Made by a program: the position numbers and the translations under genes. DNA of 64,000 nt from Torpedo marmorata (lineage: Eukaryota), in NCBI GenBank assembly GCA_977017645.1, contig OZ360256.1, positions 10,726,001 to 10,790,000 of the forward strand, given 5' to 3'. Positions 1 through 64,000 of this stretch are shown here, one piece after another. Within the stretch, counting starts at the first letter, position 1; every line of letters begins with the position of its first letter. The notes under the pieces were generated by a model, which did no database searches, was not told where the DNA came from, and was given only the letters and a program-made list of their open reading frames with translations.

Positions 1-54
1 CCTCTCTCTCTCCCCCCTCTCTCCACTCCCCCTCCCTCTCTCTCTCCCACTCCC

Positions 55-1238
55 NNNNNNNNNNNNNNNNNNNNNNNNNNNNNNNNNNNNNNNNNNNNNN
101 NNNNNNNNNNNNNNNNNNNNNNNNNNNNNNNNNNNNNNNNNNNNNNNNNNNNNNNNNNNNNNNNNNNNNNNNNNNNNNNNNNNNNNNNNNNNNNNNNNNN
201 NNNNNNNNNNNNNNNNNNNNNNNNNNNNNNNNNNNNNNNNNNNNNNNNNNNNNNNNNNNNNNNNNNNNNNNNNNNNNNNNNNNNNNNNNNNNNNNNCCAT
301 CTCTCATTCTCTCCCCCTCTCACTCCCTTCTCTCTCTCCCTCCACCTCTCTCTTCCTCCCCCTCTCTCTCCCCCCTCTCTCCCTCCCCCTCTCTCTCCCT
401 CCCCCTCGCTCTCCCTCNNNNNNNNNNNNNNNNNNNNNNNNNNNNNNNNNNNNNNNNNNNNNNNNNNNNNNNNNNNNNNNNNNNNNNNNNNNNNNNNNNN
501 NNNNNNNNNNNNNNNNNNNNNNNNNNNNNNNNNNNNNNNNNNNNNNNNNNNNNNNNNNNNNNNNNNNNNNNNNNNNNNNNNNNNNNNNNNNNNNNNNNNN
601 NNNNNNNNNNNNNNNNNNNNNNNNNNNNNNNNNNNNNNNNNNNNNNNNNNNNNNNNNNNNNNNNNNNNNNNNNNNNNNNNNNNNNNNNNNNNNNNNNNNN
701 NNNNNNNNNNNNNNNNNNNNNNNNNNNNNNNNNNNNNNNNNNNNNNNNNNNNNNNNNNNNNNNNNNNNNNNNNNNNNNNNNNNNNNNNNNNNNNNNNNNN
801 NNNNNNNNNNNNNNNNNNNNNNNNNNNNNNNNNNNNNNNNNNNNNNNNNNNNNNNNNNNNNNNNNNNNNNNTCTTCCCTCTCCCTCTCTCATTCTCTCCC
901 CCTCTCACTCCCCCTCTCTCTCCCTCCCCCTCTCACTCCNNNNNNNNNNNNNNNNNNNNNNNNNNNNNNNNNNNNNNNNNNNNNNNNNNNNNNNNNNNNN
1001 NNNNNNNNNNNNNNNNNNNNNNNNNNNNNNNNNNNNNNNNNNNNNNNNNNNNNNNNNNNNNNNNNNNNNNNNNNNNNNNNNNNNNNNNNNNNNNNNNNNN
1101 NNNNNNNNNNNNNNNNNNNNNNNNNNNNNNNNNNNNNNNNNNNNNNNNNNNNNNNNNNNNNNNNNNNNNNNNNNNNNNNNNNNNNNNNNNNNNNNNNNNN
1201 NNNNNNNNNNNNNNNNNNNNNNNNNNNNNNNNNNNNNN
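55..1238. other. Three assembly gaps (N runs) within CT-rich low-complexity sequence
   Basis: N runs separated by short CT tracts. Confidence 0.95.
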
Positions 1239-1422
1239 CTCCCCCTCCCCATCTCTTCCCCTCCCCCTCCCTCCCCTACCCCAACCCTCCCTCCACCCTG
1301 TCCCTTCCCCCCTTCCTCCACCCTCACACCCCCTCCCTCCACCCTCACAGCCCCCCCCCCCCCCACTTCCCGGTGTGCCTGGGCTCTGTGTTCTGCGACT
1401 GAGGCTCTCGCTGTCCATGCAG

Positions 1423-1637
1423 GACCCCCGCCACGCTCACTGTGCGGTGGGAGTGGAGGGGCGGGATGCTGGTGAGCGGTGGGGAGCTGCGGGACACCTC
1501 CCTGGCCCGGGACGTCTGGCTGTACCAGCCCCTGGCTGAGCGGTGGAAGCGGATGGAACCCCGCAGCCCGCTCCGTCCGCCTGGACTGGCATCGCACAGT
1601 GCCGCTGTGGTCGACCAGCACCTCTATGTCTTCGGAG
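1423..1637 (+). CDS. MEGF8: MEGF8 exon A (kelch); apparent 1-nt insertion near 1450
   Basis: CAG acceptor ending 1422; DPRHAHCAV, then +1 shift to [23 protein letters not shown]...LYVFG; donor GTGAGG at 1638. Confidence 0.85.
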
Positions 1638-4600
1638 GTGAGGGGAGAGAGAGGGGGTGGGGGAGGGGAGGGAGGGGGAGGGGACGGAGGGGGTGCGGGA
1701 AGGATGGGGTGGGGGAAGGGTGGAGGGGGAGGTAGAGAGTGCGGGAGGGGGGGTGAGGAGTTGGGGGGGAGGGATTGACAAGGGAAAGGAGCAGGAGAGG
1801 TGGGGAAGGACAGGGAGGAGAGGTAGAGGAGGGAGTGGGGGGTTTGGGATGGGGAAGGAGGGGTCGGGGAGGGTTGAGGGATGGCGACGGGAGGGAGGAG
1901 GAGAGTTCGGAGGGAAGGAGGGAGTGAGGGGTGGGGGAGGAAGGGGAAGGGGATTAGGGACGGGGAGGAGGAGATGGTGGGGAGTGAGGGTTTGTGTGTC
2001 AGTGAGTGAGCGTGAGCAGAGGGTGAGTGTGAGCAGTGTAGGAGTGTGAGGGTGGGTGTGAGCAGTGTAGGAGTGTGAGGGTGGGTGTGAGGAGTGTAGG
2101 AGTGAGTGTGGGTGTGAGCAGTGTAGGAGTGTGAGGGTGGGTGTGCAGTGTGGGTGAGTGAGGGTGGGTGTGAGCAGTGTAGGAGTGTGAGGGTGGGTGT
2201 GAGCAGTGTAGGAGTGTGAGTGGGTGTGAGCAGTGTAGGAGTGTGAGGGTGGGTGTGCAGTGTGGGTAAGTGAGGGTGGGTGTGAGCAGTGTAGGAGTGT
2301 GAGGGTGGGTGTGAGCAGTGTAGAAGTGTGAGGGTGGGTGTGAGCAGTGTAGGAGTGTGAGGGTGGGTGTGAGCAGTGTAGGAGTGTGAGGGTGGGTGTG
2401 AGCAGTGTAGGAGTGTGACGATGGGTGTGAGCAGTGTAGGAGTGAGGGTGGGTGAGCAGTGTAGGAGTGTGAGGGTGGGTGTGAGCAGTGTAGGAGTGTG
2501 AGGGTGGGTGTGAGCAGTGTAGGAGTGTGAGGGTGGGTGTAAGCAGTGTAGGAGTGTGAGGGTGGGTGTGAGCAGTGTAGGAGTGTGAGGGTGGGTGTGA
2601 GCAGTGTAGGAGTGTGAGGGTGGGTGTGAGCAGTGTAGGAGTGTGAGGGTCGGTGTGAGCAGTGTAGGAGTGTGAGGGTGGGTGTGAGCAGTGTAGGAGT
2701 GAGGGTGGGTGTGAGCAGTGTAGGAGTGTGAGGGTGGGTGAGCAGTGTAGGAGTGAGGGTGGGTGTGAGCAGTGTAGGAGTGTGAGGGTGGGTGTGAGCA
2801 GTGTAGGAGTGTGAGGGTGGGTGAGCAGTGTAGGAGTGAGGGTGGGTGTGAGCAGTGTAGGAGTGTGAGGGTGGGTGTGAGCAGTGTAGGAGTGTGAGGG
2901 TGGGTGTGAGCAGTGTAGGAGTGAGGGTGGGTGTGAGCAGTGTAGGAGTGAGGGTGGGTGTGAGCAGTGTAGGAGTGTGAGGGTGGATGTGAGCAGTGTA
3001 GGAGTGAGGGTGGATGTGAGCAGTGTAGGTGAGTGTGAGGGTGGGTGTGAGCAGTGTAGGAGTGTGAGGGTGGGTGTGAGCAGTGTAGGAGTGTGAGGGT
3101 GGGTGAGCAGTGTAGGAGTGTGAAGGTGGGTGAGCAGTGTAGGAGTGTGAGGGTGGGTGTGAGCAGTGTAGGAGTGTGAGGGTGGGTGAGCAGTGTAGGA
3201 GTGTGAAGGTGGGTGTGAGCAGTGTAGGAGTGTGAGGGTGGGTGTGCAGTGAGTTTTGAAATAGTGCAAGGCTGTGTAACTCTGATCCCCTTCCCCCACA
3301 CCTGGTGTAACACTGATCCCCTTCCCCCACACCTGGTGTAACACTGATCCCCTTCCCCCACACCTGGTGTAACACTGATCCCCTTCCCCCACACCTGGTG
3401 TAACACTGATCCCCTTCCCCCACACCTGGTGTAACACTGATCCCCTTCCCCCACACCTGGTGTAACACTGATCCCCTTCCCCCACACCTGGTGTAACACT
3501 GATCCCCTTCCCCCACATCTGGTGTAACACTGATCCCTTTCCCCCACACCTGGTCCAACACTAATCCCTTTCCCCCACACCTGGTCCAACACTGATCCCT
3601 TTCCCCCACACCTGGTGTAACACTGATCACCTTCACCTGGTGTAACACTGATCACCTTCCCCCACACCTGGCGTGACACTGATCACCTTCCCCCACATCT
3701 GGTCTAACACTGATCCCCTTCCCCCACACCTGGTGTAACACTGATCACCTTCCCCCACACCTGGTGTAACACTGATCCCCTAACCCCACACCTGGTCTAA
3801 CACTGATCCTCTTCACCTGGTGTAACACTGATCCCCTTCCCCCACACCTGGTGTAACACTGATCCCCTTCCCCCACACCTGGTGTAACACTGATCCCCTT
3901 CCCCCACACCTGGTCTAACACTGATCCCCTTCCCCCACACCTGGTGTAACACTGATCACACTCCCCCACACCTGATATAACACGGATCACCTTCCCCCAC
4001 ACCTGGCGTAACACTGATCACCTTCTCCCACACCTGGTGTAACACTGATCACTTCCCCCACACCTGGTGTAACACTGATCACTTCCCCCACACCTGGTGT
4101 AACACTGATCAGCTTCCTGCACACCTGGTGTAACACTGATCACCTTCCCCCACACCTGGTGTAACACTGATCACCTTCCCCCACACCTGGTGTAACACTG
4201 ATCCCCTTCCCCCACACCTGGTGTAACACTGACCCCCTTCCACCACACCTGGTGTAACACTGATCCCCTTCCCCCACACCTGGTGTAACACTGATCACCT
4301 TCCCCCACAACTGGCGTAACACTGATCCCCTTCCCCCACACCTGGTCTAACACTGATCACACTCCCCCACACCTGATGTAACACGGATCACCTTCCCCCA
4401 CACCTGATGTAACACGGATCACCTTCCCCCACACCTGGTGTAACACTGATCACCTTCCCCCATACCTGGTGTAACACTGATCATCTTCCCCCCACACCTG
4501 GTGTAACAATGATCACCTTCCCCCACACCTGGTGTAACACATCACCTTCCCCGCCCCCATCTGGCGTAACACTGATCCCTTTCCCCCACACCTGGTGTAA

Positions 4601-7600
4601 CTCCTGATCCCCTTCCTCCATTTCTTTCTGTTAGCATTCTCTGCTCATGTTCACTCCAGAAGCTCACGTGTAACGCTTTTTTTCTCCCATTCGCTCTCCC
4701 TCCTCTTCCCTCTCTCCCTCTCCTTCACTCTCCCCTTCACATTTTCTCTCTCCCCTCCCCTATCTCCCCTTAACGTCTTTTGTCTCCCTCCTTCACCATC
4801 TCTTCCTCTACCCTCTATCTTCCCCTCCCCTTTTCTCTCCCCATCCCCACCTCTACCCCTCCCCCATCCCCTCTCTCCCTCCCCACCCCTTCTCTCTGCC
4901 CACCTCTCCCGCCCTGCCTCTCCCGCCCCGCCCTCTCTCCGTCCCCCTCTCTTCCTCCCCGCCTCTCTCTCTTTCCTTCCGTCTCCCTCTCTCGTTCCCC
5001 TCTCCTCCTCCCCGCCTCTCCCTTTCTCCATCCCCCTCTCCTCCTCCCCGTCTCTCCCTCTCTCTGTCCCCCTCTCCTCCCCGCCTCTCCGTCTCCCTCT
5101 CCTCCTCCCCCTCTCCCCACCTCTCTGTCCCCATCTCCCCCCACTTCTACCCCTTCCCCAACCCCCTCCCTTTCTCTCCCTCCCCTTCACTCCTCCCCCT
5201 CTCCCCCTCCCAACACCTCCCTCACCCCTTCCTTTTTTTCTCTCTCCCCATCCCTCTCTTCCCCACCCCCACTCCCCCAGGTCGGACCGACACGGATCGG
5301 TTCAGCTCGGCGATGTTCCGCTTCCACCTGGAGCTGTGGGTGTGGGAGGAGGTCGTTGCAGTGGGAGGGAGGAGCCCTGCGGTGGCCGGTCACTCCATGA
5401 TCTTCCACCCCGCCTCCCGTATGCTGCTGGTCCATGGAGGTCACCGGATCTCCCCACGGTGAGGCTCGTCACAGTGTCCCCGCGGCGAGGCTCGTCACGG
5501 TTTCCCGCGGCGAGGCTCGTCACGGTTTCCCGCGGCGAGGCTCGTCACCGTATCCCGCGGCGAGGCTCGTCACGGTTTCCCGCGGCGAGGCTCGTCACCG
5601 TATCCCTGCGGCGAGGGTCACCGTATCCCTGCGGCGAGGGTCACCGTATCCCCGCGACGAGGCTCGTCACCGTATATCCGCGGCGAGGCTCGTCACCGTA
5701 TCCCCGCGACGAGGTTCGTGACCGTATCCCCACGGCGAGGGTCGTCACGGTATACCCCGCAGCGAGGCTCGTCACCGTATCCCTGCGGCGAGGCTCGTCA
5801 CCATATCTCTGCGGCGAGGGTTGTCACGGTGTACCCTGCAGCGAGGCTCGACACAGTATCCCCGCGGTGAGGCTCGTCACCGTATCCCCACGGCGAGGGT
5901 TGTCACCGTAACCCCGTGGCGAGGGTCGTCACGGTGTTGCCCGCGGCGAGGCTCGACACCGTATCCCCGCGGCGAGGGTTGTCACGGTGTACCCCGCAGC
6001 GAGGCTCGACACCGTATCCCCGCGGCGAGGCTCGTCACCGTATCCCCGCGGCGAGGGCCGTCACCATATTGCCCGCGGCGAGGGTCGTCACCGTATCGCC
6101 CGCGGCGAGGCTCGACACCATATCCCCGTGGCGAGGGTCGTCACGGTGTACCCTGCAGCGAGGCTCGACACTGTATCTCCGCGGCGAGGGTCATCACCGT
6201 ATCGCCCGCGGCGAGGCTCGACACCGTATCCCCGTGGCGAGGGTCGTCACGGTGTTGCCCGCGGCGAGGCTTGACACCGTCTCCCCGCGGCGAGGGTCGT
6301 CATGGTGTACCCCGCAGCGAGGCTTGACACCGTATCCCCGCGGCGAGGCTCGTCACCGTATCCCCACGGCGAGGGTCGTCACGGTGTTGCCCGCGGCGAG
6401 GCTCGTCACCGTATCCCCGCGGCGATGGTCGTCACCGTATCCCCGTGGCGTGGCTCGTCACCGTATCCCCGCGACGAGGGTCGTCACCGTATCCCCGCGA
6501 CGAGGGTCGTCACCGTATCCCCGCGACGAGGGTCGTCACCGTATCCCCGCAGCGTGGCTCGTCACCGGGACCCCGGTGGTGGGGTACGTGCAGTCTTTCT
6601 CACCCCATTATAGGAGGATGTGGAGGCTTCACAGAGGGTGCAGATGTTCCCTGGATTGGAAGGTGTGGGCGATGGAGAGAGGTTGGAGTTTGTTTTCTCT
6701 GGAGTCAGTGGTGAAGGAGGCAAATGCAATGCTGGCATTCATTTCAAAAGGAATAGAATACGGGAGCAGGGATGTGATGTGATCACAATATGATTGAAGT
6801 GAAACATGACATTCTGCAGATGCTGCGATTGTAGTAACAAGACACAGAAACGCTGGAGAAACTCAGCCAGTCTCGCAGTGTCCATAGCAGGTAAAGGTGT
6901 ATTACTGACATTTCAGGCTTGAACCCTTCTTCAAGGTCTAAGCAAAGAACAGGAGGCGTCAGAATAAAGAGTGAAGACTGGCCGGGGAGGAGTCCAGACC
7001 AACAAAAGGTGTGAATTGGATATGATAAGAGGAAAGGTGAGAATTGGTGTTGGCTCTATGAAAGGAGACAGAGGGAAAAGGGAAGAGAGACAGAGCTGGG
7101 AGAAAGGCGATGGGGGGAAGAAGGGAGGTTGAACGGAAACCGGAGAAGTCCATCCGGTTGGAGGGTACCCGGACGGAAGATGAGGTGTTGTTCCTCCAAT
7201 TTGTGGGTGGTCTCAGTCTGGCAGTGCATGAGACCATGGGCAGACATGTCGGCAAGGGAATGGGACGGAGAATTGAAATGGGTGGCCACTGGGAGATCCA
7301 CGCTGTTGCAGCGGACAGAGCCGAGGTGCTCAAAGCGATCTCCCAGTCTGCACCCAGTCTCTCCGATGTAGAGGAGACCACAACAGGAGCAGCGGATGCA
7401 GTAGACGACCCCTGCAGATTCACAAGTGAGGTGTTGCTTCACTTGGAAGGACTGTTTGGGGTGATGAGCTTTTATAAGGCATTGGTGAGACCTCACTTGG
7501 AGTATTATGAGCAGTTTTGGGCTCCTCATTTAAGAAAGGATGTGCTGACGTTGGAGAGGGTTCAGAGGAAGTTCACAAGAATGATTCTGGGAATGAAAGG

Positions 7601-10600
7601 GTTATCATATGAGGAGCGTTTGACATCTCTTGGCCTGTACTTGGATTTTAGGAGAATGAGGGGGGATCTCATTGAAGCATTTCGGATGTTGAAAGGCGTG
7701 GACAGAGTAGATGTAGAAAGGTTGTTTCCCATGGTGGGAGAGTCCAGGACAAGAGGGCACAACTTCAGGATTGAAGATTAGAACAGCGATGCTGAGGAAT
7801 TTCTTTAGCCAGAGGGTGGTGAATCTGTGGAATTTGTTGCCACAGGCGGCTGTGGAGGCCGGGTCATTGGGTGTATTTAAGGCAGAGATTGATAGGTTCT
7901 TGATGAGCCAGGGCATCAAAGGTTATGGGGAGAAGGTGGGGCTGAGTAGGAAAATGGATCAGCTCATGATTGAATGGTGGGGCAGGCTCGATGGGCTGAA
8001 TGGCCTATTTCTGCTCCTTACCTTATGGAGCATCGGAGGTTGAGAGGAGACTTGACGGAGGTTTATTACAACGTGAAAGTCATTGACCAGGGGACAGTCA
8101 GAATCCTTTCCCCAGGATAACAGCATCACACAGGATGTGCGTTTAAAGTAAGCTGCCAGGCGCAGTGGGGGAAGCAGATACAACAGTGACGATGAAGCGG
8201 TTTCTGGATAGATGTATGAACGTGACGGGAGTGGAGGCAGATCTGTCAGGTGCAGGCTGCAGAGATTCAGTCTGATTTGGACGTTGCGTTTGGCACAGCC
8301 ACATTCTTGTTACGATCTTGTTCTGATCTCGTTCTGCGTTCTTGTGTTCTTGTTCTGCTTCTTGTTCTGCGTTCTTGATCTGTGTTCTTGATCTGCGTTC
8401 TTGTGCTCTTGTTCTGCATTCTTGTGTTCTTCTGCGTTCCTGTTTTTTTTCAGCTTTGTGCTTTTGTTCAGCCTTGTGTTTTTGTTTTGTGTTCTTGTGT
8501 TTTTGTTCTGCGTTCTTGTGTTTTTGTTCTGCGTTCATGTGCTCTGTTCTTGTTCGGCATTCTTGCGTTGTTTTTCTGCGTTCTTGCGTTGCTGTTCTGC
8601 GTTGTTGTGCTCTGCGATCTTGTGTTCTTGTTTTGCGTTCTTGTGTTCTTCAGCATTCTTGCGTTGTTCAGCGTTCTTGCGTTGTGCTCTGCGTTCTTGT
8701 GCTCTGCGATCTTGCGTTCTTCTGCGTTCGTGTTCTGCGTTCTTCTTCTGTGTTACTCTGTTCTTGTTCGGCATCCTCGTTCGGCGTCCTCATTCGGTGT
8801 TCGCGTTCATCTGTGCTTTGTGTCCTGTGTTCCTGCTCTCCCACGGATGCTTCTCGGCCTGCGTCCCTGCGGCAGAGCGAGCTTTGCGTGGTGCGATGGG
8901 GACTGGGTGGTGAGCAGGAACCAGGGGGCTGCGCTGGAGCCGTGCTCCAGATGCCGAGGAGGCACGTGGTCTGGGCCAGCGGAAAGGTTCTCACGCACCC
9001 CTCCTCTCCCCTCTCACAGGTTCAGTTACCGGACCAACACCACCAGCACCTTCCACGTGGACCAGCGTTACTGGGGGCATCTGAACTCGGAGCCGTCGGC
9101 ACACAGTCCGAGGGAGCGGGCTTTCCACACCGCCACACTGGTCGGCAACTACATGGTGGTGTACGGTGAGTCCGGGGTATCGGGGGAACATGGGGGGGCG
9201 GAAGGGGGGTAGCTGCGGAACACCAGCATTGGTACCTGTGGGCAGAATCAGAATTTATTGTCATGAACATGTCCCAGAATTCGTTGTTTTGCAGCAGCAT
9301 CACAGTACATACGTTTCTATAAATTACATTAAAAAAAAATCAGTGCAGAAGAAGAGAAAGTGAGGTAGTGTCTGTGGTTCATTGTCCGTTCAGAAATCTG
9401 ATGGCAGTGTTAACTTCGATCAAATAGAAAGAAGTGTACGACAACTAACGCAGAGTACAACACAACTTTATTAGCTTTGCAAAGCGGGTGCTCTGTTACA
9501 CGGGAAGACCTGTTGTAACCCTCAACAGGGTCTTTCTGAAAGAAAGCTCATACGCAGATGGGCACAAGCCTTTTTATACGATTTAGCTTCCCATTCTACA
9601 GCCTGTTCGCGGCTATTCACATGACCTGTAATCTGCAGACTTCAGCAAAACATCCAGCACGTGTTTCGAGAGCAGCATGGCCTTGGTTCTCACGTCTTGC
9701 AGCTGCACTACTAAAAGAAAACAGTTTCTTTAACAGACTAGTATTTTCCCATAAAAATATTCTTTTTAGCCCTTTTTTGCTGCTGAAATTTATAGGAAGC
9801 AAATAAAGCAAATCTATACAATCTATCAGCAGAGGGGAAGAAACTGTTTTTGTGCCACTGGGTGCTCGTCTTCAGGCTCCTGTACCTCCTTCCCGATGGT
9901 GGCAGAGTGAAGAGGGCATGGCCTGGGTGGTGGGGGTCCTTGAGGATAGAGGCTGCTTTCTTGAGACACCGCCTCTTGTAGATGTCCTCGATGGAGTGAA
10001 GACTGGTGCCCATGATGTCGCTGGCCGAGTTCACAAAAGACTCTTTGGAGTCTTTTCCTGTCCTGAGCGTTGGCACCTCCGTACCAGACAGTGAAGCAAC
10101 CAGCCAGAATGCTCTCCACGGTACACCTGTTGGAAATTTGCAAGTCTTTGGGGACATAGCAAATCTCCTCAAACTCCTCACGAAGTATAGCCGCTGGCGA
10201 GCCTTCTTCGTGATTGTATCGACATGGAGGCCCCAGGATAGATCCTCGGAGATGTTGACACCCAGGAATTTGAAGTTCTTTACCTTTTCCACTGCTGACC
10301 CCTCGATGAGGACTGGGTCGTGTTCCTTGACTTCCTCCTGAAGTCCACAATCAGCTCCTTGGTTTTGCTAACACAAATGCTGGAGAAACTCAGCAGGTCA
10401 AACAGTATCTTTTATGTAGCAAAGGTAGAAATACATAACCGACGTTTCGGGCTTGAGCCCTTCATCAAAGTATGAGAAAATGCCGGCAGGCGTCCGAACA
10501 AAGGAGTGAGGGGGGAAGGGGGGTGGCAAAGGCAGGAGATGATAGGTGGAGAAAGGAGGGAGGGGACAGCAGCAAAGAGGGGGAGGAGGGATGGCTGGGT

Positions 10601-13600
10601 GGGTGGAAAAAGACAGGAAGGACAGGTGAGGGGGGAGGGGAAGGGAACAACAAGCAGGTTTAGTGGAAAGCAGAAAAGTCAATGTTAATGCCATCTGGCT
10701 GGAGAGTGCCGAGACGGAATATGAGATGTTGTTCCTCCAATTTGCGAGTAGTCTGGGTGGGATAGTACATGAGGCCATGGACAGACATGTGAGTGTGGAA
10801 GTGTGACGCAGAATTGAAATGGTTGGCTACTGGGAGGTTGCTGTTGTTGCGGACGGAGAGGAGGTGCTCAGCAAAGCGATCTCCCAATCTACGACCGGTC
10901 TCTCCAATGTATAGAAAGCCACAAAGGGAGCACCGGATGCAGTAAATAAGTCCTCTGGATGTACAAGTGAAGTGTAGTGACCTGCTGAGTTCTCCAGCTT
11001 TTGTGTTTTTTACTTCTAACCACGGTGTCTACAGATTTTCGTGTTTACTTTTGGTTTTGCTAACGTTGAGCGCAAGGTTGTTGCTGTGACACCACTCAAT
11101 GAGCTGATCTATCTCCCTCCTGTACATTTCCTCATTACCAACTGTGATTCTGCCGACAACGGAAAATCGGGGCAGACCAGAAACTTGATGGGGATCGATG
11201 GGATAACCAGTGCTGTCAGGATGCCGGTAGGGGGCCTGAGGAGGTCGTGGTGATGTTTTGGGAGAGGAGCGGTTTCTGCGCAGGTTGACAGGGTAGTTAA
11301 GAAGGTTTATGGTATGCTGGCCTTCATTAGTCGGGGGATTGAGTTCAAGAGTCTTGAGGTAACGTTGCAGCTCTATAAAACTCTGGTTTGCGCACACTTG
11401 GAATATTGTGTTCAGTTCTGGTCGCCTTGTTACAGGAAGGATGTGTAAGCTATGGAGAGGGTGCAGAGGAGATTTACCAGGATGTTAAAACACAACGCTG
11501 AAGAAACTCAGCAGGTCAAACAGTGTACTTTATGTAGCAAAGATAAAGATACATAACCAATGTTTCGGGCTGAGCCCTTCAGCAAGGTGTGAACAAAATG
11601 TCGGCAGGCGCCTGAACAAAATGGTGGGGGGAGGGGCAGGGGGAGGAGCACGATCCCAAAGGCAGGAGGTAATAGGTGGATAAGGGAGGGGAGGGCACAG
11701 CAGCAAACAGGGGGAGGGGGGACGGCTCTGTGATTGGAGAGGGAAGGGGGTGGAGAGCTGGAGGAAAGAAGACAAGGGGAAAGGGAAAGGAGGAGAACGG
11801 GGTGTGGGCTAGCAGAAACCGGAGAAGTCGATGTTAATCCCATCTGGCTGGAGAGTGCCCAGACGGAAAATCAAGTGTTCCTCCAATTTACGGGTGGTCT
11901 TGGTGGGACAGTACATGAGGCCATGGACAGACATGTGAGTATGGGAGTGGGTCGCGGAATTGAAGTGGTTGGCCACTGGGAGACCCCTGTCACTGATGCA
12001 GACAGAGCGAAGGTGCTCAGCAAAGCGATCTCCCAGTCTGCGCCCAGTCTCTCCGATGTGGAGAAGGCCACAACGGGAGCACCGCATGCAGTAAATTAAT
12101 CCTGCGGATGCACAAGTGAAGTGTTTCTTCACTTGGAAGGATTGTTTGGGGCCCCGAATGGTGGTGAGGGAGGAGGTGTGGGCGTAAGTGTGGCTCCTCC
12201 TGCGGCCACAGGGGAAGGTGTTGGGTGTGGGGGGAATTGGTGGGGAGAGAGAGGAGTGGACGAGGGAGTCACAGAGGAAACGGTCCCTGCGGAAGGTGGA
12301 GAGGGGAATACAGGTGATGGGATCATGTTGTAGGTGACGGAGGATAATGTGTTGGAAGTGGAGGCTGGTACTATTATTTAAAAGCTTTTGGTGGGGATCG
12401 TGGAGCGTTTGGTGTGAGGATTGTGGAGGTTTTGGTGTGGGGATCGTGGAGCGTTTTGGTGTGAGGATTGTGGAGGTTTTGGTGTGGGGATCGTGGAGCG
12501 TTTTGGTGTGGGGATGTGGAGGTTTTGGTTTGGGGATTGTGGAGGTTTTGGTGTGGGGATCGTGGAGCGTTTTGGTGTGGGAATCATGGAGCGTTTAAGT
12601 GTGGGGATTGTGGAGGTTTTGGTGTGGGGATCGTGGAGCGTTTTGGTGTGAGGATTGTGGAGGTTTTGGTGTGGGGATCGTGGAGCGTTTAGGTGTGAGG
12701 ATTGTGGAGGTTTTGGCTGGGATGTGGGCTCCGTGTGGAGTCCGTGGCTGACTCTCTGCCGCCGTTTGCAGGGGGCAACGTTCACATTCACTACCGGGAG
12801 GAGAAGTGCTATGATGACGGCATCTTCTTCTACCATCTGGGCTGCCACCAATGGGTGCCCAGTGAGGAGCTAGGTGTGCTGGTCAGCACCGGGGATGGTG
12901 AGTCTCGCTGGCCCCCGGGCCTCCATCCCCGCCCCTTCGCCTTGCCCCTCACCTCCAACCCGGGCCTCGGCCCCTGCCCCTCACCTCTCCCCCCCGGGCC
13001 TCGCCCCCCCACACCTCACCTCTCGCCCCCTCGCCCCTTCCCCTCGCCCCCTCAACCCCCACCCCTCGCCCTTGGGTCTCGTCCCCCACCCCTCCCTCAC
13101 CTCCCACCCCCGCCCATTCCCCCCACCCCTTCCCCTGCCCCCAGGCCTCATCCCCCCTGCCCCCGAACCCTCACTCCCGATCTCGGACCCTGCCCCTCGG
13201 CCCCCTGTCCCTCACCCCTTGCCTCGGGGCCTTGTCCTTGCCTCTCATCCCTGGGCCTCACCCCTCCCTCCCCCCCTCGCACCTTCCCCCCCGTCCCTTC
13301 CCCTTGCCCCTGGCCTTGGGGAGTTGACTCGGACCACCATGTCCCCGCAGAGTCCACATGTCACACACGGGGGTGGGGGGTCCCGGAGACGGACGGGGAT
13401 GGGGGTGGTTGTGTCTGTCATGGGAAATGCCTCATGGTGATTACCTACGGTTGACCTCTCTGACTTCCGGATGACCTCACCGACCTCCAATTGACCTCAC
13501 CGACCTCCAATTGACCTCACCGACCTCTGGTTGACCTGCCCCACCTCCAGTCGACCTCGCCAACCTCCAGTCGACCTCCCCGTTTTCTGTTTGACCTCAC

Positions 13601-16600
13601 TGCCCATGTCACTGCAGGGCGGGAGCGCCGGCCTCTCCGTGGACGGTTTGGACACGTGGCGGCGCTGATGAACGGCAACGTGCTGCTGGTGGCCGGTGGT
13701 TTCGGGGGCCGACCCCTCGGGGACCTGGTGGCGTACAAGGTGCCCATCTATGTGTCACAGGTCCTGGTGCAGAACGTGAGTGGTGGGGGGGAAGGGGAGG
13801 GAAGGGTGGACGGGGTGGGGGGGAAGGGTGGACGGGGCAGTGGGTGGGGGGTGGAGGGGGCAGGGTCAGTGCGAGGGGTCGTGTGGTCTGTGCGAGTGGG
13901 GAGTGGGGAAAGGGACTGATGGCGGGGCTGTAGGTGTAGAGATGGGGAGGGGAGGGGGTGCGGGGAGGGGAAGAGGAGGGGAGTGTGGGAGGGCAGTCGG
14001 AGAGGGGAGAGAGTGTGGGGAGGGGAGTGGGATGGAAGGAGAGGGGAGAGGGTGTGAGGAAGGGAGAGGAGGAGGGGAGGGGTGGGGGGAACGGGGAGGG
14101 GAGTGGTGGAGAGGATGGGGAGGGGAGTGGGTGTGGAGCGGAATGGGAACGGAGGGGGAGAGGTGTATGGGTAGGGGAGGGGAGGTATGTGGGGAGGGGA
14201 AAATGTGGGGGAAGGGGGCGGAGTGGGGGAAGGGGTAGGGGTAGGGGAGGGAAGTTGGGGAGGGGAGAGTGGATAGGGGAGGGGAGAGGGTGTGGGAGGG
14301 GAGTGGGGGGAAAGGAGAGGCTGTCGGGGAAGGGTGAGGGGCGTGGGGAGGGGAAGGGGGAGTAGAGTGGGGGAGAGGGGTGTGGGGGGGAGAGGAGGAG
14401 AGGCTGTGGGGGTGGGGAGAGGGTATGGGTAGATTGGGAGAGGGGAGGGAGTAGTGGCACGCTGGCCGCGGTCAGTACCGGGGCAGGGCCGGCGTTTGGT
14501 GCTCCGGGGTCTGGCACCGGTTGGATGACCCTGACCTCTCTCCGGTGCAGGTTCACCTGGACTACTGCTCGCTGTATGGCGCTGAGAGCGGCTGCCGCAA
14601 GGACCCGGCCTGCGTGTGGTGTCAGGGTCGCTGCCAGACCTACCAGGCTCACAGCACGGTGAGGGGGGGGGGGGGTGGGGTGTGGTGCCGAGTCCGAGAC
14701 GGTGATGTGTGGTGGTGGTGACGTGCGGTGACAGTGAAGTGCGGTGACAGAGACATGTCCGTGATGATGGCGTGTCCGTGGTGGTGACGTACGGTGGCGG
14801 TGAGGTGCGGTGACGGAGACATGCCCGTGACAGTGAAGTGTCCGGTGATGGGTAATAGGCCCGGTGATGAGCATGGTGACAGTGACGTGTAGTGAAGGGC
14901 CCGGTGTTGGTAACAGTGATGGTTCAGTGTCGTGAGGTGACGGTGATGTGTGGTGATGGTAACGGTGATGGTTCGGTGACATGAGGTCATGATGACATGC
15001 GGTGACGGTAACGGTTCAGTGACGTGCGATAATGGTGGTGGTGACATACTGTTACGGTGACGTGATGGTAATGTGCGGTGACGGTGATGTTCGGTGAGGT
15101 GTGGTGTTAGTGACGGCCTGGTGACGGTGATGTGTGGTAATGATGAAGGTCCGGTAAAGGTGACATGCAGGAATGGTGTCAGCCCGGTGACGGTGATGTG
15201 TAGCTATGGTGACATGATGGTGACGGCCCGGTGACGGTTCATTGACGTGTGGTGACGGTTTGTTGACGTGACGGTGTTATGTGGTGACGGTTCGTTGACG
15301 TGCAGTGATGGTGACGTGCGGTGACGGTTCGTTGACGTGTGGTGACAGTTCGTTGACGTACAGTGACGTGCGGTGACAGTTTATTGATGTGCGGTGACGG
15401 TGACGTGTGGTGACGGTTCGTTGACGTGTGGTGACGGTTCGTTGATGTGCGGTGACGGTTTGTTGACAGTTCATTGACATGCGGTGACGGTTCGTTGACG
15501 TGTGGTGACGGTTTGTTGACGTAAGGTGACGGTTCGTTGACGTGAGGTGGCGGTGACGGTGACGTGTGGTGACGGTTCGTTTGCGGTGACGGTTCGTTGA
15601 AGTGCGGTGATGGTTCGTTGACGAACGGTGACGTGTGGTGACGGTTTGTTGACGTACGGTGACAGTTCGTTGACGTGAGGTGCCGGTTCATTGACGTACG
15701 GTGACGGTTCATTGACGTGCGGTGACGGTTCATTGACGTGCGGTGACGGTTCGTTGACGTGTGGTGACTGTTGACGTAAGGTGACGGTTCGTTGACGTAT
15801 GGTGCCGGTTTGTTGACATACGGTGGCGGTTCATTGATGTACGGTGACGTGCGCTGATGGTTCGTTAACGTACGGTGACGTGCAGTGACGGTTCGTTGAT
15901 GTGCGCTGACAGTTCGTTGATGTGCGCTGATGGTTCGTTGACGTGCGCTGACGGTGACGTGTGGTGACGGTTCGTTGATGTGCGGTGATGGTGACGTGTG
16001 GTGACGGTTCGTTGACGTGCGGTGACAGTGACGTGCGGTGACGGTTTGTTGGCATACAATGACGTGTAGTGATGGTTTGTTGACGTGCGGTGACGGTTCG
16101 TTGACGTGCGGTGACGGTGACGTGTGGTGACGGTTTGTTCACGTAAGGTGATGGTTCGTTGACGTGAGTTGCCGGTTCGTTGACGTACGGTGACGGTTCG
16201 TTGACGTACGGTGCCGTGCGCTGACGGTTCGTTGACGTGCGGTGACGGTGACGTGCGGTGACGGTTTGTTGACGTGCAGTGACGGTAACAGTGAAGTGCC
16301 ATGACAGTGAGATGTTCTCTCGGCAGTGCCCACACCTGGGATGTCTTGGACTGGCCAGGCTCCTGACGGACTGCCAGTCGTGCCTGGTGTTTGGACAGAG
16401 CCGTCAGTCACCCCCACAGGCTCCCGGCACCCTGGGGTGGTGCGTTCAGACCGTCTCCTGTCTCCCCACCACAGGTAACCGTCTGGCTGTGCCGGGAATG
16501 GTGACGGCAGTGAGTGACCAACCGGGGTGGAGGGGATGGGCCCCAGCATTTCGGGGGGAGGGGACGGGATCCCAGGGTCTCAGGGGGAGGGGATGGGGGA

Positions 16601-19600
16601 GGCGACGGGGTCTCTGGGGAGGGAGGGGATGGGGTCTTTGGGAGGGAGGAGACGGGGTCTCTGGGGGGTTTGAGGGCTGGGTGGGGAGGGGACGGGTGTG
16701 GGAAGGGTTGAGTCTCTGGGTGGGGGTGAGAGTCAGGGCACGTTGTCACCTCTCCTTCACCCCCTCCCCCTCCCACCACAGAACAGGCTCGGTGCCGGGT
16801 GGAGCCGGTGTCAGGGACTGTGGGCTGGTGGGGCGCCGAGACCACCTTCATCACCGCCCTGGAGCAGTGTGAGAGGGCTGACCTCCGGCCAGGACTACAC
16901 CTGCTCACCTACCTGCACCCCGTCAACCTGTCACAGCCCGACCAGGTGAGTGTGGGGACCCCCAGCTAACCCCTAACCTTTGACCTCTGGCCCTGACCTC
17001 CGGCTGACCCCTGACCTCTGGCCAGGACTGTAGTTGCTCACCTACCTGCTCAATCTGTCGTAGCCTGACAGGTGACTGTGGGGACCCCAGATAACCCCGT
17101 GACCTCGGACCCCTGACCTCCGGCCCGGCCTACACCTGGTCACCCACCTGCACCCCGTCAACCTGTCGCAGCCCGACCAGGTGAGTGTGGTGACCCCAAG
17201 GTAACCCCCTAACCTTTGACCTCCAACCCCTGACCTCTGATCCCTGATCAAACCTGTCGCAGCCTGATCAGGTGAGCATGGTGACTCCGAGGTAACTTTC
17301 TTGACCTCCGACCTCCAAATCCTGACCTCTGACCCCCAACCAACCTCAGCCCCATCAACCTGTTGTGCCCTACTAGTTGAGTGTGGGGGCACCGAGATAA
17401 CCCCCGACCTCCGAACCCCCCCACGCCCGACCGCCGAAACGCCCCCACGCCCGACCTCCGACCCCCCCCCCCCGCCCAACTCCATCCCCTGCATGTGTGC
17501 GCCCCCCTCATGGTGACACCTCCCCTCACGGTGCCCACCCAGGTGGAGATCACGGCGGCCCCGACCCTGGTGCGGACCCCCCGCTCGGAGCTGACAGGGG
17601 TCTCCGTTCTCCGTGGCTTCGTCCACCCGCTGTTCGAGGCGCCGGTTCCCTCCGACGCGGTGACCGTGGCGGTGAAGATCCAGCGGCTGCAGCTGGTGGT
17701 GCAGATCGGCCGGAGGGCTAACAGCCTGGACATGGTGAGTGCTGGGGGCGGTGGGGTGGGAGGGGGGCGCTCAGCGCCAACAGCCGGGACAGTGAGTGCC
17801 GGGGAGGGGATGGAGGGGAAGGGGAGGTGAGGGGGGCAGGAGGAGTGGAAGGGAAGGGGTTGAGAGGGAGCTCAGCGCCAACATCCTGGACGTGGTGAGT
17901 GTTTGGGGGGGAGGTGGGGGGAAGGGAGTGGGGGGAGGGGCCTCAGTACCAAAAGTCTGGACGGCGAGTGTCAGAAGAAGGGTGGGTGGGGGACATGGGG
18001 AGTGTATGGGAAGAGAGTAGGGAGCGAGGGAACGTGGTGGGGAGATGGGGGAGGGGGGCTCAGCGCCAACTGCCTGGACATGGTGGGGGGCAAGGGAACG
18101 GGGAGGAAAGGGGTTGTGGAATGGAGAAATGAGGGAGAGGGGAGTGAGGGAATGGAGGGGGAGGGGGGCATGGGGAGAGTTGGTGGGAGGTTGGGGATTG
18201 CATGGGAGGAGAGGGGAGCTAGAGAACGGGCGCGAGGGAGCAAGGGAATGGGGAGAGGGTAGTGGAGGGGGGAATGAGGGGAAAGGGAGAGGGTGGGGAA
18301 ACAAGGGGAGGGGTGGAGGGAGTAAGCGGGAGGGGAGGGGCAGAACGAGAGGGAGGGAGGGTCTGGGAAGAGTCGGTGGGGTCAGGGGAGGGTCAGGGAA
18401 GGGTCATTTGGGGTCAGGAAAGCGTCGGTGAAATCAGGGAAGGGTTGATGGGGTCAGTGGGGGTCAGGGAAGAGTCGCTGGTGTCAGGGAAGGGTCGGTG
18501 AAATAAGTGGAGGTCAGGCAAGAGTAGGTGGGGTCAAAAAAGGGACGGTGGGGTCAGTTGGGGTCAGGGAAGGGTCGGTGGTCAGGGAGGAGTCAGTGGG
18601 GGCAGGGAGGACGGGGTCAGGGAAAGGTTGATGGAGTCAGAGGGGGTCAGGGAAGTATCGGTGGGGTCACTGGAGGCCTGGGTAGGGTCGGTGGGGTCAG
18701 TGAAGGGTCAGTGGGGGTCAGGCAAAGGTCAGTGCGGGTCAGGGAAGGGTCGGTGGGGGTCATGGAAGGGTCAGGAGGGCCTGGGAAGGCTCAGTGGGAT
18801 GGTGAGGGGCTGTCCTGACCTTCATGTCCTCCCCTGGGTGAGGACAGGAGGAAGTTGGACACTGGGACAGCGCGCCGGAGAGGGAGACACGAGTCCTGCA
18901 GCGGAACAGTGGAGGCCGGCTCTTCCCGGACCTGGAGCGCGGGAACAAGTACGCCATCCGGCTGGAGGGAACACTGAACAACTCCGGACACGGACAGGCC
19001 AGTGAGATGACCTTAACCTGGGAGCGTTCCAAGCTGCTGGGAATGTCGGTGAGTGCAGTGTATCTGCCCCAGAATAACGTGCCCCTTCCCGGAGTATATC
19101 CCCCCGGAATACTGTGCCCCTTCCCGGAGTGTATCCCACCCCGGAATACCATGCCCCTCCCCGGAGTGTATACCACCCGGAATACTGTATATCCCCCTGG
19201 AATACCATGCCCCTTCCCGGAGTGTATACCACCCGGAATACTGTATATCCCCCTGGAATACCATGCCCCTTCCCGGAGTGTATACCACCCGGAATACTGT
19301 ATATCCCCCTGGAATACCATGCCCCTTCCCGGAGTGTATACCACCCGGAATACTGTATATCCCCCCGGAATACCATGCCCCTTCCCAGAGTGTATCCCAC
19401 CCCGGAATACCGTGTCCCTTCCCGGAGTGTATCCCCCTGGAATACCGTGCCCCTTCCCGGAGTGTATCCCCCCCTGGAATACTGTGCCCCTTCCCGGAGT
19501 GTATTCCACCCCAGAATACCGTGCCCCTTCCCGGAGAGTATACCACCCGGAATACTGTATATCCCCCCTGGAATACCGTGCCCCTTCCCAGAGTGTAACC

Positions 19601-22600
19601 CACCCCGGAATACCGTGCCCCTTCCCGGAGTGTATCCCACCCCAGAATACCGTGCCCCTTCCTGGAGTGTATACCACCCGGAATACTGTATATCCCCCCT
19701 GGAATACCGTGCCCCTTCCCGGAGTGTATCCCCTGGAATACCGTGCCCCTTCCCGGAGTGTATCCACCCGGAATACTGTGCCCCTTCCCGGAGTGTATCC
19801 CCCCGGAATACCGTGCCCCTTCCTGGAGTGTATCCCCCTGGAATACCGTGCCCCTTCCCGGAGTGTATCCCACCCCGGAATACCGTGCCCCTTCCTGGAG
19901 TGTATACCACCCGGAATACTGTATATCCCCCCTGGAATACCGTGCCCCTTCCCGGAGTGTATCCCCTGGAATACCGTGCCCCTTCCCGGAGTGTATCCCC
20001 CCGGAATTCTGTGCCCCTTCCCGGAGTGTTTCCCCCTGGAATACCGTGCCCCTTCCCAGAGTGTATCCCCCCCGGAATACCGTGCCCCTTCCTGGAGTGT
20101 ATCCCCACCGGAATACCTTCCCCCTTTATGGTGGGTGGGAGAATGTTCCCGGTGGGGGTGGGATATTCCCAGGGTGGTGGGGTGGGTGGGATTGTTCAAT
20201 GGGAGGAATGTTCCGGGGATGGGTTGTTACTGGGAGGGGATATTCCAGGGTCGATGTTCCCGGGGGACGGAGGGTGGGTGTTCCTCGCCCTGGGACAGGT
20301 GGAGGGGTGGGGGTGGGACGGAGGGGGGTGTTCCTCACCCTGGGACGGAGGGGGTGGGACGGAGGGGGGAGGGGAACAGTGGGGTGGGGGTGGGACGGAG
20401 GGTGGGTGTTCCTCACCCTGGGACAGGGGGAAGGGTGTGGGTGGGGCGGAAGGAGGTGGGTGGGACGGAGGGGGGAGGGGGACGGATGGGGGGAAGTGGG
20501 ACGGAGGGGTGGGGGTGGGACGGAGTGGGGGTGTTCCTCGCCCTGGGACGGAGGGGGGATGTTCCTCGCCCTGGGACAGAGGGGTTTGATCTCAGCCCTG
20601 TGGCTGACGGAGGGGGGGTGTTACTGGCCCTGCTGCGGATGGGGTGGTGTGGGTCGGTGGGGGTGGGGGGTGGTGGAACAGACGGAGGGGATGTTCCCCT
20701 CCCTGCGGCGGACGGGTCACTGTGTGTTCACCAGCGTCCCCATTACAGGAGATCTCCTACCACTTCCTGGAGCCGTTCCGGTCGGACGACTGCGACTCGC
20801 TGGGCTCGTGCCTGTCCTGCCTCGCTGATCAGGGCTGCAGCTGGTGCCCGGGGACTCGGCGCTGCCAACCACGGGCAGCAGGCACTGACAGCCAGTGCGG
20901 CCGGGATTGGCTGCCGGTGCTGACTCCGACAAACTGCCCGCTGTGTGACCAGCACACCGAGTGTGAGCTCTGCAGTCGGGTGAGTGCCCTTGGACGGGAT
21001 TGCCATGGACTCCTGCAGACCCCTGTGGATCCCCACGAGCCCTTTCAGACCCCTGCAGACCCACTCAGACCCTAACGGATCCCTGCGGACCGCCGCAGAT
21101 CTGTCGCGGTCGTGTACTTACCTTAGTCGGGAGCGGTGCCGGCCGCCGCTGATGACGTAAGCGATGTGACGCGCGGTGGTAATAGCGCGCATGCTGTGGT
21201 AAATCAGTGCCGCTACAGACCCTCACAGATCCTCGCTGACCCCCACGGACCGTCGCTGACCCCCACGGGCCTCCACAGCCCCCCGCGGACTGCCACAAAC
21301 CCCCCGCGGACCTCCCGGACTCTTGCGGACCTCTTCTGACCCTCACAGACCCCTACGGGACCCCTGGACCCCCCACTGACCCCCTCCCCCCTCACTGCTC
21401 CCCCTCGCTGCCCCCCCCAAACCCCCCTCACAGTGCCCCCTCATGTCCCCACAGGATCCATTCTGTGAGTGGGTGGTCAGCAGGACCGGCGACATCCAGT
21501 GTGTCCGGCGGGGACGGTGGTCCCACGGAGTCCGGGACCCCTCCCGTTGTCCCCCACCCTGTCACCGGTGAGCACCCTGGTGTGGGGAGGGAGGGGGAGG
21601 TGTTGGCAGGGGGGAGCGAACGGGAAGAGGGTGAGGAGGTGGAGCGTTGGGTGGGATGGTGAGGGTGGGGGNNNNNNNNNNNNNNNNNNNNNNNNNNNNN
21701 NNNNNNNNNNNNNNNNNNNNNNNNNNNNNNNNNNNNNNNNNNNNNNNNNNNNNNNNNNNNNNNNNNNNNNNTTATAGAAACGTATGCACTGTGATGCTGC
21801 TGCAAAACAACGAATTCTGGGACATGTTCATGTCTCATAAATCTGATGGCAGTGTTAACTTCGATCAAATAGAAAGAAGTGTACGACAACTAACGCAGAG
21901 TACAACACAACTTTATTAGCTTTGCAAAGCGGGTGCTCTGTTACACGGGAAGACCTGTTGTAACCCTCAACGCAGATGGGCACAAGCCTTTTTATACGAT
22001 TTAGCTTCCCATTCTACAGCCTGTTCGCGGCTATTCACATGACCTGTAATCTGCAGACTTCAGCAAAACATCCAGCACGTGTTTCGAGAGCAGCATGGCC
22101 TTGGTTCTCACGTCTTGCAGCTGCACTACTAAAAGAAAACAGTTTCTTTAACAGACTAGTATTTTCCCATAAAAATATTCTTTTTAGCCCTTTTTTGCTG
22201 CTGAAATTTATAGGAAGCAAATAAAGCAAATCTATACAATCTATCAGCAGAGGGGAAGAAACTGTTTTTGTGCCACTGGGTGCTCGTCTTCAGGCTCCTG
22301 TACCTCCTTCCCGATGGTGGCAGAGTGTAGAGGGCATGGCCTGGGTGGTGGGGGTCCTTGAGGATAGAGGCTGCTTTCTTGAGACACCGCCTCTTGTAGA
22401 TGTCCTCGATGGAGTGAAGACTGGTGCCCATGATGTCGCTGGCCGAGTTCACAAAAGACTCTTTGGAGTCTTTTCCTGTCCTGAGCGTTGGCACCTCCGT
22501 ACCAGACAGTGAAGCAACCAGCCAGAATGCTCTCCACGGTACACCTGTTGGAAATTTGCAAGTCTTTGGGGACATAGCAAATCTCCTCAAACTCCTCACG

Positions 22601-25600
22601 AAGTATAGCCGCTGGCGAACCTTCTTCGTGATTGTATCGACATGGAGGCCCCAGGATAGATCCTCGGAGATGTTGACACCCAGGAATTTGAAGTTCTTTA
22701 CCTTTTCCACTGCTGACCCCTCGATGAGGACTGGGTCGTGTTCCTTGACTTCCTCCTGAAGTCCACAATCAGCTCCTTGGTTTTGCTAACACAAATGCTG
22801 GAGAAACTCAGCAGGTCAAACAGTATCTTTTATGTAGCAAAGGTAGAAATACATAACCGACGTTTCGGGCTTGAGCCCTTCATCAAAGTATGAGAAAATG
22901 CCGGCAGGCGTCCGAACAAAGGAGTGAGGGGGGAAGGGGGGTGGCAAAGGCAGGAGATGATAGGTGGAGAAAGGAGGGAGGGGACAGCAGCAAAGAGGGG
23001 GAGGAGGGATGGCTGGGTGGGTGGAAAAAGACAGGAAGGACAGGTGAGGGGGGAGGGGAAGGGAACAACAAGCAGGTTTAGTGGAAAGCAGAAAAGTCAA
23101 TGTTAATGCCATCTGGCTGGAGAGTGCCGAGACGGAAAATGAGATGTTGTTCATCCAATTTGCGGGTAGTCTGGGTGGGATAGTACATGAGGCCATGGAC
23201 AGACATGTGAGTGTGGGAGTGTGACCCAGAATTGAAATGGTTGGATACTGGGAGGTCGCTGTTGTTGCAGACGGAGAGGAGGTGCTCAGCAAAGCGGTCT
23301 CCCAATCTACGACCGGTCTCTCCAATGTATAGAAAGCCACAAAGGGAGCACCGGATGCAGTAAATAAGTCCTCTGGATGTACAAGTGAAGTGTAGTGACC
23401 TGCTGAGTTCTCCAGCTTTTGTGTTTTTTACTTCTAACCACGGTGTCTACAGATTTTCGTGTTTACTTTTGGTTTTGCTAACGTTGAGCGCAAGGTTGTT
23501 GCTGTGACACCACTCAATGAGCTGATCTATCTCCCTCCTGTACATTTCCTCATTACCAACTGTGATTCTGCCGACAACGGAAAATCGGGCAGACCAGAAA
23601 CTTGATGGGGATCGATGGGATAACCAGTGCTGTCAGGATGCCGGTAGGGGGCCTGAGGAGGTCGTGGTGATGTTTTGGGAGAGGAGCGGTTTCTGCGCAG
23701 GTTGACAGGGTAGTTAAGAAGGTTTATGGTATGCTGGCCTTCATTAGTCGGGGGATTGAGTTCAAGAGTCTTGAGGTAACGTTGCAGCTCTATAAAACTC
23801 TGGTTTGCGCACACTTGGAATATTGTGTTCAGTTCTGGTCGCCTTGTTACAGGAAGGATGTGTAAGCTATGGAGAGGGTGCAGAGGAGATTTACCAGGAT
23901 GTTAAAACACAACGCTGAAGAAACTCAGCAGGTCAAACAGTGTACTTTATATAGCAAAGATAAAGATACATAACCAATGTTTCGGGCTGAGCCCTTCAGC
24001 AAGGTGTGAACAAAATGTCGGCAGGCGCCTGAACAAAATGGTGGGGGGGAGGGGCAGGGGGAGGAGCACGATCCCAAAGGCAGGAGGTAATAGGTGGATA
24101 AGGGAGGGAGGGCACAGCAGCAAACAGGGGGAGGGGGGACGGCTCTGTGATTGGAGAGGGAAGGGGGTGGAGAGCTGGAGGAAAGAAGACAAGGGGAAAG
24201 GGAAAGGAGGGAGAACGGGGTGTGGGCTAGCAGAAACCGGAGAAGTCGATGTTAATCCCATCTGGCTGGAGAGTGCCCAGACGGAAAATCAAGTGTTCCT
24301 CCAATTTACGGGTGGTCTTGGTGGGACAGTACATGAGGCCATGGACAGACATGTGAGTATGGGAGTGGGTCGCGGAATTGAAGTGGTTGGCCACTGGGAG
24401 ACCCCTGTCACTGATGCAGACAGAGCGAAGGTGCTCAGCAAAGCGATCTCCCAGTCTGCGCCCAGTCTCTCCGATGTGGAGAAGGCCACAACGGGAGCAC
24501 CGCATGCAGTAAATTAATCCTGCGGATGCACAAGTGAAGTGTTTCTTCACTTGGAAGGATTGTTTGGGGCCCCGAATGGTGGTGAGGGAGGAGGTGTGGG
24601 CGTAAGTGTGGCTCCTCCTGCGGCCACAGGGGAAGGTGTTGGGTGTGGGGGGGAATTGGTGGGGAGAGAGAGGAGTGGACGAGGGAGTCACAGAGGGAAC
24701 GGTCCCTGCGGAAGGTGGAGAGGGGAATACAGGTGATGGGATCATGTTGTAGGTGACGGAGGATAATGTGTTGGAAGTGGAGGCTGGTACTATTATTTAA
24801 AAGCTTTTGGTGGGGATCGTGGAGCGTTTTGGTGTGAGGATTGTGGAGGTTTTGGTGTGGGGATCGTGGAGCGTTTTGGTGTGAGGATTGTGGAGGTTTT
24901 GGTGTGGGGATCGTGGAGCGTTTTGGTGTGGGGATTGTGGAGGTTTTGGTTTGGGGATTGTGGAGGTTTTGGTGTGGGGATCGTGGAGCGTTTTGGTGTG
25001 GGAATCATGGAGCGTTTAAGTGTGAGGATTGTGGAGGTTTTGGTGTGGGGATCGTGGAGCGTTTTGGTGTGAGGATTGTGGAGGTTTTGGTGTGGGGATC
25101 GTGGAGCGTTTAGGTGTGAGGATTGTGGAGGTTTTGGCTGGGATGTGGGCTCCGTGTGGAGTCCGTGGCTGACTCTCTGCCGCCGTTTGCAGGGGGCAAC
25201 GTTCACATTCACTACCGGGAGGAGAAGTGCTATGATGACGGCATCTTCTTCTACCATCTGGGCTGCCACCAATGGGTGCCCAGTGAGGAGCTAGGTGTGC
25301 TGGTCAGCACCGGGGATGGTGAGTCTCGCTGGCCCCCGGGCCTCCATCCCCGCCCCTTCGCCTTGCCCCTCACCTCCAACCCGGGCCTCGGCCCCTGCCC
25401 CTCACCTCTCCCCCCCGGGCCTCGCCCCCCCACACCTCACCTCTCGCCCCCTCGCCCCTTCCCCTCGCCCCCTCAACCCCCACCCCTCGCCCTTGGGTCT
25501 CGTCCCCCACCCCTTCCTCACCTCCCACCCCCGCCCATTCCCCCCACCCCTTCCCCTGCCCCCAGGCCTCATCCCCCCTGCCCCCGAACCCTCACTCCCG

Positions 25601-28600
25601 ATCTCGGACCCTGCCCCTCGGCCCCCTGTCCCTCACCCCTTGCCTCGGGGCCTTGTCCTTGCCTCTCATCCCCGGGCCTCACCCCTCCCTCCCCCCCTCG
25701 CACCTTCCCCCCCGTCCCTTCCCCTTGCCCCTGGCCTTGGGGAGTTGACTCGGACCACCATGTCCCCGCAGAGTCCACATGTCACACACGGGGGTGGGGG
25801 GTCCCGGAGACGGACGGGGATGGGGGTGGTTGTGTCTGTCATGGGAAATGCCTCATGGTGATTACCTACGGTTGACCTCTCTGACTTCCGGATGACCTCA
25901 CCGACCTCCAATTGACCTCACCGACCTCCAATTGACCTCACCGACCTCTGGTTGACCTGCCCCACCTCCAGTCGACCTCGCCAACCTCCAGTCGACCTCC
26001 CCGTTTTCTGTTTGACCTCACTGCCCATGTCACTGCAGGGCGGGAGCGCCGGCCTCTCCGTGGACGGTTTGGACACGTGGCGGCGCTGATGAACGGCAAC
26101 GTGCTGCTGGTGGCCGGTGGTTTCGGGGGCCGACCCCTCGGGGACCTGGTGGCGTACAAGGTGCCCATCTATGTGTCACAGGTCCTGGTGCAGAACGTGA
26201 GTGGTGGGGGGGAAGGGGAGGGAAGGGTGGACGGGGTGGGGGGGAAGGGTGGACGGGGCAGTGGGTGGGGGGTGGAGGGGGCAGGGTCAGTGCGAGGGGT
26301 CGTGTGGTCTGTGCGAGTGGGGAGTGGGGAAAGGGACTGATGGCGGGGCTGTAGGTGTAGAGATGGGGAGGGGAGGGGGTGCGGGGAGGGGAAGAGGAGG
26401 GGAGTGTGGGAGGGCAGTCGGAGAGGGGAGAGAGTGTGGGGAGGGGAGTGGGATGGAAGGAGCGTGGAGAGGGGAGAGGGTGTGAGGGAGGGAGAGGAGG
26501 AGGGGAGGGGTGGGGGGAACGGGGAGGGGAGTGGTGGAGAGGATGGGGAGGGGAGTGGGTGTGGAGCGGAATGGGAACGGAGGGGGAGAGGTGTATGGGT
26601 AGGGGAGGGGAGGTATGTGGGGAGGGGAAAATGTGGGGGAAGGGGGCGGAGTGGGGGAAGGGGTAGGGGAGGGAAGTTGGGGAGGGGAGAGTGGATAGGG
26701 GAGGGGAGAGGGTGTGGGAGGGGAGTGGGGGGAAAGGAGAGGCTGTCGGGGAAGGGTGAGGGGCGTGGGGAGGGGAAGGGGGAGTAGAGTGGGGGAGAGG
26801 GGTGTGGGGGGGAGAGGAGGAGAGGCTGTGGGGGTGGGGAGAGGGTATGGGTAGATTGGGAGAGGGGAGGGAGTAGTGGCACGCTGGCCGCGGTCAGTAC
26901 CGGGGCAGGGCCGGCGTTTGGTGCTCCGGGGTCTGGCACCGGTTGGATGACCCTGACCTCTCTCCGGTGCAGGTTCACCTGGACTACTGCTCGCTGTATG
27001 GCGCTGAGAGCGGCTGCCGCAAGGACCCGGCCTGCGTGTGGTGTCAGGGTCGCTGCCAGACCTACCAGGCTCACAGCACGGTGAGGGGGGGGGGGGGGTG
27101 GGGTGTGGTGCCGAGTCCGAGACGGTGATGTGTGGTGGTGGTGACGTGCGGTGACAGTGAAGTGCGGTGACAGAGACATGTCCGTGATGATGGCGTGTCC
27201 GTGGTGGTGACGTACGGTGGCGGTGAGGTGCGGTGACGGAGACATGCCCGTGACAGTGAAGTGTCCGGTGATGGGTAATAGGCCCGGTGATGAGCATGGT
27301 GACAGTGACGTGTAGTGAAGGGCCCGGTGTTGGTAACAGTGATGGTTCAGTGTCGTGAGGTGACGGTGATGTGTGGTGATGGTAACGGTGATGGTTCGGT
27401 GACATGAGGTCATGATGACATGCGGTGACGGTAACGGTTCAGTGACGTGCGATAATGGTGGTGGTGACATACTGTTACGGTGACGTGATGGTAATGTGCG
27501 GTGACGGTGATGTTCGGTGAGGTGTGGTGTTAGTGACGGCCTGGTGACGGTGATGTGTGGTAATGATGAAGGTCCGGTAAAGGTGACATGCAGGAATGGT
27601 GTCAGCCCGGTGACGGTGATGTGTAGCTATGGTGACATGATGGTGACGGCCCGGTGACGGTTCATTGACGTGTGGTGACGGTTTGTTGACGTGACGGTGT
27701 TATGTGGTGACGGTTCGTTGACGTGCAGTGATGGTGACGTGCGGTGACGGTTCGTTGACGTGTGGTGACAGTTCGTTGACGTACAGTGACGTGCGGTGAC
27801 AGTTTATTGATGTGCGGTGACGGTGACGTGTGGTGACGGTTCGTTGACGTGTGGTGACGGTTCGTTGATGTGCGGTGACGGTTTGTTGACAGTTCATTGA
27901 CATGCGGTGACGGTTCGTTGACGTGTGGTGACGGTTTGTTGACGTAAGGTGACGGTTCGTTGACGTGAGGTGGCGGTGACGGTGACGTGTGGTGACGGTT
28001 CGTTTGCGGTGACGGTTCGTTGAAGTGCGGTGATGGTTCGTTGACGAACGGTGACGTGTGGTGACGGTTTGTTGACGTACGGTGACAGTTCGTTGACGTG
28101 AGGTGCCGGTTCATTGACGTACGGTGACGGTTCATTGACGTGCGGTGACGGTTCATTGACGTGCGGTGACGGTTCGTTGACGTGTGGTGACTGTTGACGT
28201 AAGGTGACGGTTCGTTGACGTATGGTGCCGGTTTGTTGACATACGGTGGCGGTTCATTGATGTACGGTGACGTGCGCTGATGGTTCGTTAACGTACGGTG
28301 ACGTGCAGTGACGGTTCGTTGATGTGCGCTGACAGTTCGTTGATGTGCGCTGATGGTTCGTTGACGTGCGCTGACGGTGACGTGTGGTGACGGTTCGTTG
28401 ATGTGCGGTGATGGTGACGTGTGGTGACGGTTCGTTGACGTGCGGTGACGGTGACGGTTTGTTGGCATACAATGACGTGTAGTGATGGTTTGTTGACGTG
28501 CGGTGACGGTTCGTTGACGTGCGGTGACGGTGACGTGTGGTGACGGTTTGTTCACGTAAGGTGATGGTTCGTTGACGTGAGTTGCCGGTTCGTTGACGTA

Positions 28601-31600
28601 CGGTGACGGTTCGTTGACGTACGGTGCCGTGCGCTGACGGTTCGTTGACGTGCGCTGACGGTTCGTTGACGTGCGGTGACGGTGACGTGCGGTGACGGTT
28701 TGTTGACGTGCAGTGACGGTAACAGTGAAGTGCCATGACAGTGAGATGTTCTCTCGGCAGTGCCCACACCTGGGATGTCTTGGACTGGCCAGGCTCCTGA
28801 CGGACTGCCAGTCGTGCCTGGTGTTTGGACAGAGCCGTCAGTCACCCCCACAGGCTCCCGGCACCCTGGGGTGGTGCGTTCAGACCGTCTCCTGTCTCCC
28901 CACCACAGGTAACCGTCTGGCTGTGCCGGGAATGGTGACGGCAGTGAGTGACCAACCGGGGTGGAGGGGATGGGCCCCAGCATTTCGGGGGGAGGGGACG
29001 GGATCCCAGGGTCTCAGGGGGAGGGGATGGGGGAGGCGACGGGGTCTCTGGGGAGGGAGGGGATGGGGTCTTTGGGAGGGAGGAGACGGGGTCTCTGGGG
29101 GGTTTGAGGGCTGGGTGGGGAGGGGACGGGTGTGGGAAGGGTTGAGTCTCTGGGTGGGGGTGAGAGTCAGGGCACGTTGTCACCTCTCCTTCACCCCCTC
29201 CCCCTCCCACCACAGAACAGGCTCGGTGCCGGGTGGAGCCGGTGTCAGGGACTGTGGGCTGGTGGGGCGCCGAGACCACCTTCATCACCGCCCTGGAGCA
29301 GTGTGAGAGGGCTGACCTCCGGCCAGGACTACACCTGCTCACCTACCTGCACCCCGTCAACCTGTCACAGCCCGACCAGGTGAGTGTGGGGACCCCCAGC
29401 TAACCCCTAACCTTTGACCTCTGGCCCTGACCTCCGGCTGACCCCTGACCTCTGGCCAGGACTGTAGTTGCTCACCTACCTGCTCAATCTGTCGTAGCCT
29501 GACAGGTGACTGTGGGGACCCCAGATAACCCCCTGACCTCGGACCCCTGACCTCCGGCCCGGCCTACACCTGGTCACCCACCTGCACCCCGTCAACCTGT
29601 CGCAGCCCGACCAGGTGAGTGTGGTGACCCCAAGGTAACCCCCTAACCTTTGACCTCCAACCCCTGACCTCTGATCCCTGATCAAACCTGTCGCAGCCTG
29701 ATCAGGTGAGCATGGTGACTCCGAGGTAACTTTCTTGACCTCCGACCTCCAAATCCTGACCTCTGACCCCCAACCAACCTCAGCCCCATCAACCTGTTGT
29801 GCCCTACTAGTTGAGTGTGGGGGCACCGAGATAACCCCCGACCTCCGAACCCCCCCACGCCCGACCGCCGAAACGCCCCCACGCCCGACCTCCGACCCCC
29901 CCCCCCCGCCCAACTCCATCCCCTGCATGTGTGCGCCCCCCTCATGGTGACACCTCCCCTCACGGTGCCCACCCAGGTGGAGATCACGGCGGCCCCGACC
30001 CTGGTGCGGACCCCCCGCTCGGAGCTGACAGGGGTCTCCGTTCTCCGTGGCTTCGTCCACCCGCTGTTCGAGGCGCCGGTTCCCTCCGACGCGGTGACCG
30101 TGGCGGTGAAGATCCAGCGGCTGCAGCTGGTGGTGCAGATCGGCCGGAGGGCTAACAGCCTGGACATGGTGAGTGCTGGGGGCGGTGGGGTGGGAGGGGG
30201 GCGCTCAGCGCCAACAGCCGGGACAGTGAGTGCCGGGGAGGGGATGGAGGGGAAGGGGAGGTGAGGGGGGCAGGGGGAGTGGAAGGGAAGGGGTTGAGAG
30301 GGAGCTCAGCTCCAACATCCTGGACGTGGTGAGTGTTTGGGGGGGAGGTGGGGGGAAGGGAGTGGGGGGAGGGGCCTCAGTACCAAAAGTCTGGACGGCG
30401 AGTGTCAGAAGAAGGGTGGGTGGGGGACATGGGGAGTGTATGGGAAGAGAGTAGGGAGCGAGGGAACGTGGTGGGGAGATGGGGGAGGGGGGCTCAGCGC
30501 CAACTGCCTGGACATGGTGGGGGGCAAGGGAACGGGGAGGAAAGGGGTTGTGGAATGGAGAAATGAGGGAGAGGGGAGTGAGGGAATGGAGGGGGAGGGG
30601 GGCATGGGGAGAGTTGGTGGGAGGTTGGGGATTGCATGGGAGGAGAGGGGAGCTAGAGAACGGGCGCGAGGGAGCAAGGGAATGGGGAGAGGGTAGTGGA
30701 GGGGGGAATGAGGGGAAAGGGAGAGGGTGGGGAAACAAGGGGAGGGGTGGAGGGAGTAAGCGGGAGGGGAGGGGCAGAACGAGAGGGAGGGAGGGTCTGG
30801 GAAGAGTCGGTGGGGTCAGGGGAGGGTCAGGGAAGGGTCATTTGGGGTCAGGAAAGCGTCGGTGAAATCAGGGAAGGGTTGATGGGGTCAGTGGGGGTCA
30901 GGGAAGAGTCGCTGGTGTCAGGGAAGGGTCGGTGAAATAAGTGGAGGTCAGGCAAGAGTAGGTGGGGTCAAAAAAGGGACGGTGGGGTCAGTTGGGGTCA
31001 GGGAAGGGTCGGTGGTCAGGGAGGAGTCAGTGGGGGCAGGGAGGACGGGGTCAGGGAAAGGTTGATGGAGTCAGAGGGGGTCAGGGAAGTATCGGTGGGG
31101 TCACTGGAGGCCTGGGTAGGGTCGGTGGGGTCAGTGAAGGGTCAGTGGGGGTCAGGCAAAGGTCAGTGCGGGTCAGGGAAGGGTCGGTGGGGGTCATGGA
31201 AGGGTCAGGAGGGCCTGGGAAGGCTCAGTGGGATGGTGAGGGGCTGTCCTGACCTTCATGTCCTCCCCTGGGTGAGGACAGGAGGAAGTTGGACACTGGG
31301 ACAGCGCGCCGGAGAGGGAGACACGAGTCCTGCAGCGGAACAGTGGAGGCCGGCTCTTCCCGGACCTGGAGCGCGGGAACAAGTACGCCATCCGGCTGGA
31401 GGGAACACTGAACAACTCCGGACACGGACAGGCCAGTGAGATGACCTTAACCTGGGAGCGTTCCAAGCTGCTGGGAATGTCGGTGAGTGCAGTGTATCTG
31501 CCCCAGAATAACGTGCCCCTTCCCGGAGTATATCCCCCCGGAATACTGTGCCCCTTCCCGGAGTGTATCCCACCCCGGAATACCATGCCCCTCCCCGGAG

Positions 31601-34600
31601 TGTATACCACCCGGAATACTGTATATCCCCCTGGAATACCATGCCCCTTCCCGGAGTGTATACCACCCGGAATACTGTATATCCCCCTGGAATACCATGC
31701 CCCTTCCCAGAGTGTAACCCAACCCGGAATACCATGCCCCTTCCCAGAGTGTATCCCACCCCGGAATACCGTGCCCCTTCCCGGAGTGTATCCCCCTGGA
31801 ATACCGTGCCCCTTCCCGGAGTGTATCCCCCCCTGGAATACTGTGCCCCTTCCCGGAGTGTATTCCACCCCAGAATACCGTGCCCCTTCCCGGAGAGTAT
31901 ACCACCCGGAATACTGTATATCCCCCCTGGAATACCGTGCCCCTTCCCAGAGTGTAACCCACCCCGGAATACCGTGCCCCTTCCCGGAGTGTATCCCACC
32001 CCAGAATACCGTGCCCCTTCCTGGAGTGTATACCACCCGGAATACTGTATATCCCCCCTGGAATACCGTGCCCCTTCCCGGAGTGTATCCCCTGGAATAC
32101 CGTGCCCCTTCCCGGAGTGTATCCACCCGGAATACTGTGCCCCTTCCCGGAGTGTATCCCCCCGGAATACCGTGCCCCTTCCTGGAGTGTATCCCCCTGG
32201 AATACCGTGCCCCTTCCCGGAGTGTATCCCACCCCGGAATACCGTGCCCCTTCCTGGAGTGTATACCACCCGGAATACTGTATATCCCCCCTGGAATACC
32301 GTGCCCCTTCCCGGAGTGTATCCCCTGGAATACCGTGCCCCTTCCCGGAGTGTATCCACCCGGAATACTGTGCCCCTTCCCGGAGTGTATCCCCCCGGAA
32401 TACCGTGCCCCTTCCTGGAGTGTATCCCCCTGGAATACCGTGCCCCTTCACGGAGTGTATCCCACCCCGGAATACCGTGCCCCTTCCTGGAGTGTATACC
32501 ACCCGGAATACTGTATATCCCCCCTGGAATACCGTGCCCCTTCCCGGAGTGTATCCCCTGGAATACCGTGCCCCTTCCCGGAGTGTATCCACCCAGAACA
32601 CTGTGCCCCTTCCCGGAGTGTATCCCCCCGGAATACCGTGCCCCTTCCTGGAGTGTATCCCCCTGGAATACCGTGCCCCTTCCCGGAGTGTATCCCACCC
32701 CAGAATACCGTGCCCCTTCCTGGAGTGTATACCACCCGGAATACTGTATATCCCCCCTGGAATACCGTGCCCCTTCTCAGAGTGTATCCCCCCAGAATAC
32801 TGTGTCCCTTCCCAGAGTGTATCCACCCTGGAATACCGTGCCCCTTCCCGGAGTGTATCCCCCCCCCTGGAATACTGTGCCCCTTTCCGGAGTGTATCCC
32901 CTGGAATACCGTGTCCCTTCCCGGAGTGTATCCCCCCGGAATTCTGTGCCCCTTCCCGGAGTGTTTCCCCCTGGAATACCGTGCCCCTTCTCAGAGTGTA
33001 TCCCCCCAGAATACTGTGTCCCTTCCCAGAGTGTATCCCCCCTGGAATACCGTGCCCCTTCCCGGAGTGTATCCCCCCCCTGGAATACTGTGCCCCTTCC
33101 CGGAGTGTTTCCCCCTGGAATACCGTGCCCCTTCCCAGAGTGTATCCCCCCGGAATACCGTGCCCCTTCCTGGAGTGTTTCCCCCTGGAATACCGTGCCC
33201 CTTCCCAGAGTGTATCCCCCCGGAATACCGTGCCCCTTCCTGGAGTGTATCCCCACCGGAATACCTTCCCCCTTTATGGTGGGGGGGAGAATGTTCCCGG
33301 TGGGGGTGGGATATTCCCAGGGTGGTGGGGTGGGTGGGATTGTTCAATGGGAGGAATGTTCCGGGGATGGGTTGTTACTGGGAGGGGATATTCCAGGGTC
33401 GATGTTCCCGGGGGACGGAGGGTGGGTGTTCCTCGCCCTGGGACAGGTGGAGGGGTGGGGGTGGGACGGAGGGGGGTGTTCCTCACCCTGGGACGGAGGG
33501 GGTGGGACGGAGGGGGGAGGGGAACAGTGGGGTGGGGGTGGGACGGAGGGTGGGTGTTCCTCACCCTGGGACAGGGGGAAGGGTGTGGGTGGGGCGGAAG
33601 GAGGTGGGTGAGACGGAGGGGGGAGGGGGACGGATGGGGGGAAGTGGGACGGAGGGGTGGGGGTGGGACGGAGTGGGGGTGTTCCTCGCCCTGGGACGGA
33701 GGGGGGATGTTCCTCGCCCTGGGACAGAGGGGTTTGATCTCAGCCCTGTGGCTGACGGAGGGGGGGTGTTACTGGCCCTGCTGCGGATGGGGTGGTGTGG
33801 GTCGGTGGGGGTGGGGGGTGGTGGAACAGACGGAGGGGATGTTCCCCTCCCTGCGGCGGACGGGTCACTGTGTGTTCACCAGCGTCCCCATTACAGGAGA
33901 TCTCCTACCACTTCCTGGAGCCGTTCCGGTCGGACGACTGCGACTCGCTGGGCTCGTGCCTGTCCTGCCTCGCTGATCAGGGCTGCAGCTGGTGCCCGGG
34001 GACTCGGCGCTGCCAACCACGGGCAGCAGGCACTGACAGCCAGTGCGGCCGGGATTGGCTGCCGGTGCTGACTCCGACAAACTGCCCGCTGTGTGACCAG
34101 CACACCGAGTGTGAGCTCTGCAGTCGGGTGAGTGCCCTTGGACGGGATTGCCATGGACTCCTGCAGACCCCTGTGGATCCCCACGAGCCCTTTCAGACCC
34201 CTGCAGACCCACTCAGACCCTAACGGATCCCTGCGGACCGCCGCAGATCTGTCGCGGTCGTGTACTTACCTTAGTCGGGAGCGGTGCCGGCCGCCGCTGA
34301 TGACGTAAGCGATGTGACGCGCGGTGGTAATAGCGCGCATGCTGTGGTAAATCAGTGCCGCTACAGACCCTCACAGATCCTCGCTGACCTCCACGGACCG
34401 TCGCTGACGCCCACGGGCCTCCACAGCCCCCCGCGGACTGCCACAAACCCCCCGCGGACCTCCCGGACTCTTGCGGACCTCTTCTGACCCTCACAGACCC
34501 CTACGGGACCCCTGGACCCCCCACTGACCCCCTCCCCCCTCACTGCTCCCCCTCGCTGCCCCCCCCCAACCCCCCTCACAGTGCCCCCTCATGTCCCCAC

Positions 34601-37600
34601 AGGATCCATTCTGTGAGTGGGTGGTCAGCAGGACCGGCGACATCCAGTGTGTCCGGCGGGGACGGTGGTCCCACGGAGTCCGGGACCCCTCCCGTTGTCC
34701 CCCACCCTGTCACCGGTGAGCACCCTGGTGTGGGGAGGGAGGGGGAGGTGTTGGCAGGGGGGAGCGAACGGGAAGAGGGTGAGGAGGTGGAGCGTTGGGT
34801 GGGATGGTGAGGGTGGGGGTGGGATTCCCTGTCCGCCCAACCTCCTTCCCCCGTCCGTCCGCCCTCCTTCTCCCATCCGCCCCTCCCTCCTTCCCCCGTC
34901 CACCCCTCCCTCCTTCCTCCGCTCCTTCCCCCGTCCACCCCTCCCTCCACCCCCGTCTGCCCCTCCCTCCTTCCTCCGCTCCTTCCCCCGTCCGCCCCTT
35001 CTTCCTTCCCCCGTCCGTCCCTCACTCCTTCCCCCGTCCATCCCTCCCTCCTTCCCCCCCTCACTCCTTCCCCTGTCCGTCCCTCCCTCCTTCACCCCCT
35101 CACTCCTTCCCCTGTCCGCCCCTCCCTCTTTCCCCCGTCTGTCCCTCCCTCTTTCCCCCGTCCCTCCCTCCCTCCTTCCCTTCCCTCTCTGCTTCCCCTT
35201 CCCCCGTCCGCCACTCCTTCCTTCCCCCGTCCGCCCCTCCCTCCATCCCTGTCCGCCCCTCCCTCCTTCCTCCGCTCCTTCCCCCGTCCGCCCCTCCCTC
35301 CTTCCCCCATCCGTCCCTCCCTCCTTCCCCTGCCCCTCCCTCCTTCCTCCGTCCCTCCTTCCCGTCCCTCTCTGCTTCCCTCTCCCTCCTTCCCCCGTCC
35401 GTACCTCCCTCCTTCCCCGGCCTGCCTCCCGTGCCGCCACCCCCTCAGGAGTTGGGGAAGGGGTGCGTGCTCTCCTGTATGGTTGCCACCTCTGCCTGGC
35501 CTGCCCGGTGTGCTCGTCATTGTGTCGTGTGTTTCCACAGGCGAACCTCTTGCCGGGAGTGCCTGGGGAACTCCAGCCAGTGCGCCTGGTGCCAGTCGAC
35601 TCAGACATGCTTTCTCTTCGCGTCCTACCTGACCAAGTACCCCTCCGGGGAGTGTCGTGTCTGGTCTGACAGGTAGCTACCATTCACTTCCCACCGCCCG
35701 TTCATCCCGACAGTCCGCAGACGCTGGGAGCGAACGCATCACCCAGACACGCTGGAGAAACTCAGCAGGTCACGCAGCATCTGCGGGAAGTGAGGGATGA
35801 CCAATGTTTCGGGTCTGGGCCCTTCGTCAGGTATAAACTGAACCAGTCGAGTCTGAATGGAAAGGTGGGGGGAGTAACACAGGCTAACAGGTGTTGGGTG
35901 AATACAGGTGGGAAGGTCTCCGATCGGAGATCTTCCCTCTCCCTCCATCACGTCTCAGCTTCTATCTCTTCAACCCTCCCACCTGTATTCACCTGTGACC
36001 TCTTACCTGTTAGCCTGTTCTCCTCCCCCCTGCCGCTTTCTCCCTCCTCTCCTCCCCTACCCCTTCCTCCCTCCTCTCTTCCCCCTGCCACCCCTCCCTC
36101 CTCTCCTCCCCTGCCCCTTCCTCCCTCCTCTCCGCCCCCTGCCCCTTCCTCCCTCCTCCTCCTCCCTTGCCCCTTCCACCCTCCTCTCCGCCCCCTCTCC
36201 CTTCCACCCTCCTCCTCCCCTGCCCCTCCCTCCTTTCCTCCTCTGCCCCTTCCTCCCTCCTCACCTCCCCGTCCCTTCCGCCCTCCTCTCCTCCCCTGCC
36301 CCTTCCTCCCTCCTCTCCTCCCCCTGCCCCTTCCTCCCTCCTCTCCTCCCCCTGCCCCTTCCTCCCTCCTCTCCTGTGATCCTTCAACCCTCCTCCCCTG
36401 TCCCTTCCTCCCTCCTCTCCTCCCCTGTCCCTTCCACCCTCCCCTGTCCCTTCCACCCTCCCCTGTCCCTTCCACCCTCCTCTCCTCCCCTGTCCCTTCC
36501 TCCCTCCTCTCCTCCCCCTGCCCCTTCCTCCCTCCTCTCCTCCCCCTGCCCCTTCCTCCCTCCTCTCCTGTGATCCTTCAACCCTCCTCCCCTGTCCCTT
36601 CCACCCTCCTCTCCTCCCCTGTCCCTTCCACCCTCCCCGTCCCTTCCACCCTCCCCTGTCCCTTCCTCCCTCCTCTCCTCCCCTGTCCCTTCCACCCTCC
36701 CCGTCCCTTCCACCCTCCCCTGTCCCTTCCTCCCTCCTCTCCTCCCCTGTCCCTTCCACCCTCCCCTGTCCCTTCCTCCCTCCTCTCCTCCCCTGTCCCT
36801 TCCTCCCTCCTCTCCTCCCCCTGCCCCTTCCTCCCTCCTCTCCTCCCCCTGCCCCTTCCTCCCTCCCCTGTCCCTTCCTCCCTCCTCTCCTCCCCTGTCC
36901 CTTCCACCCTCCCCGTCCCTTCCACCCTCCCCTGTCCCTTCCTCCCTCCTCTCCTCCCCTGTCCCTTCCACCCTCCCCTGTCCCTTCCTCCCTCCTCTCC
37001 TCCCCTGTCCCTTCCACCCTCCCCGTCCCTTCCACCCTCCCCTGTCCCTTCCTCCCTCCTCTCCTCCCCTGTCCCTTCCACCCTCCCCTGTCCCTTCCTC
37101 CCTCCTCTCCTCCCCTGTCCCTTCCTCCTCTCCCTCCGCCCACCTTTTTATTCACGCCTGTTTTCCTCACACCTTAACGAGGGGCCCAGGCCCGAAACGT
37201 TGGTCACCCTTTACTTCCTCTGGATGCTGCGTGACCTGCTGAGGTTCTCCAGCACATTTCTGTATGGCAGTCAGAAGGGTTCTTCTACGAGCAGTCTTAA
37301 CAGGTCAGCTCTAACGTTCACACAGCCCATGGCAGAGCACGATGGACAGAGTGTGGGGTTACAATGTAAAGGAAGATCAATTAGCACCAAGCAGGGCAGT
37401 GCGAGAGCGCTGGTGTGGGGTTCATTCAGGAGCCTGACGGCTGCAGGGAATGAACTAATTTTCCTGCTAATTCTGCCTAAATTAATTTAATTTAGACATA
37501 CAGCACGGTAACAGGCCCTTCTGGCCATGAGCCCGTGCCGCCCAAATACACCATTTAACCTACAACCCCCGTACGTTTTGAAGGGTGAGAGGAAACCGGA

Positions 37601-40600
37601 ACACCCGGAGGAAACCCACGGGGAGAACGTACAAACTCCGGATTCGAACCTGCCGTAATGGGGGAGGGGTCCGGAGGAGGAGGGGAGGGGTTCCTTCAAT
37701 GTGTTGGCTACCTCTCCCAGGCAGGGGGAGGTGGGGACGGAGACCGTCGAGGGGGAGAGGGGTCTGGGGGAGGGATGGGAGGTTTGGGCGGTTGCGAGCT
37801 GCGTTCCCTTCCTCCTGGGGCGCAGGTGAGGGGAGGGGCCAGAAGGAAGGAGGGGGCACCAGGGGGTGTTCCCTGGGCGAGCTGACCCCTGACCTTTATC
37901 CTGGCCGAGCTGACCCCTGACCTTTGCCCTGGGCGCGCTGACCCCGACCTTTGTCTTGTGAGCTGACCCCTGAACTTTGCCCTGGCCGAACTAATCACCG
38001 ACCCTTGCCCTGGGCATGGTAACCCACGACCCGCCTTGGGCGAGCTGACCTCCTACCTTTGTCTTGGCCGAGCTGACCCCCGACCTTTGCCCCGGGCGAG
38101 CTAACCCCAGACCTTTGCCTTGGGCGAGCTGACCCCTGACGTGCCCCGGGCGAGCTGACCCCATGACCTTTGCCCTTTGTGCAGCATCCACTCGGGGAGC
38201 AAGTGCACCGAGTGCTCCCGGTCGCTGGGCTGTGCCGCCTGTCTGCAGGGCTTCGGCTGCGGCTGGTGCGGTGACACCAACAACCCCACCATCGGCAGGT
38301 AGGGGGTGGGGGAGTGGAGGGTGGGACGAGGGAGTTGGGGGAGGTGGGGGTGTGGGAGAGGAAGGGCAGGGGTGGGGGAGGGGGGACGAGGGAGCAGGAG
38401 GTAGTGGGGGTGAGGGAGGGAGCACGGGGGTGGGGATGTGGGAGAGGTTGCTGGGCTGTGCTGCCTATTTACAGGGCTTCGGCTGCAGCGGGTGCGGTGA
38501 CCAACAACCCCACCATCGGCAGGTAGTGGGTGGGGGGAGGGGAGGGGGGACGAGGGAGCCAGGGGTGGGAGGGGAGGTGGGGGTGTGGGAAAGGAGGGGC
38601 AGGGAATGGGGAGGGGCGGAATGAGGGAGCGGGAGTTAGTGGGGGTGGGGAAGGGAGGGGGCAGGGGCCTGTCTGTGACCCCATCTGGTGTCTGGCGGAC
38701 TGTCTTTGACCCCGTCTGGGGGACTGTGATCCCGTCTTGTGTCTGGGGGACTGTCTGTGACGACCGTCTGGGGAACTGTCTGTGACCCCCGTCTGGAGGA
38801 CTGTGTGACCCCGTCTGGTGTCTGGGAGACTGTCTGTGACCCCGTCTGGTGTCTGGGGGACTGTCTGTGACCCCAGTCTGGGGAACTGTCTGTGACACCC
38901 GTCTGGAGGACTGTGACCCCGTCTGGTGTCTGGGAGACTGTCTGTGACCCCTCCTGGTGTCTGGGGGACTGTCTGTGACCCCAGCCCTCACAGTGCCATG
39001 TCTCTCCCGTTTCCAGGTGTGTGCCGGGAGATTTCGGCAGCCTGCGGGGCTTTGCCGACTGCTCGGTGGCCGTGGTGGGGCTCTCCAACCGGTCCGGCAG
39101 CGAGCCGGCGGCCTGGTCCTACGCCGTCTGCCCCGACATCGACGAGTGCCGTTTGCGGCTCGACGATTGCCACCCCTTCGCCCGGTGCCGAAACACCTTC
39201 CAGTCCTTCCAGTGCGACTGTGGCCGGGGCTACACCGGCGATGGCCGGGCCTTCTGCAACCGGACGTGAGTGTGGGGGTGGGGAGAGGGGGAGGGGAGGG
39301 GTGGGGGAGGGTGAGGGGCTACACCAGCGACGGCCGGGCCTTTTGTAACAGGACACGTCTTGGCGCACGTTGCTGCTGGGCGCACGTTGCTGCTGGGCGC
39401 ACGTCGCGGCTGGGTGCACGTCGCGGCTGGGCGCATGTTGTATCTGGGATTCTGATGGACTGTCACTTCACCACCCCCCTCCCCCTCTCCACCTGCCTCA
39501 GGTGTTACAACGAGTGCAGACATGGACACTGCAGCGGTGCGCCTGACTTCACCTGTGTCTGCCAGCTGGGCTGGACCTCCAACACCACGTCCGTCAACCT
39601 GACCGGCACGGAGTGCGATGTGGACTGCGGCTGTAACTTCCACAGCACCTGCTCCACCGGCATCGGCATCTGCGACCAGTGCCAAGGTAATGGTGATGGC
39701 TGCCCCCGGCAGCACAGTGAGCAGGAGACCTACAGGCATCTGGCTGGGTCGGGGGATGAGGACAGAGCGAGGGGTACCGGCTCGTGGTCCGGGTTAGAGC
39801 GCACGAGCGAGTGGTCGGAGAGTTACCCAGCGCCGAACGAGGCTCCTGGTTCCCAGTGCCTGCCCATCACGATCCCATTGGCAAGTCTCACCGGCGCCCC
39901 TCAATCCCCCCCGCACTCACCCTCAACTTTCCCTCGGACCCACGCTCGTATCCCTCATCCTGCCTGAAAGGTCTGGATCGAGCAAACCTGGAGAAGACGT
40001 TCCCAGCAGTGGGAGATTCCGGGACCAGAGGTCGCGACCCCAGAATAAACGGTGTCCCTTTACAACAGAGAGGAGATGTTCAGCCGGAGTGAGGTGGGGT
40101 GGGGGGGTGAATCTGCAGAATTCGTGGCCACAGACGGCTGCGGAGCCTGTCACTGGGGAGATATAAAGCGCAGGCTGATAAGTTCTGAACAGAGCGTGTG
40201 CTGGGTGGTGTGGATCCTGGATGATTGCTGCTGCTCTCCGACGGCAGCGTTCCCCGTAGATGTTCTCGATGGTGGGGAGGGTTTTTGCCTGTGATGTCCT
40301 GGGCTGTGTCCGCTACCTTTTGCAGGGCTTTACACTCAGGGTTATTGGTGACTCCCCCATACCAGACCGTGATGCAGCCGGTCAGCACACCTTCCACCAC
40401 ACATCTGTAGAAGTTTGCCAGGGTTTCCGGTGTCATACCAAACTTCCGCAAACTCTGCCTCGGACCCGGCTGATCTCAATGACCCCGAGGTTCTCTGACC
40501 CCGATGACTCTGAGGGTCTCTGACCTTAGGACCCTGCCTTGGACCCTGATGACCCTGAGGGGCACTGACCCCGTGACCCTAAGTGTCTCGGACCCCAACG

Positions 40601-42310
40601 ACCCCCCGTAACGCCGTGTCCATGACACCATGACCCCGAGGGCCATTGCCCCTACGACCCTGCGTCCCTGACCCCGGTTCCCTCACCCGATGACCCTGAG
40701 GGTCACTGACCCCCGAGGGTCCGTGACTGTGTGACCCCGAGGATCCCAGACCCCATGTCTCTGACCTCCATGATCCTTGAGCCCGTGACCCTGACCCTGG
40801 GTCCTGGACCCCGTAACCACATAACTGAGGGTCACAAGCCCCACCCCATAACCCTGAAGTCCCTTACCCCGTGATCCTGAAGCCCTGACCCCAGGTTTGT
40901 AACCCTCGGTCCCCGACCCCATGGCCCTGATCCTGTGACCCTGTTATCCACTCCCTGGGACCCTGACCTCGGGGCCATGACCCCGTGACCCTGACCCCAT
41001 GACCCTGACCTCCATGATCCTTGACCCCGTGACCCTGACCCTGGGTCCTGGATCCCATGACCACATAACTGAGGGTCACGAGCCCCACCCCATAATCCTG
41101 AGGTCCCTTACCCCATGACCCTGAAGCCCTGACCCGAGGTTCGTGACCTGAGGTCCCTGACCCCGTGGCCCTGATCCTGTGACACTGTTATCCACTCCCT
41201 GGGGCCGTGACCCTGGGGCCATGACCCTATTATCCTGACCCCGGGACCCTGACCCCAGGATCCTGACCCGATGTCCCCGGGATCCTGACCCCGTAATGCT
41301 GACCCCATGACCCCGGGTCCCTGACCCCATGATCCTGGATCCCTGACCCCCATGACCTTGGGTCCCTGACCCTGTGACCCTGACCCGATGACCCCAGGTC
41401 CCTGACCCCCATGACACCGTCACCCTGACGCTGTGATCTGCTTCCAGACTGGACGATGGGGGAACTTTGTGAGCTGTGCCGGCCCGGTAGTTATGGCAAT
41501 GCCAGCGGTGCGGAGGGCTGCCGGCCCTGCGACTGTAACGGGCACGGAGTCCTCGCCCTGGGGGAGTGCGACAGGGTGACAGGAGTCTGTCACTGCACCG
41601 ACCACACCGAGGGAGACCACTGCCAGGTCTGCGCCGCCAGCTTCTATGGGGACCCAAGGTAAGGTGGAGAACCGGCGGTTTCACCTCACCCGGCACACAC
41701 CCCCCCACCCTGTACCCCTGTTACGACATCCTCCCACCCTGTACCCCCAGCACACCGTCCCCACCCCACCACCCTGTACCCCCAGCACACCGTCCCCACC
41801 CCACCACCCTGTACCCCCAGCACACCGTCCCCACCCCCCCCCACCCTGTACCTCCAACACACCGTCCCCACCCCCCACCCTGTACCCCCAGCACACTGTC
41901 CCCACCCCCCCCACCCTGTACCCCCAGCACACCATCCCCACCCCCCCACTCTGTACCCCCGGCACACCATCCCCACCCCACCACCCTGTACCCCCAGCAC
42001 ACCGTCCCCACCCCACCACCCTGTACCCCCAGCACACCATCCCCACCCTGTACCGCCCCACACCCCCCACCCCATACCCCCGTCACACCATCCCCACCCC
42101 GTACCCCCGTCACACCATCCCCACCCTGTACCCCTGTCACACCGTACATCCCCCACCCTGTACCCCCGTCACACCGTACACCCGGCACACCCCCCACTCT
42201 GTACCCCGTCACGCCGCGCCCCGTCGTGCTGCACCCCTGTCAAGTCGCACCCCGCGTGTGTGTGTGATGCAGTGATACCCCGCTTGCCTCTCTCCCCCAG
42301 GGATGGAGGG

Positions 42311-42357
<47 letters not shown>

Positions 42358-42931
42358 AGTAACCGCAGCCCGTCACCTCCCGCGCGTTCAACCCGTCATG
42401 CCGCCCCCATCACGCCACGCGCCCTCACCCCCCCGTGCCTTCCCTCACCCCCCACGAATTCCCCAACCTCCCACACATTCCCTCTGACTGTGTACCTGGA
42501 TCATTATGTGGAGGAGCGGTGCCTCTGTACCACCAGATCATTTTGTGTGATACAGTAACCTCGGAGTCTCTCTCCCAGGGACAGAGGCACATTCGTGTGT
42601 GTGTATGTGTTACAGTAAACCCCGCCTGCCTCTCTCCCCCAGAAATGGAGGGACCTGTCCGTGTGTGTGATACAGTAATCCCCGCTTGCCTTTCTCCCCC
42701 AGGGAAGGCGGGACCTGTCCGTGTAGGGTGAGTGTGTGCGTGTGATACACTAACCCCCGCTGCCTCTCTCCCCCAGAATCAGAGGGACCTGTCTCTGTGT
42801 GTGTGTGTGTGTGTGTGTTACAGTAACCCCCTGCCTGCCTCTCTTCCCCCAGGGACGGACGGACCTGTCGATGTGGAGTGAGTGTGATTCAGTAACTCCC
42901 GCCTGCCTCTCTCCCCCAGGGTCGGAGGGAC

Positions 42932-42962
<31 letters not shown>

Positions 42963-45900
42963 TGTGTGTGTGTGTGTGTTACAGTAACCCCCGCCTGCCT
43001 CTCCCCCAGGGTCGGAGGGACGTGTGTGTGTGTGTTACAGTAACCCCCGCCTGCCTCTCCCCCAGGGTCGGAGGGACGTGTGTGTGTGTTACAGTAATCC
43101 CCGCCTGCCTCTCTCCCCCAGGGACGGAGGGACCTGTCTGTGTGGGGTGAGTGTGATAGAGTAACTCCCGCCTGCCTCTCCCCCAGGGTCGGAGGGACCT
43201 GTGTGTGTGTGTTACAGTAACTCCCTCCTGCCTCTCTCCCCCAGGGACGGAGGGACCTGTCTGTGTGGGGTGAGTGTGATACAGTAACTCCCGCCTGCCT
43301 CTCTCCCCTAGGGACGGAGGGACCTGTTACCACGAGTGTGCCGGACGTTCCCTGTTGCTGAACGTGTCCTCCTCGGCGCTGGGCTCCCTCAGGGGCAGCG
43401 GCCTCTCCCCGAGTGGCCTGACCTACTGCCTGTGGGTGCTCTCCACCTCCGACTCCCTGGAGCCTTGCCAGGTCCAGGACTCCTGTCCCGTCATCAGTAT
43501 TACCATCCACTCGGACATCCAGATCCAATGCGGGGTGAGTGTGGGGATGGCTGGGTGGGGGGGTGCCTTGGTGTAGCCGAGAGATTATTGTCATACACGT
43601 GAGTACAATGTGCGGAGGCCCCAACATTCTTCCTTGCCGCGGCAACCCTGGGATGTTAGACACAGCAACTCCACTTGTACAAATTAAATCACTGCCCCAT
43701 GCCAAGACAGAGAAAGATATCATAACTGAAATATAATGTCGGAATGTGAACGTTCATGCACTTTGGTAGAAGAAATAAACAGGCAGACTATTTTCTAAAT
43801 GGGGATAAAATTGAAAATACCCAGATATCCTGAAGGTAAACATGCAGGTTGAGATGGTGGTGAAGAAGGCAAATGCAATGCTGGCGTTCATTTCAAGAGG
43901 AATAGAATATAAGAGCAGGGATGTGACGTTGAGTCTCTGTACGGCATTGGTGAGACCTCACTTGGAGTATTGTGAGCAGTTTTGGGCTCCTCGTTTAAGA
44001 AAGGATGTGCTGATGGTGGAGAGGGTTCAGAGGAGGTTCACAAGGACGATTCCGGGAATGAAAGGGTTATATGAGCAGCGTTTGACGGTTCTTGGTCTAT
44101 ATTCGATGGATTTTAGGAGAATGAGGGGGGGTCTCATTGATGGGGAGGGGGGTGGGGGAGAAGGAGGGATGGGATGTGGGAGGGGGTGGGGTGGGGAGGG
44201 GGTGGAAGGGGAGGAGGTGAGGTAGGATGGGGTGGGTGGGGAAGGGGGTGGGTGGGGAAGGGGGTGAGGTGGGATGGGGAGGAGGTGAGGTGGGATGGGG
44301 ATGGGGAGGAGGTGGGATGGGGAGGAGGATGGGGAGAGGGATTTGGGGGTGGGATGGGGGAGTGGGGGGGAGGAAATGGGATGGGGAGTAGAGAAAGGAT
44401 GAACTGGGAGTTGGGATAGGAACCGGGGCAGGTGCGCAGTGGGCTGAATGGCCTGATCCAGTGGGTACGTCCATAAGACAGTGACACCCCTCTCCCCGTT
44501 CCCCACCCACATCCCCTTTCTCCCCCCCTCTCACACTCCCTGCCCCCTTACCCCCCTCTATCGCCATCCCCATCTCACCCCTCTTCCCAACCCCCATCCT
44601 CCTTGCCCTCATCCTCTTCTACTGTCTTCCCACCCACCTACCCCGCTACCTGTCTCCCCGCACTGCCGTCACCATCCCCCCTCTCCTTCCGCTCTCTCCC
44701 TCCCCCTTGTCCCATACACCTTCCGCCCCCGTCCCCTCTCCCTCCTCCTCTCCCCACCCCCCTCCCCACCCTCATCCGCTCCCCACCCCCTCCCCTTTCC
44801 CGCTTTCTCACCCCATCCCCCTGCCTCTCCTTTCTCTCCCCTCCTCCTCTCCCCGTCCTTCTCTCCCCCTTTCTCTCCCCCTCTCTCTCCCCCTCCCCCT
44901 CTCTCCCCCTCCACCTCTCTCCCCTCCCGCTCTCTCTCCCTCTCTCCTCTTCCCCCCCCCTCCCGCTCTCTCCCCCTCCCTCTCCTCCACCACCCCCCCT
45001 GCAGCATGACTATGTTTACGTTTACGACGGCCTCCCGGCATTCCTGACTGGCTCCCAACCGGAGAGCGGCATCCACTCTGACTCCCGGCTGCTCGGGGCC
45101 TTCTGCGGCCAAGGGGGGGTCTCTCCCGTCACCGTCTCGGCGGTCTCAGGTAGGTGGGGGGGGCGGGGGACCGCGAGGAGGGTGGAGGTTTGTGTGGGGG
45201 GCCAGTCCGCGTGGGGTGGAGTTCTGTCCCCTTCACCCTGTCTTTCTGTTCCGGGGAGTGGTCCGTCTCCCATCATCTTCCCCATCCCTCTGTTCCAGGG
45301 GACGGTCCGTCCCCCATCCCCGTCTCTGTTCCGGGGGCGGTCCGTCCCTTTGTTCCAGTGGATGGTCCATCCCCCTTCACCTTCCCCATCCTTTGTTCCA
45401 GTGGATGGTCCATCCCCCTTCACCTTCCCCGTCTCTCAGTTCCAGGGGGTGGTCCATCCCGCTTCACCTTCCCCGTCTCTGTTCCAGGGGGTGGTCCATC
45501 CCCCTTCATCTTCCCCGTCTCTCTGTTCCAGGGGGCGGTCCGTCCCCCTTCATCTTCCCCGTCTCTCTGTTCCAGGGGGCGGTCCGTCCCCCTTCACCGT
45601 CCCTTTGTTCCAGTGGATGATCCATCCACCTTCACCTCCCCCGTCTCTCTGTACCAGGGGTTGGTCCGTCCCCCATCACCCTCCCCATTTCCCTTCATCC
45701 TCCCCGTTTCCCTTCACCCTCCCCGTCTCTCATTTCCAGGGGCTTGTCCGTCCCCCTACACCCTCCCCCGTTTCTCTGTTCCAGGGGGTGTTCCGTCCCC
45801 ACTCACCTTCCCCGTCTCTCCATCCCAGGGGCTGGTCCGTCCCCCTTCACCCTCCCCTGTCTCTCTGTTCCAGGGGGTGTTCCGTCCCCCTTCACCCTCC

Positions 45901-48900
45901 CCGTCTCTCATTTCCAGGGGTGCTGACTGTGTATTTCGAGGCCAATGTATCCCGTTCTGCCGGCGCTCAGTGGGAGAGTTTCAACGCCACCTTCACCGTG
46001 GGTGGCTGCCAGGGTCCGTGCCGGCCTCCGCTGCCTTGTGATCCGGCTACGGGCTGCCGTACCGAACACTGCCCCGGCAACTGCTCCTGGCACCTCGGGG
46101 CAGGGGTCTGCAACACGGTGAGTCCCAACGGGTCAGCAGTCCGTCACAAAGGGTGACCCCTCACCCCAGGGTCCGTCACAAAGGGTGTCCCCCACACCCC
46201 AGGGTCCGTCACAAAGTGTGTCCCCCACATCCCAGGGTCCGTCACAAAGTGTGTCCCCCACATCCCAGGGTCCATCACAAAGGGTGTCCCCCACACCCCA
46301 GGGTCCATCACAAAGGGTGTCCCCCACACCCCAGGGTCCATCACAAAGGGTGTCCCCCTCACCCCAGGGTCCGTCACAAAGTGTGTCCCCCTCACCCCAG
46401 GGTCCGTCACAAAGGGTGTCCCCCTCACCCCAGGGTCCGTCACAAAGTGTGTCCCCCACATCCCAGGGTCCATCACAAAGTGTGTCCCCCTCACCCCAGG
46501 GTCCGTCACAAAGTGTGTCCCCCACATCCCAGGGTCCATCACAAAGTGTGTCCCCCTCACCCCAGGGTCCGTCACAAAGTGTGTCCCCCTCACCCCAGGG
46601 TCCATCACAAAGTGTGTCCCCCTCACCCCAGGGTCCATCACAAAGTGTGTCCCCCTCACCCCAGGGTCCGTCACAAAGTGTGTCCCCCTCACCCCAGGGT
46701 CCATCACAAAGTGTGTCCCCCTCACCCCAGGGTCCGTCACAAAGTGTGTCCCCCACACCCCAGGGTCCGGAACAAAGTGTGTCCCGCACACCCCGGGGTC
46801 CGGAACAAAGTGTGTCCCGCACACCCCGGGGTCCGGAACAAAGTGTGTCCCCCACACCCCAGGGTCCGTCACAAAGGGTGTCCCCTACCTCCCGGGGTCC
46901 GTCACAAAGGGTGTCCCCCTCACCCCGGGGTCCGTCACAAAGGGTGTCCCCCTCACCCCGGGGTCCGTCACAAAGGGTGTCCCCTACCTCCCGGGGTCCG
47001 TCACTGTGTCCCTCCCAACCCGGGGTCCGTCCCAAATCCCCTGCACCCTGGGGGGAGGGGGACCGTTCCCGGTGTGCCTAGTGGGAGGGGGTAACATTCC
47101 CGGTGGGAGGGGCAGCATTCCCGGGGGAAGGGGGGACCGTTCCCGGTGTGCCGGGTGGGAGGGGGGAACATTCCCGGTGTGCCGGGGGGAGGGTGACTGT
47201 TCACTGTGTGCCGGGTGGGAGGGGGGAACATTCCCGGTGTGCCGGGTGGGAGGGGGGAACATTCCCGGTGTGCCGGGTGGGAGGGGGGAACATTCCCGGT
47301 GTGCCGGGTGGGAGGGGGGAACATTCCCGGTGTGCCAGAGGGATGGGGGGGTGTTCCCGGTGCCCGTGGGTGGGGTTTGTCGTGGACCTGAATCCCTGTG
47401 GTTGATCCCCAGGATTCAGGACGCTGCGACTGCGCAGACGGATTCGCTGGGACGGACTGTAGTTCCCGGACGTCTCCGGGGTCCCTCGTCTGGGAGATGC
47501 AGAGCGTAAGTCTCACCCCACCCCGTCTCAACTACCCCCCCCACCCCGACCTACCACTGATACCCCTTCTCCCCGGGGTGTGTGACCCCCGACCCCTCTC
47601 CCCGGTGTGTGACCCTGATCCCTCTCCCCTGTACGTGTGACCCCTGATCCCTCTCCCCGGCGCGTGTGACCCTTGACCCACTCTCCCCTGTGTGTGACCC
47701 TGATCCCTCTCCCCTGTACGTGTGACCCCTGATCCCTCTCCCCGGCGCATGTGACCCATGACCCACTCTCCCCTGTGTGTGACCCTGATCCCTCTCCCCT
47801 GCGCGTGTGACCCCTGAATTCTCCCCGGTGATTGTGACCCTTGACCTCTCGCCCCAGTGGCTGACTCTCTGCCCCTTGTGGATCTGCAGGACGGTGGACT
47901 GCCCCACCCTAGGCTCGGACACTCCATGACGGAGGGTCCCGCATCAACGCTCTGGGTATTTGGTGGCCTCTCGCTGCAGGAGGGTATCTTGGACAATCTG
48001 TACAGGTGAGGTATTGGCCCGTGGGCGCGGGAACTGCGGTGGGTCGCGTTCTTCTCCTCTCCCACCCCCCCCCTCCCCTACCCGCAGTGTCCCCACAGAT
48101 CGCAGTCCGGGGCCACAGTCAGCTCTGCGACCAGGAGACAGGAACGAGTGACTGACATGGGGCCGGAGACGGAGCTGGGGGGGCCGGAGACGGAGCCATG
48201 GAGGGCCGGGCAAGGGTGCATGGGGGCTGGGGGTCCCGGGAGATGAAACCGGGGGGGGGGGGGGGGGTTGCCGGTAAACGGAGCCGGGGGGGGGGGAGGC
48301 CGGGAGACGGAGCTAGGGGCCAGGAGACAGAGCTGGATGCCTGGGGACTGGCCCCCACCCACCCTGCCTGTCCCCACAGTTACTCGGTGACCCAGCGCCT
48401 GTGGAGCCAGGAGCTGCTCAGTGAGACCCCGGGTCCTAGTGCCCGCTACTTCCACGCCGCCGCCACCGACCCATCCCACCTCACTATGTTCGTGCTGGGG
48501 GGCCTGACTCCGACCGGGGTCACCAACGACTTCTGGCTGCTGAACATGTCGACGCTGGAATGGAGGCAGCAGCAGGTAGGGTCTGTCATGGATTCCCAGC
48601 TCCCCGGTGTGTGATGCCCAACCTCTCTGCCCGGCTACGGGTCTACTGGGGGTAACCTGGAGAAACCGTAGAGGGAGGGAAGTATCAGTCACTGGGGAAC
48701 TCTCTCCCCCTGATCCACACTCTCTCCCCCTGACCCAGACTCTCTCCCTCCTGACCCAGACTCTCTTCCCCTGACCCAGACTCTCTCCCCCTGACCCAGA
48801 CTCTCTCCCCCTGACCCAGACTCTCTCCCCCTGACCCGGAATCTCTTTACCTGACCCGGACTCTCTCCCCCTGACCCAGACTCTCTCCCCCTGACCCAGA

Positions 48901-51900
48901 CTCTCTCCGTCCTGACCCGGACTCTCTCCATCCTGACCCAGACTTTCTCCGTCCTGACCCAGACTTTCTCCGTCCTGACCCGGACTCTCTCCCCTTGACC
49001 CAGAGTCTCTCCCTCCTGACCCGGACTCTCTCCCCCTGACCCTGGACTCTCTCCCCCTGACTCGGACTCTCTCCCCCTGACTCGGACTCTTTCCCCCTGA
49101 CTCGGACTCTCTCACCCGGACTCTCTCCACCTGACCACGGACTCTCTCCCCCTGACCCGGAATCTCTCTACCTGACCCCGGACTCTCCCCCTAACTCGGA
49201 CTCTCTCCCCCTGACCCAGACTCTCTTCCCCTGACCCAGACTATCCCCCTGACCCAGACTCTCTTCCCCTGACCCAGACTCTCTTCCCCCTGACCCAGAC
49301 TCTCTTCCCCTGACCCAGACTCTCTCCCTCCTGACCCAGACTCTCTCCCCCTGACCCAGACTCTCACCCCCTGACCCAGACTCTCTCCCCCGACCCAGAC
49401 TCTCTCCCCCTGACCCAGACTCTCTCCCCCTGACCCAGACTCTCTCCCTCCTGACCCAGACTCTCCCCCTGACCCAGACTCTCTTCCCCTGACCCAGACT
49501 CTCTTCCCCTGACCCAGACTCTCTTCCCCGACCCAGACTCTCTCCCACTGACCCAGACTCTCTCCCACTGACCCAGACTCTCTCCCCCTGACCCAGACTC
49601 TCTCCCCCTGACCCGGAATCTCTTTACCTGACCCGGACTCTCTCCCCCTGACCCAGACTCTCTCCCCCTGACCCAGACTCTCTCCGTCCTGACCCGGACT
49701 CTCTCCGTCCTGACCCGGACTCTCTCCGTCCTGACCCGGACTCTCTCCCCTTGACCCAGAGTCTCTCCCTCCTGACCCGGACTCTTTCCCCCTAACTCGG
49801 ACTCTTTCCCCCTGACTCGGACTCTCTCACCCGGACTCTCTCCACCTGACCACGGACTCTCTCCCCCTGATTCGGACTCTCTCACCCTCACCCGGACTCT
49901 CTCACCCTGACCCGGAATCTCTCTACCTGACCCCGGACTCTCCCCCTAACTCGGACTCTCTCCCCCTGACCCAGACTCTCTCCGTCCTGACCCGGACTCT
50001 CTCCGTCCTGACCCGGACTCTCTCCCCCTGACCCGGACTCTCTCCCCCTGACCCAGACTCTCTCCCCCTGACCCGGAATCTCTCTACCTGACCCCGGACT
50101 CTCCGCCTAACTCGGACTCTCTCCCCCTGACCCAGACTCTCTCCGTCCTGACCCAGACTCTCTCCCCCTTACCCGGAATCTCTACCTGACCCCGGACTCT
50201 CTCCCCCTGACTCGAACTCTTTCCCCCTGACCCGGACTCTCTTCCCCCTGACCCGGACTCTCTTCCCCCTGACCCGGACTCTCTTCCCCCTGACCCGGAC
50301 TCTCTCCCCCTGACCCGGACTCTCTTCCCCCTGACCCGGACTCTCTCCCCCTGACCCAGACTTTCTTCCCCTGACCCAGACTCTCTCCCCCTGACCCGGG
50401 ACTCTCTCCCCCTGACCCGGGACTCTCTCCCCCTGACCCGGACTCTCGCCCCCTGAACTAGGACTCTCTTCCCCCTGACCCGGACTCTCTTCCCCCTGAC
50501 CCGGACTCTCTCCCCCTGACCCGGACTCTCTCCCCCTGACCCAGTACCCTCTCCCCCTGACCCAGGACTCTCTCCCCCTGACCCAGCCTCTCTCCCCCTG
50601 ACCCGGGACTCTCTCCCCCTGACCCGGACTCTCTCCCCCTGACTCGAACTCTTTCCCCCTGACCCGGACTCTCTTCCCTCTGACCCGGACTCTCTCCCCC
50701 TGACCCAGACTTTCTCCCCCTGACCCAGACTCTCTCCCCCTGACCCGGGACTCTCTCCCCCTGACCCGGACTCTCGCCCCCTGAACTAGGACTCTCTTCC
50801 CCCTGACCCGGACTCTCTTCCCCCTGACCCGGACTCTCTTCCCCCTGACCCGGACTCTCTTCCCCCTGACCCGGACTCTCTTCCCCCTGACCCGGACTCT
50901 CTCCCCCTGACCCAGTACTCTCTCCCCCTGACCCAGTACTCTCTCCCCCTGACCCAGGACTCTCTCCCCCTGACCCGGGACTCTCTCCCCCTGACCCGGG
51001 ACTCTCTCCCCCTGACCCGGGATTTTCTCCCCCTGACCAGGACTCTCTCCCCCTGACTCAAACTCTTTCCCCCTGACCCGGACTCTCTTCCCCCTGACCC
51101 GGACTCTCTCCCCCTGACCCAGACTCTCTCCCCCTGACCCGGACTCTCTCCCCCTGACCCAGACTCTCCTCCTGACCCAGTCTCTCTCCCCCTGACCCAG
51201 ACTCTCTCCCCCTGACCCAGACTCTCTCCCCCTGACCCGGAATCTCTCTGCCTGACCCGGACTCTCTCTACCTGACCCGGACTCTCTCCCCCTGACCCAG
51301 ACTCTCTCCCCCTGACCCAGACTCTCTCCGTCCTGACCCGGACTCTCTCCCCTTGACTCAGAGTCTCTCCCTCCTGGACTCTCTCCCCCTGACTCGGACT
51401 CTCTCCCCCTGACTCGGACTCTCTCACCCGGACTCTCTCCACCTGACCTGGAATCTCTCTACCTGACCCAGACTCTCTCCGTCCTGACCCAGACTCTCTC
51501 CCCCTGACCCGGAATCTCTACCTGACCCCGGACTCTCTCCCCCTGACTCGAACTCTTTCCCCCTGACCCGGACTCTCTTCCCCCTGACCCGGACTCTCTT
51601 CCCCCTGACCCGGACTCTCTTCCCCCTGACCCGGACTCTCTCCCCCTGACCCGGACTCTCTTCCCCTGACCCGGACTCTCTCCCCCTGACCCAGACTTTC
51701 TCCCCCTGACCCAGTACTCTCTCCCCCTGACCCAGGACTCTCTCCCCCTGACCCAGCCTCTCTCCCCCTGACCCGGGACTCTCTCCCCCTGACCCGGACT
51801 CTCTCCCCCTGACTCGAACTCTTTCCCCCTGACCCGGACTCTCTTCCCCCTGACCCGAACTCTCTCCCCATGACCCGGACTCTCTCCCCCTGACCCAGAC

Positions 51901-54900
51901 TTTCTCCCCCTGACCCAGACTCTCTCCCCCTGACCCGGGACTCTCTCCCCCTGACCCGGGACTCTCTCCCCCTGACCCGAACTCTCGCCCCCTGAACTAG
52001 GACTCTCTCCCCCTGACTCGAACTCTCTCCCCTTGACGGACTCTCTCACCCTGATCCCGGACTCTCTCCACCTGACCCCGGACTCTCTCCCCTTGACCCG
52101 GACTCTCTCCCCCTGACCCAGACTCTCTCCCCCTGACTCGAACTCTCTCCCCCTGACGGACTCTCTCACCCTCACCCGGACTCTCTCCACCTGACCCCGG
52201 ACTCTTTCCCCTGACTCGGGACTCTCTTCCCCTGACCCGGACTCTCGCCCCCTGACCCGGACTCTCTCCCCCTGACCCAGTACTCTCTCCCCCTGACCCA
52301 GTACTCTCTCCCCCTGACCCAGGACTCTCTCCCCCTGACCCGGGACTCTCTCCCCCTGACCCGGGACTCTCTCCCCCTGACCCGGGATTTTCTCCCCCTG
52401 ACCAGGACTCTCTCCCCCTGACTCAAACTCTTTCCCCCTGACCCGGACTCTCTTCCCCCTGACCCGGACTCTCTCCCCCTGACCCAGACTCTCTCCCCCT
52501 GACCCGGACTCTCTCCCCCTGACCCAGACTCTCCTCCTGACCCAGTCTCTCTCCCCCTGACCCAGACTCTCTCCCCCTGACCCAGACTCTCTCCCCCTGA
52601 CCCGGAATCTCTCTGCCTGACCCGGACTCTCTCTACCTGACCGGGACTCTCTCCCCCTGACCCAGACTCTCTCCCCCTGACCCAGACTCTCTCCGTCCTG
52701 ACCCGGACTCTCTCCCCTTGACTCAGAGTCTCTCCCTCCTGGACTCTCTCCCCCTGACTCGGACTCTCTCCCCCTGACTCGGACTCTCTCACCCGGACTC
52801 TCTCCACCTGACCTGGAATCTCTCTACCTGACCCAGACTCTCTCCGTCCTGACCCAGACTCTCTCCCCCTGACCCGGAATCTCTACCTGACCCCGGACTC
52901 TCTCCCCCTGACTCGAACTCTTTCCCCCTGACCCGGACTCTCTTCCCCCTGACCCGGACTCTCTTCCCCCTGACCCGGACTCTCTTCCCCCTGACCCGGA
53001 CTCTCTTCCCCCTGACCCGGACTCTCTCCCCCTGACCCGGACTCTCTCCCCCTGACCCGGACTCTCTCCCCCTGACCCAGACTTTCTCCCCCTGACCCAG
53101 TACTCTCTCCCCCTGACCCAGGACTCTCTCCCCCTGACCCAGCCTCTCTCCCCCTGACCCGGGACTCTCTCCCCCTGACCCGGACTCTCTCCCCCTGACT
53201 CGAACTCTTTCCCCCTGACCCGGACTCTCTTCCCCCTGACCCGAACTCTCTCCCCATGACCCGGACTCTCTCCCCCTGACCCAGACTTTCTCCCCCTGAC
53301 CCAGACTCTCTCCCCCTGACCCGGGACTCTCTCCCCCTGACCCGGGACTCTCTCCCCCTGACCCGGACTCTCGCCCCCTGAACTAGGACTCTCTCCCCCT
53401 GACTCGAACTCTCTCCCCCTGACGGACTCTCTCACCCTCACCCGGACTCTCTCCACCTGACCCCGGACTCTCTCCCCCTGACTCGGGACTCTCTTCCCCC
53501 TGACCCGGGACTCTCTCCCCCTGACACCTGAACTCTCTCCCCCTGTGGACCCTGTCCCCGGACTCTCTCCCCCTGACTCGGACTCTCCCCCTGACTCGGG
53601 ACTCTCTTCCCCTGACCCGGACTCTCTTCCCCCTGACCCGGGACTCTCTCCCCCTGACACCTGAACTCTCTCCCCCTGTGGACCCTGTCCCCGGACTCTC
53701 TCCCCCTGACCCGGCACTCTCTCCCCCTGCGGACCCTGACCCGGACTCTCTCCCCCTGACCCGGCACTCTCTCCCCCTGCGGACCCTGACCCGGGACTCT
53801 CTCCCGCTGACACAGACTCTCTCCCCCTGGCCCAGGTTTCTCCCCCTGACCCGGGACTCTCTTCCCCTAACTTTGAAGTCGCTCCCCCTGCGGACCCTAA
53901 CCCTCGGACTCTCTCCCCCTGACCCGAGACTCTCTCCCCCTGCGGACCCTGACCCGGGACTCTCTCCCCCTGTCCTGAACTCTCTCCCCCTGCGGACCCT
54001 AACCCCGGACTCTCTCCCCCTGACCTGGGACTCTCTCCCCCTGACCTGGGACTCTCTCCCCTGCAGGCAGATCTTGTTCCTCCTGTGGTGGGGCACACCC
54101 TGACGCTGACCCGGGACGCCACGCTGCTGCTGATTGGCGGATATTCCCCCCACAACGGGTTCAACGACAAGTTGCTGGAGTACGGCCTGGCCTCTGGAAC
54201 CTGGAGAGTGGCGCAGACCACCGGCACAGCCCCCACTGGTAGGGGAGGGGGCTCACTGAGGGGTCCCCCTGGGGAGGGGAGGCGGGGAGGGTTGCTGGTG
54301 AGGGGTGGTGGCAAAGGGCGGGGCGAGGGCGGTAGTGAGGGGGCGGGTGGGCGAGGGGCGGTGGCGGGGCAAGGGGTAGTGGTGAGGTGTCGAGGCGAGG
54401 GGGGCTGCGAGGGGCGGTTGGGAGAGGGGCGAGGGGAGGCGAGGCGAGGGGTCGCGGTGGGGCGAGGGGTTACGATGGGGTGAGGGGTCGCGGTGAGGAG
54501 TCATGGCGGGGTGAGGGGTCGCGGAGAGGTGAGGGGCGATGGGGTGAGGGGTCGAGACGGGGTGAGGGGTAATGGTACGGTTCCTTGGGGAGGTTCTGGT
54601 TGAACTACTCCTCCCTCCCGTCCTGTCTGACGAAGCCTCCTCTTCGGCAGGTCTGTACGGGCACACGTCCGTCTACCACGGCCACACCGACGCCGTCTAC
54701 GTCTTCGGCGGTTACCGCTTCCACCTGGAGACCGTGTCCGCCTCGGCCGAGCTCTACGGCCTGTATTTGCCAACCCTCACCTGGAGCCTGATCGCCCCCA
54801 CAAGGGGCCCTAAGGTAACGGCTTCGGGACTCACCGGACCCCTGTCCCCAGGACTCCCCTGACCTCAGGACCCCTGCCCACCCTCACCTGGAGACTGATC

Positions 54901-57900
54901 GCCCCGCATGCAGCCCCAACGTAATGGCCCCCAGGTCCCCCGACTCCCTGTCCCCCGGTACTCCCCGGACCCTTGTCCCCGGGTCCCCCGACTCCCCGTT
55001 CCCCAGTACTCCCCGGGTCCCGTGACTCCCCGTCCCCCAGTAATCCCCGGATCCCTACTCCCGGGACCCCCGAAGGGAAGTGAGTGCAGTTACTATTTCA
55101 AGGGAGAAGGTGCTCAGAAAGCTGAATGGTCTAAGAGTGGATAAGTCTCCCAGATCAGATGGATTGCACCCTCATGTCCTGAAAGAGATAGCGGTAGAGA
55201 TTGTGAACGAATTGGTAATGATCTTTCAGGAATCAACAGATTCTGGTATGGTCCCGGAAGACTGGAAAATCACAAATATCACCCCACCATTCAAGAAGTG
55301 GGGGAGGCAGCAGAAAGGAAATTATAGCCCAGTTAGCCTGACGTCAGTGGTTGGGAAGATGTTGGAGTCTCTTGTCAAGAATGAGGTCATGGAGCACTTG
55401 GAGACACAGGACAGGATAGGTCAAACCCACCATGGTTTCCTGAAGGGAAGATCTTGCCTGACAAGCCTATTGGAATTCCTTGAGGAAGGGACAAGCAGGC
55501 TGGATAAGGGAGATGCAGTGGATGTTGTGTACAGTAAACTCCTGGTATTTGGCACTTATGGGGATTGGTAGATGCCGGATAAGTGTTTTTTCCCTTTGCT
55601 TGAGGTTTGGCGAAATAACAGCAAGGAGTGCCAATTTTAATCTTTCGTATTTTTTACCTATTTATTCTCATCGATTTTTTTTGTGCCGATTGCTTGAATT
55701 CCAGGATACCAGGGATTTTCCTGTATTTGGATTTTCAGAAGGCATTTGACAAGGTGCCGCACATGAGGCTACTTAACAAGAGCCCGTGGTATAACAGGAA
55801 ACATACGAGTGTGGGCTGATTGGCAGGAAGCAGAGAGTGGGAATACAGGGATCATATTCAGGTTGGCTGCCAGTCGCTAGTGGTGTTCCACAGGGTCGGT
55901 GTTGGGGCCGCTTCTCTTTATGTTGTATATTAATGACTTGGATTGTGGAATGAATGGCTTTGTGGCCAAGTTTGCAGACGATGCGAAGGCAGGTGGAGGA
56001 GCAGGTAGTGTTGAGGAAACGGAGTCTGCAGAAGGACGGAGAGATGAGGAGAATGGGCAGAGAAGTGAGTGGCAAATGAAATACAATGTCGGAAAGTGTA
56101 CGGTCACGCACTTTGGTGGAAAAAATAAACGGGCAGAAACCCCCCCCCCCAGATCGCTGATCACAGGATCTCCGTCCCTGAGACCCCCAGACCCTCACGG
56201 CCGGTGCCGAGACCCCTGGGGCCGGTGCCCAGACCCTCAGACTCCCGCGGCCGGTGCTGAGGTTGCCCTGACCCTGTGCTCTGTTTCCAGCCCCCCTCCC
56301 GGTTCTTCCACGCGGCAGGGCTCCTGCACAACACGGTGGTGGTGGTGGGTGGCAGGTCCCAGCACCGAGACTTCACCCACAACGTCCTTCTCTACCACAT
56401 CGGCACCAACACCTGGGTCAGGACCCATCCCACAGGTATGGGGGGGAGGGACGATGAACAGGGGGCCAGTAGGATGGGGACAGGAGGAAGGGGGAGATGG
56501 GAGACGGGGAAGGGGTGGGGAGGGGACGAGGTGAGGGGAGAGGAGGAAGGGGAGGGGGTCGAGTGGGGAGTGGACGGGGAGGAGTGGGGAGGGAACGGGG
56601 TGAGGGGTCGGGGAGTAGTGGGGAGGGAACGGGGTGAGGGGTCGGGGAGTAGTGGGGAGGGGACGGGGTGAGGGGTCGGGGAGGAGTGGGGAGGGGACGG
56701 GTGAGGGGTTGGGGAGGAGTGGTGAGGGGATGGGGTGAGGGGTCGGGGAGGTGGGGAGGGACCCCATTCAAACTCAAACACTCCCCTTGAAACGAATTCC
56801 AACTCTCTCTCTCTCCTTCCTCATTCTATCTTTCCCCCTCCCCTCTTTCCCCTCTCCCCTATCTCCTCCTCTCTCTCCCTCTCTCTCTCCCCCTCTCTCT
56901 CTCTCTCTCCCCCTCTCTCTCCTCCCCTCTCTCCCCCTCCCTTCCTCTCTCTCCTCCCCCTCTCCCCTCTCTATCCCCCTCTCTCTATCCCCCCTCTCTC
57001 CTCCCCTCTCTCCCCCTTCCCCCCTCCCTCTCCCCCTCTCTTTCCCCCTCTCTTTTCCCCCTCTCTTTTCCCCTCTCTCTCCCCCCTATCTCCCCCCTCT
57101 CTCTCCCCCTATCTCCCCCCTCTCTCTCCCCCTCTCGCCACCCTCCCCTCTCCTTCCCTCTCCCTCTCCCACCGCTCTTTCCCCCCACTCTCTACCCTTC
57201 TCTCCCCATCTCCCCCCCACCGCCTGCTCTCTATAGGGACGCCAGTGCTGGGGGAGCCTTTGAAAGGATCGATAGCCCAGGCAGCGGTCACCGTGGGGGA
57301 CAAGCTGTACGTGTCGGGGGGGTTCAGTGGGGTGATGCTGGGCTCCCTGGTATCTGTGTCCGTGCCCCTCAACCCGTGCCAGGTGTTCGGCAGCCCTGGA
57401 GACTGCAGCAACAGTACCGGCGGGTGTGTATGGTGTCGATCAGTGGACAATGGCAGCTGCCTGTCCATCGAGGAGGCCGACAGGTAGGGCAGCGAGCGCC
57501 GGCTCTACCGACGGGTGGACCTCACACACCCTCACTCCGTCAATCTGTTACCCATCACCTCCCACACTCACCACTCCTTTCTTCCCTCTCCCCCCTCGCT
57601 CTCACCCTCCCCTCCCTCTCCCCCTCCCCTCCCTCTCCCCCTCCCTCTCCCCTTCCCCTCCCACCCTCCCTCTCCTCCTCCCCCTCCCTCTCTCCCTTCC
57701 CCCTCCCTCCCCCCAGCAATTCCTCCCTCTCTGCGTCACTCTCTCATTCTCCATCCCTCAAACCCTCCACCCCCATCCCTCTCCGCACCTCTCTCACCCT
57801 CCATTCTCCCTCTCACTCCCCTGATACCCTCCCCTTTCTCCTGCCCATCACCTCTCCCCATCCGGGGACACTGACTCCTATGGCTGGATTCTGAACCCCC

Positions 57901-60900
57901 CCCCCCCTCTGAGGTTGGAGGGGGAGGGTTGTTGATAATCTCTCTGCATATCTGTCCTGGTGCAACCCCTACCTCTTCCCCCCCCTTATTTCCCTGCTCT
58001 GACCCCCCTCTCCACTCCCCTCCCCATCCCCCTTAACCCCTCCCTCCTCTCCCCTTCTTCCACCCCCCTGTCCTCCTCCCACTCTCCCCCTCCACATGCA
58101 TCTCCCACCCCTCCCGATTCCCTCACCTCCCTCATCCCCCCGTCTCCTGCCCGTGACCCCTCTCCCTCTCCTTCCCCATGCCCATCCCAGCTTCCCCCAT
58201 GCCCCTCCACTCCCCCACCCCCTACTCCCTCACCCCCCCTTAACTCACCCCTTACCCCCACTTTCTCCTGCCCAACCCCTCCCCCTCCCCTCCCCATTTC
58301 TCCTCTCCATGCCCCACTCTCCCCTCCCCGCATGCTCCTCCCTCTCATCTCCATATCCCCTCCCCTATCCTTTCTCTGCAGGTGGCCCCGAAACACGGAC
58401 CCCTCCCCCTGACCCATGCCCCCTCTCTCTGCAGATTACCCCGGGATGTGGACCCCTCCCCCTGACCCATGCCCCCTCTCTCTGCAGATTACCCCGGGAT
58501 GTGGACCCCTCCCCCTGACCCATGCCCCCTCTCTCTGCAGATTACCCCGAGACGCGGACCCCTCCCCCTGACCCATGCCCCCTCTCTCTGCAGATTACCC
58601 CGGAATGTGGACCCCTCCCCCTGACCCATGCCCCCTCTCTCTGCAGATTACCCCGGGATGTGGACCCCTCCCCCTGTGACCCGTGGCCCCGACTCTCGGA
58701 GCCCTGCCGACATTTGAAGACGTGCAGCGAGTGTTTGGCCCTTCACCCCCAGATCGCGGGGCAGACACAGCGGCAGGTGAGTGACAGCCCGTGACCTCTC
58801 ACCCCACAGAGCCACGCCCCGTGACCTCTCACCCCACAGAGCCCCACCCCACAACCTCGCCCCGCCCCGTGACGTCTCACACCACAGAGCCCCACCCAGT
58901 GACTTCTCACCTCACAGAAACCCATCCCGTGACCTCTCACACCACAGAGCCCCGCCCCACGACCTCACCCCACAGAGCCCTGCCCCACGACCCTCACCCC
59001 GCAGAGCCCTGCCCCGTGACCTCTCACCCCACAGAGCCCCGCCCCGTGACCTCACACCACAGAGCCCCGCCCCACGACCTCACCCCACAGAGCCCTGCCC
59101 CACGACCCTCACCCCGCAGAGCCCTGCCCCGTGACCTCTCACCCCACAGAGCCCCGCCCCGTGACCTCTCACACCACAGAGCCCCGCCCCACGACCTCAC
59201 CCCACAGAGCCCTGCCCCACGACCCTCACCCCACAGAGACCCACCCAGTGACTTCTCACCTCACAGAAACCCATCCCGTGACCCCTCATCCCACAGATCC
59301 GCCCTGTGACCCCTCACCCCAAAGATCCGCCCCGAGACCTCTCATCCCACAGAGACCCGCCCCACGACCTCTCACCTCACAGTGACCTCTCACCCCACTG
59401 AGACCCACAACACGACCCCTCACCCCACACAGATCCGCCCTGTGACCTCTCACCCCACAGAGGCACGCCCTGAGACTGCTGACACGGAGCCTCGTGCATA
59501 TTCGTGACACATAACCCATCCTCCCTCTCCCCCCATTCCCGGCCTCTGATTGGCTCCCTCAGTCCCGGGCTCTGATTGGCTCCTTCAGTCCCTGGCCTCT
59601 GATTGGCTCCCTCAGTCCCCAGCCTCTGATTGGCTCCCTTAATCCCCGGCCTGTGATTGGCTTCCTCAATCCCTGGCCTGTGATTGGCTCCCTCAAACCC
59701 CGGCCTGTGATTGGCTCCCTCAATCCCCAGCCTGTGATTGGCTCCCTCAGTCCCCGGCCTCTGATTGGCTCCCTCAGTCCCCGGGCTCTGATTGGCTCCC
59801 TCAGTCCCTGGCCTCTGATTGGCTCCTTCAGTCCCCAGGCTCTGATTGGCTCCCTCAGTCCCCAGCCTCTGATTGGCTCCCTCAATCCCCGGCCTGTGAT
59901 TGGCTCCCTCAATCCCCGGTCTGTGATTGGCTCCCTCAATCCCAGGCCTCTGATTGGCTCCCTCAGTCCCTGGGCTCTGATTGGCTCCCTCAGTCCCCGG
60001 CCTCTGATTGGCTCCCTCAATCCCCAGCCTGTGATTGGCTCCCTCAATCCCCGGCCTGTGATTTGCTCCCTCAATCCCCGGGCCTCTGATTGGATTCCTC
60101 AATCCTCGGGCTGTGATTGGCTCCCTGTTGCTCCGTCCGTATTGTGATTGGCTCCCTCAGTCCCTGGCCTGTGATTAGCTCCCTCAATCCCTGGCCTATG
60201 ATTGGCTCCGTTTTGCTCTGTACGGCATGTGAATACCTCCCTCATACCCCGGCCTGTGATTGGCTCTCTCAGTCCCTATCCTCTGATTGGCTACCTCAGT
60301 CTCCAGCCTCTGATTGGCTCCCTGAGTCTCCGGTCTCTGATTGGCTCCCTCTTGTGCTGTTCAGAGGTGTAAGTGGTGCACGCATTGTCCCGAGGGGGCC
60401 TGCATCAGCGCCAACGCCAGCTGCAGCAAAGAGAACGACTGCCGCATCAACCAGCGCGAGATCTTCCTCGCTGGCAACTGCACCGAGATCTCATGTGAGG
60501 CATCTGACTGCTACAAGTGTACGGCGTCCAGCAAGTGTATGTGGACCCGCCAATTCAAACGCACAGGTAAGCCCGTGTACTCGGACCTGCCCGCTTAAAC
60601 GCTCGGGTAACCTCGTGTACGCAGACCTGCCCACTCAAACGCACAGGTAGCCTCGTGTACGCAGACCTGCCCGCTCAAACGCACGGGTAAACTCGAGTAC
60701 GCGGACCTGCCCGTTCAAACACGCAGGTAAACTCGATTACGCGGACCTGCCCATTCAAACACACAGGTAAACTCGAGTAAGCGGACTTGCCCGTTCAAAC
60801 ACGCAGGTAAACTCGAGTACGCGGACTTGCCCGTTCAAACACACAGGTAAACTCGAGTACGTGGACCTGCCCATTCAAACACGCAGGTAAACTCGAGTAA

Positions 60901-62124
60901 GCGGACTTGCCCGTTCAAACACGCAGGTAAACTCGAGTACGCGGACCTGCCCATTCAAACACACAAGTAAACTCGAGTACGCGGACCTGCCCATTCAAAC
61001 ACACAAGTAAACTCGAGTACGCAGACCTGCCCGTTCAAACACGCAGGTAAACTTGAGTACGCGGACCTGCCCATTCAAACACGCAGGTAAACTCGAGAAC
61101 ACGGACCTGCCCATTCAAACACGCAGGTAAACACAAGTACGCGGACCTGCCCATTCAAACACGCAGGTAAACTGGAGTACGCAGACCTGCCCATTCAAAC
61201 ACGCAGGTAAACTCGAGTAAGCGGACCTGCCCATTCAAACACGCAGGTAAACTGGAGTACGCAGACCTGCCCATTCAAACACGCAGGTAAACTCGAGTAC
61301 GCGGACCTGCCCATTCAAACACACAAGTAAACTCGAGTACGCGGACCTGCCCATTCAAACACGCAGGTAAACTCGAGAACACGGACCTGCCCATTCAAAC
61401 ACGCAGGTAAACTCGAGAACACGGACCTGCCCATTCAAACACGCAGGTAAACACAAGTACGCGGACCTGCCCATTCAAACACGCAGGTAAACTGGAGTAC
61501 GCAGACCTGCCCATTCAAACACGCAGGTAAACTCGAGTACGCGGACCTGCCCGTTCAAACACGCAGGTAAACTCGAGTACGCAGACCTGCCCATTCAAAC
61601 ACGCAGGTAAACTCGAGTACGCGGACCTGCCCGTTCAAACACGCAGGTAAACACGAGTACGTGATCCTGCCCATTCAAACACGCAGGTAAACTCGAGTAC
61701 GCGGACCTGCCCGTTCAAACACGCAGGTAAACACGAGTACGTGATCCTGCCCATTCAAACACGCAGGTAAACTCGAGTACGCGATCCTGCCTGTTCAAAC
61801 ACGCAGGTAAACTTGAGTACGCGGACCTGCCCTTTCAAACGCGCAGGTAAACTCGAGTACGCGGACCTGCCCGTTCAAACGCACGACTGACCTGGTGCTT
61901 TGGTTCCAGGGGAGACGCGGCGCATCCTCAGCGTCAGTCCAACCTACGACTGGACCTGCTTCAGCCACTCGCTCCGCAACGTGTCCCCCATGCCCGTGGA
62001 GTCGTCGCCCCCAGCACCCTGCCCCACCCCCTGCCACCGGCTCACCGCCTGCCCCGACTGCCTGGCCTCCACCGGTGCCGACGGCGGCTGGCAGCGCTGC
62101 GTCTGGAGTTTGGCCCTGAGGCAG
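1423..62124 (+). CDS. MEGF8: MEGF8 (multiple EGF-like domains 8), partial multi-exon gene: 30 distinct exons, 9 of them present twice
   Basis: Spliced translation has MEGF8 motifs ([47 protein letters not shown]; [12 protein letters not shown]; [46 protein letters not shown]). All introns are GT-AG and exon phases join correctly. Confidence 0.96.
2020..3250. repeat. ~29-bp minisatellite GTGTGAGCAGTGTAGGAGTGTGAGGGTGG
   Basis: Direct tandem copies. Confidence 0.9.
3275..4615. repeat. ~31-bp minisatellite ACACTGATCCCCTTCCCCCACACCTGGTGTA
   Basis: Direct tandem copies. Confidence 0.9.
5281..5458 (+). CDS. MEGF8: MEGF8 exon B (kelch)
   Basis: Long pyrimidine tract + CAG; [17 protein letters not shown]...[26 protein letters not shown]; donor GTGAGG. 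Confidence 0.9.
5459..6570. repeat. ~26-bp CpG-rich minisatellite GAGGCTCGTCACCGTATCCCCGCGGC derived from the exon B donor junction
   Basis: Tandem copies align to GTCACCGGATCTCCCCACG|GTGAGGCTCGTCAC. Confidence 0.85.
6700..8030 (+). mobile_element. CR1-type LINE 3' fragment, interrupted by a Penelope element
   Basis: [23 protein letters not shown] / [39 protein letters not shown]; [16 protein letters not shown]. Confidence 0.85.
6781..7460 (-). mobile_element. Penelope-like element 3' fragment (GIY-YIG endonuclease and terminal repeat)
   Basis: [41 protein letters not shown]; degenerate hammerhead-like motif at ~6900-6940; GTGATG on both flanks. Confidence 0.85.
8305..8835. repeat. Degenerate TTCTTG(C/T)G low-complexity repeat
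   Basis: T/G/C-rich short-period repeat. Confidence 0.8.
9020..9165 (+). CDS. MEGF8: MEGF8 exon C (kelch)
   Basis: [18 protein letters not shown]...[19 protein letters not shown]; CAG / GTGAGT. Confidence 0.93.
9408..9828 (-). mobile_element. Solo LTR (421 bp), antisense to MEGF8
   Basis: TG...CA ends; GCAG TSD at 9404-9407 and 9829-9832; minus-strand TATAAAAA (9571-9578) followed by AATAAA (9467-9472). Confidence 0.8.
10373..11050 (-). mobile_element. Penelope-like insertion with inverted terminal segment and 14-bp TSD
   Basis: [24 protein letters not shown]; TTGGTTTTGCTAAC at 10359-10372 and 11051-11064; GCTGGAGAAACTCAGCAGGTCA inverted at ~10978-10999. Confidence 0.85.
10434..10474 (-). 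ncRNA. Minimal type I hammerhead-ribozyme-like motif (Penelope-associated; U at core position 3)
   Basis: Minus strand CATACT-TTGATGA-A-GGGC-TCAA-GCCC-GAAAC-GTC-GGTTATG; same motif at 22852-22892. Confidence 0.6.
11290..11486 (+). mobile_element. CR1-type LINE fragment
   Basis: [19 protein letters not shown]...[19 protein letters not shown]. Confidence 0.75.
11487..12370 (-). mobile_element. Penelope-like element 3' fragment (GIY-YIG)
   Basis: [43 protein letters not shown]; degenerate hammerhead-like motif at ~11552-11592. Confidence 0.85.
12386..12717. repeat. ~23/24-bp minisatellite TTTTGGTGTGGGGATCGTGGAGCG
   Basis: Tandem copies; also at ~24805-25138. Confidence 0.85.
12772..12897 (+). 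CDS. MEGF8: MEGF8 exon D (copy 1)
   Basis: [34 protein letters not shown]; CAG / GTGAGT. Confidence 0.92.
13618..13775 (+). CDS. MEGF8: MEGF8 exon E (copy 1, kelch)
   Basis: [35 protein letters not shown]; CAG / GTGAGT. Confidence 0.92.
14551..14658 (+). CDS. MEGF8: MEGF8 exon F (copy 1, PSI)
   Basis: [29 protein letters not shown]; CAG / GTGAGG. Confidence 0.92.
14695..16300. repeat. Degenerate GTGACGGTTCGTTGACGTGCG repeat, CpG-rich
   Basis: Tandem copies fill intron F-G; also at ~27120-28735. Confidence 0.85.
16327..16474 (+). CDS. MEGF8: MEGF8 exon G (copy 1, PSI)
   Basis: [22 protein letters not shown]...[15 protein letters not shown]; CAG / GTAACC. Confidence 0.92.
16782..16945 (+). 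CDS. MEGF8: MEGF8 exon H (copy 1)
   Basis: [18 protein letters not shown]...[19 protein letters not shown]; CAG / GTGAGT. Confidence 0.92.
17543..17734 (+). CDS. MEGF8: MEGF8 exon I (copy 1; symmetric phase 0-0, 192 nt)
   Basis: [31 protein letters not shown]...[19 protein letters not shown]; CAG / GTGAGT. Confidence 0.88.
18848..19048 (+). CDS. MEGF8: MEGF8 exon J (copy 1)
   Basis: [19 protein letters not shown]...[21 protein letters not shown]...SEMTLTWER; CAG / GTGAGT. Confidence 0.9.
19058..20120. repeat. ~33-36-bp VNTR GGAGTGTATCCCCCTGGAATACCGTGCCCCTTCCC (short allele)
   Basis: Tandem copies; the copy-2 array is 714 bp longer. Confidence 0.9.
20749..20979 (+). CDS. MEGF8: MEGF8 exon K (copy 1, PSI)
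   Basis: [33 protein letters not shown]...[15 protein letters not shown]; CAG / GTGAGT. Confidence 0.92.
21102..21217. mobile_element. 116-bp mini solo-LTR / TRIM-like insertion
   Basis: TGTCGCGG...CCGCTACA inverted ends; GATC/GACC flanks; interrupts a CAGACCC repeat; also at 34250-34365. Confidence 0.55.
21455..21567 (+). CDS. MEGF8: MEGF8 exon L (copy 1, PSI)
   Basis: [37 protein letters not shown]; CAG / GTGAGC. Confidence 0.9.
21672..21771. other. 100-N scaffold gap between the two duplicated blocks
   Basis: Exactly 100 N. Confidence 0.95.
21853..22246 (-). mobile_element. Solo LTR, copy 2 (27-bp deletion)
   Basis: Same TG...CA ends and GCAG TSD. Confidence 0.75.
22247..24788 (-). mobile_element. 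Copy 2 of the Rex-like LINE / Penelope / CR1 / Penelope cluster
   Basis: ORFs 22156-22710, 23078-23305 and 24227-24745 match those in copy 1. Confidence 0.8.
25193..25318 (+). CDS. MEGF8: MEGF8 exon D (copy 2)
   Basis: Same sequence and splice sites as 12772-12897. Confidence 0.85.
26039..26196 (+). CDS. MEGF8: MEGF8 exon E (copy 2)
   Basis: Same as 13618-13775. Confidence 0.85.
26973..27080 (+). CDS. MEGF8: MEGF8 exon F (copy 2)
   Basis: Same as 14551-14658. Confidence 0.85.
28761..28908 (+). CDS. MEGF8: MEGF8 exon G (copy 2)
   Basis: Same as 16327-16474. Confidence 0.85.
29216..29379 (+). CDS. MEGF8: MEGF8 exon H (copy 2)
   Basis: Same as 16782-16945. Confidence 0.85.
29977..30168 (+). 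CDS. MEGF8: MEGF8 exon I (copy 2)
   Basis: Same as 17543-17734. Confidence 0.85.
31282..31482 (+). CDS. MEGF8: MEGF8 exon J (copy 2)
   Basis: Same as 18848-19048. Confidence 0.85.
31492..33268. repeat. ~33-36-bp VNTR (long allele)
   Basis: Same unit as 19058-20120. Confidence 0.9.
33897..34127 (+). CDS. MEGF8: MEGF8 exon K (copy 2)
   Basis: Same as 20749-20979. Confidence 0.85.
34603..34715 (+). CDS. MEGF8: MEGF8 exon L (copy 2)
   Basis: Same as 21455-21567; continues without a gap to exon M. Confidence 0.88.
35541..35672 (+). CDS. MEGF8: MEGF8 exon M (PSI)
   Basis: [43 protein letters not shown]; CAG / GTAGCT. Confidence 0.93.
35745..37262. mobile_element. Inverted pair of Penelope-like terminal repeats with an expanded CT-rich internal tract
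   Basis: GCTGGAGAAACTCAGCAGGTCACGCAGCATC at the left end is the reverse complement of GATGCTGCGTGACCTGCTGAGGTTCTCCAGC at the right end; hammerhead-like motif in each arm. Confidence 0.75.
37487..37650 (-). mobile_element. tRNA-derived V-SINE (HE1-like), internally deleted
   Basis: V-domain GAGGAAACCGGAACACCCGGAGGAAACCCACG; minus-strand B-box GGTTCGAATC. Confidence 0.7.
37872..38175. repeat. ~28-bp repeat CTGGGCGAGCTGACCCCTGACCTTTGCC running into the exon N acceptor
   Basis: Tandem copies. Confidence 0.8.
38185..38298 (+). CDS. MEGF8: MEGF8 exon N (PSI)
   Basis: [37 protein letters not shown]; CAG / GTAGGG. Confidence 0.92.
38668..38985. repeat. ~24-31-bp repeat GACTGTCTGTGACCCCGTCTGGTGTCTGGG
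   Basis: Tandem copies. Confidence 0.8.
39017..39265 (+). CDS. MEGF8: MEGF8 exon O (calcium-binding EGF)
   Basis: CVPGDF...[50 protein letters not shown]; CAG / GTGAGT. Confidence 0.93.
39502..39686 (+). CDS. MEGF8: MEGF8 exon P (EGF / laminin-EGF)
   Basis: [26 protein letters not shown]...[10 protein letters not shown]...CDQCQ; CAG / GTAATG. Confidence 0.93.
39960..40460. mobile_element. CR1 3' fragment (+) joined to a Rex-like LINE fragment (-)
   Basis: [23 protein letters not shown] on +; [31 protein letters not shown] on -. Confidence 0.7.
40480..41430. repeat. Degenerate (TGACCCC)n repeat
   Basis: Dense CTGACCCC/ATGACCC motifs. Confidence 0.75.
41448..41658 (+). CDS. MEGF8: MEGF8 exon Q (laminin-EGF)
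   Basis: [34 protein letters not shown]...[21 protein letters not shown]; CAG / GTAAGG. Confidence 0.93.
41695..42210. repeat. ~34-bp C/A-rich repeat CCCTGTACCCCCAGCACACCGTCCCCACCCCACCA
   Basis: Tandem copies. Confidence 0.85.
42265..43311 (+). repeat. Tandem copies of the exon R acceptor junction separated by (GT)n
   Basis: About 12 x TACAGTAACYCCCGCCTGCCTCTCTCCCCCAG|GGACGGAGGGACCTGT. Confidence 0.9.
43312..43534 (+). CDS. MEGF8: MEGF8 exon R (start of second CUB)
   Basis: [25 protein letters not shown]...[10 protein letters not shown]...IQIQCG; TAG / GTGAGT. Confidence 0.92.
43730..44140 (+). mobile_element. CR1-type LINE fragment
   Basis: [45 protein letters not shown]. Confidence 0.85.
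45005..45149 (+). CDS. MEGF8: MEGF8 exon S (CUB)
   Basis: [14 protein letters not shown]...[24 protein letters not shown]; CAG / GTAGGT. Confidence 0.92.
45225..45917 (+). repeat. ~44-bp repeat copying the exon T acceptor
   Basis: CCCCTTCACCTTCCCCGTCTCTCTGTTCCAG|GGGGTG units. Confidence 0.85.
45918..46117 (+). CDS. MEGF8: MEGF8 exon T (CUB end, Cys-rich linker)
   Basis: [12 protein letters not shown]...[14 protein letters not shown]...[17 protein letters not shown]; CAG / GTGAGT. Confidence 0.9.
46139..47005. repeat. 33-bp minisatellite CCCCAGGGTCCGTCACAAAGTGTGTCCCCCTCA
   Basis: About 26 tandem copies. Confidence 0.92.
47065..47365. repeat. ~31-bp repeat CCGGTGTGCCGGGTGGGAGGGGGGAACATTC
   Basis: Tandem copies. 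Confidence 0.8.
47413..47505 (+). CDS. MEGF8: MEGF8 exon U (EGF end)
   Basis: [31 protein letters not shown]; CAG / GTAAGT. Confidence 0.9.
47890..48005 (+). CDS. MEGF8: MEGF8 exon V (kelch)
   Basis: [38 protein letters not shown]; CAG / GTGAGG. Confidence 0.9.
48380..48575 (+). CDS. MEGF8: MEGF8 exon W (kelch)
   Basis: YSVTQRLW...[12 protein letters not shown]...[30 protein letters not shown]; CAG / GTAGGG. Confidence 0.92.
48698..54062. repeat. 5.4-kb ~21-bp satellite CTGACCC(G/A)GACTCTCTCCCC with higher-order ~1.37-kb duplication
   Basis: Tandem copies; matching ORF translations at 51518 and 52883. Confidence 0.92.
54067..54238 (+). CDS. MEGF8: MEGF8 exon X (kelch)
   Basis: [13 protein letters not shown]...[27 protein letters not shown]...TAPT; CAG / GTAGGG. 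Confidence 0.92.
54651..54814 (+). CDS. MEGF8: MEGF8 exon Y (kelch)
   Basis: [27 protein letters not shown]...[12 protein letters not shown]; CAG / GTAACG. Confidence 0.93.
55075..56137 (+). mobile_element. CR1-type LINE reverse-transcriptase fragment
   Basis: [16 protein letters not shown]...PEDWK...[13 protein letters not shown]...[13 protein letters not shown]...[16 protein letters not shown]...[12 protein letters not shown]...KFADD. Confidence 0.9.
55532..55723. mobile_element. 192-bp Tc1/mariner-pogo-type MITE inside the CR1
   Basis: TA TSD; TIRs CAGTAAACTCCTGGTAT / ATACCAGGGATTTTCCTG; excision restores [12 protein letters not shown]. Confidence 0.8.
56291..56435 (+). CDS. MEGF8: MEGF8 exon Z (kelch)
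   Basis: [42 protein letters not shown]; CAG / GTATGG. Confidence 0.92.
57237..57483 (+). CDS. MEGF8: MEGF8 exon AA (kelch, PSI)
   Basis: ...[29 protein letters not shown]...CVWCRS...CLSIEEAD; TAG / GTAGGG. Confidence 0.92.
58365..58676 (+). repeat. 53-bp tandem copies of the exon AB acceptor junction
   Basis: AG ends at 58381, 58434, 58487, 58540, 58593 and 58646. Confidence 0.92.
58647..58776 (+). CDS. MEGF8: MEGF8 exon AB (PSI)
   Basis: [34 protein letters not shown]; only the last of six tandem CAG acceptors keeps the frame open; donor GTGAGT. Confidence 0.9.
58788..59465. repeat. ~28-30-bp repeat GTGACCTCTCACCCCACAGAGCCCCGCCCC
   Basis: Tandem copies. Confidence 0.85.
59538..60350. 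repeat. 27-bp repeat GGCCTCTGATTGGCTCCCTCAGTCCCC (an inverted CCAAT in nearly every unit)
   Basis: Tandem copies. Confidence 0.9.
60365..60566 (+). CDS. MEGF8: MEGF8 exon AC
   Basis: [14 protein letters not shown]...[17 protein letters not shown]...[11 protein letters not shown]; CAG / GTAAGC. Confidence 0.95.
60537..61884 (+). repeat. 40-bp tandem array of the exon AC donor junction
   Basis: GCGGACCTGCCCATTCAAACACGCAG|GTAAACTCGAGTAC at an exact 40-bp period. Confidence 0.95.
61910..62124 (+). CDS. MEGF8: MEGF8 exon AD (PSI)
   Basis: [43 protein letters not shown]...[17 protein letters not shown]; CAG / GTGAGC. Confidence 0.95.
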
Positions 62125-62154
62125 GTGAGCGTCTGCGGCTGGGCCGTCTGTCTG

Positions 62155-64000
62155 CGGCTGGGTCTGTCTGTGGCAGGGCTCTCCCATCTGGGGTAGGGGT
62201 CTGTCTGTGGAAAGGCGCTCCTGTCCTGGGGCAGGGCTCTGTCTGGGGCAGGGCTCTCCCATCTGGGGTAGGGATCTGTCTGGGGCAGGGCTCTGTCTGG
62301 GGCAGGTGTCTGAGGGGGGAGGGGGAGGATTCCAGTCTGGGGGGAGGGGGAATGGGTCTCCCATCTGGGGGAGGGGTCTCCCGTCTGGGGGGAGGGGGAA
62401 GGGGGTTTCCTGTCTGAGGGGGAAGGGGTCTCCCTTCTGGGGGGAGGGAGAGGGGTTCTCCCTGTCATAGGGGAGGGATTCCCGTCTGAGAGGCAAGGGG
62501 CCTCCCGTCTGGGGTAGGGGTCTGTCTGGGGCAGGGCTCTCCTGTCTGGGTAGGGGTCTGTCTGGGGCAGGGCTCTCCCGTCTGGGGTAGGGGTCTGTCT
62601 GGGGCAGGGCTCTCCTGTCTGGGGTAGGGGTCTGTCTGGGGCAGGGCTCTCCTGTCTGGGTAGGGGTCTGTCTGGGGCAGGGCTCTCCCATCTAGGGTAG
62701 GGGTCTGTCTGGGGCAGGGCTCTCCCATCTGGGGTAGGGGTCTGTCTGGGGCAGGGCTCTCCTGTCTGGGGTAGGGGTCTGTCTGGGGCAGGGCTCTCCC
62801 ATCTAGGGTAGGGGTCTGTCTGGGGCAGGGCTCTCCCATCTGGGGTAGGGGTCTGTCTGGGGCAAGGTCTCCCATCTGGGGCAGGGGTTTGTCTGTGGCA
62901 GGGGTCTGAGAGGGGAGGGGGAGGATTCCAGTCTGGGGGAAGGGGGAATAGGTCTCCCATCCGGGGGGAGGAGTCTCCCGTCTGGGGGGAGGGGGAAGGG
63001 GGTCTCCCATCTGCGGGAGGGAGAGGGGTTCTCCCCGTCATGGGGGAGGGGTTCCTGTCTGAGGGGCAAGGGCTCTCTCGTCTGGGGTTGGGGTCTGTCT
63101 GGGGCAGGGCTCTCTCTGGGGTTGGGGTCTGTCTGGGGCAGGGCTCTCCCGTCTGAGGTAGGGGTCTGTCTGGGGTAGGGGTCTGTCTGGGGCAAGGCTC
63201 TCCCGTCTGAGGTAGGGGTCTGTCTGGGGCAAGGCTCTCCCGTCTGGGGTTGGGGTCTGTCTGGGGCAAGGCTCTCCCGTCTGAGGTAGGGGTCTGTCTG
63301 GAGCAGGGCTCTCCTGTCTGAGGTCGGGGTCTGTCTGGGGCAGGGCTCTCCTGTCTGGGGTAGGGGTCTGTCTGGGGCAGGGCTCTCCTGTCTGGGGTAG
63401 GGGTCTGTCTGGGGTAGGGCTCTCATGTCTGGGGTGGGATCTGACTGGGGCACGTGTCTGAGGGGGGAGGGGGAGGATTCCAGTCTGGGGAAGGGGGAAT
63501 GGGTCTCCAATCCGGAGGGAGGGTCTCCCTTCTGAGGGGAGGCGTCTCCTGTCTAGGGGGAGGGGGAAGGGGGTCTTCCGTCTGAGGAGGGAGGCGGAAG
63601 GGGTCTCCGATCTTGGGGGAGGGTGAGGGGTTCTCTCCATCTTAGGGGAGGGAGAGGGATTCCCGTCTGAGGGACAAGGGCTCTCCCGTCTGGGGTTGGG
63701 GTCTTGTCTGGGGCAGGGCTCTCCCATCTAGGGTAGGGGTCTCTCTGGGGCAGGGCTCTCCTTTCTGGGGTAGGGGTCTGTCTGGGGCTAGGCTCTCCCA
63801 TCTGGTGTAGGGGTCTGTCTGTGGCAGGGCTCTCCAGTCTGAGTTAGGGGTCTGTCTGGGGCAGGGCTCTCCCGTCTGGGGTAGGGGTCTGTCTGGGGCA
63901 GGGCTCTCCTGTCTGGGGTAGGGGTCTGTCTGGGGCAAGGCTCTCCTGTTTGAGGTAGGGGTCTGTCTGGGGTAGGGCTCTCATGTCTGGGGTAGGGCTC
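62155..64000. repeat. ~35-36-bp G-rich repeat GGGGTAGGGGTCTGTCTGGGGCAGGGCTCTCCCATCT with higher-order blocks
   Basis: Tandem copies up to the window end. Confidence 0.88.

What the first reader, a model, noticed from the sequence alone, without database searches (positions are those of the whole stretch)
60537..61909. An intron that is almost entirely 32 decoy 5' splice sites
Seen: the 1343-nt intron AC-AD is an indel-free 40-bp array. Its unit is the last ~30 nt of the exon plus the donor, with GT recurring at 60607, 60647 ... 61847. The true donor is CAG|GTAAGC; almost all copies are CAG|GTAAAC and lack the +5 G. Reading past the true donor hits TAA at 60596-60598, so any decoy use gives a premature stop. 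Only ~25 nt at the 3' end (CTGAC...TTCCAG) is non-repeat. Inference: +5 G and exon definition may decide selection. The CAG|GT units also resemble recursive-splicing ratchet points or a U1 snRNP sponge.
Basis: partly seen in the sequence, partly recalled or inferred. Interest (0 to 1): 0.72.

Follow-up and report, generated by a model that had tools for sequence, protein, structure and literature searches.

The report
Repeated splice donor in fish MEGF8
In a cartilaginous fish's MEGF8 gene, a 40-base piece covering an exon's end and its splice signal is repeated 32 more times through the next intron; the one assembled transcript available uses the first signal, so it is likely a harmless example of a repeat type already known from human and lancelet genes.

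Summary
In detail: the 1343-nt MEGF8 intron (60567-61909) is a 40-bp minisatellite seeded by the exon's last 30 nt plus the donor, with 32 GT copies in exact register, all lacking +5 G, an in-frame TAA at 60596 and 25 unique nt at the 3' end. It is a known kind: human F7, CBS, 6-16, LMNB2, PDGF and lancelet 'mirage' arrays; this scan also noted it before on other DNA, including this genome. One public assembled transcript joins 60566 to 61910 exactly. The same transcript uses the first donor of another intron of this gene although nine identical donors follow, so position is enough and +5 G is not needed, though here it adds strength. Recursive splicing is not supported: 0 of 27 YAGGT copies have a pyrimidine tract. 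No sign of selection on the copies: 61% of this gene's intron bases are tandem repeat, and 5 of 28 arrays span a junction against 4.2 expected by chance. Rare decoy use with NMD, and any U1-loading effect, remain untested (one run, contigs only). Verdict: real, ordinary, low interest.

The parts
60365..60566 (+). MEGF8 coding exon upstream of the array (202 nt)
   Evidence: 86-88% identity to four shark MEGF8 proteins; both ends shown by the X1 contig
60537..60576 (+). Seed unit: last 30 exon nt plus first 10 intron nt
   Evidence: 31 of 40 letters match the array consensus; its peptide is conserved in homologues, so the exon is the source
60564..60572 (+). True 5' splice site CAG|GTAAGC, cut after 60566
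   Evidence: X1 contig joins 60566 to 61910; best junction by homologue alignment; strongest GT site of the region
60577..61884 (+). 40-bp minisatellite: 32 full copies with GT at 60607...61847 plus a partial copy without donor
   Evidence: mean pairwise identity 89%, 20 distinct units of 32, a 158-nt exact internal repeat at 320-nt shift
60596..60598 (+). In-frame TAA read before any copy donor
60604..60692 (+). First three copy donors (CGG|GTAACC, CAG|GTAGCC, CGG|GTAAAC), deviant edge copies
   Evidence: U1 duplex -7.3, -7.7, -7.6 kcal/mol
60774..61222 (+). Second GT register 10 nt behind the first; three sites CGA|GTAAGC at 60777, 60897, 61217
   Evidence: matrix score 3.4, U1 duplex -4.5 kcal/mol
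61885..61909 (+). Unique 3' end: predicted branch point (CTGAC, A at 61890), short pyrimidine stretch, acceptor AG
   Evidence: only yTnAy word in the intron; acceptor shown by X1
61910..62124 (+). MEGF8 coding exon downstream of the array
   Evidence: 54 homologues at E<=0.001, those with names mostly MEGF8
5440..6567 (+). Comparison: 26-bp array across another donor of the same gene (5459); most copies read GC in place of GT
42966..43327 (+). Comparison: array across an acceptor of the same gene (43311), 10 copies of the junction word upstream
58397..58676 (+). Comparison: 53-bp array across an acceptor of the same gene (58646), 5 hits of the junction word upstream

Best explanation
This is a junction-spanning minisatellite, a 40-bp piece covering the MEGF8 exon end and its donor that has been copied through the intron, and the one assembled transcript uses the first donor, likely because it is both the first site behind the exon and the strongest, which would make the array a tolerated by-product rather than a device. 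Shown: the array, its origin from the exon (the exon peptide is conserved in other vertebrates), the 60566-61910 junction in one transcript assembly, and first-donor use at a second array of this gene with identical copies. Inferred: slippage or unequal exchange made and homogenised the copies, spreading one G-to-A change at +5 along with 8 other changes; the spliceosome pairs the upstream acceptor with the first donor (202-nt exon; copies would give 242-1482 nt); rare slips to a copy include the TAA and would be cleared by NMD; the array now also serves as plain spacer, since only 35 nt of other intron sequence remain.
For: X1 contig (2732 nt, depth 9, 1 differing letter over 206) leaves the genome at the true donor and continues with the next exon. 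The same-length contig uses the first donor of intron 37 (L010:8976) although 9 identical CAG|GTCAGTAC follow. True donor: matrix 10.2 bits and -11.0 kcal/mol; copies 5.2 bits or less and -8.3 or weaker. Context: tandem repeats cover 61% of 71,336 intron bases, 24 of 38 introns are half repeat or more; junction words recur in their own intron for 5 of 38 donors and 2 of 38 acceptors; 5 of 28 arrays span a junction, 4.2 expected from random seeding, P 0.42. Exon-to-consensus changes: 1 of 9 donor columns, 8 of 31 others; at least one donor change is expected with P 0.88. Human F7 minigenes: most upstream site used even against stronger copies, and adding or deleting units had no effect (PMC1557585).
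Against: RNA evidence is one run, assembled contigs, labelled RNA only by guess; contigs drop rare forms, so minor decoy use is not excluded. The copies are plausible donors: 12 of 38 real donors of this gene pair with U1 more weakly than -8.3 kcal/mol and 4 of 38 lack +5 G. In human 6-16 and CBS the nearest copies are used as well (as summarised in PMC1557585). The donor columns are the least variable 9-column window of the unit (8 variants, tied lowest of 40 windows); this fades once CpG columns are set aside (P 0.29). The three nearest copies are weaker than the consensus, which could be selection. The random-seeding null is crude. Outside MEGF8, 0 of 11 Pfam-supported exon candidates had junction copies, so the high rate is shown for this gene only.
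Confidence: 0.85

Rival explanations
1. Unproductive-splicing rheostat: the nearest copies are used at an appreciable rate, the TAA sends those transcripts to NMD, and array length or sequence tunes MEGF8 dose.
For: Every copy use includes the TAA; copies pair with U1 as well as many real donors; human 6-16 and CBS use two nearby copies (PMC1557585); the CBS VNTR is linked to lower enzyme activity (title in the reference list of PMC2630376).
Against: The assembled transcript uses the true donor; the nearest copies are the weakest; F7 copy number did not alter splicing; no selection signal.
Confidence: 0.08
2. U1-loading element (sponge, enhancer of the upstream donor, or guard against early cleavage): U1 binds many copies without splicing and that binding matters.
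For: 26 copies form a predicted -8.3 kcal/mol duplex with this genome's U1 5' end; GT kept in 32 of 32 copies; U1 has a splicing-independent role in suppressing early polyadenylation (abstract starts of PMC3826338, PMC6946686 in the listing).
Against: 17 of 40 columns are invariant, so GT retention is not special; donor columns not more conserved than other non-CpG columns (P 0.29); each unit carries a hexamer complementary to the copy donor that is predicted to mask it; 32 sites on one pre-mRNA are few against an abundant snRNP (inference).
Confidence: 0.04
3. Recursive splicing: each CAG|GT acts as acceptor then donor, removing the intron in 40-nt steps.
For: 27 copies read YAGGT; recursive sites occur in introns down to 0.2 kb (PMC10156609, passages).
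Against: 0 of 27 meet the Y5+N0-4YAGGT motif; 25 of 27 score 1.0 bit or less on an acceptor matrix where 36 of 38 real acceptors score 4.5 or more; no yTnAy word inside the array; a 40-nt step is below the 65-nt threshold of human short introns (PMC4463651, abstract start).
Confidence: 0.02
4. Assembly artefact: the copies were multiplied by the assembler.
For: The window holds a probable false duplication at a gap elsewhere; array DNA was not checked against reads.
Against: 20 distinct units of 32 with 89% mean identity and edge-to-centre polarity; copy number could be off, existence hardly.
Confidence: 0.01

Closest known systems
Human F7 intron 7 37-bp VNTR (Borensztajn et al. 2006, PMC1557585; parts 1-4 of 6 of the main text read)
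   Same: Unit spans the exon/intron boundary, donor repeated downstream, most upstream site used.
   Different: F7: 5-9 units, 4 exon nt per unit, copies identical to the true donor. Here: 33 units, 30 exon nt per unit, copies lack +5 G, array fills 98% of the intron; length polymorphism not tested.
Human 6-16 (25 pseudo-sites), CBS intron 13 (31 bp, 15-20 units), LMNB2 (100 bp, 10-15), PDGF intron 4 (81 bp, 16-18), as summarised in the Introduction of PMC1557585; CBS nomenclature c.1444_1467+7(16_21) from passages of PMC2630376
   Same: Same layout and similar copy numbers; CBS, like this one, is mostly exon sequence (24 exon + 7 intron nt).
   Different: 6-16 and CBS also use two nearby copies; no such use seen here in one contig. 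Primary papers not read.
Amphioxus 'mirage' minisatellites (Adh3, globins; PMC3087553, passages read)
   Same: Tandem duplications of both 5' and 3' exon boundaries, cryptic GT/AG signals, normal splicing by RT-PCR, edge units excluded from homogenisation.
   Different: Fewer copies in the globin cases (3-6); here a vertebrate gene with at least five such arrays.
Recursive splice sites (PMC10156609, passages read)
   Same: YAG|GT core word.
   Different: No pyrimidine tract or branch-like word before the copies; 40-nt spacing.

Membership tests
Junction-spanning minisatellite (F7/CBS/6-16 type, 'mirage') | Head-to-tail tandem array with minisatellite-size unit | tested here: met
   Period 40, 33.5 copies, 90% matches
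Junction-spanning minisatellite (F7/CBS/6-16 type, 'mirage') | First unit spans a real exon/intron boundary | tested here: met
   30 exon + 10 intron nt; junction shown by X1 contig and homologues
Junction-spanning minisatellite (F7/CBS/6-16 type, 'mirage') | Splice signal reiterated in the intron | tested here: met
   GT in 32 of 32 copies, CAG|GT in 27 of 32
Junction-spanning minisatellite (F7/CBS/6-16 type, 'mirage') | Exon-nearest site is the main one used | tested here: met
   One contig of one run; rare forms not visible
Junction-spanning minisatellite (F7/CBS/6-16 type, 'mirage') | Copy-number polymorphism (VNTR) | not testable with these tools
   One assembly; no DNA run listed; the read tool does not take long repeats
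Recursive splice sites | YAG|GT core | tested here: met
   27 sites
Recursive splice sites | Pyrimidine tract (Y5+N0-4) before the YAG | tested here: not met
   0 of 27
Recursive splice sites | Lariats or intermediate junctions at the site | not testable with these tools
   Only contigs available
U1 decoy/sponge element | Sites able to pair with U1 5' end | tested here: met
   Predicted -8.3 kcal/mol for 26 copies
U1 decoy/sponge element | Selective conservation of the U1-pairing letters | tested here: inconclusive
   Lowest-variation window overall but P 0.29 without CpG columns; copies are not independent
U1 decoy/sponge element | U1 occupancy with an effect on RNA output | not testable with these tools
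   Needs CLIP and minigene

The most novel reading that the evidence does not exclude
The array is a length-variable dose control for MEGF8: U1 loads on the copies, a measurable share of transcripts slips to them and is destroyed through the built-in TAA, so copy number and the +5 change set MEGF8 level; with at least five junction arrays (three donor-side, two acceptor-side) one transcript would be a natural panel that separates position from strength in splice-site choice.
Probability: 0.1. Interest if true: 0.55.

Novelty: new member of a known kind. Interest (0 to 1): 0.2.

Why it matters
As it stands it adds a large, clean example to a class described in human and lancelet genes. Its use is as a test bed: in one gene, one array has weakened donor copies (this one) and another has identical copies (intron 37), and the same transcript uses the first site in both, which fits a position-first rule outside mammals. 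It would matter more only if decoy use proved measurable and tied to array length, which would make a repeat polymorphism a dose control of a developmental signalling gene (MEGF8's role in Hedgehog signalling is recalled, not looked up).

Tried and rejected
PDB sequence searches with each exon gave no useful match. Run search: no holder on record as RNA; one run with a guessed RNA label; its lack of cover over the intron start is not evidence that copies are unused. Structure masking: the consensus unit holds a 6-bp stem that covers the copy donor (opening 6.6 against 4.2 kcal/mol for an array of the exon unit), but 5.8% of 400 random 9-change units do as well, and in the real sequence the true donor (3.9) lies inside the range of the copies (1.1-6.5); z -2.3 for a 291-nt piece; not adopted. 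Selection for loss of +5 G: not distinguishable from chance. Dispersed element as source: the only other genomic match was a 66% alike 36-bp array on another contig, with no Pfam match in three upstream frames; rejected, as the exon peptide is conserved. Wider survey: 1.06 Mb of the contig scanned with a home-made exon finder (25 of 35 MEGF8 donors recovered exactly; 115 candidates); of 55 candidates outside MEGF8, 11 had Pfam support and none of these had 2 or more junction copies: too few for a genome-wide rate. Dropped before counts: intron 35 (N gap) and the first copy of the duplicated exon block; five junction sets were fixed by hand, one acceptor was 1 nt off and corrected; only 4 of 38 junctions are shown by the contig, the rest rest on protein homology. 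A search for MEGF8 + splicing + tandem repeat listed 5 of 6 papers, none about this array by title or abstract start (listing only). No supplements were opened.

Full report
Observation. The window is part of a 6.2-Gb animal genome. The exon before the array is 86-88% identical to four shark MEGF8 proteins, 82% to a snake, 74% to a gar and 70% to a whale protein, and the exon after it finds 54 homologues, those with names mostly MEGF8; a cartilaginous fish is therefore likely (earlier AI notes on this genome say ray; not tested). GT stands at 60567+40k for k=0 to 32. The true donor is CAG|GTAAGC; of 32 copies 26 are CAG|GTAAAC, 3 CAA|GTAAAC and the first three are CGG|GTAACC, CAG|GTAGCC and CGG|GTAAAC; none has +5 G. 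The first in-frame stop is TAA at 60596-60598. The last 25 nt are unique and hold the only yTnAy word of the intron, its A at -20 (the branch-point pattern is recalled).

Direction of copying. The seed's 30 exon bases encode a peptide that runs on into the next exon's peptide without insertion in 19 of 54 homologues; 7 lack the search word, and most of the rest show other residues before it, as expected for single-exon calls read from genomic contigs (that reading is my inference). So the exon is old and the array came from it. The consensus differs from the seed at 9 of 40 places; mean identity among copies is 89%, with 20 distinct units, and a 158-nt exact repeat at 320-nt shift shows recent multi-unit duplication. 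Edge copies keep seed-like letters that inner copies lost, the pattern described for amphioxus mirage arrays (PMC3087553, passages). CpG columns (10 of 40) hold 45 of the 80 variant letters.

What is spliced. One public run was listed, RNA by guess, as contigs. A 2732-nt contig at depth 9 covers the exon with one differing letter and continues directly with the next exon, giving the junction 60566-61910; its other loose end is the previous exon. A contig of the same length and depth covers a later exon and leaves at L010:8976, the first donor of intron 37. Contigs show presence only, so rare use of copies is open.

Why the first donor wins. With this genome's U1 5' end the true donor pairs at -11.0 kcal/mol, the common copy at -8.3, the first three at -7.3 to -7.7; on a matrix from the gene's other 37 donors it scores 10.2 bits against 5.2 or less. 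It is thus both first and strongest. The copies are still plausible donors: 12 of 38 real donors pair more weakly than -8.3, and 4 of 38 lack +5 G. Intron 37 separates the two factors: its 27-bp array has 24 hits of the junction word, 9 identical to the true donor from -3 to +8, and the first is used. In human F7, minigenes showed the same: copies are functional, only the most upstream is used even against stronger copies short of a perfect consensus, and adding or deleting units changed nothing (PMC1557585, parts 1-4 of 6 read). I infer position first, strength second, NMD as backstop.

Is it special in its context? I mapped 39 introns by homology and kept 38. Tandem repeats cover 61% of their 71,336 bases; 24 of 38 are half repeat or more. 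The junction word recurs in its own intron for 5 of 38 donors (1, 2, 1, 26 and 24 hits) and 2 of 38 acceptors (10 and 5 hits), with at most 0.13 expected from other introns. Of 28 complex arrays 5 span a junction; a crude null that seeds units at random on repeat-collapsed introns expects 4.2 (P 0.42). Against generalising: outside MEGF8, 0 of 11 Pfam-supported exon candidates in 1.06 Mb had junction copies.

Selection on the copies. Only 1 of the 9 seed-to-consensus changes falls in the donor nine-mer; at least one is expected with P 0.88. The donor window is the least variable of 40 windows among copies (tied), which would suit a retained U1 site, but it has no CpG, and among non-CpG columns the excess vanishes (P 0.29 for variant letters, 0.59 for distinct alleles). 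The weaker first three copies could reflect selection or ordinary edge divergence; one array cannot tell.

Recursive splicing. 27 copies read YAGGT but none meets the Y5+N0-4YAGGT motif used in PMC10156609 (passages); 25 of 27 score 1.0 bit or less as acceptors while 36 of 38 real acceptors score 4.5 or more; no branch-like word lies in the array; 40 nt is below the 65-nt threshold of human short introns (PMC4463651, abstract start). The same threshold means that deleting the whole array (35 nt left) is not a clean test.

Comparison with the known. F7 intron 7, 6-16 (25 pseudo-sites), CBS intron 13, LMNB2 and PDGF intron 4 are listed as this layout in PMC1557585; CBS is written c.1444_1467+7(16_21) (PMC2630376, passages); amphioxus mirages cover both boundaries and splice normally (PMC3087553). 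PMC10078293 (passages) shows that tandem repeats can alter splicing in humans but the passages seen did not describe this layout. Earlier AI notes of this scan report the same kind in this genome (SLC24A2) and in at least 8 other genomes; these are unchecked and not counted as support. Four of four testable defining features of the junction-spanning minisatellite class are met; polymorphism is untested.

Verdict. Real, correctly described, new member of a known kind; most likely a tolerated by-product of a repeat-rich gene (0.85). Interest 0.2. The boldest open reading, a length-variable NMD rheostat for MEGF8, gets probability 0.1.

Noticed in passing
First donor used in X1.
   Followed up: partly
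window 9547-21671 versus 21966-34800, N gap at 21672-21771: About 12.4 kb with eight MEGF8 exons is present twice in tandem, 97.5% alike over 10.7 kb, on either side of a 100-N gap; probably two haplotypes assembled in series rather than a true exon duplication.
   Followed up: partly
window 42966-43327, 58397-58676 and 45342-45920: Acceptor-side arrays: 10 and 5 hits of the intron/exon junction word upstream of the mapped acceptor, some identical to it; a third array repeats a pyrimidine tract plus CAG up to the acceptor. Which acceptor is used was not checked in RNA.
   Followed up: partly
window 5440-6567: 26-bp donor-spanning array of about 43 units in which most copies have GC in place of GT.
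   Followed up: no
window 29380-29820, 38299-38530, 54768-54971: Two- to four-fold duplications of exon end plus donor at three more junctions, perhaps early stages of such arrays.
   Followed up: no
window 60577-61884: The consensus unit holds a hexamer complementary to its own donor, predicted to form a 6-bp stem over each copy; the seed in the exon lacks it. Not significant against random changes (5.8% of 400).
   Followed up: yes
L010:7535-7634 (N gap): Contig arithmetic (791 nt between two mapped points, 408 explained by two exons) suggests that a MEGF8 exon of roughly 170 nt is missing in this assembly gap.
   Followed up: partly
L005:1-2606 (G000:C48): A 36-bp array of at least 72 units whose minus strand also repeats CAG|GTAAAC; no exon shown upstream.
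   Followed up: partly
window 28897-28908 and 29204-29215: The last 10 nt of an exon are identical to the last 10 nt of the following 307-nt intron, as a duplication-born intron would show; intron position in other species not checked.
   Followed up: no
L095, L099-L101, L064, L015, L030: Neighbouring exon candidates match RPS19, a DM-domain gene, a CBL-type gene, a zinc-finger gene and a death-effector-domain gene, like the human MEGF8 neighbourhood as recalled.
   Followed up: no

Follow-up and report, generated by a model that had tools for sequence, protein, structure and literature searches.

Minisatellites that lie across splice junctions have been described in human F7 (IVS7, with a 37-bp unit), IFI6/6-16 intron 2, CBS intron 13, LMNB2 and PDGF intron 4, and in these F7-type repeats the end unit spans the junction and an intact splice site is reiterated into the intron, with the authentic site in the exon-proximal position (excerpted text of PMC1557585). 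Site use has been measured in these systems, with the exon-proximal donor alone being used in F7 IVS7, and the two nearest donor pseudo-sites being used in IFI6 and CBS intron 13 (PMC1557585). A duplication of an acceptor junction is described for CBS 844ins68, in which an intron/exon junction is duplicated in tandem, splicing goes to the distal copy and takes out the upstream piece of exon, and normal mRNA results (PMC2630376; the sites are called 'donor' in that paper, though the duplicated junction is that of intron 7/exon 8).

The array in MEGF8 that we describe here shares with the F7-type repeats a tandem unit within 10-100 nt in several copies (58397-58676, period 53, 5.3 copies, 96% matches with TRF), an end unit across the junction and the reiteration of the splice site in the intron, and the protein comes from its exon-proximal site, as judged by frame and homology only. 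It differs from them in that they are known from measured site use and the MEGF8 array from sequence alone, and in that they duplicate 5' sites, for which scanning and exon definition predict the same site, whereas for the duplicated 3' site of MEGF8 the two predict opposite ends of the array. CBS 844ins68 consists of two copies from a single polymorphic event, in contrast to six copies in MEGF8, where the branch point in use is apparently exon-derived. In the literature as covered here, multi-copy donor arrays and a two-copy acceptor are already known and a multi-copy acceptor array is the new side; a search of partial coverage found no tested multi-copy acceptor-spanning minisatellite, and the excerpts of PMC10078293 contain nothing on such repeats. 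By its anatomy, the MEGF8 array is an acceptor-side variant of the junction-spanning minisatellites, and it is most likely neutral.

Three further bodies of work bear on this locus. The cross-exon proximity rule (Carranza et al. 2022, PMC9225289) concerns a configuration like that of MEGF8, with sites of equal strength and flanking introns longer than 250 nt, and predicts the site yielding the shortest exon; its minigene tests, in the text excerpted, are for 5' sites only, and for human 3' sites of the exon-definition class the upstream preference is 'significantly reduced', with no reversal stated, human data overall favouring the upstream 3' site. Work on internal tandem repeats and on intronization (PMC2812944, PMC2891723) describes exon sequence that turns into intron after duplication, as in MEGF8, with premature stops being usual and present in all 18 tandem-duplication intron sequences (PMC2891723); MEGF8 differs from these cases in that it gains no new intron: the intron already there grows longer, and the protein junction stays unchanged. 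Small shark chromosomes (PMC10620051) and the mouse pseudoautosomal region (PMC13050634) resemble MEGF8 in high GC3 and repeat-filled introns, whereas the repeats copying splice junctions that we find in the window are not described in the excerpts of these two papers.

The acceptor array of MEGF8

The window (the whole stretch of 64,000 nt of Torpedo marmorata DNA that was analysed) contains 30 modelled exons, the model being built from tblastn with 12 named non-human proteins and phase checks. Colinear tblastn matches over most of these exons place them in MEGF8, and by homology the gene is MEGF8 of a cartilaginous fish. The exon on which the identity is based, at 60365..60566, is 87-88% identical to MEGF8 of Rhincodon, Mustelus, Scyliorhinus and Pristiophorus and 73-83% identical to that of bony vertebrates (named hits), and conserved exons of the gene are 80-88% identical to their homologues. 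Exons 2-30 (with the duplicated block described below counted once) comprise 1,634 codons without a stop and have a GC3 of 0.82. Exon sizes have a median of 168 and a maximum of 249 nt (n = 30), and 28 of the 29 introns are longer than 250 nt. The features around the array are as follows.

57237..57483 (+): exon AA of MEGF8, upstream, 247 nt, with phase 2 at its end; covers the last part of a kelch repeat and the first part of a PSI domain
57484..58381 (+): intron sequence outside the array, C/T-rich for the most part; ends in acceptor 1 (AG 58380-58381)
58382..58434 (+): unit 1, eight differences from the exon in nt 1-15 and none in nt 16-30; ends in acceptor 2
58435..58487 (+): unit 2, first 30 nt equal to the exon; ends in acceptor 3
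58488..58540 (+): unit 3, same sequence as unit 2; ends in acceptor 4
58541..58593 (+): unit 4, three differences from the exon, all common to unit 1; ends in acceptor 5
58594..58646 (+): unit 5, one difference from the exon, common to unit 1; ends in acceptor 6
58647..58776 (+): exon AB of MEGF8, 130 nt with an open frame in its phase; identity of 49-58% with MEGF8 of sharks and bichir
58777..58782 (+): donor of exon AB, CAG/GTGAGT, strong; matrix score 13.2 (not leave-one-out)
60365..60566 (+): next MEGF8 exon, 87-88% identity to shark MEGF8

Exon AA is assigned by tblastn to named MEGF8 proteins, and its domain matches (Kelch_1, E 9e-4; PSI, E 0.016) are both below curated cut-offs; a homologue search with exon AA alone gave no match, and PDB sequence searches gave generic kelch and PSI matches only. 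The homologues are predicted proteins of other species and speak to the protein, not to RNA or introns. None of the nine homologues spanning the AA-AB junction has an insertion there (11 of the 12 are among the matches listed, two of them uninformative), and sharks have nine residues from the junction Arg to a conserved Cys, the same number as is given by the sixth AG.

The anatomy, the reading frames, the homology and the census of sister arrays are direct observations. As the initial annotation had reported, six tandem 3' splice sites 53 nt apart precede exon AB; these are TCTCTGCAG acceptors of the YAG type, ending at 58381, 58434, 58487, 58540, 58593 and 58646. The four nearest upstream acceptors had been described as equal to the real one, and the 38 nt upstream are indeed identical in acceptors 2-6, in all of which CTGAC puts an A at -23. 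Acceptor 1 has an upstream tract unlike that of the others and only a CTCAT at -35. Downstream, the first 30 bases are identical for AGs 2, 3 and 6. Unit 5 supplies the predicted branch point (CTGAC, 58621-58625), the tract and the AG of the sole acceptor that keeps the frame. Use of acceptors 1-6 would give exons of 395, 342, 289, 236, 183 and 130 nt, respectively; the sizes of 183-395 nt for the five upstream sites, which had been called plausible, stand as numbers, with only 183 and 236 falling within the range of the gene, so that AGs 1-3 would yield exons longer than any of its 30.

The earlier observation that the five upstream acceptors lead straight to a stop also holds: spliced from the exon end at 57483, each of them meets TGA at codon 11, with 152-364 nt left to the exon end. 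Only the sixth AG (58646) leaves the exon open, keeps the frame and matches the homologues. Stops are expected because 53 is not a multiple of three. With all unit TGAs masked, AGs 1, 2, 4 and 5 (four of the five) still lead to a stop by frameshift, at 59-97 nt from the exon end. Masking does remove the stop of AG 3, which is in frame; its three units are read in three different frames, and it would therefore meet a TGA located anywhere in the unit. The arrangement of the stops is no design feature, and only their immediacy is a one-in-three coincidence.

Origin of the 53-nt unit

The exon part of the unit had been put at about 29 nt. This is too short, as the unit matches exon nt 1-55 in 48 of 56 alignment columns, which suggests a composition of about 42 nt derived from the exon and 11 nt from the intron. 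For unit nt 31-42, 10 of 12 positions agree with exon nt 33-44 and 4 of 12 with the intron before AG 1; for unit nt 43-53, 10 of 11 agree with the end of the intron before AG 1. When the 3' 23-mer of the unit is compared with coding sequence, exon nt 33-55 (58679-58701) rank first of 4,459 coding 23-mers (score 26, next 25), a score reached by 1 of 5,000 shuffles, with the other 29 acceptors scoring at most 19; the exon-derived origin was noticed after inspection, and its P values are post hoc. The likeness most likely ran from the exon to the repeat, because the exon codons concerned are conserved in sharks. We regard it as likely that the exon was the source of the branch point in present use and of some of its tract, which points to a route by which the branch point of an acceptor may arise from coding sequence with the protein junction unchanged.

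The following history would account for the units. The first AG (58381) was probably the ancestral acceptor. A tandem duplication of about 55 nt would have copied the last 11 or so nt of the intron and the first 44 or so nt of the exon, helped by the likeness of the intron end to exon nt 47-55, and the upstream copy would then have turned into intron. The loss of 2 nt from the Cys-Asp codons of this upstream copy would have produced CTGAC, at once a consensus branch point and an in-frame TGA. Four further units would have been added by unequal exchange within an identical 15-nt block (unit nt 16-30). If exchange took place within this block, later units should combine a 5' end of the exon type with a 3' end of the unit-1 type, and this is what is observed; all four deviations of units 4 and 5 are unit-1 states, and judged by the unit sequences unit 1 is the oldest copy. 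Alternatively, a chance likeness of the old intron end to the exon may have triggered the duplication.

The eight variable columns of the array are all confined to unit nt 1-15 (P = 7e-6 on a uniform expectation), with none in nt 16-53. At face value this suggests that the decoy signals are conserved, but the clustering probably reflects recent descent from one template together with CpG content, there being no CpG in unit nt 16-53, and the proposed exchange would account for it as well. We dropped the idea that selection had strengthened the new tract, as only two substitutions fall in unit nt 31-42 (with an 11-nt intron share), too few to support an argument. At 58149 (within 58140-58200) there is a further 10/12 match to exon nt 33-44, found at 1 of 886 positions, which may be an older remnant, now decayed, of the duplication proposed above.

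Copies at other junctions

To place the array among the junctions of its gene, we counted junctions that have a copy of themselves in the adjacent intron, with AG or GT required. Of the 29 acceptors, 3 have such copies, and of the 29 donors 5 (8/58 junctions), and swapped-intron controls gave none (0/812 acceptors and 0/812 donors, null 0/1,624); for the acceptors, the absence of any copy among the 812 queries excludes chance as their source. This strict census undercounts the copies themselves (one at 45918, two at 60566), and the copy numbers below come from pattern matching and TRF. A looser census (6/29 donors and 4/29 acceptors, null 7 and 15 of 812) was discarded, since it admitted matches lacking GT or AG and missed the 45918 array; it had also taken an acceptor at 47858, which was replaced by 47890 on phase. 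The sister arrays are as follows.

5440..6567 (+): donor array at donor 5458, 26-nt unit, about 43 copies
42301..43312 (+): acceptor array, 12 upstream copies of tract, CAG and exon start; real TAG acceptor at 43312
45299..45918 (+): acceptor array at acceptor 45918, 44-nt unit, 13.5 copies (TRF), 12 upstream CCAG copies (pattern)
60543..61880 (+): donor array at donor 60566, 40-nt unit, 32 downstream copies, all with GT

The real site at 43312 scores below 11 of its 12 decoys in the crude matrix. In the donor array at 60566, GT is present in 32/32 copies, but the +5 G is mostly absent, whereas most units at 5440..6567 have lost GT, the 23 pattern-matched ones comprising 16 with GC, 5 with AC and 2 with GT, one of the latter being the real donor. 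Acceptor arrays with 5, about 12 and about 12 decoys occur naturally in this one gene; their decoys are at least as strong as the real site, and junction reads from MEGF8 would test 3' site choice among identical competitors. Such arrays will also mislead annotation and the mapping of short junction reads, as with AGs 2, 3 and 6, which share 30 nt.

Repeats pervade the introns as well. TRF masks 57% of the window, and 2,733 of 4,200 intronic 20-mers (about 65%) are repeated, a figure inflated by low-complexity tracts. Repeated 20-mers occur at 22/29 positions 100 nt before acceptors, at 2/29 at the junction and at 0/29 from 30 nt into the exons. Junction repeats are rarer than the intron background, and this fits a gene-wide origin of the repeats with survival at junctions only when harmless.

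Several smaller observations concern these repeats. Four of the 12 decoys before the 43312 exon (42703, 42853, 43122 and 43245) are followed after exactly 25 nt by GTGAGTGT, and two of them have the same 11-mer as the real donor of that exon at 43534, forming 25-nt pseudo-microexons. Dispersed partial copies of exon ends with donors lie at 16945-17380, 17894 and 38450-38522, 160-431 nt downstream of the real donors. In the large intronic arrays at 48660-54066, 59483-60350, 13450-13600 and 40480-41410, the units are similar to the next acceptor's branch-point and tract region, and these arrays reach that acceptor without copying the exon.

Acceptor choice and assembly

The acceptor matrix, a crude one built from the gene's other 29 acceptors, scores AGs 2-6 at 12.5 each and AG 1 at 17.4 (leave-one-out median 7.7). 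Since AGs 2-6 score identically and AG 1 higher, position or downstream context must choose the site. Reed and Maniatis are said to have worked on duplicated 3' sites in 1986. The acceptors differ in their distance to the donor and in the rest of the exon that follows, and given introns longer than 250 nt exon definition predicts AG 6. The exon-proximal donor of F7 and the distal duplicate of CBS 844ins68 lend this prediction indirect support; the upstream preference of human 3' sites, reduced but with no reversal stated, and the strength of the decoys speak against it. The donor of exon AB is strong, its 13.2 (itself not leave-one-out) comparing with a leave-one-out donor median of 9.9 in a similarly crude matrix. 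[quoted passage not shown] Some minor, NMD-sensitive use of AG 5 or AG 4 is plausible, because IFI6 and CBS intron 13 use their two nearest pseudo-donors. RNA structure was rejected as a discriminator, as the self-complementary acceptor octamer is paired in the predicted fold at all six AGs, including the real one, and 9 of 100 shuffles fold equally well (z = -1.49).

The explanation we favour, and hold to be probable, is a junction-spanning minisatellite without selected function in a repeat-saturated, GC-rich MEGF8, in which exon definition picks the innermost AG and NMD clears leakage; its history, site choice and NMD are what we infer, with the splicing outcome predicted from the DNA.

If instead leakage were heavy and unselected, the upstream AGs or exon skipping would take a large share of the transcripts, and the array would be a tolerated hypomorphic allele. 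Co-transcriptional first-come recognition would favour the upstream AGs, as the human 3' data do (PMC9225289), AG 1 has the top score, and in F7 the movement of the usable donor away from the exon led to more skipping (PMC1557585). Three acceptor arrays and several donor arrays would compound such a loss, yet exons 2-30 are open and the conserved exons still retain 80-88% identity, and we consider heavy leakage unlikely.

The initial annotation had offered two readings of the array, a built-in poison-splicing rheostat or a test of proximity-based exon definition. The latter is reasonable, given that AGs 2-6 score equally, and the former has found no positive support. In poison exons and AS-NMD, an alternative splice choice places a premature stop upstream of the next junction and more than 55 nt away from it. 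The stops of the MEGF8 array are alike in this distance, every one of them lying beyond both 50 and 55 nt, but here they follow from the unit length and therefore need no design, and copies are found at 8/58 junctions. A selected rheostat would imply regulated or copy-number-dependent use of the upstream AGs, with NMD lowering the dose of MEGF8, a negative regulator of hedgehog signalling (PMC11220001). It would agree with the full branch point, tract and AG retained by decoys 2-5, with the invariance of unit nt 16-53 and with the 183- and 236-nt exons, which are normal for the gene; invariance of the decoy branch points and tracts is also expected from recent expansion of one template. Against it, similar copies lie at seven other junctions, and the region is an ordinary exon without insertion in sharks and bony vertebrates. 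The MEGF8 literature, as far as the search covered it, yielded no poison acceptor, and the excerpts of PMC10227441 describe intronic polyadenylation in intron 1 instead; human MEGF8 disease is biallelic, so that modest changes in dose are probably buffered. A selected rheostat is accordingly rated as quite improbable.

A bolder version combines the origin and the leakage, with an acceptor made from former codons (Cys-Asp-Pro to branch point) and moved by 265 nt through repeat expansion, and with decoy arrays of variable copy number whose leak, in step with that number, would act as a heritable NMD dial on the dose of a hedgehog inhibitor. This we regard as a long shot, the improbable element being the dial, whereas the exon-derived origin by itself is likely; a dial of this kind at the three acceptors would possibly be general in GC-rich, repeat-filled genes of cartilaginous fish.

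It is also very doubtful that the assembler created the array or some of its copies. The window does contain 1,095 N, a duplication across a 100-N gap and an apparent 1-nt frameshift in exon 1423-1637, and the length of another array is not the same in the two duplicated copies, the difference being about 714 nt. The five units, however, comprise four distinct sequences that differ by substitutions (7/8 transitions) with shared variant states and 0 indels, not the identical copies or indel-type differences of an assembly expansion; units 2 and 3 are the only identical pair, which leaves about one unit at most in doubt. Least probable is a recursive rescue, in which splicing to AG 58381, the top-scoring acceptor and one followed by GTGG, would rebuild a donor for a second splice to AG 6 that removes the array, since a donor rebuilt in this way reaches only 5.3, less than the gene's weakest real donor (leave-one-out minimum 5.9 in a crude 30-site matrix), and AGs 2-5 would still have to be skipped.

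Other features of the window concern its assembly and its interspersed repeats. A tandem duplication of 12.4-13.1 kb (9547-21671 against 21966-34819, 97.5% over 10.7 kb) is interrupted by a gap of 100 N at 21672-21771, and nine exons are identical in both of its copies; as these total 1,441 nt, the frame would shift if the duplication were real, and it is probably a false duplication. The 35-36 nt array within it (19057-20126 against 31491-33274) is the one with the length difference of about 714 nt between copies (the exon offset goes from 12,434 to 13,148), from either allelic length variation or assembly error. In the first modelled exon, 1423-1637, about nine residues match the homologue before the match continues in another frame, with a 1-nt frameshift near 1447-1450 that lies near N gaps and is probably a sequencing error. 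The segment at 55056-56185 is like an interspersed repeat, and a weak match of one of its frames to RVT_1 (E 0.002, under the cut-off) suggests a LINE fragment. On the minus strand at 9741-10367, a stop-free intronic frame matches Pfam ALKBH8_N over 29 residues (E 1e-6, above the cut-off), a match that is probably repeat-derived.
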